Assembly (NCBI GenBank): GCA_016748015.1
Contig: JAAOMT010000761.1
Span: 49,331 to 113,330, forward strand
Direction of reading: 5' to 3'
Origin: Geosiphon pyriformis uo1
Taxonomy: Eukaryota; Fungi; Glomeromycota
Length of the DNA stretch: 64,000 nucleotides
Part shown: piece by piece, positions 1 through 64,000 of the stretch
Layout of the letters: every line of letters begins with the position of its first letter
Position numbering within the stretch: position 1 is the stretch's first letter
Notes under the pieces: model-generated
Database searches by the model: none
Told to the model about the DNA's origin: nothing
The model's input: only the letters and a program-made list of their open reading frames with translations
Program-made: the position numbers and the translations under genes

Positions 1-320
1 AGGGTCTGAGGTGTGTATACAAGCGATTATGTGAGAGATAATGAATAGCAGCATAATTTTTGCGAAGGTACATTGCGAATATGAAGAAGATTACTCACGA
101 ATGGCTATGGAGGGACACGAGTATGGATAGATGAGTGAGTCAGCGGATGTTAGGCAATATACAGAAAAAATGTATCCACAACCGATGAATAATATTTATT
201 ATGCTTTATTTTATACTCCTCTCAATGTGCGTGTTGTAATGCATTCCAAATATTCTCACAATATGATCATATTTAATAATTTTTGATGATGAATCAACAG
301 ATTGTTGCAATATTCGCTCA

Positions 321-605
321 CTAATTACCTTGCTTTTCAACTTTAAGTTTTTCAACCAAAAAAGCAATTCTCATTGCTGGTCCTCTTTTCATGCCATCTT
401 GCATAAGTTTTTCTTCAGTTAACAACAGGAAGTTTTGACCGGAAATCCAGTTATCCTTGATTATATTGAGATCTTTTTCTCTAAGGAATAACTCTTTACT
501 CTTTTTCTTAAGGAACTTATTAATTTGTTGTGGAGCCCATGTCTCGATTTCTTCTTTGTTTGGGGTAACATCTTGACTTGGAGTTTCAACTTCCTCTTTG
601 CCCAC
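321..605 (-). CDS. Host gene exon, SAM-like domain of the type found at the N-terminus of Glomeromycotina Crinkler-like proteins (partial)
   Basis: Translation WAPQQINKFL...DLNIIKDNWISGQNFLLLTEEKLMQDGMKRGPAMRIAFLVEKLK fits a SAM pattern (W..V..FL, I.G..FL.L..E.L...G...G). A probable donor AAG|GTAATT near 329 suggests the gene continues after an intron. The 5' end runs into the assembly gap. CpGs are retained in 1-607. Confidence 0.55.
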   Translation of the reverse strand: MGKEEVETPSQDVTPNKEEIETWAPQQINKFLKKKSKELFLREKDLNIIKDNWISGQNFLLLTEEKLMQDGMKRGPAMRIAFLVEKLKVEKQGN

Positions 606-607
606 AT

Positions 608-627
608 NNNNNNNNNNNNNNNNNNNN
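608..627. other. Assembly gap (20 N)
   Basis: Run of n characters. Confidence 0.99.
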
Positions 628-1810
628 TAAAATTTAAGAATTAAATTTTTAATTATAAAAATAAAAATATTATAATTTTAAGGAGTTTTTAAACAATCAA
701 AATAAATACTTTGTTTTTGTTTATCAGATTTTTATACTTAAATTAAGAATAATTATTTATTTTATATATAATTTTTAAAATATTTATTTTGTTACAAATG
801 CAAATTACGTAATTTATTCCAGAAATTAAATTTAACATTTTTAATGTATGTTTAATTTTATTTTAAAATTATTTATATTATTATTAAATAATGTTTAGAT
901 TACTTGAATTTATCAAAAATATTTATAAAAATTTTTGTAATTTAAATTTAAAAATAAATAAATAAAGATATTTTTTATAAAATTTTTTATTAAAATTATT
1001 TAGATATTACAATTTTTTGTTTTTTAGTTTTGATTTAATTTTTAACACTAAAATTTTATTTTTTTGACATCATAAATATTTTTTAAGAAATGCCAAAAAT
1101 TCATTATTTATTTATTTTATTTAATAATCTATTTATAATTATTGAAAAATAATGTAAGTTTTTTTAATAATTAAAACAAACAATTAATTTTTAATTAACA
1201 AAGTTAAATATTTATAAATATATGTTAATAATAATTAATTAAAAGTAAAACATATTTATATGACTTAAAATATTATTTATAATAAAAATAAACCAAAAAT
1301 AAATGCGTTTGGACCTCACTCGTAAAAAAAATAAAAAAAAATAAAAAAAAATAAAAAAAAATAAAAGTTAAAAAAACGTTTTTAATATATATATAATTAT
1401 ATTAATTTCTTAAATATTTTTAAAAATTGCATATTTTTAAAAAATATATATTAATATATAATTTTTTTTCATACATTAATTAAAAATAATTATTTTTTTT
1501 ATTTTTTTAAGTAAAATTTAAATATAACTTAATATAATATATTAAATAAATTGATTTAAACTAAACATAAATTATGTTTTTTTTATATATAATTAATTAT
1601 TTAGACCAGTTAAAACAACACTATATATTTATTATAATACTAATAAAATTATTAATATTTACAAAAAATAAACACAACTTATATAATTCAAAACAAATAC
1701 CAAAAAATTTAGCAATTTTTAATAGTTAAATAATACTATCAAAAAGTAAATATAACAACTTAAAATTTATAAAAGACAAAAAATTATTATAAAATATTAA
1801 GGAAATAGAT
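628..1810. repeat. Extremely AT-rich DNA, probably end-stage decayed repeat
   Basis: Almost only A/T, no ORFs, no recognisable motifs except 1308-1366. Confidence 0.5.
1308..1366 (+). mobile_element. Extremely 5'-truncated LINE 3' end with (TAAAAAAAAA)n tail
   Basis: TTTGGACCTCACTCGT+A-tail matches the 3' terminus of LINE-1 (TTTAGACCTCACTTGTT+A13, 8527-8556); the tail is about four 10-bp TA9 units. Confidence 0.65.
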
Positions 1811-1939
1811 AAAAAAATCTTTTTCTTGTTGATTCTCTAACCATGATGAGAGCAAAATACATACCAAAGTTATTGCTGTTCTCTTTCCCTTTTCCCTGTT
1901 TTTTCTTTAGTTATTTCTTTGCACACATCTTTATTTGTT

Positions 1940-3757
1940 ATGATAGAATTGGTAGACTTGTCTGCTGGCAGTTTTGGCTCTGGCTCGGCTGATTTGGAAA
2001 CCCACCCTAACACCAAAAAGAAGCATATAAAGAGTGTCTACTTTTACAGTACATTATTTAAAAAACCAAAAAAATTTAAAATAGGTGGTATTATAATCAA
2101 CTCATCTGCTGGTCCTATTAGTTTAGAGGATATTATTGGCTTTGGCATCAAACCTATAGTGTCTTGGAGAAGTGAAGTTGGTAGCATTACAAGCAGTATT
2201 AGTGGTTTGTTAAATATTGAGAATATGAAAAACACAGTTATGAAAGAGATCAGTTATACTAATTCAGACAACTCAGTAGGTGACAAAATAGTAGATAACA
2301 CTACATCTAAGAAAACCCACACTCACATGTATATATTGGAACATCCACTAAAAGTGCTGAAGTTTGATGTAATGAGCAATAATAATGATGTATTGGAACT
2401 TCCATTTTCCAGATTTGCCAGCCTTAAGTGATTGCCAATTGATAAGTCATGTGTCCTGGAAATTAGATGCAACTTTGTGCTTGCTAAGTCTTTTATATTG
2501 GACATTGATTTATTAGTTGTACCTGACAAAACTAGTGGGAATAAATTGTTTTTTGTTAAAAAATTTTTTTATCATATTGATGATTTTGGAGGAGTTTTGA
2601 CTTTCTCAAAATTTTCAGAAATTATTAGATTTTTATTTACATCTGAATTTAGTCTGAATAAGGCTAAAAAATTGGCACTTTGTGAAAAAATTATTGTTAA
2701 TGATGATTTGAGGAAAGTAAATAGCCACTTGGATTGAGAAATAATTGTTAAGAAGATTCCAGTTAATTTTTTTAAATTGGCTGTGAAGTCTGTTTTTTCC
2801 AAGTTTAGAAAAATTGTGTCAATTAAAATACAACTAATTGGTCTGTGGCAAAAGGCTTTAGTAAAATATGAATCATTTAAAATAACTGATTGATTACAGC
2901 TAAGTGGTCTGTTTTTATGGAAAAACTTGTTTCATTGGCTGTAATCTCAGTTTATATATGTGTGATAAATGTGTAATTGTGTGTTTTGTTAATAAAGCAT
3001 CTAAATTGGCTGCTATTGGTTCTATTCTGGTGTTTAAGAGTGTGAATTTGCACTGGGCTGGCCTTTCTTTGACCTATTGTGCTTAATGCAAACAGTTTAG
3101 TCATATCTCTACCAGGTGTTCATTGGGTGAGAATTCTGGTACTTGTGTTAAGCAGGTGGTAACTTCTCAGGATCGGATCCATTTGGCCAACATATATAAA
3201 AGAAAGCAGACTCCTGTTGTGTGTCCTGTTTTATTTGGAGGTAAAACTTGAGTTTAAATTGCTGGTGGTTCTCCTCCTTGTGTGGTTTTGTCAGTTTTGT
3301 CTGGGGGTAGTTCACTTCTAGGTGTTATATCTTCTTTCTAGAGTCCTGTTCCTTCTGTTGATTCTGGTTTGAGTAATTATTTGGCAGTCTTAGAGTGTTT
3401 TCTAAAGCTTTTGTCAGATTAAGTTTCTGTTTTCTTGAAGAAATTGAGCTTCATGGAGTTGATGTCTTTGATTACATTCCTATCTATTCTTTTCTGGCTG
3501 CTTCTGTTTCTTTAAATCCTGTTTTGGATTCAAATATGGTTTTGGATAATATGTTATTGTTGTCTATTTTCTCTCTCTTTGCTAGCTCTAATGTGGTTAC
3601 TGATTTCAGCATTAGTAGCTCTAAAGTTTTAACTACCAAAGTGAAAAAATTGAAGTTAAAAATGGTGGCTTTGAAAGTATTAGTTAATTCAGTTCTGGTT
3701 AGATTGAATTGTCTGTGTTTTGGTTTGAATTTGGCAGTTCTCTCTTTATCTTAATGA
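1940..3757 (+). pseudogene. LINE-1 ORF1 (gag-like, with zinc knuckle)
   Basis: Fragmented ORFs 1919-2431, 2432-2737, 2904-3086, 3395-3754. CA*CKQFSHISTRC (CX2CX4HX4C) at ~3078-3120. Segments such as SFILDIDL, SKFSEIIR and VVKKIP are shared with LINE-2 ORF1. Confidence 0.8.
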
Positions 3758-6700
3758 TTGGTTTGGTTTGAAAAATTACTACATGCAATGTTCAAAATAT
3801 GAACAATTCTGTGAAACAGGACAATATTGTTTATTGGCATAAAGATATGAACAATTTGATTTTGATTATTACTGAAACCAAGTTAAAGAGTAAGATTTAT
3901 CTATGAATTACTAACAAGTTTGATGGTGTTTGTGTTTTCACTTCTGGTATAGATTCTAGTTATTTGGGTTCTGGTGTTACCATTATTATGAACATTTTTC
4001 TGGTTCATTATATATGTAAAATTTCTAAGATATCTGGTTAGCTTTTTTTTGTTAGGCTATTCTTTAAAAATAAACTTTCTGTTTTGATTTTGGGACTCTA
4101 TGCTGGTGCTTCTTCTGTGGTTTGATACTTTCAAGCTGGTAATATTAATTTCTTTATTGCAAAGGCTGTTAATGAGTCTTCTTTTGTCATCCTTGGTGGT
4201 GATTTCAATGAGGATAGTTCTCATAAAAGTGTGAATTTTTGAAAATGTATTAATTTAGGACTGGTTAATTCTTTGGTAAACAGCTCAACTATGAAAAAGC
4301 ATATTTGGGAAAATTTAAGAAGCATCATGAAAATAATTAATTATGTGTTTGTTTCTTAGAATCTGGTCAATGCTATAGTGCAGCACAATGTTTTGGAGAT
4401 CAATGAGCATTTTGACACAGATTACCGAGCTGTTTCTGTGTCTGTAAATTTGGATGAACTTTTGGATACACAATTGAACTTTATTCACAAGCAAGCAAAC
4501 AAAAATCATTGGAAGTTTGATTTCAGAGGTGTTAATGAAGATAAGTAAAGCAGGTTTAAATATACTACAGTAGCCAATGCTGCCATGTTTTTTGCTGAGT
4601 TTGCTGTTGCTGTTAAATTCTCAGATTTGGATGTAATATGAGATATTATTTACAAGATGATGACTTTTTTGGCTGGTGAGATTTTTAAAAAAAAATGGTG
4701 CAAGAGTTTTAATGAGGTTTTCATCAAAGATTCTTTGAGGTTTTATAAACTAGAACTTTTGGTTTCAAAAATTGTTAAGACTTCTCATAAGAAGAGTGTT
4801 GTCAATTTTGTCTTCCTTATGAAACATTGAGACTCTTTAAACAATGCTTAGTCTTTGGTTATTCAAGATCTTGTGAATACTGGTGTGAACTTTAATCATG
4901 TCTGTTCTGCTCTTTATGATTTTAGAAAGTCATATTATGTATCTAAGCTTGCTGAATCTCTGAAGGCTAATAAAGCAAATATTAAGTCTGTTATTGATAA
5001 AAAGATGGAAAGCTTTGAGATTAATAAGGGTTATACAATCAGAAGTGTGCTGAAGTATTTATTTTACAAAGTGGTTTTTAATTATCTGGTGGTTGATAAT
5101 GAACTGATTCTGAAACCTAATTTGGTTAAGTTTAAGATAGATGTAATTATAAAGGATTAGACTAAAAAGCATAGAGTAATAGATAATATCTCTAGTGACT
5201 GGCATTGTTAATATTAATCTTTGGAGTATGTTTTTGATAAATTTTTTTCTGGTGTCATGAATTCGATTGATTTTAATGAATTGGTTGGAATAGTTTCTGA
5301 TTTGCCTGATGGCAAAGCTGCTGGTCTTTCAGGTGTATCGAATAAACTTTGGAAGTATTGTGACAAGGCAGTTTTAAATATGTTTTTGGTGCTTTTGAAT
5401 TTTTATCTGTTTGGTAAATTGGTGTCCAGCTCTTAAAAAGAGACTTGGGTCTTGATAATTTCCAAATCATATGAGTGAGAGTGTGTTTTGATGAATACCC
5501 ATCCTATTGCTTTAATTGAAATAGCTTATAAGATTCTTTCTAACAAGATTTTTTTGGCATGCAGCACTTTTAATGTTTTTTATGGGAACAATTTATTTGT
5601 TTTGAAGGATATAATGACTCTGTCTCCCATTTTTGTGGTTGGTTTGGTTATTGAGAATGCTTTGGAAAAGAACTGGAAGCTTTGACTAGTTTTGTAAAAC
5701 ATGCAGAAAGTGTATAATTTGGTTGGTTGGGAGCATCTTGAAAAAAGTTTGATTAGAATCAAAATGTGCAGCAAGTTCATTCAATTCTTCAGTAATATTC
5801 ATAGGGATCATATCAACAGAGTTATAACAGATTTTGGTTTGATGAATAGTTATTGCATACATAATGGTCTGGACCAAGAAGAGGTGTTTTTTTCTTTTTT
5901 GTGGCACATATTTTATGATCCTCTTTTGTGTGAAGTCAAGCATCAAGAAAGTATATATGGATACAGATTGAATTCTCATTTTATTTTCAAAAGTGGTCAT
6001 CTTAAATCTTAGGCTGAACTTTTTTCCTTTTTTGCTGTTGGCACTTTTGTTGATAATACAATTTGGGTTGGTAGCAGTCAGAGTATTATTCAACATATTT
6101 TCAACATTGCTGGTAAATTTTTTCGGATCAATGACATTTTAATTAATAATGATAAGACAGTGGCCATTCCCATCAATAGCAGAGTCAGCAATTCTTCTCT
6201 TTCTATTAGTGGCTTACCAATCTCTATTGCCAAAAGAATGAATCTCATTAGTATTTGGGTATTTTTCTTTTAACTGAGGGTCTCTTGAAGCCTAATTTAG
6301 CTAAGACAAATTCAGATGTTTATTTTTTTACCAATCTGGTCTTAAGAAAAGTTATCTCGAATAAACAGCTCTTGTATTTAGTATTAGCAGTTCTCCATTC
6401 TATAGTTAGCTATAGAATGCAGTTCAGCTTTGTTTCTGTTGGTGTGTACAATAAGTGGAATGCTCTAATTTGTAAGAGCTTAAAACTTAAATCTGGTCTA
6501 TTATTTGATTTTTTTAGTAACACAATTCACCACTCTTCTTTTTATGGTTTGAAAATTTTCTTATAAGTTCAGTCTAAGAATAAAGTTGCTTCCCTTGTTA
6601 GTTTTATAAACTCTAGTGGAGTCTTGGGTCACTTGTTTTCTTACAGATCTCATGATTTACAAGTTCTGTGTTGGTGCTCTGTTTATTTATTGAGTTTTCC

Positions 6701-8429
6701 TGTTTGTATATGTGTTGGTGCTTCTAATAACTTTCTGGTAAACATAATTCATATTCTTCTTGATTGCAATTTGTCTCTGGGTGGCTCTTTGGCCAGTTTC
6801 TTTTGGTTTTATGATGGGATTTCCATGTTTGCTGTTCTGGGCAAGTCAAGATTTCTCAAGTTTCTCTCTTCTCTCTGTTAGTATGGCATAGTTTTTGTAA
6901 ATCAACTTTGTAATAATCATAGTACTATCTTTGATTGGTGTACTTTTAAGTGGTAGAAGAAACTGGATCCCTGTGGCCCTGTTTTTGAGTAGTTCAAGAT
7001 TTCTGCAATGTTTCTCAATAGTGTGGTTTTCTTTTCTGCTCATTTTTTGGTTTCAAATGGAGTTGGTTCTTTAAATATTCTTAACTCTGGTAACTTTGTA
7101 TCTGTTTGTAACCATCTTTCTTGGATTGTTTCTGGTAGTTTATCTGTATATACAAATGGGTCTCTAAAGAATTTGGGCACAGTTGGCTGTAAAGCTGGCA
7201 TTGCCACTTTTTTCAAGAACATTAATTTGGGTTTGGACATTGGTGTATCGGATTTGATGTTATCAACTATGACAAAATTACAGATTATTGTATTGGCCTT
7301 AGAATATGTTTCCCTATCTAACTTTGTTTGCTTGTTTTCAGATAGTCAATCTGCTTTGGATATTTGTAAGTCAGAATTGGGTTTAGTGTGTCTGGACTTT
7401 TGCAACTGGTGTTAGATTAAGTGCCAGCATATTGTTAATGTCATTTGTAGTAAGAATTTGAAAATTAGTTAACACAAAATAAAGGATCACTTTGGTGTTT
7501 CAGGGAATGAGTGTGCTAATATAATTGCTAGTGCTGTCTCTCTCTCTGGTTGGCATTTTCCTTCTCACTTGAATGAACACTTCATAGTGACTAATGGTGG
7601 TGTTGTTTTTGGCAATTCTAGACATTTTGTACATAATGTTTATCATTCAGTTTGTTATACACACTAGAAAATTGGTTCTGGTTTTAAGTTTTTAACAGAT
7701 AATTTGCTTTTTGAAATCAATTGGCTCCACTTATTGCTGGTGTGGCATTCTGATTTGCACATGGCTACTGGTTTTACCAACAAGCCCATGGTTAGTACAT
7801 GCTCTTATTTTATGAAGGCCTTACATCATTGTCTGTCTGTTGCCATTCAGAAGTGTCTTTATAACAGACATTATTCTAGTGTGCTGTGTTTGTATTGTGG
7901 TAATATAAAAGTTTCAGATCATGTGTTTTTTTATGAAATTGACAATTCTGTTAGGTGTTGAATATTGAAATCTTATGTGGCTTCATGGAAAACTCTTTCT
8001 GGTTTCTCTTACTTCTTTTTAAATGTGTTATAGTTGTTGTTATTTTGTGTTTCTAATTTCTTTGTATCCATGGCTTTTTATAAGGATTTTGTTTTTAATG
8101 ATTGGTTTCATAAGGCTATTTCCATCTTTTATGATTTCAAGATTGCCAGTTTGGAGATTGTCAAATTTGTGTACTCTCTTGGTCTTGTCTTTAGAAATAA
8201 TATTTGGATGGTTTGTGCTAAATATCGTGCTTATATAGAAAAAACCAGATTGATTTTATTGGATGGTTCAGCTTTTGTGTCAATTTCTGGTTTGGCATTG
8301 GGGTTTTCTGCTGATGTGATTAAATTGTTTGGCATCACCAAAGCTTTTGGCATTTGTATTGAATTCCACAAATCTTGTTCATTTTTTTCAGGTATAAGTG
8401 ACTTAGTCTCGGTTTATATAGCTGTGTAG
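3754..8429 (+). pseudogene. LINE-1 ORF2: AP endonuclease, reverse transcriptase, RNase H, C-terminal Cys/His motif
   Basis: KITTCNV (~3770), GGDFNE (~4195), FDTDYRAV; RT KAAGLSG, HPIALIE, GLDQEE, FVDNT (~6046); RNaseH VYTNGS, FSDSQSAL, KIKDHFGVSGNECA; CLYCGNIKVSDHVF (~7886). Many premature stops. Confidence 0.92.
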
Positions 8430-8556
8430 TGTTGTTCTGATCAGCTTAAGTAGCTGGTCATGTGTAGAAAATACATGATTCACACCTAGTTTAGATTATT
8501 TTTTTGATGTATAGCACTAAGTAGTATTTAGACCTCACTTGTTAAAAAAAAAAAAA

Positions 8557-10917
8557 TATCAAGTTATTTTTTTTATAATGATTTTATACTTGGATTAAAC
8601 TAATTAAATTTTATAATAATAAAGTATTTTCAAACTATACACAAAATTCACAATTTTATTAACAGTTAATTTAAAATTTTTAAAAACTAAAAGAGCTTCT
8701 ATATATTAATTTTTAAAAAAACAACTTTTGTTTAAAGTAATATAAACAGTATTATTAAAATTATATAATAATAATAATTATATAATATACAAAAAAAACT
8801 GGTTAAAATTCAATATAAATTTTTATAAAATTATATATAATTTTAGCAATCTTATACAAATATTAAAATCTATTTTACAGAAAAAAAAAATCTGAAAATT
8901 AAATTTTTATATAATATAAACACAAAATATTAAAGTATTTTTTATTATACAAATATTTACAAATAATAATAAATAAATAAGAATAAAAAAATTTTATGAA
9001 ATAAAACATAAATTAACTATAAATTTATTTATATATTTAATAATCATATAAGAATTTAAATATTAAACCAAAGAAAACTTAATTTAATTAATATTTTTTA
9101 ACAAAATTTTATTAATAATTACAATATTTGATCTAACTTTTTATAGAACACAATTAACAGACTTGAAAATATTATAAACAAAATACTAAATATTACTAAA
9201 AACAATTATATTATTAGTAATATATTTTTTATTAATACAAATAAGAAATATAAAGTTTAAGTAAAAGACAATATTAATTTATTTATTAACTATCTTATTG
9301 TTTTTAATACTTAAATAGCTTTTAATTATAGACTATTTAATTTAAAGATTTTTTATTTTAATCAAATTTAATATATAATATTTTTTTTAATTAATATTAA
9401 CTATAAAAATTAAAAACTATTAAATTTAATTCAAATAAATAAACATTTAATATTGTTTAATTATTTAAGTAGATTATAATACAACTAAAAACAAGAACAT
9501 ATTTTAGAAAAAAAGCAATTGTTTATAGCTTAGCCAAAATAAAAAAAAGCAAATTGTTAATTTTAATTCTTATTATCAAATTAAAATTTTCAAAAAATAC
9601 AATAGTCTTATAATTTATACCAAATATACTTAAAATTTTTTAAATATTATCAGTATAAACATTTATAATAATTAAATTAGTTATCAAAAAACGATTTTTT
9701 ATAATATAAAATTCATTAAAACCCAAAATATTTAAAAATAATTTATGATATACAACAAAAAAATTGTGAAAAAAAGTCTTATAATTCAAAAAACTGGCAG
9801 TTAATTTAAATTAAATAAGAACAAAATTTTTGAAATCAAATTTTTTTTAATAATAAAAACTTTTTTAATCAAAAATTAAACTGTTTTTTTATAAATAACT
9901 GCTTAATAAATATAATATTAAATTTTTTGAAAATATAGTAAATATTAAAAAAAAAACAAAGATATTTAAAACATAAGATATTGAAGTATTATCAATAAAA
10001 CAAAATATTATTTATAAAAAAAAATTATAACTTAGAAATATTTTAACTATATTAGTCAAGAAATTATTTATTAAATTAATTTTTAACTTAACAAAAAATT
10101 GCAAAGAATAATTAAAAGATTAATTTAAAATCTGCAGATTCAAAAACCTAAAGTTAAATAAACAACCAAAATTTTATTTATATTTAAAAATATTATTACT
10201 AAAATTATTTTGTTTTTAGCCTATATTTATTTAATTTTTTTAATTTATACAATAAAAAGTAATAGAGAGTTTTGTTAAAAAAGTTTTTTGATAAGCTAAA
10301 CTTTTTAAATTTTTTTTAATTAAAGTATTTTACTTATAATATATATTTTTAGAAATAAAATTGAATTATATTCTATAAATAATTATTAGCTGTAAAATAA
10401 CTAATACTAAATATAAAAACTACTTATTTATAATAAATTTTTTTAAAATTATATCTGTAAAAAACTTAATATCTAAATAGATTTTAATTAAACTAAATTT
10501 AAATAGATCAAATTATAACAGAAATATATTTAAATACTTATTAAATTTTTATTTTCATAATTGAAATTAACAAATTACTAATAAACAAACATAATACTTT
10601 TACTTAATAATTAATAAAAATTGTCACAGTTTTATTATTGTTAATTAAAATATTATTAATTTTAAAAAATTCACTTATAATATCTAAAATATATTATATA
10701 ATAGCTTAATTATTTTTTATTCAAATTGTATTATTAACAAAAATACCAATTACAAAAAAAAATAATAAATTAACATAATTTTAATTTTACTTATTTGATA
10801 AAAAACATAGTATTAATTTTATATTTATATAAATGTTTTTGTTTATTTATTTTACATAAAAAAAATCATAAAATATTTTTAATAAAGTAAAAAAAAACTT
10901 TATCTTAGTTTAAACTA
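8557..10917. repeat. Extremely AT-rich decayed repeat, possibly a relic gypsy pol on the + strand
   Basis: Near-total loss of C/G. Faint integrase-like echoes at ~9480-10130 (TRTYFRKKA, IIKRLI) are not convincing alone. Confidence 0.35.
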
Positions 10918-11376
10918 TTCTTATAAGTTGAAATAATAAGCTAACAGATAACAAAAAAAAACAGAATTGTAGAGTAATAAAATTAATTAAAGAAAAAATT
11001 ACAATAAAAAAGCAAATTAAATTAATAAGAATTTAATCTATGTGATTAGTTTCATAAAAATCACAATTATAAATTTTTTCTAAAAATTTAAAAAAATAAT
11101 CTATTATTATTAACAAAATAATATTACTGCTATTATTTTATATTTCAACTTAGCAATTTTTAGAATTAATAACAGATATTATTGTGTTTTTTAATTATTT
11201 TAGAAATAATATATGTAAATTATATTAAAAAATACTTTTTTCTCTCCTTTGTTCAAAATTTTCAAAAAAGAGTCAATAGGTTTTTTTTTGAAAAAAGTTT
11301 TTTTACAATTTAATATAACAAATTCAAACTTTTTTTGCTTGATTACGAGGCTACCGTTGGCTATAGTATTGTTGTA

Positions 11377-13178
11377 ATGAAGAAGTCTGTCAAAAGCTTT
11401 GGTTCTGTTATTGTTAATAAGAATATTGTAAAGGATGTTGCTTCTAGGAAAAAAAAGATAAGTGGTGTTTTAAAAGATGGTGCTGCTAATGAACTAGTCT
11501 TGCTTAAGAAAACTGCTAAAGATTTTTGGAGGTCTAAGCTAGTGATACCACTGAATCTGATAGTATTAATATGGAAAAGAAGTGCTTGGTAAAGGAAACT
11601 AGTGTGAATTATAGTAAAAAGAACTTGTTTATAGAAGACAATTTTAATCAGATGCCAAAGGATCCGAGATTGGTAACCAAGAAAGCCATAGGTATGTTTT
11701 TGGAAAAAATCAATTTTTTGAATAATGTTAGTAATGATGACATTTTGTTGGATACTCCAGTGATTCTCCCTTCCTTTCTAAAAAATCTGGTCAATGTTTC
11801 TGTTCAAAAATCTTTTGCCATGGATATTGAACTTGACAAGATGGCTGGAAAGTCTTCTCAGGAAAAGCTAGTAGTAGTCAAAAGATTGTTTTCAAAAGTC
11901 AATAGTTTTGGGAGGGCCTTTATTCCTTCAAAATTTTCTGGGATCATCCATGCTTCTTTCATTTCTAAAGCTAGTTTGACACAGATAATGGAAAAAGCAA
12001 GAGCAGCAGACATTTTAGTAAACACTGATCTTAAAAAATCAACTATTTATTCAGATCAGGCTGTAGTGGTAAAGAAAATTTCAGTTGGAATATTGGCTAA
12101 AGCTGTGTGTGCTGTGCTTTCTGAATTTGGTTCTGTTATGTTGATCAAGATGCAATTGGTAGGACTATAGCAAAAGGCTGTGATTGAATTTGCCCAATCA
12201 GATCAGGCTGATTTGGTAGCAGCTAGATGGTCCATCTTGATTAGAAAAAATGCCGTGAGAGTGGCCAAGACTAATGCAGACAAAGAATCTTGGAATATGA
12301 GGAATCAGCATAGAGCTTTGCTCTATACACTGCTAATGGGCACTAATATTTATGACATCTGGGACTTCATTGGCTCTGTGGATGGGAAAACATGTGTCAT
12401 TGATTAACACTCTGTTACATATGCCAGGGCCAGATGTGCTGTTGTTTGTTTTAACTCTGCTGTTTTAATTAATGCTATTATGGAAACTACATCTGTTTTA
12501 AAGAGTGTCAAGCTATATTGGTCTTATCTGAGTTCTGCTAAGTATGCTAAGTGTGAGAATTTGAGTCATATATCTCTGAATTGTTCTGTAGATGGGAATG
12601 TCTCTCCTGGTGGCCCAACTCACAGGATATTATTGGATGATAATAAAAGTAGATTGGCTTCCATTTATGCTAGACATTCTGCTCCAATTTCCTGTCCTGT
12701 TTTTTTTGGTGGTGTCTTATGAGCCAATATTGTTGGTGGGTCTTCATTCCCTCTTCTCTTTGTGCACAATGGCTTAGCTGTTTCTGGTTCTTCTTTGGAG
12801 ATGAAATCTACTTTAGTAATGTCTATGGAATTGAATGATAGGTTTGCTGCTCTTAAGCATAATCTTGCCAGCCTCATAAAACATGTTGACAAGTTGGTTA
12901 AGAGGTTGAACTTACCTGAACCAATGGTTTTTCAGCTTAGTTTTGGATGTCAGTTATTGGTGACTCCTTTATTACAGAATCAAAGAGCAAATACAGTAAT
13001 GAGTAAGAATTCAGGTCTGGTCACTGGTAGTGAGGCTATTGTGGGAGTGGTGGTTTTTAATCTTTCAGTTATCTCTAAAATGGAAGAAACTCTGAACAAT
13101 CTTTCAATTACAGTTATGGATCTTTCAGCCAAAATAAACAATGCTGGTTTAGATTCTGCTGTTCATCATTCTCAATGA
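11377..13178 (+). pseudogene. LINE-2 ORF1 (gag-like)
   Basis: ORF fragments 11335-13178; degenerate knuckle YAKCENLSHISLNC (~12540-12585); ends ...HSQ*. Confidence 0.8.
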
Positions 13179-13761
13179 TAGATCTGGTTTGGAAAATTGC
13201 AACATGCAATGTTCATGGTATTAATGTCTCTGCCAAGCAGAAAGACGTTGTTTGTTGGCATGTAGATTCTGGAAGTATGGTTTCTATTGTTATGAAAACA
13301 AAGTTGAGATCCAATGCTAGGCCTTAAATTATGAATAAGTTTGATGAAGTGAGGATATTCTCTTCTGGTTTGGACAAAGGGTTTCTTAATACTGGAGTGG
13401 CAATCATTATAAACAATTCTCTTGCATGTCATGTGTCTAAGGTTGAGAAGATTTTTAGTCATCTTGTTTTTGTTTGGCTTCTTTTCAAGAGCAAGTTGTC
13501 AGTAGTGTTTTTGGGTCTATATGTAGATGCTTCTGCTGAAACCAGATTCGACCAAGCTTGCAAAATCAACTCTCTTATTGCTAAGACTGCTAACTCCTCC
13601 ATGTTTATGGTTCTGGACACTGATTTTAATGAGAATGGATATAAAAAGAGTGCTAGTTTTAAGTTCTTCTTGGATTTGGGATTGGTCAACTCTTTTAGTA
13701 GACACCTTCTAATCAAAGCTTTCACTTGGGGCAATTTTCAAGATGCCATAAAGGTTATCAA

Positions 13762-14646
13762 TATTACTCATAAAAAAAAAACAGATATAAAGAAAATAGT
13801 AGACCAATAAGTAAATAGTATGTAGTATGTGAGCACATTGCTCAGTAATGTAGAGCAATGATAAAAATCATGGCACATTGCTTAGCAATGTGGAGCAATA
13901 TTAGAAAACACAGCACATCGCTTAACAATGTGAAGTGATATTAGAAAATGAGAGCACATCACTTAATAATGTAAGCATTGCTCAAAAAATTATAACACAT
14001 CACTCGGGAATGTGAGCAATCTTGTAGAACATCAATTATGTATATATAGTGGTAGCATTAGAAGTAGAAAGAGCAGAATCTATCAGTTAGAAACCTTTCA
14101 CATTACCAATATCAATAAATAATTATTTGCCATCTCAATTCACTCTCCACTATCAACACTTCATGTTGATAGTAATTGCTACTTAACTCCACTGGAACAA
14201 TAGCTCTTGATTACAGCTATTAATGGATACTAACTTGTACATTGCCTTGGCTCATTTTTTTATTCTTCTTTTATTTTTATTTTTTCTTTTCTTTGATTTT
14301 ATTGTTGTATATTAATTGATTAAAAATTAAAGCACTGAGTAATTGACATCATGGACAGTCTGGTAAAAGACCCAGAAATAAGGGTAGAATTATATATATT
14401 AATGGATAGCTTACCAGAAGGGCATGACTGCCAGAATAAATTGGCCACCAAGCTGAAGACAGAAATTGGGAAAACAACTCAACAACCAACTACATCACTG
14501 TTGAATTTCTGTCCATTATACAAAGAACTCCACAACAAAATCTTCAGATAAAACAACACTTTCAGATATCCCTAACATTATATCAATTGAGCACCAAGTT
14601 ACAGGTTTGTTATTTGCTTTGAGACCCCAAATAATCATTTGTAACA
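13762..14646 (+). mobile_element. Solo LTR (A-type, 885 bp) with 4-bp TSD TCAA/TCGA
   Basis: Starts T(G>A)TTACTCATAAAA, ends TGTAACA; homologous to LTR 23946-24785. Excision restores AAG GTT ATC GAT TAT ATT TTT (KVIDYIF) of the LINE endonuclease. Confidence 0.95.
13834..14020 (+). repeat. U3 tandem array, 5 x 40-41 bp, each with palindrome CACATTGC-NNN-GCAATGTG
   Basis: Units start at 13834, 13874, 13914, 13955, 13996; best copy CACATTGCTTAGCAATGTG. Confidence 0.85.
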
Positions 14647-17600
14647 TCGATTATATTTTTATAAGCAAGAGTTTGTCATCTGTATTGGCTGGTTATGAAG
14701 TTACCCCTGTCTCTGATTTTTTTGACACTAATCATAATGCTGTTTTAGTCTCAGTTGGTTTGGGTGGTCTTTTGGATGCCCAGCTCAATGACAAGCATAA
14801 GCAGGCCAATAAAGATAAGTAAAAATTCAAGATCAAAAATACAGATGCTAATAAGTGGGCACAATTTAGAGAACATTTATTGAACAAGTTCTTGAAATAT
14901 ATAGATATGTTCAATGATGCAAAGATTACTAAAAATTTGGATGCTATATGAAAGATCCTTAGGAAAGTGGTTACAAACTCAACTGATAGTGTGTTTTTTA
15001 GACATTGGTTTAGTGAGTTTGATTGTCTGAAAAATAAGCAGTCTTTAAAGTTCTTTAGGCTAGAATTGTTAATGGCCAAGTTGGTAAAATATTTAAGCTC
15101 AGATTAAAAGTCAAAAACTGTTTGCCTTTTTAAAGTATGGTCTACTTTTGATAATAAGGGGACATCCAAAGTATGCACAATGTTTGATAATAGTGAGAGT
15201 AAGAAAAGCATTTTTCTACACCTATAAAAAGTCAAAAAATTGTACCAAAAGTCCAAATACTATAAGTTTAAGGTGGCCAGAGACATTTCAATCAAAAAAA
15301 CAATAAACAGGCACATAGAAATCTTCAGTTCCAATAAAGAACATATGATCAAAAGTGTTTTAAACCAACTATTTAAGAAAGTTGTGCTGGATTATCTAAT
15401 AGTAGATAATGAGTTGATTTTAGAATTCAAAGAAGTTAAATCTGCTGTTAATAATATCATGGAAGGATGGATAAGAAAACAGATTGCTCTTATCTCTCTG
15501 TCTGTTCATTGGTCTAATTAATATGCCCCCTTGGATTATGTCAGTAATAATACATTCTCAAATGTCATAGATGTGATTGGATCAGATGAGTTTCTCCTGG
15601 TGGTCAAAAAACTGTCCAATGGAAAAGCTGCTGGCATTTCTGGTATTTCTAATAAGCTATAGAAGCATAGAAATGTTCAGATTCTGGGTGGTTTATTGGA
15701 TGTTCTCAATATGTGTTTGGAGGTGAATGCAGTTTCTTTACAGTGAAGGCAAGTCTGGATCTCTATAATACCGAAACCATATAACTGGAAGGGAACATTC
15801 ATCAATACCAAACCTATAGCTTTAGTTAAAACAGCCAGGAAGATACTGTTGAAGGTTTTTTCTGACAGGATATCTCTGACATGCAGTAAATTTAATGTCC
15901 TTTGTGGTAATAATTTCTCAGTTTTGAAGAGTATGTCTACTTAAACTCCAATTTTTACCATTGGCTCTATCATTGAAAATGTATTTGAAAAGAATAGGAA
16001 GCTATGGCTGGTACTTCAAAATATATAAAAGGCTTACGACTCAGTCAGATGGTCCCATTTGTGGAACAGTTTAGTTAGGATCAAAATGTGTTTCCATTTT
16101 ATTAAATTTTTTGGAAACATATACAATGATTGGACCAACTAGGTGATGACAGACTTTGGACTCATTAATGAATATACTGTTTATGATGGGTTAGATCAAG
16201 GGAAAGTTTTCTTGCCATTGCTGTAAAGAATCTTCTATGATCTTCTGCTTTGTAAGATTAAAAAGCATGAGCAATTGTATAGATATAAGTTGAATTCGAA
16301 TAATTTCACTATGACTGGTAGAGCTGACCCTAAGGGTGATAAAACTTCTTTTTTTGCAGCTGGCACTTTTGTGAATGATACCATTTAGATTGGGAACTGT
16401 CTGGTGGCTACACAGCACATTTTGGGCATTGCAAGTAATTTTTTCTTAATCAATGACATTGCTATTTAGACAAAACAGTTGCTATTCTTATTAATCAAGG
16501 GTCCAGAGAGATTTTATTGTCTATTAGTGGTTTTAAAATCTCTATTGCCAAAAAAGGTGAGTCCTACTAATACTTAGAGATTTTTTTTTCTATGGATGAC
16601 TTGTCTAAGCCGAGTTTGGCCAAAGCTCATTCAGATATCAGGTTTTTTTCAAATGTGGTTTTAAGAAAAGCCATCATTGAAAAGCAGTTTCTATATTTGG
16701 TTTCTGCTGTTTTGTAGCCCATAATTGGATATAGATTGCAGTTCAACTGTATTTCCAAGGGTGTATGTAAGAAGTGGGACAAAATGTTGAGAAATAGTTT
16801 GAAGCTCAAGGCCAATCTGTCCAACAATTTTCCAAATGAGCTTTGTATCATCCAGAGCTATATGGTTTAAGAACTTTTGAGCAAGTATTGGCTGAAAATC
16901 TGTTGGCTGGCCTGGTTAAATTCACTAATGCTGACAAAATTCTTGGTAAATTATTCGAACACAGAGCCATAGAGTTGTAGGCTGCTAGCTGGATATCCCA
17001 GCACTCTCTTAAATTTCCAATTAAGTTGTTGGTTAATTTTGTAAATTGCTTTTTGGCTGGCACAACACATGCTCTCAAACTGTGCAATCTATCATTGGGC
17101 AGTAATTTGCCTGATGTTTTTTGGGCTGGAAATAGTATTGCAGTCTTAGATGTGCTCAGTTTGGAGTCTTATTTGGGCATAGTGAAGTCTCTTAAAAGAT
17201 ATGGTATGGTGTTTGTAAACTAGCTTCTGAACCACCATGGTAAGTGTTTTGTGTAGAACACTTTTCGCAGATAGAAGAAGCTGGACTTTAGAGGCCCAGT
17301 TTCTGTCTGGTTTGCTTCTTTGGTTAAATTTATCATTGAAAGTGGCTTGTCAAATAGTGTGATGTTGTTTCTTCATTCCATTCTTGTTGACTCTTCTTGT
17401 GACTTTGGTTATGTTGGTAAGTGTTTGCTAAATTTTGGGTTGGACTCTATAACTGTCTATACAGATGGTTCTATTAAAAATTTGGGTTTGTTACATGCTT
17501 GTAATAGTGCTACTGCCTATTTTCCAAATGTGAACACTAGTGTTGGAGTTAAGATAGATGGGTTGTTGTTGTCAACTCTAGTAGAAATACAGGCCATTGC

Positions 17601-19134
17601 ACTTGCTTTGGAGTGTGTGCCCACTTTTTGATCAGTTGACTTATATATAAACAGCCAAGCTTTGTTGGACTTATGTAAATCTGCTGGTAGTATGGCTGGT
17701 CCTGACTTTCACAATAAATGCTGGATCGAAAAAAAACATATTTATCATGTTATTGCAAAAAAAGGTTTGTTGGTTACATGGAATAAGGTCAAAGACCATT
17801 CTGGTGTTATTAAAAATGAACGTGCTGATTTTTATGCTAATGCAACTGTTACATCAAAGTCTTTCCTGTCTATTGTGGTATCTTATCACTTTCTTGTTGT
17901 TGAAGGCAGATCTGTTTCTGGAAATGCTTATCATGTTGCCAAAAATTATTCAATGCTGTTTACTCTGTTGGTTGGGAGGCCAAATGTGTTAATAGTATTA
18001 TTAGTGTGGGTCTCGGTGACCATTTTGATAAAGCCAGAACCTTTTATGATTGGCATCTTGATGGCAGAATCAGATCTGGTTATACTAGCACTGCATTGGT
18101 GACACTTCAGTTATACTTTATGAAGACATTCTATTATCGCTTGCCTATGGCCAAAAGAAAAAAAATGTATAATTCAAATTATCTGAGTGTTGCCTGCATT
18201 TAGTGTGGTTTAGTAAAGAACTCTGATCACATTTTTTCTTACAGTTATGATGTTAATATTAGGGATACTTTATTGTCTAATGTTACTTTGGAGTAGAATA
18301 TGTTGCTAAGTGCTTTTGCCAATAGAAATGCAGTCATTAATTCGCTAAATAAAGCTGCTTCTTCTATAGACTTGTTTACAGTGCTGGCTAAGAGTTTTGT
18401 GCTAAAGAATTGGGTGGTTGACACATTGGGCCATTTAAGTACTAACTCTGATAGAAGTGTGTTGGTTGTCAATTTCATTTGTTATTTTGTTGAGAGTCAC
18501 AGGTCTGCCATTTGGCTGCCAGCAGTTAAGTTGAGGACCTATTATGAAAAATATAATTTCCTGCACATAATGGATTGTCTATTTTTTCGATGTCTGGTTT
18601 GTTTTCTTTATGATCTACTGGAATAATCTGGAATTTCAGTTTCAGGCTAGATATCCTGTGTGTTTTGAATTGTATTCATGTCTAACCAGATTAGATTTTG
18701 GTTTTCTGTGTAATGTTTTTATGGTGGAAAATTTAGGTGTATAGTGCTGCCTTGATTGGCCCAAATGGCTGGTCATGTGTAAAAAAGGCATAAGCCACAC
18801 TTAATTTAAATTATAATGATCTATGTATTTAGGTAGTAGTTGGGCTGCATTCATAAAACTTCTAATAAAAAAAAAATATATTTTTTTATTTAATAAATTA
18901 CAAAAACAAGCAATTGCTTCTTAAACTAATTTTAACAATACAAATTAAGAAAAATAAAATAAAATATGTAAATACCAATAAGTAATTTTTATTCTAAGAT
19001 ATTTAGATACTTAAAGATAGAAAAAAAAAATAAGTAATATAAAAGAAATTAATTAATAATAAGTTTTATTTTGTTATTTTGATCATATTTTTATATAGTT
19101 AAGAGATTCATTACTTATATAATTATTAAAAGTA

Positions 19135-19250
19135 GTTAACAATTAGGTTATTAATTAGGTCAACAATTAAATTATTAATCAAGTTAATAATTAAGTTAAT
19201 AGTTAAGTTATTAATTAAGTTAATAATTAAGTCAATAATTAAATCATTAA
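19135..19250. repeat. 12-bp tandem array (~9 copies, GGTCAATAATTA-like) in the O1 LTR
   Basis: Repeating RGTYAWTAATTA-like units; the O2 LTR has about 4 copies at ~23478-23525. Confidence 0.7.
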
Positions 19251-19349
19251 TTACTATTTAAAAATAAGGTGGCTAATTATATAACATTAATGACTAATAT
19301 ATGTAATAACTAATAAAAACTATGAGTTTTAATTATAATATCATTCTTT

Positions 19350-19905
19350 TTAAAGAAATTAAGCTTCAACAAAATCAAACTATTTATAAAATATTTTAAT
19401 TGAAAAGTTTTTTTAGCTTAAAACTAACTAGTTTATTAAAGTATTTTATAGATAAAGTATATAATATTTGAAATAAAATAAGTTTTATGTTCAAAAAACC
19501 AAATCTTTGTATAAGAGTTTTGGCTTTTTTTGCAATAGTCAAAACTTTTAAAACATCTAATTATATAATGTCCAAAATTTCTATTTGTATCTTTAAAGTT
19601 GTTTTTTTTAAGAGTTTTATATCTTTTATAACTTTATCAAATCAAACATAAAGCTTTAGTTGTCTTTTATATAATAAGTTTTTGTTTATGAGCAAATTTT
19701 TTTTAATTGTTTTTTCAAGTATATTAAAAGATAATAATATGGTTGTTATTATGCTTTTAAGTATATATTTATTAATTTTATTACTAATTTTTTTTCTTTT
19801 GATAATGGTTTTTTTTGGTTTAATAATAGTATGTATTTTACTATTATCAATTATGGTGGTTTGTTTTTCAATAGTCAAAGTAGCATTTGAATAATTTTTA
19901 GTCAA
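19350..19905 (-). pseudogene. O1 ORF3 (env-position gene), decayed
   Basis: ORF 19642-19905 ends YKRQLKLY, matching O2 ORF3; terminates in a decayed DFAGAQ-type sequence before the PPT/LTR. Confidence 0.6.
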
Positions 19906-22900
19906 ATATTTATAAAATGTATAAAAAGTATTTTGAATATTTTAATTCAGAAAATAATTGTTTATATCAATTGAAAATATCTCTGTTTTGGGAATAGTAT
20001 ATTTATTTATATCTGATTTTTGTTAATTATTTGGGCTGGTATTATTATAACAAGTAACTAATTAGGTTATTTGTGATATTTTTTGAATTACATGTCATAA
20101 ATAAAGTGATTATTAAAAATTATTTTATATTAATTTTGTAAAATATAAAAACTATTGTTAGCTATAAAAAATTCTTTTTATTGATTAAAAAATTTATTAT
20201 CATAAACATTGTTTCTGTTTAAATAATATTTTAAAACTAAATTACTAATATTTAAGAAAAATGTTTTATAAGTTTTTTTTTTCTTAAGCTTTTTTTAAAA
20301 CCATTTTATCTTTTCAATGGCAATTATTTATGCTTTTACTAAGAAGTTAAGAATAATATCAAGTTTTTTTACAAAATGTTTTTATAATTTTTTATTATAA
20401 TTTTTTTAAAAAATATTGTTTTAATATCTGTTTCTATTGGCAAAGTTGCTATTTGTTTATAAAACAGATAAAAAAATTTATAACTTATTATATTATAATT
20501 TACAGTTTTATAAACAAATAAGACTAAAAACAATATTTTGTTTTATAGATTAGTTTTTTTACTGGTTTTGGTTAAGGTTTTATATAGTGTTCTATTAAAA
20601 TATTTTACTAAGCTATTTGATTAAAAATAATAAAAAGAAAAGAATTTATGTCATATTCTTATTTTTCTACAAAGTTTTTTAATTAGTGTACTAAGAAAAG
20701 CTCTTTTTTTATTAGATAAAAATTTTTTTAGACAGCCATAGTAACAAATAATATCTTTATAAATAAAATTGGCTATTAAAACTGTTGTTTAATTTGAAGT
20801 AGTTTTTGTTTTTATCTATTTTGTAAAATAGTTAGTAATTGTGATAATATATTTATTGTTATTAAGAGTTATTATTAAAAATTTAATAATATCTATATTA
20901 ATTCTGTTAAATAGTTGATTAACAGAAATTGAATAAATATCTTTTTTGTGATTGAGTTTTTTTTTTTTTGGCAAATATTTTAAGTTTTGATGAAATCAAA
21001 AATATTTTTTTCTAAAGTAGGTTAATAATAATAAACAAGTGTTTTCTAGATTGTTTTTGTTTTTTCAAAGTGTTCAACTAATAGATTAGTGTACATATTA
21101 TAAATCATAATTTCTCTTTTTTCAAATTTAATAATTCTTTGGAAGTAATCAAAATTTTTTTTATTTCTTTTGTATAGTTGGTTCTGGTGAATTAAATAAA
21201 AATTTGATTGTTTTTGTAAATATTTTTTTTGCTATTAAGTGTAATCTAATAGATATTATTTTTTATTCAAAAGTTCTATTAAAACAGAGTAATTATTTAA
21301 GTCTATTATTGTATTTAGTTAAGGTAAAATTACTAATAATTATGTTGGTTTGGTTTGTAAAAATTGTACTATTATTGAATAATAAGTCTAAAAAAAGCAT
21401 TAATGTTTTAATAAATTGCTTCTTTATAATATTGTATATTATAATCGAATTTATTCAAATAGAGTATTTAGTAAGTTATTTATTTGTGTTTTAGCTTTTT
21501 TTTTTTGTGCAATTAAATCAAAGCTTGATAATTTGTTATTATTAAGAATTTGGCACCAAGAAAATATTTATTCCAATAACTATACTACTGCCAAATATTT
21601 CTGTTTAATAACTAAGTAGTTTTGTTCTGCTGAAGAAAGTGATTGATTAGAATAAACTATAATATGTTCTTTGTTATTTTTATCTTTTTGAAAAAAAACA
21701 GTACCAAGTTCAAAACCAGATATATTAATATGAAGAATAAAAAATTAATTCAGATTAAGTTGCATAAAAATTGGTTTAGTAACTAGTTTTTTTTTTAGAG
21801 TTTCAAAAACTTTTTGTTAATATGTGCTTCAATAATAATTAACAGTTTTTTTAAATAGTTAATTGAAAAAAAAAGCAATTTTAGAGAAATTTTTAACAAA
21901 CTTTTGATAATAAAAAACTAAACCAAAGAAAGAACATAGTTCATAAATATTCATTAATTGTTTAATGTTTTGGACTTTTTTAATCTTGGTTGAATTAAAA
22001 AAAAATTTATTTTTTATAATAAAATAACCAAGAAACTGAATAGATTAACATCTAAAAAAAATTTAATTAGATTAATCTTAAGACCAATATTTCTAAGCAG
22101 ATCAAAAATTTTTGTAGATGTTCAAAGTATTTATTTCAGATTTTTGAATATACTATTATGTTATTTAAATAAACTAAAACAAAGCTTTTTTTTACTAATT
22201 TAAATACTTTGTCTATTAAGCATTGAAAAATGAAAAGAGCATTAATAAGACCAAAAGGCATAACTGTAAATTTGTAAATACAATATTTGATAATAAAAGC
22301 AGTTTTTTTTCTGCTTTTTGGATTCCATTTTACTTGTCAGAATTCAGAATTAGATTAATAGTTAAGAAGAAAACAGCATTATTAAATTGGTTTAATATTG
22401 CATTAATCTTAAAAAATAGATACATGTTTTTTTTAATAATAGAATTTAATTAGCAGTAATCAATACAAAAACATAAAGTTCTACCTTTTTTAGATACTAC
22501 TATAACTAAAGAGACTTATTTACTTTTGATTTTTTGTTTAAATTCAAAGTTTTTTATCTGATTTATTTTTTTTCTTAATAAATTTATTATTGTAATAATT
22601 GAACTAATAAGACTTTAAATAAATAAAACAAGTTTTTTTGGTGATAATAATATGTTGTATTATATAAATTTGTCTAAAAATATTATCTTTTTTTGATATT
22701 ACTAAACTGTTTCTAATCAACAGATTTTCAATCTTCATTTTTTTTTAAGAAAAGTTTTTTTTATTTCATTACTAATAATTATATGTTAAGCAGTTTATTT
22801 TCAAAAAACTTCTGTATTTTTTTATTTTTTTTTAAATATTAAGCTAATAAGTTCTTAATCTTTGTAATAAATTAGGCAAGACTTGTATTAATTACTAAAA

Positions 22901-22945
22901 AAATACAATAATTTATTATATTAGCATTAGATATAAGAATTATAT

Positions 22946-23945
22946 TATTATGAGTTAGAGTAATAAGTTAACGGATAACAAGGAAGAACAGAATTATAGG
23001 GTAATAAAAGAAATCAAAGAGAATTTAACTTCAAAGAGCAAATTGAATAAGTATAGATTCAATATGTAAAATCAGTCTCATAAAATATCTCAGTCACTAT
23101 ACTTTTTAAAAGATAACTAGAAAATCTGAAGGTAAAGAGATAATCCATACTGTCAACAAATAATCACACACTAGTATAATTCTATGTCTTATATTAGCAC
23201 TTTTAGAATTCAATATCAAATATCAAATGTACTCTTTAGTCATGTTTTATTCAATAATTTTCAAATGCTTCAATTATATATTTCAGAAAAAAAGTAGATA
23301 AATGCCAACAAGTAATCTTTTATTCCAAAATGTTCAGATACTTGAAGATAGAGAAAGAGAAATTAGTGATAAAAAAATAATTAAGATGAAAGTTGTTATT
23401 TTATTTATTTTTTTTCTTTGATTTTTATATGCTTTTCTATAGTTAAGAGATTCATTACTTATATAGTTATCAAAAATGGTCAATAATTAAGTCAATAATC
23501 AGGTCATTAATTAGGTCAATAATTATTATCTAAAAATAGGGTAGCTAATTATATAACATTAGTGGCTAATACATGTAATAATTAATAAGAAGTATAAGTT
23601 TCAACTATAATATTATCTTCTTCAAAGAGATTGAGCTCCAGCAAAATCAAGCTATTCATAGTATAATCTATTTAAAAAGTTTTATCTAATTTAAAACTAA
23701 CTAGTTTGTTGAAGTTTTTTGTAGATAAGATATATAATACTTAAGACAAAATAAGTTTTGTATCCAAAAGACCAAATCTTTATATTAGAGTTTTAGCTCT
23801 TTTAGCAATAGTTAAAACTCTTAGAACATCTAGCCGTATAATGTCCAAAATTTCTGTCTGTATCTTTGAAGTTGTTTTCTTCAAGAGTTTTATATCTTTT
23901 ATGATTTTACCAAGACAACCATAGAGTTCTAATTGCCTTTTATAT
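22946..23945 (-). mobile_element. O2: 3' LTR (22946-23612), PPT and 3' half of ORF3 of a younger O-family element nested in O1; interrupted by A
   Basis: Minus strand reads YKRQLELYGCLGK...IAKRAKTLI*RFG...DFAGAQSL* AGAAGAT AA T(G>A)TTATAG...; homologous to the O1 segments but less AT-shifted. Confidence 0.8.
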
Positions 23946-24785
23946 TGTTACAGGTAATTATTTGGGGTCTCAAGTCAAATAACAAATCTATAACATAGTG
24001 CTCAATTGGTATATTGATTTTGGTTTCTGAAAGTTGTTTGTATTGGAAGATTTTTGTTGAGTTCTTTGTATAATAGACAGAGATTCAATTGTTGTTTCAG
24101 TAGCTTCCCAGAATTGCAATTCTGTCAAATTTTTTTCTCAGCATGGTAATCAGTAATCTTCCTGGTAAGCTATCCTCAATTATGAGTGTTCTACTCTTGT
24201 TTCACGAGTTTTTTACCAGTTTTTATGATGTCTATAACTTAGTGCTTTAATCATTTTAATCAATTAGTACAACAAAAAGAAATAACAAAGAAAAATAAAA
24301 GAAAGTAAAAGAAAATAAAGAAATAAGCCAAGACAATTGTAAGTTAGTATTCTGTCAATAGCCATAATCAAGAGCTATTGTTCCAGTATGGTTAAATATC
24401 AATTTCTATCAACATAAAGTGTTGATAGTAAAGTGGATTTGGAATAGTGAATAATTATTTATTAATATTTGTGATGTGAAGGGTTGCTTAGATAAAATCT
24501 AAACTGAGATGTCTGTTTTTTTTTCTTCTAATATTATCACTATATATACATAATTTATGTTCTATGAGATCACTCATATTTCTAAGCAATGTGTTATAAT
24601 TTCTTGAACAATGCTTACATTGCTAAGCAATGTGCCCTAATTTTTTAATATTGTTCCATATTGCTGAACAATATACCATAATTTCTGATATTGTTTTACA
24701 TTGCTGAGCAATATGCTTATGTATTAATTACTACTCTCTTATTGGTCTACTATTTTTCTATATTTGTTTTTTTTTATGAGTAATA
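23946..24785 (-). repeat. A 3' LTR (840 bp)
   Basis: Minus strand T(G>A)TTACTCATAAAA...CCTGTAACA, preceded by PPT AAAGAGAAGAT-AA; CACATTGC palindrome array at ~24570-24720. Confidence 0.92.
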
Positions 24786-24798
24786 TTATCTTCTCTTT

Positions 24799-25434
24799 TT
24801 AATATTGAGCTCTATCAAAATTCTCATTTTGAATTATGTTAAATACTTCTTTTTCAAGTAGCATCTGTTTTACTTTACTTTTTATTTCTTCAATTTGTGA
24901 GTTGTTTATTCTTCTTTATTGGTTGATGGTTATTGTTTCTATGTCAGAGTGTAACAATACTTCTGGGTAGTTTTGAAATATAGTATATAGTCAATAAATA
25001 GTCCTGATATATAATATCAAGTTTGTTTTCTTTTCAATAATGTTTTTAATGTTCCAGATTATTTTTTGGTTAAAGATTCTTTTGGATTTGTTAAGATATA
25101 ATTTCTGAATATCTACTTTTCATCCCAGTTGATAGTAGTAGTAAGGTATTGAAAATTGGTCTATCCATTTGTTCCAATTTTTTTTTGCCAGTTTTTTTGT
25201 TGAAACCATGATAGTTATCTTCCCAAAAGTGTTCTTTACTTTCTCAACTATTTTATCTGTTCAGTTTATTGATTGTTTTTGTGATTGCTGGTATGGTGTA
25301 TTTTTCCATTTTTGTTTGGTGTTTCAATAACAGATTGTTTGGTTGTTAATAATAATTTCTATGTTTACTTGCTGTTAACTTAAAGTCTAAAACAATTATT
25401 GAGCTAAAGTATAAATATAGTCTGGTATTTCTAT
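24799..25434 (-). pseudogene. A ORF3 (env-position, unknown function)
   Basis: (M>I)EIPDYIYTLAQ*LF...IIINNQTICY...YYQLG...FDRAQY*. Confidence 0.8.
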
Positions 25435-25488
25435 TTTTTTTTGTTGCTTTTGTTGTGTATATTGTGTTTTTATATATTTTTTGGTTGT

Positions 25489-28400
25489 TTAATTTAACAT
25501 ATTTGGTTCAATTACTATAATTGGTTTCAGATCTTGTGAAATCTTATCTGGTTAGACTAGTATTCTCTGTGCTCTTAGTTGTGAAATATTATTGATAAAT
25601 GTTGATGCTATGTTTTGATAGAGTTTCAATCGATCTTCATGTGCTGCTTTGGTTAAAATTTTGTTGTTCAATCTTAATTTATAAGCTTCATTTTCTAGAA
25701 TTTTTTCTACATAAAATGATTTATCTTATTTGAGGTCAAATTTTCCACTCCATTGTTTTTCTGCTTTGGTATGATGTAAAAGTACTTTGTCTCCAATCCT
25801 GAATTTGACTGGTTTATCTGATAGTTGATTATTATGTCTTTTTTTTTGTTTTTCTTGTAACTTTTGAATATTATTAGCTGCTTTTTGCCATTTGTTTTCT
25901 AATGTTTCTATTAAGTCATATGTTCTTCTCAACAATGTTCTTTGAAAATTTTTTTTTGTTATTAGTTCTGTTAAATATGTTTTGACTTCTATCTTAACTA
26001 GTAATGTTACTGTTCTACTGTATACTAATTCAAATGGTATTGCTTGTGTAGTGTCTTGTTTTATTGTTTGATAAGCAAATAATATTGATGGTATGAACAA
26101 ATTCTATTTGTTCTAGTTTTTCTGGCTGATCTTAGTTATTGTTTCACACAGTGTTTTGTTGAACTTTTCAATTAACCTATTTGTTTATGGATGGTATAAT
26201 GATGATAATGGTCTTTTTATCCCAAATCTTTAACTTAATTTCACTAATGTTCTATTCACAAAGTGAGTTTCTTAATCTGATAGTAGTTTTTTTGGACATC
26301 TATATTAACAGATCAAATCTTGATAAACAAATTTGGCAACAGATTCTGCATCTGCTTTTTGAATGGCTTTTGCTTTTGGCTATTTTGTAAGATAATTCAT
26401 GACTACTGCAATATATTTGTTGCCTCTGCTGGTTATTGTTAATGGTCCAACTAAGTCAATTTCAATGTGATCAAATAGTTGTCCTACTTTGATTGGTCTT
26501 AACAGTTTACTAAGTCTTGTTCCTTCTTTTCCCTGACAAGCATTACAATTTTGGACATATTAAATAATGTCTGAATATATAGATGACCAATAATATTTTT
26601 TTCTGGTTCTTTCTATGGTTGTTTTTTTATGAAAATGTCCTGCTGTTGGATCTGAGTGCATGTTAAATAATATTGTCTCTTTCTTTGGTTCTGTAATTAC
26701 TCTGGTTGATTAATTTGGATTTTTTTGTTTTTCTGGTAAAATATATTTTGATGGTTGATAAAATATTTTGATTGTTGTTTTATGTTGTTTTGTTCTTTTT
26801 GAAATAATTTTTCCTTGAACAATTGGGTATTTATATAATATTGGAGTTATTAGTATTTTTGTATATTCATCTTTTGTTATATTTTTGGGTTAAAATGTTT
26901 TTAGATTTGTTTCATTTGTGACAATCTGTCAGTATTTCCATTTTTTTTTCTTTTTTATAATGTTTGTATAATTAAATAGTGAAAGTTCTATTTTCTATCT
27001 GGCATAGCAATTATCTCCAAATTTTTGCTTCTGGATTGAAGTCAATCTCTTGTAATCAGTGTATATCTCAAACTTTTGACTCAAGTATTCTTTTTATTTG
27101 GTAACAGCCCAATAAATAGCTAAGTGTTTTAGCACTGGAGTTTTATAGTTCTTTTCGGCTGGACTTAAGCTTCTACTGATGTAAGCTACTGGATGTTCTT
27201 ATTTATCTGGTCTTTTCTGCAATAGTACTGCTTCCAATGCTTGACCAGATGCATCAGTTGTAATTATAAATGACTTGCTATAATCCGAATAGATCAGTAC
27301 TGACTTGAATAAGCTTTTTTTTAATGTATCAAAAGCTTCTTACTGAGTTTCTGTTCATTTATATTTGGTGTTCTTTGTTTGGTGTTGGTATAGTAGTTGA
27401 GCTATTTTGGAAAAGTCTTTAATAAAGCAGCAGTAGTATCTCACAAATCCCAAGAATGCTTTTAATTCTGTAAAATTATTTGGTACTAGAAAGTTCTTAA
27501 CAATTTTAATCTTGTCTAAATCTGTTTTAATATCATTTTTGCTTACAACATGTTCCAAAAACTTGAGTTTTGTTTTGCCAAAGAAATATTTGTTTGCATT
27601 TAATTTCAATTCTGCTTGTTTGAGTCTTTCAAATACTTGTTGAAGATGATGCAAATGGTCATCAAATGTTTTTAAGAACACATTGGTGTCATCCAAGTAT
27701 ACAACTACTGATTTTTATAGTAGCCTAGTATAAACAATTTTCATAAATTGCTGAAAAGTGACTGGAGCATTCATCAAGCCAAATGGCATAATCTCAAATT
27801 CAAAATTCTTTTTTCATGTTGTAAAAGCTTTTTTCTCTTTATCTTCTGGTTTTATGGCTACTTGTTAGTAACTACTGTCTAAGTTTAAAGTTAAAAACCA
27901 TTTTTTTCCTCCAAAAGTGTCAAACAGCTCTTGGATCTTTGGAATTGGGTAGCTATCTCCTTTGGTCACTTCATTTAGTTTCTGGTAATCTACACAAAAG
28001 TAGATTTTCCCATTTTTCTTACAGACTAGTATTATTAGTAATGATTATGGGCTCATTGATGGCTGAATTAGCTTATTGTTAAGCATCCAATTGATTTCTT
28101 AACAAATAATCTTGTGGCTGGCTAATGGTACTCAATATGCTCTTTGTTTAATTGGCATTGTATTTCTAGTCTTAATCTGGTGCTGGATTATGTCAGTTCT
28201 GCCAAATTCATTTTTACTAGCAAAGATGTTATTGAAGTTGTTAAGTAACATCTTGAGTTATATCCATTAAAATGAGTCTAAGTTTCCCAAATTCATTTGT
28301 TCCAACTGTTTTGACTAGAGCAAATAATATTTATCTCATCTGTATATTGTTTGTAATGTAATATCTACATATCTGCACAATTGTGGAAAATCTGGAATGG

Positions 28401-28533
28401 TGTTTAGCAGTTGGTTTTCAATTTCGGTGGTTAAATATCCAATAATGATTCTTTCCAGTATCTCAATAATATTCTCCATGTTGTTGTAAATGAAAATTTT
28501 GATGTGCTTGTGGTTCTTGGCTGGTATGTATAG
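25489..28533 (-). pseudogene. A pol 3' part: RT, RNaseH, integrase
   Basis: YFCVDYQKLN, YLDDT (27685-27700), TDASGQALEAVL, H..PTAGHF / CNAC zinc site, IDLVGPL, FRIGDKVLL...KQWSGKF. Confidence 0.92.
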
Positions 28534-29510
28534 TGTTACCAGTAGAATTTTAGCTATTAATTAACATGAAATTACTCTCATAATTCTTATTATTAATTAG
28601 CATATATTATTATTATTTCAATTATTACTTATTAATTAATCAAATTATCAAATATTATTACTTAATCAATAATCCGATTTGTACTCTAGAAATTAAGATG
28701 ATCAAATTACACAATATTTTGAACCATTTAACATAGTCAAAATTTGCTAAAATTAATAAAAATTGGCCGAAATAATCAATAGTTCAGTAAAATAACTTGT
28801 AGTTTGCTGAAATGTATTTTTATTTTACCCAAATTGTAGCAAAGAAAAAAGTGCAAGTTCAAAGACTAGTACTACAACAAGTTGTATAAAAAAAGAGCTT
28901 CTTTTTTCAAGAAAATGTATCTTTTTATAGTATTTTCTCATAGTATTATAACATAGTATCTTACTTTTGATATCTTAAATTGAAACAAATCACTTTTTAC
29001 ACTTTTCAAATAAAAATTAAAAAAAATTTGAAAACAAATCCTTTAAATTATTACACTTGAAATTCCCTCAACACAATTAACATTTCGAAATTAATTAGCT
29101 ACCAATTTCAGTAATCTGTTAGTAACTCCAGGTCTGGACAGAAAATGTTTCTCTTGACAGAATTTTATTTCTTTTATTTTTCTATTCTTTTCTTATTATA
29201 ATCATTAGAGTAATCTACAGATGAGATTCCTGTAAAAGAGTTGACTTTTACAGCAAAGTAACTACACATTTTAGTGAGCTTTCAGATGAGCAATTCCTAG
29301 GAAAGAGTTAACATTTACTACAACATAACTACACAAAGTAATTGGCATAGAATTGGCCATTCCACTTATAAGCCCAGCAGTTCAAATTATAAGAGATAAT
29401 TTAAAAATAAATTCAGTTATTAGAGGTTCAACTACTTCCTAAAAATGTGAATTCATAGCAAATCAACATTAACAACATTCAAAAAAAGAGACCAAAAACC
29501 TCTTGTAATA
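28534..29510 (+). repeat. B 5' LTR (977 bp)
   Basis: Direct repeat of 37138-38129; followed by TT+TGGTGCTC. Confidence 0.95.
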
Positions 29511-29512
29511 TT

Positions 29513-29528
29513 TGGTGCTCTCCCATAG
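29513..29528 (+). promoter_or_regulatory. B primer-binding site
   Basis: TGGTGCTCTCCCATAG two nt after the LTR; complementary to a tRNA ending ...GAGAGCACCA. Confidence 0.75.
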
Positions 29529-29555
29529 AAATAATACAACAACAACAAATTGAAA

Positions 29556-32500
29556 GTGGCGACCATATCAGACATAACAACTCTAGAGTATTATCAGTCA
29601 ATTTACACTCACTGCAAGCAAAGATTCAACATCTCAGACGGAATTGAAGTTGTCAAGAAGTCAGTATACTAATACATCAAAAACTGCATCAACAATTATT
29701 TTTTTGAAAACTACAACATTTCAGAAGTTAGAAACAACCTCTATAATAATTTAGTGCACTATTCACAATTGGAAACAGAAAACCTGAACAGTGAAACTCT
29801 TGCAACCTACTTCCAAGAACTTAACTACAACATTATTTAGTATTGTGAAGAAAAATACCCAGTACAGTCTAGATATTTTATTGACTTTGAATTAGAAACA
29901 GAAACAAGCAACAAAGGCAAACAAAAATTAAAGCAACATTCAAGCACCACCTCAACTACTCCAAAAACACCAAAAATAACTGCCAAATATTTGCAAACTC
30001 CAGAACAAGGAACCAACACCAGACTTTTATTCTCAGTTACATCTTTTTTAATTTTACTTGCTTAACCACAAATACCAAATTCACCACTTATTCATTTTTT
30101 AAGACCAGAAGATTTTCAATTATCCAAAAGTTCCACTCAACAGCAAGAATCTATATTAACCAGCACCAATATTATTGATTACTTACAAGAAAACAAAAGT
30201 AATCATTCAGAGAACTTGGAAAGTGAAGAAACTGAATCAGAACAAAAAAAAACTACAGAAAACAAAGAAAAAATGACAACTGCTTACATTGCAAAGATTC
30301 CAGAATTTACTAGTGAAGATAATAATACCAGTCTTCAAGAATAGCTTGACAAAATTCAAAAAGCAGGAGATACAAATGGTTGGAATATAGCAAAAATGCT
30401 CAAAACAATTTCATACTTTCTTCAAAGAACTGCAAGAAAATGATTTAAAAACTTAAAAGAACCATTTGGAATTTGGCAAGCATTCAAAGATGCTTTCTTA
30501 CAACAATTCACTGACAACAACATCTCTATCACTTTTCACAATCACTTTTATAATATCAAACAAGAAACATCTAAAACTGTCATGACTTATCTTGAGAGAT
30601 TCAACAAACTTTTTTGACAAATTTAACAATTAGAAAACAATAAATACTATTCCAATGCTCAGATTTTGGATCAATTTATAGCAGGATTAAAAGACAAATT
30701 AATCAAAAAAGTTTACTCACATGTACCAGAAGACTTAGCAACAGCCATTAGATATACAAAGAATTATGAAATGGCAATAGAAGAAGCAAATCACACCAAA
30801 CTTGTCAACTTAGCCATTGGAAAAACCAGTTCAGCAGCCAAAGAAAAAATAGATCAACTCACAAAAAAAGTTGAAAACTACTTTACAAACCAACAACAAC
30901 AGCAGCAACAACCACAAAGATATTAACCACCACAATAATGCAACCAAAACAATTTTGGATCACCATCCAACAATCAATCTCAAAATTGTTATTATTGTGG
31001 AATTTTAGGACACTAGAAACGAAATTGCAGGAAATTACAAAGAGACCAACAAAACAGGAGTAATTAATGTTACTTTTTACTACAACAATCTTATTACCAA
31101 TTCCTACCACCAACTTATTATTTACTAAGACCACAAAATCAAAACAGTTACTATTAACCAGCTCCACAATCAATGCAGCAACAATATCAGCAATCTTTAC
31201 CAATTCAGCAATATCAGACACCACCTATTCAACAATATCAAGTACCAGCCAGAAGATTGGTTCAACATAACCAATTTTTACTCCAAAATCAATTTCAGAA
31301 TAACAACAACAGAACCAACCCAAATAACCAGTTGGTTCTTCGAAATTCTGGTTAGCAAAGACCCAATCACTATCATACTCAACCCAGTTATCTTACAATG
31401 TCTGAAGGATCGGATTTTCAACAAACTGTACTTCCTGAAAGTAAAGTTGCAGCACCAAAATCAAACCCTTCCAACAATACTATTTCACCAGCTCAAATTG
31501 CCCAAAATGCCAACTTTTCAGATATATTCCCATTCGAATTTAAAGCAAATAAATCACCATTCTTGCTTAGTAATGCAGCAGCTAATGAACAAAAAGCTAT
31601 CACTGCTATGTATACTGAAACTACAGTAGAAGAAAACCCATCCAATTAATTCTAGACAGTGGATTAGCTGGAAGTATTATTACCTATCAGTTAATACAAC
31701 AGCTTCAAAGAACTGTTGACAAACCAGCCCAAACTGTAATTGTTATAACAGATGGTATAAAAAAGATACCAGTAGGAGAAATTGACAATTTCCTTTTTAC
31801 CATTAATGAAATCACCATTCTAGTCAAAGTTCTAGTTATGGATACACTTCAATACCAAGCTTTTGTCAAAAATAATTGGCTTCTCAAGGCCAATGCAAAT
31901 TTAGATTGGGAAACTCAGGAACTCAAAATTTCATACCAAGGACAATACACCATAGTACTTGCTACTTATAGCACTTTTAACAAATGATCAGAAAAAGCCC
32001 CAGTGTTTAAATTTGAGGAGGAGAAGGAAATGCCACTTATTGAAACTTATATGGCACTTAAATCAACATCTAATTGGACTGAGAAAACAGAACAAGAGAT
32101 TTTTGAAGAGTCAAGAAAATGGAAGAAAGTTAGATATTCCACACTAAAATCACGGAAACAACCACCTTACATTCTACTTAAATGCAGAGATTGCAAAAAA
32201 AAACTTTCATCAATGAAAGCATGTATTTTTCCAGAAGAAAAATATGAAACTCACATCTGCTACTTTTGCAAAATATGCTATAGAGAACAATTTGGATATC
32301 CCAAAAAGAGTGAAAAATAGAACAACATTCCTTGTTTTATATGTAGAAATATACTACCAGAAGAATGCAACTGAATTGATGTTACAATGAGAGGAGGAGT
32401 ATATAACCAAACCTGCCAATATGTCTTATCAATTTCGGAAAAAGTTAAAAGAAAAACACCTTTTGATACAACATACAACAGTGCTCTCAACAAACTGTAC

Positions 32501-35500
32501 CACTATCTACATAATACTGAAATGATCTTTGATTTAGCAATGGCTTTAATTAATGGAGCCACACAGAAAGATGTCTGCCAAATAAAAAAAGCTGAGTATA
32601 TTGAATATACAATAGAATTAGCTGGATTCAACTATGAAGATAAAGTAAAAACATACCACCAAATTGCAAGCTACATATACTCAACTCAAGAAGCTCAAAT
32701 TCAATGATTAGAGCAAATGAATATTCAATTGTGTGAAGAATGCATCATGCCTTGTGATAAAAAATAGTGTCCAGAATGCTATGCTCTTAGCATTCTCCTA
32801 CCCAGCGAAAATGACCAGGAAGAAATTGAATTTGGAAAACTAGAAACAAAAGAAGAAATTACAACCACACCAATTTACTTTATTGAAAACCAGTCTGCTA
32901 TACAACTCAAATACTTTGACAACAATGGAAAAGGAATAAAACCAGAAAAAGCCCACGAAATTAATGCAGGATATGACTTAAGATATTCTGGCAAAGATAT
33001 TTTGGTTCTTCAACCAAAATCCTTAACCAAAATCAACCTTAGAATTGCTCTTGAAATACCACCAGAAGCAATAGTACAAATTGCTTTCTGATCATTATTG
33101 GCAAGCAAAGGAATCAATGTTAGAAAAGAAGTTATAGATGCAAGATAGACTGAAAACATTATCATCATGTTACAGAATGAAACAGACAAACCATTCCGGA
33201 TTGAACATGCTGAAAAAATTGCCCAAGCAATTTATCTATCTTTAATTAACATTTCAGGTTTACAATCAGTTGATAACAGAGAACAATTGGAAAAAAGTAA
33301 AAAAAGAATACAAGTTTTGGTTCAACTGAACGATTTATAGTATCAGTAAACATAGCACTCAATGCACAAAATGAATCCCACCAGATTTTTCAACTTCCCC
33401 AACCAATTATCATTTAATTTTTTGGTGAATATTATGAAATCTACACTTGCTCAAAACCTCCTTAGAACCCCAACAACAAAGACAATTGAAACAATTGATA
33501 GCTAAATTTACAAATATATTTGCAAAAGACAATAATGATCTTGGAAAAACTGATATTGTTTAACACCAGATTTACACAGAAGATGCTTTACCAAAACAAC
33601 AACAGGTCTATCAAGTTCCACCTGCTAGCCACCAATTTATCAGAGAAGAAATCCAAAGAATGCTCAATAATGAATTGATTCAACCATTAAGAAGTCCTTG
33701 GGCCTCACCAGTAGTTCTTGTTAAAAAGAAAAATGGAAAAATCAAATTCTGTGTAGATTATTGCCAGCTCAATAGCATGACAATTGGAGATGCCTACCCT
33801 CTTCTAAGAATTAATAATATGCTGGATGCCTTAGGAAAAGCCAAGTTCTTCTCAACTTTTGACTTGGAAAGTGGATACTGACAAGTCGAAATAGACCCAA
33901 AAGATCGACCCAAAACAGCATTTACCACTCAAGAAGAGAACTATAAATTCAATATTATGTCTTTTGAACTCTGCAATGCACCAGCAACATTTCAACAACT
34001 CATAGATGTTGTATATAAAGGACTTTTGTGGCAATTAGTAGTTGTCTATCTTGATAACACTAATGTGTACTCTCCAAGCTTTGAAGCTTATCTCATTTAC
34101 CTGCGAGAAGTTTTTCAATGATTATGGAAATCAAGATTAAAGTTAAATATTGAGAAATGTCACTTTGGAAAAACAAGTTTAATTTTTCTTGAATACATTG
34201 TTAGCAAAGATGGAGTCAAACCAAACCCTAGAACAATCAGTGCTGTCAAAAACTTTCAAACTTCCAAAAATACCACAGAACTATGAAAATTTGTAAGATT
34301 AGCCTTCTACTATCAAAAATTTATAAAAGAATTCTCAAAGATTACCAAACCACTCAATTGTCTTATCAACAAAAACATGCCATATCAATGGACTGAAGAA
34401 CAACAAAAAACTTTTGAAACCCTCAAAACAAAATTAACAACAGTCCCAGTTCTTGCTTACTCAGACTTCAACAAACGATTCTAATTAGCCACTGATGTCT
34501 CACAAATAGCATTTGGTGCCATCTTATCACAATTAGATAAAAATGGCCAAGAACAAGTCATTGCCTATGCCAGTAGAACATTCAAACCAACAGAACTCAA
34601 ATATGGCTCAATTGAATTAGAAGCTGCCACAGTCATTTGGGCTCTTAAACATTTTTAACAATATCTAAAGAATGGAAAAGAGTTTGACATCATAACTGAC
34701 AATATTGGTCTCAAATAACTCAATAAAAAGAAAACTAAACAAAGTGCCAAACAGTCTTAATAGAATGACTTTCTAGCAAATTACAAATATACTGTACACC
34801 ACAAACCAGGAAAATTACACACCAATATTGATAGCCTTTCAAGAATAAGACAAGATTAATAACACCAACAAATTCATCACAACTTACTAACCTACCAACA
34901 AATAACAAAACAACAATAGACCCAGAAATTACAACAATCTTAAAAACTATTTGGAGACTCTTATCATACCAAAAAATTGGTCTCCAAGTGAAAAACATTG
35001 ATTACAACACCAATTCAAACAATATTTCATACACCACAACAAAATTTATTACAAAAATCACAGAAATCCAAACCAACCACTCAGATTAATACAAGAGAAT
35101 AAAAAAAACAATCCTATATAAAATGTACACAGATTTTTCTTCAGCACACTTGGAAAAAGATAGAACAATTCAAAAAACTCTTGAACATTATTTTTGGCCT
35201 CACATGTAAAAAGACATTTGACAATATGTAGAATCTTGTGATAGTTGTTAAAGAAAAAAAGAAACTTACTGCACAGAACCTTTAAATCCAATCAAAGTTA
35301 GACAACCTTTTGACAGAGTTGGAATTGATTTAGTCGGACCATTACCTATCACAACCCAAAGAAATTGTTATATTGTAGTTATAGTAGATTATCTCACCAA
35401 ATGGCCTAAAGCTAGAGTCATTCAAAGAGCAGATGCAAAATCAGTAGCAAATTTCATCTATAAAGACATTATTTGTAGAAATGGATGTCTAATTGAACTT

Positions 35501-36298
35501 TTATCTGATCAAGAAACACATTTTGTAAACAACTTGATACAAGAAATTTGTGAACAATTCAATATCAAAAGATCTTTATTATTATCTTATCACCTTCAAA
35601 CAAATAGACTTATAGAACATTTCAACAAAACATTGTGTAAATCTTTAGCCAAAGTCTCAACAGATTTTAAACAGGAATGAGATATCTTTATTCTATCAGT
35701 GTTACTAACATACAGAACACTAAAACAAGATACTATAAAACACATACCATTTGATCTTATTTATAGAAAGACAGCAATATTACCAATTAATTTTACAGTA
35801 GAAACATATCCAGTACAACCAATCAATGAAGAAAACTTTCAGGAAACACTCCAAAGAAAAGTCTACACTCTCCTTAGTACATTGGAAGGAAAAAAACACA
35901 TAGCAGTCTCTCATATTGAACACTCCCAAACTCTACAAAAAGAAAGGCATGACAACAAACTGCTATTAGTTACCAATAAATTTAAGATTGGAAATAAAAT
36001 TCTCTTACACAGAACTAAGGCTGAAAAACAATAGAGTAGAAAATTTAAACATAAATGGGATAGACCATTTTATATTCACGAAATTTTAGGCAATAGATTA
36101 TACAAATTAAAACTTGATGACAAAGTACTGGCAAATATTGCACATAAAGATTGATTGAAACACTATTATTTCAGAAACAATCTTAAACCATTAATTCTAT
36201 AAATTGGTACACATTTTTCTTTAATTAATTCTGAAGATATTCCCCAAAATTTAGAACCAATAATTATAATAAAACAACAACCAAACTTGAATTCTTAA
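29556..36298 (+). pseudogene. B gag-pol polyprotein (extended Gag, PR, Cys-rich domain, dUTPase, RT, RNaseH, IN)
   Basis: Capsid IAKIPEFTSED / ILDQFIAGL; knuckle CYYCGILGH*KRNC (~30987-31028); PR LILDSG (~31650); dUTPase AGYDL..IDA..IAQ..FGST (~32910-33330); RT WASPVVLV, FCVDY, YLDNT; RNaseH TDVS; IN GIDLVGPL, LSDQ, FNKTL. Confidence 0.93.
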
Positions 36299-36451
36299 TT
36301 TAACATTCTTACAATAATTTTTTTAAAACAACACACAAAACCAAAAATAGTAAATAATTACAAATAACATTCAAACCCAAAAACAAATAAAAATCCCATA
36401 CCCAAAAATAATTTTCTTTATTCTTCTTTTTATTAGTTAACCATTTTTATC

Positions 36452-37126
36452 ATGATTATTTTCCGAAATATTCAACAAATATCCCAAAAATTAATGTTAG
36501 CCTTGAAAACACTTCCTGACTTATCCATAACGATTAATGGAAGTCAAATTAATTACATTCAGAAAGAAACCACAGCCCCAGTAGTAAATAATTCTCAGAA
36601 CTATTACTTTTATAGAAGAAAAACAAAAGGTCACTCTGAAAATAGGTTACCAGAACTTTTGAAGCAAGCACTAAAAGAAAATTTTTTAATTGCCCCTATT
36701 AATATTTCACCAAATACCACAATTCAACAAAAGCTTTTACTATTTCTTAATGAACAGAACAATAAACATACCCTTATATATAGATATTTTCATATTGGAA
36801 AAACACTTTATGAACAAAAACTGGAACTTAAAGCAACCAACATCACCTGAGGCTATATAAAAACAAAATCACAATGAATTCAAGACAACAGCTGGACCAA
36901 CAAACATTTGCTACAAACTTAAAGCAGCATCTAGACTCTATGATTTATTTAACACTTGTGAAAATATCTTATAAAATCTAATACTTCATCTAATAAAGAT
37001 TCAATATATTGGAAAGCTTACAGAACTGAAATTTCAACAATTTTCAGACCAAATCACTTCAATCATTTTGGACTACTATCTTGATATCATAAATAGTGCT
37101 TGGACTTTGATGGAGCTCAGTCTTAA
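36452..37126 (+). pseudogene. B ORF3 (env-position, unknown function)
   Basis: ORF 36452-36850 (MIIFRNIQQISQKL...ITINGSQINY...YRYFHIGK) continues with AASRLYDLF...IGKLTELKFQQF...DFDGAQS* immediately before the PPT. Confidence 0.85.
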
Positions 37127-37137
37127 GAAGGAGATTA

Positions 37138-38129
37138 TGTTACCAATAGAATTTTAGCTATTAATTAACATGAAATTACCCTTATAATTCCTATTATTAA
37201 TTAGCATATATTATTATTATTTCGATTATTACTTATTAATTAATCAAATTATCAAATATTATTACTCAATCAATAATTCGATTTGTACTCTAGAAATTAA
37301 GATAATCAAATTACAAAATATTCTAATTCATTTAACATAGTCAAAATTCGCCGAAATTAATAGAAATTGGCCAAAATAATCAATAATTCAGTAAAATAAT
37401 TTGTAGTTTGCTGAAATATATCTTTAGTTCACCCAAATTGTAGCAAAAAGAAAAATGCAAGTTTAAAGACTAGTACTATAACAAGTTGTATAAAAGAAAA
37501 GCTTCTCTTTTCAAGAAAATATATCTTCTTATAGTATCTTCTTATAGTATTTTCTCATAGTATTATAACATAGTATCTTACTTTAAATATCTTAAATTGA
37601 AACAAATCATCTTTTATATTTTTCAAATAAAAATTAAAAAAAAAATTTGAAAACAAATTCTTTAAATTATTATACTTGAAATTCCCTCAACACAACTAAC
37701 ATTTCGAAATTAATTAGCTACCAATTTCAGTAATCTGTTAGTGACTCCAGGCCTGGACAGAAAACGTTTTCCTTGACAGAATTTTATTTCTTTTATTTTT
37801 CTATTCTTTTCTTATCATAATCATTAGGGTAGCCTACAGACAAGATTCCTATAGAAGAGCTGACTTTTACAGCAAAGTAACTATACATTTTAGTAAGCTT
37901 CCAGACAAGCAATTTTTGGGAAAGAGTTGATATTTACTACAATGTAACTACACAAAGTAACTGGCATAGAATTGGCCATTCTATTCATAAGTTCAGCAGT
38001 TCAAATTATAGGAGATAATTTGAAGATAAATTCAGTTATTGGAGGTTCAACTACTTTCTGAGAATGTGAATTCATAGCAAATCAATATTAACAACATTTA
38101 AGAAAAAAGACCAAAAATCTCTGGTAACA
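37138..38129 (+). repeat. B 3' LTR (992 bp)
   Basis: TGTTACC...GGTAACA; contains a 13-bp duplication (ATCTTCTTATAGT x2, ~37522-37547) absent from the 5' LTR. Confidence 0.95.
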
Positions 38130-41100
38130 GTAAATTGACTAATTCAATCTTTCCTAATTTACAAAGTGTTGTTTCTGCCTTAAAAATCTGGACCTGATTT
38201 TTTATTTTTCTTTCTATAACTACCATATACTGATCATATGGTAAAATAGAAATTGATTGACAGGTGGAGATAATTTCTCTTTTGTCAAAAATTTTTTCCT
38301 CTGCCATATTAACTAGTACATTTATTTTATTCATGGATTCAAAACTTTGGATTCCTTTAGCTGTCATTTCTAACTCCTCTCTGTTTCTTACTAATACTAA
38401 TTGAGCTATTTTAATCAAAGACAAAAATATTGTCTGTGCTATCTTTTTATTTGGTTCTATGATATAGGCCTTTTCTGAATTATTTTGTAGTATTGTAATG
38501 ATATTTCCTATATATCTTGTGTCAATTATTCCTCCTCTGATGTTAATTCTCTTTTTTGCTAAACTATTCTAGATGCTAACTGAACTATTGTTGTTGCTGA
38601 GATTTTCAGTAGTATTTTCAGATTAATGCAAGTATGTAAATGTGGTTCTAATTTAATAGCATCCTTTCTTAAATATCTCAGATCAAACTCTACATTGGTA
38701 TCATGTGCACATTTTGGCATAATATCATTATTATTATTATTAAACTATTTCAGTTTCTGCTTCTTGGCAAGATCAGGGAGCACAATGTATTGTTTAGAGT
38801 TTAAATCCGAGTTTAAATTGTCATTGTTATTGCTGTTGCTATTTTGGATGGAACTGGAACTATTGTTTTTGTTATTATCATTGTCAGAGTTTGAATTGGG
38901 ATTGAAAATTGATTCCAATTCTGATATATAACTACTGATTGGTTTGTTTTCTTCTGGAATTATGTAGATTATGCATGGTAGTAGATTGTAAATAAGGTCA
39001 CACTTATTACAATATTGAAAGTTACATGGGATCAAATAGTAATTACATAGTCAGATGTTTATTTCTTCCAACTGTTGTTCTTATTTTTTTCGAGTGGGTG
39101 CTAATTCTTGGTAGTGCTCATGAAATTGTTTTGGGTCTATAGATTCTAAGATAATATCTGAGTTTGGGTCCCAGTCAAGTTTTATGGATTCTGGTGGGTT
39201 GTTTTTGATTGTCTTTATTTCTTTTGGTAATGCTTCTTTGATTTTGGCAAGTGCTATTCACCAGATTTTGTCATTATTATGTGGACAACTGTCCAGACAT
39301 TTTATTGCTTTTTTTCAGGTGGCTTCTATTGGTGTCTCTTTTTTTACCCAATTACTTATTAAAATTATGTACTAACACAATTTATCATATGTTTTTCTTT
39401 TTTCAAAAATGTCATTCCACATTCTTTCATTGAAGAGAGTTTCACCACAAGTCAAACATAGTTTGTTGTTCTATTTTTCTTGTTTCTTTGGTTTTCCAAA
39501 GCATTCTAGGACATATAAGTGGCAGTAAAATTTGGTTGCTGTAAAGTATTCCTCATTATTGCCATAGCATGTGCCCATTGATAACAATTTTTTGTTACAA
39601 TCAACACATACCAGTTCAGTTGGTAATAGTTAGACTGGTATAATAACAAGTAAGTATATGATGTATAAGTGGTAGTAGTGGCTGGTGCTGATTCTTTTTC
39701 TTTCTTCTTTCTTTTCCCTTTTTCTTCCCAAGTCTAAATTGGTAACTGCTCACTTTGATTGTCATTATTTCAATAACTTTGATTGGTTTCTTAAGTAAGT
39801 TCTTCTTTTCTTCTTTTCTTTTCTTTGTTGTCCTATAATAGTATCAGTGATAATTTGTTGTAATCAGCATTGGCCCAGGAAACTTAATACACTTTTCAGA
39901 TAGGTTTTTTCTCTTCATTATCAAACTTGATAAGTGGTGCTGGTGTGTTGTTACTGGGTTTGAAATGACCATATATTGCTAATACTTGTGTGTATTGTCT
40001 GTTCTGACTGAATTACAATTCCTGAGTGGTCCAGTCGAGTATTATATTTGTTTTGGACAACCAGTTATTATCAACCAGTGCTTGATACTGAGTGACTTTC
40101 ATGACTAATATCTTGATGAGTACAATAATGTTATTGATTTCTATAAGAAGGTTATCAATCTTGCCAATTGGAGTTTTGGTCATTCTATCAGCTATTATGA
40201 TTCTGGCACTGGCAATGTGATTAACTTAGTGACCTAATTGGTCCATGAGTTGTCATGTGATAATGCTGCCTGCTGACCCATTATCTAATATGAGTTTAAT
40301 AAAGTGACCCTCAACTTTAGCATCAGTGTACATAGTGGTGATTGGTTTTTCTTTGAGTGCAGCTCTACTGAACAACAGTGTAGATAACAGTTTCTCAAGT
40401 TTGAACAGGAAAATTGCTGCTAGTGATTTGTTATTGGTAATGGTAGCTGGAGGTATGTTGCTGGTGAGTGGTTGTGTTTGGTTGATTTTTAAGTTATTGG
40501 ATAAGACGTTTTTTGGGGTTACTAAAAGACTTAAATAGTATTGAAAATTTGGGTTTTGGATGTACTCAGTGCCCAAATTCTACTGTTAAGATTTTGATGG
40601 TTGTGTTGAAGAACTGGAAATCAGTTAATGAACTACTATTGCTGATCTCCAGTTTTGTTGTGTTATTCTCGGCCTTTGGATTCTATTTTAAGATAAGTTT
40701 TGTAGCAGTGTTTGAATTTGTGAAGGCTAATATAGCATTTAGAACTGTGGTTAATAAATAGATTGTGGCTATGGCTGATAAATTATGGGTGTTGTTAGTT
40801 AATAAATTGGAGCTTGATATACTGGTAATTGATATATTGGCTGTGGTATTATTTGGGTGTAATGAAGTGAGTATTAATCTTGATTTGGGTATTGATTCGG
40901 AGTTTGAAACCAGCAATTAGAGTTTTGATATTGATTTTCTGATTGTTGGTTGTCTATTTTTAACCTGCAATTGATTCTCAGATGTTCTTATTTATCACAG
41001 TAGTGGCAAATACACATCTTCTGCTACTACTGTTGATTGGTTAAGAAGGATGGATATGACTAATTCTGGAAACAATTTATGTTTTCTTAATTATTGCATC

Positions 41101-41237
41101 ATTGTGAAAGTTGATAAATTGCCTGATTGTTAGCTAAGTATCCCTCTAATTTTTGATTAATGAAATCACTAAATTGTTTCAACTTTGAGTCTAATTTAGA
41201 TAATCCATTCATCATTAGATTGACAGCTTGAGCATGG
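38130..41237 (-). pseudogene. A gag 3' part, protease, Cys-rich domain, dUTPase
   Basis: Knuckle CHYCDK*EHLRINC (~40965-41010), LILDNGSAGSII, PCNFQYCNKC, EFDLRY..SSLAKKRIN..IAQ. Confidence 0.9.
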
Positions 41238-42087
41238 TATTACTTATAAAATATAGAAAATATATTAGCATATAAATTAGCCAATCAGAAGTAGGCACAG
41301 TAGATATAAAATTTCAGGATTTCTCTCAATAGGAATTACAGAATTCCAAAAATTTCAGAATTCTTATACAAGGAATTGCAGGATTCCAGAATTTCAGAAT
41401 TCTTTTCAAAAGAAATTGCAAAATTTCAGGAATTTCAAGATTCTTGATGTGAGAAATCAAGAAATTAAGAAATCTCAATTATGTATATATAACAATAGTA
41501 TTAAAAGTAGAAAAAATGGATTTTTCAGTTTAGATTTGATTTAAGCAATCCCCTAATTTATAATTATTAATAAATAACTATTCAATATTCTAATCTACTT
41601 TTTACTATTAACACTTCATGTTGATAGTTTTGAATACTTAACTATGCTGGAACAATAGTTCTTAATTATAATTATTGACAAGATACTAACTATTATTGCC
41701 TTGGCTTATTCTTTATTTTCTTTTCTTTTATTTTTCTTTTGTTATTTTTTTTGTTTACTAACTTGATTAAAAAGATTTATGTGCAGAGGTATTAACGTCA
41801 GAATATAGCACTGGTAAAAGACCCAAAAATAAGGGTAGACATTTGGGATTGAGAATATTTTATCAGGAGGATTGCTGACCATCATGCTGAGAAAAAAATT
41901 GATGAAACTGCAGTTTTGAGAAACTATGGATAAAACTATCAGTTAAATCTTTGTCTATTATACAAAGAACTCTACAACAAAACCTTCAGATCACTGAAAC
42001 TTTCAGATATCAACACCAATATAAATTGAACACCAAGTTACAGATTTGTTATTTGATTTAAGACCCCAAATAAACACCTGTAACATT

Positions 42088-42104
42088 TGGTGCTCCTTGT
42101 GAGG
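42088..42104 (+). promoter_or_regulatory. C primer-binding site
   Basis: TGGTGCTCCTTGTGAGG; complementary to a tRNA 3' end of type CCUCAC..GGAGCACCA (resembles elongator Met or Ile-UAU tRNAs; identity not established). Confidence 0.8.
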
Positions 42105-42149
42105 TATAATCCAACAGAGAAACCAATACCACAATACTCATTTGAAACA

Positions 42150-45100
42150 GTGGCAGAATTTGAAAAAACAGGAACAAACCATTTGGAATTTGCAAAATCC
42201 TTATTCTAACACTATTACACCCACCTTGGATTAATAAATAATAGTTGGCCAACAGAATCAGCTTTCAATTGCTATATCAATAAAAGAATAGTATATTATT
42301 TGAGAGGCCAAGGAAATCCAGAATCCACTTTTAACAACTTCTTTAGTGAATTGCTCCAAAGCATTACTTTTCCACAAAACTACCTATTTGCACCCCTAAT
42401 TACAGAAATAAACAGGGAAATTGAAAAATACACCAAACAGAGATTTCCTATTACTTTTGCCAATAAAAGAAAAAGAAGATTACAAACACCAGCAGGAACA
42501 TCAAAGCAAATCCAACTACCCACTTAGAAGAAACAAAGATTTGATTCATCTGCTAATTCATCATATTACCATATACTTAAAAGCACTATCAATATAATAA
42601 GCACAGCTACAGCAAACATGACAATACCACTAAATAGAATTCCATTTCAAAGTAAACAAAAAAAAGCAGAGTTATTAGGAACATACAGCAATTATTTTGA
42701 GAGATTTAAATTGTGATCACCAATGCCATCAGGAATTTGATCACCACCACCACAACCAGATTTTGGAGCTGTTAGTTCTTGAGAAATAACCAACTCTAAA
42801 GAAGAGGAGAGTAGTGATCAGGAAATTAGCAAACAAAACCTGATTCTAGAAAATTCAGAAATTAAAACTCTGGTTAATCAAACTCTGGAAAATCAGAATA
42901 ATCAAAATTCTGATGTAATTAATCAACAAAACTTACTTTCAATAATCAAGATTAATTCATTACCCATTTCACCAATTACCAAACAGCAACAACAGCCACA
43001 ACTGCTACCCCAACAACAAATTCAACAACAACCACAACAACAACCAATAGTCTACACTCCAATTGCCAAAATAGAAAAATTTACTGGTGAAAAGGATGAT
43101 GCCCAAGTATGGCTCAATAATATAGAAAAAACCATCACAGCCAATAGATGAAATAACAACAGAGCCCTTTAAGTGATTCCTTATTTTTTATAGAATACTG
43201 CCAACTTGTGGTATCAGAGTTTAGCCACTAAACCTCAAATGTTCCAGGAATTTAAAATTGCATTTTTGGGATATTTCAGTAATAATAATAGTATTAATCA
43301 CATAGCCAATGCCTTCATTACAATCAAATAGGGAAAAACTGAAGCAGTTACCACTTACTTGGAATGCTTCCACAAGAACTTGTACCAAATTCAAGCAATC
43401 CAAGCTGACTATTTTACAGTGCCACAGATTCTAAACCAGTTCATCCATGGACTGCACAGTAGCTTTTTCCAATGCATATGCCCAATGCATTCACAAACTT
43501 TCCAAAACACAGTCACCAATGCGAAAAATTTTGAATTGGCAAAACTTGAAGCAAACTATGTCCAAGCTGTTAAACTAGTCATAAATGGATTATCTAACTT
43601 GGATTCCAAATTGAAACAACTTAATAATTTAATTAATCAGAAATTGGAAAGATACTTAACTGACAATTGTGCAATTTATCAGCCATCTCAATGACATAAT
43701 AATTTCAGAAGAATAAATTGCTCTCAAAATCAGTTGTGTCTATCATCATCATCCAATCAGCAGTGACAACAAAAAATGCATATCTGTTACAATTGTGGTA
43801 AACAAGATCATTTGAGAATTGACTGCTGTGCTTATAATAATAATTCACAATCAGGAAATCAATATCAAAACCCTGATCGCTAGTTTCAAGCTTCGAATTA
43901 TCAACTCAATTCAGCATTATATCAACTGAATTACCTACCTGTGACACAACAGTCAATCTATCAACCACCAATTTATTAGTCCTCAGTACCCATTGTTTAT
44001 TAACCACAGTCCCAATTTATCTATCAGCCACAGCCTCAGGTAATCTATCAACCCCAACAAATTCAAACACTGCCACAAAACTTACCTCAAAATGAAACCC
44101 AAAGGCCAAGACTGATACAACAAAGCTAAAGATTGTTGATGGTGGTTCATTAACTGATCTCCAGTTCTTTCACACAACTATCAGGATCTCAACAATAGAG
44201 TTCAAGAACTGGATATACTCAAAACCCAAGTTCTTAGAACTATTTAAATCTTCTGGTAACCACAAAAAATGCCACATCCCACAACCTAAAAACCAAACAA
44301 AAGCAGTCACTTATCAACAATATCCCATTAGCAACTATTACTAAAGATGAATTACTTACTGCTATTTTCTCTTTTGAACTCAAAGAACTAGTCAAAACAC
44401 CACTATTCAATGGAGCCGTTCTAAAATCAAAACTCATTACTGCAATGTATACAGATGTGAAAGTTGATGGGCAGCACATAAAACCAATCCTAAACAGTAG
44501 ATCAACTGGTAATATCATCACAAGACAATTCATGGACCAATTAGGTTGCCGAGTTGATCGAGCTACCAGTGTAAAAATTATCATTACTGATGGAGTGACC
44601 AAAACTCTAATCAGCAAAATTAATAACTTTCCTATAAAAGTCAATAATATAATTATGCCAATCAAGATATTAGTTATGAAAGTGACTCAATACTAAGCAC
44701 TTGTTGGTAATAATTGATTGTTTAAAACCAATGTGACACTTGATTGGAACACACAAAAACTTGAACTCAGTCAAAACGGTCAACACACTCATGTACCAGT
44801 TATGTGTGGCCATTTCAAGACTACCAACATGCCAGCACCACTCATCAAATTCGAGAAAGAAGAAAAGAACTCTACCTAAAAAGCCTACCAAGTTTCTTGG
44901 GCCAACAAAAACCACAATAAGTTATTACCAATACTCTCTTAAGATGACAATGGAAAAAAAAAGAAAAAAAAAGAACCTAATTGGAATTTCAACCAAGCCT
45001 GGGGAACCAACAACAACCAGGAAGAGCTAATAAGTTGGGAGTAGAAGAAAAATATAAAAAAAAAAGGAAAGAGAAGAAAAGAAGAACCAATATCAACTAT

Positions 45101-48100
45101 TATTGCCACTTATATCCTATACATATATACTCCACCACAACCATCTAATTATTACTGCCCAAAACTGGTATACATTGATTGTGGCAAGAAATTGTCATTA
45201 ATGGACACATACTGTAGTGATAACAAGGAATATCAAATGGCAACTAAGTTCTATTGCTGCCCATGCTTTATTGACTGCTTTGGAAGGCCAAAACAAGTTG
45301 AAAAATGGGATAATGAGCCATGTTTGGCTTGTGGAGAAACTTTTCTTGACAAAGGAATATGGAACAACATTTCTGAGAGAGAAGAAATATGTGACAAATC
45401 ATGTCAGTATACAATTCTCATAAGCAACTGGATAAGAAAAGAAACACTTATAGATGCTGTCTGGAGACAAGCAGTCAAACGTCTGGACAGCTGTCCACAC
45501 AATGATGACAAAATATGGCAAATGACACTTGCCAAAATTGAAGGAACATCACTAAAAGAAAAAAAAACAATTAAAAATAACCCACTTGAACCCATAGAAC
45601 TTGACTGGAACCCAAAACCAGTCATAAACTTCTTAGATCTGGAACAATTCTACGAACACTACCAAGAGCTAGTACTTACAAGAGAAGAGCAGGAGCAATG
45701 CTTGGAAAAAATCAACACTCAATTATGTGATTACTGTTTGATTCCATATGACTTTCAATATTGTAATAAGTGTAACCTCATTTACAATCCACCAACATGT
45801 ATGATCTACACAATCCCAGAGGAGGAAGAACCAATCAACAGCTGTGCATTGAAATTGGAATCAAATTTTAATTTCAATTCAAACTCCAATAATAATAATA
45901 ACAAAAACAATAGTTCTAGCTCCACTTAATATAGCAAAGAAAATAATAGCAATTTGAATTCCAATTCAAACCCCAAAACATATATTATGCTTCCTAATCT
46001 CTTTAAGAAACAGGAACTCAGATAGTACAATGATAATAATAAAAATATTATGCCAGAATGGGCACATGATACTGATGCAAAGTTTGATTTAAGATATTCA
46101 GAAAAGAATCTCATCAAATTAGAACCCCATTTGCACACCTGCATTGATCTCAAAATAGCACTAGAAATTCTAGCAACATCAATAATACAGTTAGTATTTA
46201 GGAGTAGCTTAGCCAAAAAAGAAATCAACATAAGAAGAGGAATAATTGACATAGAATATGTAGAAAATATTATTGCTATGCTACAAAACAACTTGGAAAA
46301 AGCACATATTATAGATCCAAACAAAAAAATAGCACAAGCAATATTTCTACTTTTGGTAAAAATAGCTCAGTTAGTATTAATAGAAAACAGGGAGAAATTA
46401 GGGATTATAGCTAAAGAGATGCAGAGTTTTGGATCCACAGGCAGAATAGATGTATCAGTTAATATAACAGAGAAAAAAATTGTTGACAAGAGAAAAATTA
46501 TCTCCACTTGTTAACCAATTTCCATTCCACCATATGATCAGTACATGATAGTCATAGAAAGGAAAGTAAAAAATCAGATTCAGATTTTCGAAGTGGAGGC
46601 AATTTTTTGTAAAACAGTAAAGATTGGATTAGTCAATCTACACATACTAGCCAAGAACTACAATCACATCAAAATTTCCATTTACAACAACACAGAAGAT
46701 ATCATCAAAATATCAGAAGAAACTATCATTGGATATTTAACCACTGAAATTAAAGAACAATCACTAAACTCTGTTTCAAACTTTATACAACTATGTAGAT
46801 ATGTAGATATCACATCTCAAACAATATATGGACGAGAAAAATGTTATTTGCTCCAACCAGAACAATTGGAACAAATGAATATGAGGAACTTAGATTCATT
46901 TCAATAAATGCAACTCAAGATGTTACTCAACAATTTCAATGACATCTTTGCCAGCAAAAACAAATTTGACAGAACTGACATCATCCAACACCAAATCAAG
47001 ACTGAAGATGCAATGCCAATTAAACAGAGAACATACAGAGTACCACTAGCCAGCCATGAGATTATTCGTCAAGAAATCAATCAGATGCTTGACAACAGAC
47101 TAATTCAGCCATCATGGTCATTACCAGTAGTATTAGTTCAGAAAAAGAATAGGAAAATCTGATTCTGTGTAGATTACTGAAAACTGAATGGAGTAACAAA
47201 AGGAGATAGCTACTCAACTCTAAAGATCCAAAAACTTTTCAATGCTTTTGGCAGAAAAAAATGGTTCTTAACTCTAGATTTAGACAGTGGTTACTAGCAA
47301 GTAGCCATGAAACCAGAAGATAAAAAGAAAACAGCTTTTACAATCCAAGAAAGAAATTTCGAATTTGAAGTAATGCCATTCAGCTTGATAAATGCTCCAG
47401 CCACTTTTCAGCAACTTATAAAAATTGTTTATACTAAACTACTATAAAAATTAGTAGTCGTATACTTGAATGACACCAATGTGTTCTCAAAAATATTTAA
47501 TAATCATCTGCATTATCTTTAACAAGTATTTGAAAGACTCAGATAAGCAGGATTAAAACTGAATGCCAACAAATACTTCTTTAAAAAAACAGAACTCAAG
47601 TTTTTGGGACATGTTGTAAACCAAAATAGTATCAAAACAGATCCAGATAAGATCACAATAGTAAAAAACTTTTTAGTACCAATTGACTTAACAGAACTAA
47701 GAGCATTCTTGGGATTTGTGGGATATTATTGTCACTTTATCAAAGACTTTTCAAAACTGGCACAGCCACTCTATCATTTACAAACTAAGAATATAAAGTA
47801 TAAATGGACAAAAGCTCAACAAAAAGCATTCAACACACTGAGAAAAAAGCTTATTCAAGCTTCAGTACTGATCTATCCAAACCACAGTAAACTATTTATT
47901 ATTATTACTAATGTATTTGGCCAAGCATTGGGAGCAGTGTTATTACAGAAAAAACCAAATGGAAGAAAACATCCAGTAGCATATGCCAGCCAAAGTTTGA
48001 ATTCAGCTGAAAAGAACTACAGAACACCAGCATTAGAACATCTAGCAATCTATTGGACAGTCATGAAATGGAAAGAATACTTGAGCCAAAAGTTTGAAGT

Positions 48101-49151
48101 ATATACAGATCACAAAGAATTGATTTCAATTCAGAAGCAAGAATTTGGAGATGATCACCATGCAAGATAAAAAATAGCACTATCATTATATACATTTACA
48201 GTACATTATAAAAAGAGAAAAGACAATGGAAATACTGACAAATTGTCACAAATAAGACAAATCTAAAAACATTTCAAAACCAAAAATATAACAAAAGATA
48301 AATATACAAAAATACCAACAACTCCAACATTATATAAATACCCAATTATTCAAAGAAAAATTATCTTAAAAGGAACAAAGAAACATAAAACAACAATTAA
48401 AATATTTTATTAACTATCAAAATATACTTTACCGGAAAAACAGAAGAAATCCAGATCAACCAATCAGAGTAATCACAGAACCAAAGAAAGAGACAATATT
48501 ATTCAACATGCACTCAAATCTAACAGCAAAACATTTTCATAAAGAAGCAATCATAGAAAGAACCAGAAAAAGATATTATTGGCCATTAATGTATCCAAAT
48601 ATTATTCAATATGTTTAAAATTGTGATGCTTGTCAGAGAAAAAGAGGAACAAAACCCAGTAAACCATTAAGACCAATCAAAGTGGGACAACCATTCAATC
48701 ACATTTAAATTGATTTAGTCAGACCATTAACAATAATCAGTAGAGGCAACAGATATATTGCAGTAGCCATGGACTATCTCACAAAATGACCAGAAGCAAA
48801 AGCCATTCAAAAAGCAGATGCAAAATCTGTTGCTAAATTTGTTTATCAAGATTTGATCTGTTGACATGGATGTCCAAAAAAATTACTATTTGATCAAGGA
48901 ACTCACTTTGTAAACAGAACATTGACAGAATTAAGTCAAAAATTTGGGATAAAAAGACTATTATTATCACCATACCATCCACAAACAAATAGTTTAGTTG
49001 AGAAGTTCAACAGAATATTGTGTGAAGCAATAGCAAAAATCAGCCAAGAAAACCAGAACAAATGAGACTTGTTTATACCATCAGTATTATTTGCTTATTG
49101 AATAATGAAGTAAGACACTATACAAGCAACACCATTTAAATTAATATATGG
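42150..49151 (+). pseudogene. C gag-pol polyprotein, single reading frame
   Basis: ORFs at 42300, 43359, 44445, 45192, 46050, 46545, 46908 and 47604 are all in frame with GTG 42150. Knuckle CYNCGKQDHLRIDC; PR ILNSRS (from DSGS); dUTPase AKFDL/RSSLA/GIID/IAQ/SFGSTG; RT FCVDY, YLNDT; IN CDAC, DQG. Confidence 0.93.
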
Positions 49152-51765
49152 TGTTACTCATAAAATATAGAAAGTATATTAGCATATAAATTAGCCAATC
49201 AGAAGTAGCCATAGTAAATGTAGAATTTCAAGATTTCTGATGTGAAAAATTGAGGAATTAAGAAATCTCAATTATGTATATATAGCAATAGTACTAGAAG
49301 TAAAAAAAACAGAATTCTTTAGTTAAAAACCTTCTATTCACAAATATTAATAAATAATTATTCATTATTTTAATCCACTTCCCACTATTAACACTTTATG
49401 TTAATAGTAATTGATACTTAACCATGTGAGAACAATAGCTCTTGATTACAGCTATTAACAAAATACTAATTTGCAATTGCTTTCATTTATTTCTTTATTT
49501 TTTTCTTTATTTTTTTTTATTTTTCTTTCTTGTCTTTGATTTTATTGTTGTTTACTAATTAATTAAGGATTAAAGTGCTGCATTATTGACGTTACAGATA
49601 GCCTGGTAAAAGACCCAGAGATAAAGATAAGAATATATATATTAATAGATAGCTTACCAGAAGGGCATGACTGCCAGATTAAACCAGTCATTATGCTGAA
49701 AACAGAAATTGGGAAAACAACTCACCAACCAATCACATTGTTATCAAATCTCTGTCTATTATACAAAGAACTAAACTCTAAAATCTTTAGATACATCCAA
49801 CATACCAGTATTATTAGCATTATCAAGATATTGAGCACCAAGTTACAGATTTGTTATTTGATCTGAGACTCCAAATAATTATTTGTAACATTTGGTGCTC
49901 TCTGTAAGGTATAATCCTACAGAGAACCAGCACCAACAACAAGCACCCAAAAGTGGCAGAATCAGAAGTTATAGAAGCAAACCATTTAGGATTTGCCAAA
50001 GTTTTGTTTTAACAATACAGCCAACAATTAGAATTAAACAACAACTACTATCTAACAGAATCTACTTTCAACTTCTACATCAATGATAAAATCACAGACT
50101 GCTTAGGAAGAACAGTTAACATTGAATCTGCAAGAAAAAATTTCTATACAGAATATTTTCAACATACTAGTTTACCAAGAAACTACAGTTTCACACCAAT
50201 CATTAGGGAAATCAATTAAACCATTAAAAAATACACACAACAACAATTTCCAATCACCTATGCAGACAAAAGAAAAAAAAAAACTACAAACACCAACAGC
50301 AATACCAAAAAAAATCTAACCACCTACTTAGAAGAAAATTAGAGTTAAATTACCAACAAACCCATTATACCACTATACACCTGAAAGTGCCATTAACATC
50401 TCATCAATAGGCATGTCCACATCACATGTGACATCAACATTTAGATAACTCCTATTTCAAAGTAAACAAAAGAAAACAGAATTACTAGAAACCTATGGCA
50501 ATTATTTTGAAGAATTTAAATTGTGATTGCCAACACCATTAGGATTTCAATTACTACCACCTCAACCAGATTTTGGAAATGCAAGTCCCTGAGAAATAAC
50601 AGAATCAGAAGAGAAAAAAGAAGAAACCAAAGATCAAGAATTTACTTACCAGAAATCAATTCTGGAAAACTCGGACATTGAAACCCCAAACTTTCAGACT
50701 CAGCAAGATCCAAATTTAGAAAATCCAGAAATTGAAACTCCAAACTTTCAAACTTCTTAAAATCCGAACAATACAAATCCCAAAACAATTAATCAGCAAA
50801 ACTTACTTCCAGTATTTGTTATTGATCAATCACCAATTGAACCAATTTAATAGCAGCCACTTCAATCACTCCAACAATCACAGCAGCCACTTCAACAGCC
50901 ACAACAACAACTTCAACAACCAAACTTGAATCCAATGGCCTATGCTCCAATAGCAAAACTTGAAAAATTTACTGGTGAAGAAAACAACACCCAAATATAA
51001 CTCAACGATATTAAAAAAGCCATTGTGGCCAATAGATAGAATGATATGAGAGCACTTCAAGCCATTCCTTATTTCTTACAAGATACTACCAACACATGGT
51101 ATCAAAGTTTAGTCACCAAATCTCAAATATTCTAGGAATTCAAAGTTGCATTCCTGGGATATTTCAGTAATAATAACAGTATTAATTGCCTAGCCAACAC
51201 CTTCACCACAATCAAACAAGGAAAAACTGAAGCAATTACCACTTACTTGGGACATTTCCACAGGAATTTGCACCAAATCCAAGCAATTCAAGCTAACTAT
51301 TTTACAGCATCTCAGATTTTAAACCAGTTCATTTGTAGATTGTGCAGTAGTATCTTTCAATGCATATGTTCAATGCATTCCATTAATCTGTAAGCAGCCG
51401 TCACAAATGCCAGAGATTTTGAAGCTGCTAAATTAGAAACCAACCATGCCCAAGCAGTAAATCTAGTAATAAACAGATCATCTAACTTGGATTTCAAATT
51501 GAAGCAATTCAGTGAATCAATAAATCAGAAATTAGAGGGATACTTAGTTAACAATAATCAGGCAATCTATCAAACTCCACAACAATGCAATAATCAAGGA
51601 AACTCTAATTGTTTCTATAATCAATCATGTTCAACATTGTCAACCAATCAACAGTGACAACAGAAAATGCGTGTTTGTCATTATTGTGGTAAACAAGGAC
51701 ACTTACAAATTGACTGCCATCATTGCTTAATTAATCAACAATCAGAAATCAATATTGAAACCTTA
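49152..51765 (+). mobile_element. D: 5' LTR (49152-49890), PBS (49893-49909) and gag (49953-~51765) nested in C integrase; truncated
   Basis: TGTTACTCATAAAA...TTTGTAACA-TT-TGGTGCTC; MAYAPIAKLEKFTGEE at 50935; knuckle CHYCGKQGHLQIDC ~51676-51717. Confidence 0.92.
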
Positions 51766-52091
51766 AATCTAAACTAAGGGGCCTCTAACTAAAAAATTCT
51801 GTCTTTTCTACTTCTAGCACTACTGCTATATATACATAATTGAGATTCCTCAATTCCTCAATTTTTCACACCAGGAATCCTGCAATTTCTGGGATCCTGC
51901 AATTTTTTTGAGAGAAATTTTGGAATTCTAAAATTTTGTGATTCCTTGTATAAGAATTCTGAAATTTCTGGAATCCTGCAATTTCTTTGAGAGAAATCCT
52001 GGAATTTCATATCTACTGTGCCTACTTTTGATTGGGTAATTTATATGCTAATATACTTCTTATATTCTATAAGTAACATTATTCCCTTCTT

Positions 52092-52721
52092 TTAATATTG
52101 AGCTCTGTCAAGATCTCCCAAATTTAATTCTCCATCTTTGAGTATTTCTTGAACTTCTTTTTTAAGAATTATTTGTGTTATTCTGTTCTGTAATTCTTCA
52201 AATTGGGCATTGGTTATTTTTCTCATTTGGTTTACTATAATAAAGTTTATTTTTGGATTAAGTAAGATTTTTGGTCTGTCTTGAAATCCAGTATGTAGCC
52301 AATAGATGGCTTGTGCTTGTGTAGTTAGGTTGTTCTTTTCTACAAATTGTTCCAGTTATAACAGTATAGTTGTATCAAATAATTGTTTTGTTTTATCCGT
52401 GTATAAGTTTTGAATGTTCAAGTACTGTCCCAAGTGAAAGTAACAGAAGTTTTTTGGAAATTGTTGTATTTACTAATTCCAAGTTTTTATAGTTAACTCT
52501 TGATAGTGGATGGTTTTTGGGTGTGTTTCTATTGCCAATTTTACTTTTGCAATTATTTTGTCCATAGTGTTTTCTGTTTTTCTCCGTATTTTGTTTTATG
52601 GTCTTTTTCTGGTGTTTGTGTATTAGATAATTTGTTGGTTAATTGTAATTTTCATTTCTTGTTGTTGTATTAGTTGGAAAAGTTGCTGTGCTAGTGAATG
52701 TATGCTGTTAGTGATTTCCAT
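52092..52721 (-). pseudogene. E ORF3 (env-position, 209 codons, single frame)
   Basis: MEITNSIHSLAQQLFQLIQQQEMKITINQQII*Y...NFCYFHLGQYL...QAQAIYWLHTGF...MRKITNAQFEELQNRI...DLDRAQY*; internal stops are mostly Gln-type CAR>TAR. Confidence 0.88.
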
Positions 52722-52780
52722 TTTCTACTGTTTTTTGTCGCATATACTGTGTTTTTATATACTTTTTTGATTGTTTAATT

Positions 52781-55700
52781 TTACATGTTTGGTTTAATGA
52801 TTATAATTGGTTCTAAATTTTGTGGAATCTCATCTGGTTTAATTAGTATTCCTTGTACTTCTAACTGTAGAATATTACTGGTGGATGATGTTGTTATATG
52901 GTGATATTGTTTCAGTCGATTACCATATGTTGTTTTGGTTAAGATTTTGTTGTTCAATCTTAATTTATAAGCTCTATTTCCAAGAATTTCTTCTATGTGA
53001 AATGGTCCATTTCATTAGAGGTCAAATTTTCCACTCCATTGTTTTTCTGCTTTGGTACAATGTAGAAGTACTTTGTTTCTAATCTTGAATTCAACTGGTT
53101 TCTCTGGTAGTTGGTTATTGTGTCTCTTTTTTTGTCTTTCTTGTGACTTTTGAATGTTATCAGCTGCTCTTTATCACATGTTTTCTAGTGTCTCCATTAA
53201 GTCATATGTTTTTTTCAACAATGTTCTTTAAAAATTCTCTTCCATTATTGGTTCTGTTAGATATGTTTTGACTTTTATTTCAACTGGTAATGTTGCTGTT
53301 CTACCATATACTAATTTAAATAGTGTTGCTTGTATAGTGTCTTGCTTTATTGTCCAATAAGCAAGTAATACTAATAGTATAATCAAGTTTTATTTGTTCT
53401 GATTTTTTTGGCTGATTTTGGCAATGGCTTTACATAATGTTCTGTTAAATTTTTTAACTGGTCCATTTGTTTGTGAATGATATAGTGATGATAATGGTTT
53501 TTTTATCCCAAATCTTTGATTCAATTCTGTTAATGTTTTATTCACAAAGTAAGTTCCTTGATTTGATAACAATTTTTTTGGACATCTGTATCGACAGATC
53601 AAGTCTTGATAAACAAATTCAGCAACAGATTCTGCATCTGCTTTTTGAATGGCTTTTGCATCTGGCCATTTTGTGTGATAATTTATGGCTACTGCAATAT
53701 ATCTGTTGCTTCTTTTGATAATTGTTAATGGTCCAACTAAGTCAATTCCAATGTGATCAAATAATTGTCCTACTTTAATTGGTCTCAATAGTTCACTGGA
53801 TTTTGTTTTTTCTCTTCTCTGGCAAGCATCACAATTTTGAACATATTGGATGATATTTGGATACATTGATGGCCAATAGTATCTTTTTCTGGTTTTTTCT
53901 ATAATTGCTTTTTTGTAAAAATGTTCTGTTGTTAAATTTGAGTGTATGTTGAATAATATTGTCTCTTTCTTTGGTTCTGTAATTACTCTTGTTGGTTGAT
54001 CTGGATTTCTTTTATTCTTCTGATAAAGTATATTTTAATGGTTAATAAAATATTTTGATTGTTGTTTTATGTTCCTTTGTTCCTTTTGAGATAATTTCTT
54101 CTTGAACAATTGGGTATTTATATAATGTTGGAGTTGTTGGTATTTTTGTATATTCATCTTTTGTTATATTTTTGGGTTGAAATGTATTTTTAGATTTGTC
54201 TCATTTATAACAATCCATCAGCATTTCCATTTTTTTTTCTTTTTTTATAATGTACTGTATAATTAAATAATGAAAGTTCTATTTTCCATCTGGCATAACA
54301 ATCATCTCCAAATTTTTGCTTCTGGATTGAAGTCAATCCTTTGTAATCAGTGTATATGTCAAACTTTTGACTCAAGTATTCTTTCCATTTGATGACAGTT
54401 CAATAGATTGCTAAGTGTTCTAATGCTGATGTTCTATAGTTTTTTTCAGCTGGATTCAAACTTTGGCTGGTGTATGCTACTGGATATTTTCTTCTATCTG
54501 GACCTCTTTGTGATAGTACTGCTCTCAATGCTTGGCCTGATGCATTGGTGGTGATTATGAATGGTTTGTTGTGATCTGGATACATCAACACTGGAGCTTG
54601 AATAAGCTTTCTTCTTAATGTGTCAAATGCTTCTTGTTGAGCTTTTGTTCACTTGTACTTTATATTCTTGGTTTGTAGATGATGAAGTGGCTGAGCCAGT
54701 TTAGAAAAGTCTTTGATAAAACAGTAATAATAGCCTGCAAATCTCAGAAATGCTCTTAATTTTGTCAAATTAGTTGGTACTGAAAAGTTCTTTACTATTG
54801 CAATCTTATCTGGATCTATTTTGATATCATCTTTGCTCACAACATGTCTCAAAAACTTGGGTTCAGTTTTTTCAAAGAAACACTTGGTTGCATTTAGCTT
54901 TAATTCAGCTTTTCTGAATTTTTCAAATACTTGTTGGAAATGATGCAGATAATTGTCAAATGTTTTTGAGAACACATTGGTGTTATCCAAATATACAACT
55001 ACTAATTTCTATAGTAATCCAGTATAGACAATTTTTATCAGTTATTGGAATATGGCTGGAGCATTCATCAAGCCAAATAGCATAACTTCAAATTTAAAAT
55101 TTCTTTCCCAAGTTGTGAAAGCTGTTTTTTTTTTATCTTCCAGTTTCATGGCTACTTGCTAGTAACCATTGTCTAAGTCTAATATTGAAAACCATTTTTT
55201 TTATCTAAAAGCATCAAACAGTTCTTGGATCTTTGGAGTTGGATAGTTATTTTCTTTGGTCATTCCATTTAGTTTCTGATAATCCACACAAAAATGGATC
55301 TTTCCATTCTTCTTCTGAACTAGTACCACTGGTGATAATTATGGATTCATTGATGGCTGAATTAGTCTGTTGTCAAGCATCCAATTGATTTCTTGACAAA
55401 TAATCTTATGGCTAGCTGGTGATATTCTGTATGCTCTCTGTTTAATTGATATTGTATCTCCAGTCTTGATTTGGAGTTAGATAATGTTAGTTTTGCCAAA
55501 TTTGTTTTTGCTTGCAAAAATGTCCTTGAAGTTGTTAAGTAATATCTTAAATTGCATATGTTGTAATAGATCTAGATTTCCCAAGTTCATCTGTTCCAAT
55601 TGTTCTGGTTGGAGCAGATAACATTCTCCTTATCTATATATGATTTGAGATGTGATATTTATATATCTACACAGTTGTAGAAAGTCTGAAATTGTGTTTG

Positions 55701-58700
55701 GAAATTGGTCTTCAATTTCTGTGGTTAAGTATCCAATAGTGGTTCTTTCTGGTATTTCAATAATACTTTTTGTGTTGTTGTAAATGAGAATTTTAATATG
55801 GCTGTGGTTTTTTGCTGGTATGTGTAAATTGACTAATCTAATCCTTTCTAATTCACAAAGTGTTGCTTCTGCTTCAAAAATCTGTACCTGATCCTTTACT
55901 TTTCTCTTTATAACTACCATGTACTGGTTATATGGTGGAATGAAAATTGGTTGACAGGTGAAGATAATTTCTCTCTTGTCAATAACCTCTTCTTCTACCA
56001 TATTGACTGGTATGTCTATTCTACCTGTTGATCCAAATTTTTGTATTCCTCTTGCTGTTATTCCTAATTTTTTTCTGTTTTCTATTGAAACTAATTGAGC
56101 TATTTTCACTAGAAGTAGGAATATTGCCTGTGTTATCTTTTCATTTAGATTTATGATATATGCCTTTTCTGAATTATTTTGTAGCATAGCAATGATATTT
56201 CCTACATATCCTGCATCAATTATTTCTCTTCTGATGTTGATTCCCTTTTTTGCTAAGCTACTCCTAAATACTAACTGCACCATTGTTGTTACTGAAATTT
56301 CCAGTACTATTTTGAGATCAATGCAGATGTGCAAATGGGATTCCAGATTGATCGGATTTTTTTCCAGATATCTCAGATCAAACTCTGCATCCATATTATG
56401 TGCATGTTCTGGCATGATACCTTTATTATTATTACTGAACCATCTGAGTTTTTGGTCCTTGGAAAGATTAGGGAATACAATATATGTTTCAGGGTTTGAA
56501 TCAGAGTTCAAATTATTATTAATTTTGTTACCATATTGAGCAGAGCTAGAACTATTGTTTTTGTTGTTGTTGTTGTCGGAATTTGAATCAGGATCGAAAT
56601 CTGATTTCAATTCCAATGTGCAGCTGCTGATTGGTTCTTCTTCTTCTGGGATTGTGTAGATTATGTGCATTGGTAAATTGTAAATGAGGTCACACTCATT
56701 ACAATATTGAAAGTCACATGGAATCAAACAGTAATTACATAATTGAATGTTGATTTTTTCCAAGTGTTGCTTCTGCTTTTTTCTTGTGGGTGCTAGCTCT
56801 TGGTAGTGTTCATAGAATTGTTCTGGGTCCAAGAGATTTATAACTGGTTTTGGGTCTCAGTCAAGTTCTATAGACTCTGGAAGGTTATTTTTGATCATCC
56901 TTATTTCTTCTAGTAATACTCCTTTGATTTTGGCGAGAGCCATTCACCAAATTTTGTTGTCATTGTATAGACATCCATCTAAGTGCTTGACTGCTTGTCT
57001 TCAGGCAGCATTTATGGCCATTTCTTTTCTTACCCAGTCACTTATAAGAATCATGTACTGACATGATTTGTCATATGTTCCTCCTCTCCCAGAAATGTCA
57101 TTCCACATTTCTTTGTCAAGGAGAGTTTTTCCACAAGCCAAACATGACTTATTATCCTATTTTTTTACTCATTTTGGTCTTCCAAAATGTTCAACAAAGG
57201 ATGAGTAGCAATAGAACTTAGTTGTCATCTAGTATTCCTTATCATTGCCACAGCATGCACTCATTAACAACAATTTTTTGCCACAATTGACACATTCTAG
57301 TTTCAGTCAACAATAATTAGATGATTGTGTTTGAGTGTAAATATATGGATGATGAGCAGAGATTGGTGTTGGATCTTCTTTCTTCTTTTTCCTTTTTTTC
57401 TCTTGATTGTCTTCTTTCCACTCCTAAGTTGTTGTTAGTTTGTCTTGATTGTTGTCGGTTTCTCAGACTTGGTCAGCATTCCAAATAAGTTTTTCTTTTT
57501 GTTTTCCTTTTCCTTTGTTATCCCAAGAGAGTATCAGTGGTAGCTCATTGTGGTCTTTGTTGGCCCAAGACACTTGATAAACTTTCCAGATAGGTTTTTT
57601 TTTTCATCCTCAAATTTGATAAGTGGGGCTGATGATATAATGATGAATTTGAAGTGTTTACACATGGCAGGTATTTGTGTGTGTCAACTGTTCTGGCTAA
57701 GCTGTAGTTCCTGTGTGTTCCAGTCAAGCATGGTGTTTGTTTTGACTAGTCAGTCATTATTAACTAGTGCTTGATACTGCATAGCCTCCATAACCAAAAC
57801 TTTGATTGGAGTAATAATACCATTTACTTTAAAGAGAAAATTATCAATTTCACTGATAGGAGTCTTGGTCGTTCTATCAGCTATTATTATTCTGACACTA
57901 ACAGCACAATTAACTTGGTAACCTAATTGGTTCATGAGTTGTTGTGTAATAATACTGCCTGCTAATCCACTATCAAAGATGAGTTTGATAGTATGGCCAT
58001 TTACTTTGACATCAGTGTATATGACAGTGATTGGTTTTTCCTCAAATATGGCTTCACTGAACAAAAAAGTGGCTGTTGGTTCTTCAATTTCAAAGAGAAA
58101 TATAGCTGTGAGTGACTCATCTTCTATGATGGTGGCTGGTGGTATGTTGTTGGTAAATGATTTTTGGTTTGTCTCCAAGTTGTTGGATGAGACATCTTTT
58201 GGGGTAACCAGGAGACTTAAATAGGTCTGAGAACTTGGGTTTTGAGTATACCTGGTTCCTGAACTCTGCTGTTGTGATCCTGACAGCTGATTAAATGAAC
58301 TGAGAATTGGTTGATAGATTACTATTGACAATCTTCAGCTTTGTTGTGTCAGTCTTGGCCTTTGGATTCCATTTTGAGGTAAGTTTTGTAGTGGTGTTTG
58401 AATTTGTTGGGGTTGATAGATTACTTGGGGTGGTGGCTAATAAATTGGCTGGGACTGCAGTTAATAAATTACTGGTGTCATTGGCTGATAAACTGGTGGT
58501 TGATAGATTGGCTGTTGTGTCATAAGTAGGTAATTTGGTTGATATAATTCTGGGTTTGATTGATAATTTGGAGTTTGAAACCTGTGATCGGAATTTTGAT
58601 ATTAATTTCCCAATTGTTGGTTTTTTTTTCTTAATCTACAGTCAATTCTCAAATGCCCTTGTTTACCACAGTAGTGGCAAACATGTGTTTCTTGCTGCCA

Positions 58701-60049
58701 CTGTTAATTGGTGAAGAATGATGGACACAGCTGATTCTGGAAATGATTTGCATTTCCTTGATTATTGTATCATTGTGAAGGTTGATAAATTGTCTGATTG
58801 TTAGCTAAGTATCTCTTTAATTTTTTATCAATGGAATCACTGAATTGTTTCAGCTTAGAATTCAATTCAAATGATCCATTTATCACTAGATTGACAGCTT
58901 AAGTGTGGTTGGCTTTGAGTTTAGCAGTTTCGAAATCTTGTGCATTGGTAACTGCATCTTGGAGAGTTTGTGGGTGCATTGAACATATGTGCTAGAGAAT
59001 GCTACTGCATAGTCCATGTATAAACTGGTTTAGAATCTGTAATGCTGTAAAATAGTCAGCTTGGATTGCTTGAATTTGGTGCAGATTTCTGTAGAAGCAT
59101 CTTAAGTAAGTAGTGACTGCTTCAGTTTCTTCTTATTTGATGGTAGTGAAGGTGTTGGCTAGGCAATTAATACTGTTGCTGTTGTTAAAATATCTTAAAA
59201 ATTCCAATTTAAATGCATTGAATGTTTGGGGTTTTTGAGCCAAGCTATGATACCACAAGTCAGTGACATTCTAAAGAAAATAAAGAATTGCTTAAAAGGC
59301 TCTGACATCATCCAGTTATTAGCAGTGATAGCTTTAACAATGTCATTAATCTACATTTGTGCATTGTTCTCTTTACCAGAAAATTTTTCCACCTTTGCAA
59401 TTGGTGCATATGCCATTTGTTGTTGTTGTTGTAGTGGTTGAAGTAACAATGATTGGAATCTTGATGGTGTTGGTGATTGCAATTTAAATTCCTCAAAATA
59501 TTCACTGTATAGTCCTAATAACTCTGCTCTTCTTTGTTTATTTTGGAATGAGAATTGTCCAAAAATTAATGTCATGTTTGATGTGGACATGTCTACTGAG
59601 AAAATATTGATAACACTTCTTGACATATAATGGTATGATGGATTGGTTGGTGATTCAACTCTGGTTTTCTTCTAAATAGGTGGTTGTATCTGTTTTGGTG
59701 TTCCTGCTGGTGTTTGCAATCTTTCTTTGTTTTTGTTTGTGTAGGTAATAAGGAATTGTTGTTGGGTGTACTTTTTAATAGTTTGATTGATTTCTCTGAT
59801 GATTGGTGCAAAACTGTAATTTCTTAGTAGACTGGTATGTTGAAACAATTCTGTATAGAAATTTTTTCTTGCAGATTCAATGTTAACTGTTCCTCTTAAG
59901 CAGTCTGTGATTTTATTATTAACGTAGAAGTTAAAGACTAATTCTGCTGAGAAGTGGTTATTGTTTAATTCTAATTGTTGGCTGTACTATTGAAATAAAG
60001 ATTTAGCAAATCCTAGATAGTTTGTTCCTATTATTTCTGATTCTGCCAC
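52781..60049 (-). pseudogene. E gag-pol polyprotein
   Basis: MAYAPIAKVEKF (59416); CHYCGKQGHLRIDC; LIFDSGLAGSII; 400-aa ORF 55630-56832 with dUTPase (AEFDL, RSSLA, IDAGYVG, ITQ, RGIQKFGSTG); RT YLDNT; IN GIDLVGPL. Confidence 0.93.
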
Positions 60050-61191
60050 TTTTGGATGATTATTGTTGGTGCTGATTCTCTGTAAAATTATACCTTACAG
60101 GGAGCACCAAATGTTACAAGTGATTATTTGGGGTTTCAAAGCAAATAACAAACCTGTAACTTGGTGCTCAATTGATGAATAATGTTGCTAATATCTTTAA
60201 GTTGTTGGTATCTAAAGGTTTTCACAATCTAAAGATTTTGGTTGAGTCTTTTGTATAATGGACAGAGATTCAATAGTTGTTTCAGTAATCTCCTGGAATT
60301 GCAATTCCATCAAATTTCTTTCTTAGCATGGTGGTCAGTATTACAAGTGTTTATTTGGGGTCTCAAGTCAAATAACAAACCCATAACTTGGTGCTTGATT
60401 GATCTTGTGGTTGGTAAGGTTTGAAAGTGTGTTTATCTGAAAGTTTGGTTGTGGAGTTATTTGTATAATGAACAGAGATTGTAATATTTGGTTTCAGTAG
60501 CCTTCCAGAATTACAATTCTGTTGAATTTTTTTTTCAGCGTGGTGGCTGGTAATCCTCCTGGTAAGCTATCCTCAAATCTATGAGTGTTCTACCTTTGTT
60601 TCACAGGTCTTTTACCAGTTTCTATAATGTCTGTATCTCAGTGCTTAATTCTTAATCAATTTAGTAAAACCAAAGAAATAACAAAAGAAATAAAAGAAAA
60701 TAAAAGAAATTAAAAAAACAAGTAAAAGCAATTACAAGTTAGTATTTCGTTAATAGCAGTGATCAAGAGCTATTGTTCTAGTGTGATCAAGTATCAATTA
60801 CTATCAACATGAAGTGTTAATAGTGGAGAGTAAATTAAAATGGTAAATAATTATTTATTGATATTTTTGAATGGAAGGTTTTTAACTATTGGATTCTGTC
60901 TTTTTTACTTCTAGCACTACTGCTATATATACATAATTAAGATTCCTTAATTTCTTAATTCTTCACACCAGAAATTCTGGAATTTCTGGAATCCTGCAAT
61001 TCCTCTTGAGAGAAATCCTGGAATTTTGGAATTCTGCAATTTCTTGTACAAGAATCTTGAAATTCCTAGAATTCTGTGATTCCTCTTGAAAAGAATCCTG
61101 GAATTTCACATTTACTATGGCTACTATTGATTGGCTAATTCATATGCTAATATACTCCCTATATTTTATGAGTAACATTATTTCCTCTTTT

Positions 61192-61820
61192 TTAATATTG
61201 AACTCTATTGAGATTTTCCAAATCTTCTAGCTTTAGTTCTCTGTCTTTGGGTATTTCTTGAACTTCTTTTTTGAGAATTACTTGAGTTATTTTGTTCTGT
61301 AATTCTTCAAATTGGGTGTTAGTTATCTTTCCCATTTGGTTAACTGTAATAGAATCTATTTTTAGATTAAATAAGATTTCTAGTCTATTTTGGAATTCGG
61401 TATGTAATCAATAGATGGCTCTTGCTTGTGTTGTTAGATTGTTCTTTTCCACAAATTGTTCCAGTTATTGCAGTATTGTTGTGTCAAATAATTATTTTGT
61501 TTTATCTGTGTATAAATTCTGAATATTCAAGTGTGGAAATAACAAAAGTTCCTTGAAAATTTGTGTATCCACTATTTCCAAGTTTTTTTGGTTAACTCTT
61601 GATATATGATAACACTTGTTAGTTCTTCCATTGTTAATTTTATTTTCAGAACTATTTTGTTAATAGTGTTTTCTGTTTTCTTTTGACTTTTGTATTTGAA
61701 TATCTTTCTGATATCTTGGTATCGAATAATTTGTTGATTGATAGTAATTTCTATATTCTGTTGTTAAATTAGTTAGAATAGTTGTTGTGCTAGTGAGTGG
61801 ATATTGTCAGTGATTTTCAT
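61192..61820 (-). pseudogene. F ORF3 (env-position)
   Basis: MKITDNIHSLAQQLF...QARAIY...QFEELQNKI...NRVQY*; close homolog of E ORF3. Confidence 0.85.
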
Positions 61821-61880
61821 TTTTCTGAAGTCTTTTGTCGTGTCTGCCATGTCTTTATATACTTTTTTTATTGTTTAATT

Positions 61881-64000
61881 TTATGTGTTTAGTCCAATGA
61901 TTATAATTGGTTCCAGATCTCGTGGAATCTTATTTGGTTGGACTAGTATTTTTTGTACTCCCAATTGTGGAATGTTATTGGTAGATGGTGACACTATATG
62001 GTGATATGGTTTCAGTTAATCACCATGTGCTGTTTTGGTTAAGATTTTGTTGTTTCATCTTAATTTATAAGCTTTATTTCTAAGAATTTTTTCAATGTAA
62101 AATGGTCTGTTCCATTTGGGGTCAAATTTTTTACTTCATTGTTTTTTCACTTTAGTACAATATAAAAGTACTTTGTTTCCAATTTTGAATTCAACTGGTT
62201 TATCTGGTAGTTGGTTATTATGTCTTTCTTTTTGTTTTTCTTGTGACTTTTGGATGTTATTATCTGCTTTTTGTTATTTGTTTTCTAGTGTTTCTATTAA
62301 GTCATATGTTCTTCTTAGTAACATTTTCTGAAAATTATCTTCAGTTATTGGTTCTGTTGGATAAGTATTGACTTCTATCTCAACTGGTAATGTTGCTGTT
62401 CTACTGTATATTAATTCAAATGATGTTGCTTGTGTTGTGTTCTGCTTTATTGTCTGATAAGCAAATAATGCTAATGATATAAACAAGTCCCATTTATCCT
62501 GGTTTTTTTGACTGATTTTGGTAATTGTTTCACATAATGTTCTGTTAAATCTTTCAACTAACCTATTTGTTTGTAGATGGTATGGTAATGATAATGGTCT
62601 TTTTATCCTAAATTTTTGACTTAATTCTGCTAATGTTCTTTTCACAAAATGAGTTCCTTGATCAGATAATAATTTTTTTAAACATCTGTGTTGACAGATC
62701 AAATCTTGATGAATGAATTCAGCAATGAATTCTGCATCTGCTCTTTGAATGGCTTTTGTTTTTGGCCATTTTGTAAAATAATCCATAGCTACTGCAATAT
62801 ATCTATTGTCTCTGCTGGTAATTGTTAATAGTCCGACTAAGTTAATTCTGATATGGTCAAATAGTTGTCCCACTTTAATTGGTCTCAATAATTCACTGGG
62901 TTTTGTTCCTCCTCTTCTTTGACAAGTATCACAATTTTGAAAATATTGGATGATATGTGGATACATTAATGACCAATAGTATCTTTTTTTGGTTCTTTCT
63001 ATGATTGCTTTTTTATGAAAATATCCTGCTGTTGGATCTGAGTGCATGTTGAATAATATTGTCTCTTTCTTTGGTTCTGTGATTACTCTGATTAGTTGAT
63101 CTGGATTTCTTCTGTTCTTCTGGTACAGTATATTTTGATGGTTGATAAAATATTTTAATTGTTGTTTTATGTTTCTTTGTTCTTTTTGAGATAATTTCTT
63201 CTTGAATAATTGGGTATTTATATAATATTGTAGTTGTTGGTATTTTTGTATATTCATCTTTTGTTATATTTTTTGGATTGAATTGTGTTTTAGATTTGTC
63301 TCATTCGTGACAGTCTATTGGCATTTCCATTTTTTTTTCCTTTTTATAATGTACTGTATAATTAAATGATGAAAGTTCTATTTTCTATCTGGTGTGGCAA
63401 TTGTTTGCAAATTCTTGTTTTTGGATTGAAGTCAACTCTTTGTAATCAGTGTACACATCAAACTTTTAACTCAAGTATTTTTTCTATTTGATAACAGCCC
63501 AATAAATAGCTAAGTGTTCTAGTGCTGGAGTTTTATAGTTCTTCTCAGCTGAACTTAAGCTTCTACTAATGTAAGCTACTGAATGTTCTCTTCTATCTGG
63601 TCTTTTCTGTGATAGTACTGCTTCCAATGTCTGGTCTGATATATTGGTGGTAATAATGAATGGTTTGTTGTGATTTGAATACATTAACACTGAAGCTTGA
63701 ATAAGCTTTCTTTTCAGTGTATCAAATGCTTCTTGTTGAGCTTTTGTTTATTCATACTTTACATTCTTAGTTTGTAAATAATGAAGTGGCTGGGCCAGTT
63801 TAGAAAAATCTTTAATGAAATGACAATAATATCCAGCAAATCCCAAAAATGCTCTTAATTCCGTCAAGTTAGTTAATACTAAAAAGTTTTTTACTATTGC
63901 AATTTTATTTGGATCTGTTTTAATGCCATCTTTGCTTACCACATGTCCCAAAAACTTGAGTTCAGTTTTTTCAAAGAAACATTTATTTGTATTTAGCTTT
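61881..64000 (-). pseudogene. F pol 3' part (RT thumb, RNaseH, integrase)
   Basis: 327-aa ORF 62274-63257 with HSDPTAG..CDTC, LLSDQG, LVERFNRTL; LRAFLGFAGYY; KWDRPF (GPY/F module). Confidence 0.93.

Follow-up and report, generated by a model that had tools for sequence, protein, structure and literature searches.

Extra open reading frames are already known from gypsy elements (PMC2864245, PMC7264820, PMC6431247, PMC5408684 and PMC10309623, each as represented in the text available to us). The additional Ty3/gypsy frames described in the accessible part of PMC2864245 include a conserved ORF that follows pol and precedes the 3′ LTR, as do the elements of Geosiphon pyriformis analyzed here, and a dUTPase between protease and RT is likewise shared. 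By description, the third gene of the Geosiphon elements (ORF3) is set apart from those ORFs in that it lies on the sense strand, has a soluble product without a Pfam name, and accompanies a separate integrase. Bdelloid LTR elements, in the sections of PMC5408684 available, carry third ORFs of the Env-like, GDSL esterase and DEDDy exonuclease types; the position is common to both systems, as are a dUTPase and the occurrence of an ORF3 in several lineages, but no enzyme or membrane domain was detected in Geosiphon ORF3. Errantivirus Env occupies the same place behind integrase (PMC3383448, available text), whereas ORF3 is without a transmembrane segment and its Pfam Env matches do not rise above noise.

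Foamy virus Tas is a nuclear protein with an acidic domain at its C terminus; it binds both the internal promoter and that of the LTR, and has little homology from one species to another (PMC517496, as excerpted). On the accounts available in PMC517496 and PMC13220597, Tas/Bel1 and ORF3 are alike in being the product of a small 3′ accessory gene, with an acidic C terminus, a possible internal promoter, and fast divergence between lineages. In contrast with Tas, the host is a fungus, env is absent, and DNA binding and activation are predictions; no sequence or fold similarity to Tas appeared in the Pfam, PDB or viral fold search listings (the fold models being of low confidence). CERV, from the C. 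elegans element Cer1, likewise belongs to a gypsy element and is an accessory protein of nuclear type distinct from Env. It is reported in the accessible text of PMC10309623 to come from a spliced mRNA and to act in RNA export, whereas no conserved splice acceptor was seen for ORF3; the two are likened here by description.

Organization of the Window and of Element B

The window (the whole 64,000-nt stretch of DNA analyzed) consists of decayed retrotransposons, both LTR and non-LTR, nested in one another, in a genome of which LTR sequence makes up 41.2% (PMC11952901, available text). Element B spans 28534–38127 including both LTRs, which are of the TG..CA type; a PPT is present, the end of the 5′ LTR is mutated, and the flanks match only in part when checked for a target-site duplication (Table 1). 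Pfam matches in its pol comprise protease, dUTPase, RT_RNaseH, Integrase_H2C2 and rve, in the Ty3/gypsy (Metaviridae) order PR-RT-RNase H-IN. Within B (28534–38127) the observed/expected ratio is 0.14 for CpG and 0.73 for TpA, and its decay is probably of a methylation type rather than classic RIP. The low CpG value, together with LTR differences that are almost all transitions, points to high silencing pressure.

Between its protease and dUTPase, pol has a Cys-rich segment containing several CxxC pairs, at about 32100–32800 (+) and 55630–56856 (−). Regions at about 1850–8400 and 12700–18100 appear to be decayed non-LTR (LINE-like) elements, as judged by a zinc knuckle, a weak RNase H match, and what we take to be an endonuclease-like motif. 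A run of 20 N stands at 608–627.

Table 1. Positions of ORF3 copies and associated features (window coordinates unless L001 is given)
Feature	Position	Strand	Remarks
5′ LTR of B	28534..29508	+	89.7% identity to 3′ LTR; transitions 82/87 substitutions
RNase H stop and spacer of B	34857..34915	+	56-nt G-free A/C-rich spacer; precedes integrase
Integrase of B, separate ORF	34916..36298	+	start codon ATA in B copy; GPY/F-type C-terminal part
Spacer of B, 153 nt, G-poor	36299..36451	+	integrase stop to ORF3 ATG; pyrimidine tract at its end; without TATA box
ORF3 of B	36452..37157	+	dead copy: frameshift near 36848 and stops; last 20 nt past PPT, in 3′ LTR; stop at 37155
Conserved DNA element GGAGCTCA... 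and PPT	37112..37137 (PPT 37125–37137)	+	seven 3′ junctions set in register
3′ LTR of B	37138..38127	+	TGTTAC..GTAACA; 13-nt tandem repeat at 37522–37573
ORF3 of O1, true frame	19310..19965	−	frameshift near 19408; TATAAAT at 20011
Degenerate RT-RNase H of O1	22041–21583	−	upstream of O1 ORF3
Separate integrase of O1	about 21290–20100	−	upstream of O1 ORF3
ORF3 of O2, 3′ half, true frame	23582..23944	−	
U3 of A 3′ LTR	24549..24787	−	four palindromes of ATTGCTNAGCAAT type, 41-nt spacing
ORF3 of A	24799..25434	−	211 codons, 8 stops; 38% identity to P0007
U3 of E 3′ LTR	51835..52078	−	six (C/T)AG(G/A)AT(T/C)(C/T) repeats
ORF3 of E	52092..52721	−	209 codons, 5 stops; C terminus DRAQY, then stop
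TATATAAA box of E	52754..52761	−	40 nt before ORF3 ATG; same box at 61861 (F) and 25476 (A)
ORF3 of F	61192..61820	−	one frameshift near 61525
RNase H stop/spacer sites	34857–34916, 26880–26920, 48260–48300, 54160–54200, 63260–63300, 21310–21380; L001 772–798		

ORF3 Copies, Reading Frames and the Terminal DNA Element

The earlier note had claimed six copies of a same-strand ORF that follows the integrase stop and precedes the PPT. ORF3 is present at this place in B, A, E, F and O1, whereas O2 retains the 3′ half only, cut by the LTR of element A. The coordinates and frames proposed for A, E and F stand, but two of the three families, B and O, had been partly misread. Family profiles singled out the sense frames. 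The intact relatives P0092, P0093 and P0151 match ORF3 of B (tblastn) in two abutting frames that switch near 36848, so that copy B does not end in DGAQS as first read; they end in ..LSLEEEIMLP(V/I)EF or ..D(E/K)IRDII, inside the LTR. Because these relatives run through the PPT into the LTR, the gene of B is delimited as in Table 1. For O, the frame first read is interrupted by 24 stops over 202 codons in O1 and by 8 over 107 in O2, as against 3 over 199 and 3 over 120 in the true frame. The latter is the one matched by 98 database proteins, and DFAGAQSL, previously taken as the O C terminus, is therefore out of frame; the true O2 frame ends in ..LELNLFEEDNIIVETYTSY, and O relatives, typically of 218 aa, end in ..ELNLF(E/G/R)EDDVMVETHSFY. 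ORF3s of A, E and F end in (D/N)R(A/V)QY and a stop, their intact relatives in DFDGAQY or close variants.

Seven junctions have GGAGCTCA-type DNA in common, about 25 nt before the LTR and running into the PPT. It is read as (F/D)x(G/R)AQ(Y/F) and a stop in A, E, F and family P0358, and one base over, as EL(S/N)LxEE, in B, O, P0347 and P0357. What had been proposed as a C-terminal protein motif shared across families is thus one DNA element in different frames per family; a shared “DGAQ” motif was rejected, the true frames of B and O reading ELxLEEE there. DNA that is conserved irrespective of its reading frame suggests a cis element separate from the protein, and the two-frame reading backs the cis signal suggested before. 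From its location, the element likely acts in plus-strand priming or PPT cleavage.

Relatives and Selection

Intact ORF3 proteins are 209–245 aa long (B 221–245, E 209, O 218). All matches listed in the protein searches were Geosiphon pyriformis gene models (84 of 84 for E, the best 120 of 139 for B, 98 of 98 for O), and ORF3s are matched by at least 321 protein clusters of Geosiphon labelled “hypothetical” (84 + 139 + 98). On profile comparison, the ORF3s of B and E/A/F are homologous: hhalign matches the E profile to that of B along 188 columns (probability 86%, E 4.8e-6), intermediates bridge the roughly 22% identity between B and E/A/F, and B proteins reach a median of 16.9 bits with the E profile, versus −1.5 reversed. 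Homology of all three families, as claimed at first, is unproven for O, whose profile gave no significant hhalign match to B or E. A wider profile scores the 98 O proteins, which are related to one another, at a median of 4.4 bits versus −0.4 reversed (shuffle maximum 8.1), colinear from the N terminus, and this sequence link of O to the B/E family is suggestive.

A search of 1.84 billion representatives with a B+E+O profile gave 127 matches, 105 of them new; 81 of the new ones are at least 55% identical to B, E or O, and the other 24 include further families. Ten new matches were looked up, eight being from Geosiphon and two metagenome proteins (P0347 and P0357), which score with both the B and E profiles and so bridge B and E. 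The metagenome locus L001 is independent of the window and has RT-RNase H, a stop, integrase, a 316-nt spacer, an intact 230-aa ORF3, PPT and LTR, the same integrase-ORF3-PPT-LTR order as in the window elements; its RT-RNase H and integrase are ∼35% identical to those of O1 and 46–56% to those of B and E. A second locus, L002, has an integrase end, an extra 137-codon open frame (398–811, ending about 26 nt before the ORF3 start), and then ORF3. B+E sequence patterns had zero matches in metagenome contigs, viral contigs gave zero ORF3 matches, and the ESM Atlas returned no usable match for P0007.

dN/dS, which the earlier note had proposed as a check, was calculated for ORF3 (Nei-Gojobori) at 0.29 (0.16–0.48) for E-A, 0.24 (0.15–0.38) for E-F and 0.21 (0.09–0.43) for O1-O2; the A-F comparison is saturated. 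Shifted frames gave 0.53–1.53 and integrase 0.35–0.48. Neutral transition-biased simulations (six settings of 400) had medians of 0.50–0.60 and 2.5% bounds of 0.29–0.35. Since all three ORF3 values fall under their own 2.5% bound, the frame was under purifying selection.

A Separate Integrase and the Expression of ORF3

In all seven elements examined (B, A, D, E, F, L001 and O1) a stop codon closes the RNase H frame and integrase has a start of its own, at ATG or, in B, D and O1, at ATA; an integrase within the Pol polyprotein, the usual Ty3/gypsy trait, was found in none of the seven. The intervening A/C-rich spacers are 24–56 nt long, with 0–3% G in the six measured. This arrangement, absent from the earlier note, lends weight to its proposal of a complex retrovirus-like lineage. 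In the literature searched, neither this ORF3 family nor a separate gypsy integrase is described for Glomeromycotina; such elements may be recorded in Repbase, in subscription papers or in the supplements to PMC11952901 and PMC2864245, which lay outside the search.

The TATATAAA box stands 40–42 nt upstream of the ORF3 ATG in E, F and A, and TATAAAT 46 nt upstream in O1; the two strands of the window hold 26 TATATAAA-type 8-mers, and TATAWAW occurs 2.1 times per kb. No TATA box is found near the ORF3 ATG of B, where a pyrimidine tract stands instead. In F an in-frame ATG stands a few nt behind the box; of 84 E models, 23 begin at such an ATG and 34 at the second one. Given an ATG directly behind the box, and the similar spacers between RNase H and integrase, the box may belong to an A-rich translation leader. 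Internal promoters or stop-restart translation could, from the sequence, serve both integrase and ORF3. A splice acceptor upstream of ORF3 was dropped as a general mechanism, L001 having no AG at the ATG and the AG of B being variable.

Properties of the ORF3 Protein

All nine intact ORF3 proteins have a pI of 8.4–9.7 and 5–8 D/E among their last 30 residues, with 0–3 K/R in seven of the nine. None has a hydrophobic segment (best 19-residue Kyte-Doolittle mean 0.27–1.44) or an R-x-K/R-R cleavage pattern, the only form scanned; RIAR is named as the cleavage-site form of errantivirus Env in the available text of PMC3383448. By hydropathy (≤1.44 in 9/9), the claim that ORF3 lacks a transmembrane helix and signal peptide and is not an errantivirus-type Env holds, and Pfam Env models gave nothing above noise. 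ORF3 is also about half the usual size of an Env. That it is an envelope, a movement protein or a neutral captured passenger, as its env position and the lack of a demonstrated function might allow, is very improbable: the first two are opposed by the missing transmembrane-level hydrophobicity and cleavage pattern in 9/9 proteins, and purifying selection together with colinear homologues at 20–37% identity excludes a neutral passenger.

AlphaFold2 models of B alone and of B+E have mean pLDDT values of 46.0 and 46.6. Both low-confidence models show a helix and a hairpin at the N terminus, then a loose linker, a predicted three-helix core (residues 104–175, pLDDT up to about 80) and a poor C-terminal part. 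Profile searches of Pfam, PHROGs and the PDB gave noise only and no family, Foldseek with the low-confidence models against the PDB and viral structures gave nothing at E≤0.001, and the best VIA Z of 5.1 is within noise for helical bundles. A PDB profile match to importin-5 was rejected when its E value went from 0.005 to 0.4 with a wider alignment. A likeness to DUF1016_N (PF17761, YhcG N-terminal), followed as a lead, is not supported: P0151 scores 12.9 bits (E 0.12) against a cut-off of 32.8 bits, the domain was hit in 2/30 ORF3 members (best E 0.028), and hhalign against 16 YhcG-type sequences gave a probability of 0.4% (narrow profile, Neff 2). Residues 104–210 of P0151 have what we take to be the pattern of a short all-helical domain of many Glomeromycotina hypothetical proteins; no such domain was retrieved at E≤0.001 among the identified matches of the B+E+O profile. 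Neither GDSL esterase nor DEDD exonuclease Pfam families were matched at E≤1 in 30 + 8 ORF3 proteins. The earlier description of a soluble accessory protein of no named family agrees with the hydropathy values and with these profile and fold searches, and ORF3 is a real, conserved, selected accessory gene.

The motif [RKH]x(1-5)PY occurs in the linker of 63 of 120 B proteins (the best 120 of 139), and PY is also present in A, P0342, P0347 and P0357; copy B has lost it, and it was found in 0/84 E proteins (first 80 residues) and 1/98 O proteins. The linker motif, as a sequence pattern, fits the PY-NLS core, given in the available text of PMC2408616 as R/H/K-X2-5-PY.

A basic, helical protein with a nuclear-type signal might regulate RNA, as Rev or CERV does, by binding the element's RNA and controlling its export, its splicing or the translation of a downstream cistron. 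The separate integrase in 7/7 elements implies that subgenomic RNAs or re-initiation must be balanced, CERV offers a precedent (PMC10309623, in the part available), and the conserved 3′-end DNA motif could be an RNA element. We consider such a role unlikely, however, given that Pfam searches found no RNA-binding motif, that L001 and B show no conserved splice acceptor, and that the joint change of ORF3 and U3 would be left unexplained.

Joint Divergence of ORF3 and U3

Between A and E/F, identity is 81–82% in integrase and 78% (A-F) in the post-TATA part of the LTR, whereas ORF3 (61–62%, shuffle 55%) and U3 (55–57%, shuffle 52–53%, maximum 56%) are near shuffle levels; E and F, compared over the same segments, are 83/79/81% identical. 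The U3 of E, of F and of an LTR at 41234 each hold six copies of the E-type repeat; repeats in U3 are common among LTRs. Further LTRs lie at 13760–14646 (A type), 41234–42085 (E/F type) and 49148–49890 (E/F type, U3 shortened), and have the post-TATA part in common while differing in U3. Near its start the O-family LTR has a 12-nt tandem array (19110–19265 in O1, with nine overlapping registers; 23478–23526 in O2, with three).

The joint divergence of ORF3 and U3, which neither integrase nor the remainder of the LTR follows, speaks for a transactivator of the cognate LTR. Among accessory roles transactivation is the best-supported, and we put at roughly 40% the probability that the ORF3 product is a nuclear protein that binds the U3 repeats of its own element and switches on the LTR promoter. 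ORF3 would be expressed from its own short transcript (A, E, F and O1 having a TATA box 40–46 nt upstream of the ATG) or by translation restart after the integrase stop, and the PY-type linker signal would take it into the nucleus. There the predicted three-helix core would bind the U3 repeats of the family and the acidic-hydrophobic tail would recruit the transcription machinery, forming a feedback loop like that of foamy virus Tas; the terminal DNA motif would act apart from it as a cis signal. Against transactivation stand the poor models (mean pLDDT 46 and 47) and the failure of Pfam, PHROGs and PDB searches to find a DNA-binding family or fold, as well as the absence of PY from the E family (first 80 residues; 1/98 in O) and of a TATA box near the ATG of B. 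The copies A, E and F, in which the box is present, are related to one another, and TATAWAW is frequent in the window. The joint change is moreover one comparison with one switch between neighbouring segments, and since ORF3 and U3 are adjacent, a single recombination tract accounts for it without functional coupling.

The same divergence bears on a partner of the pre-integration complex that carries cDNA or the separate integrase into nuclei, or tethers integration to chromatin. Mitosis in the host is closed and each hypha has many nuclei, ORF3 lies directly behind a stand-alone integrase with a short C terminus, a PY-type signal is present, and the window elements are nested in one another. 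We nevertheless judge this role improbable: A and E/F have 81–82% identical integrase DNA but very different ORF3s, and a partner changing with U3 fits this better than one changing with integrase.

Pairing with family-specific U3 repeats, and fast divergence, would also suit a sequence-specific anti-silencing factor that protects the LTR of its element from DNA methylation or heterochromatin, for which VANC is an analogy and which overlaps with transactivation. The strong CpG depletion of B and its transition-dominated LTR differences are in keeping with such a factor, to which we give similarly low odds, as Pfam shows no similarity to known anti-silencing proteins and direct activation is the simpler account of the acidic tail.

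Implications

If ORF3 acts as a transactivator, these elements may represent a fungal LTR lineage resembling a complex retrovirus without Env, a wider picture that we regard as possible but doubtful. Gag-PR-dUTPase-RT-RNase H would form one frame and integrase its own cistron, and an exchangeable ORF3-plus-U3 cassette would supply both a transcription factor specific for its own element, belonging to a new helical family, and the sites to which it binds. Such a cassette would drive the spread of LTR sequence, now about 41% of the genome of Geosiphon. The stand-alone integrase raises the question of how it is made and packed, and the at least 321 “hypothetical” Geosiphon clusters are transposon genes rather than host genes. 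A family-specific, self-encoded activator would, if real, give a fungal retrotransposon a control loop of the foamy-virus type, and would offer an explanation, open to testing, for the LTR burst of Archaeosporales.
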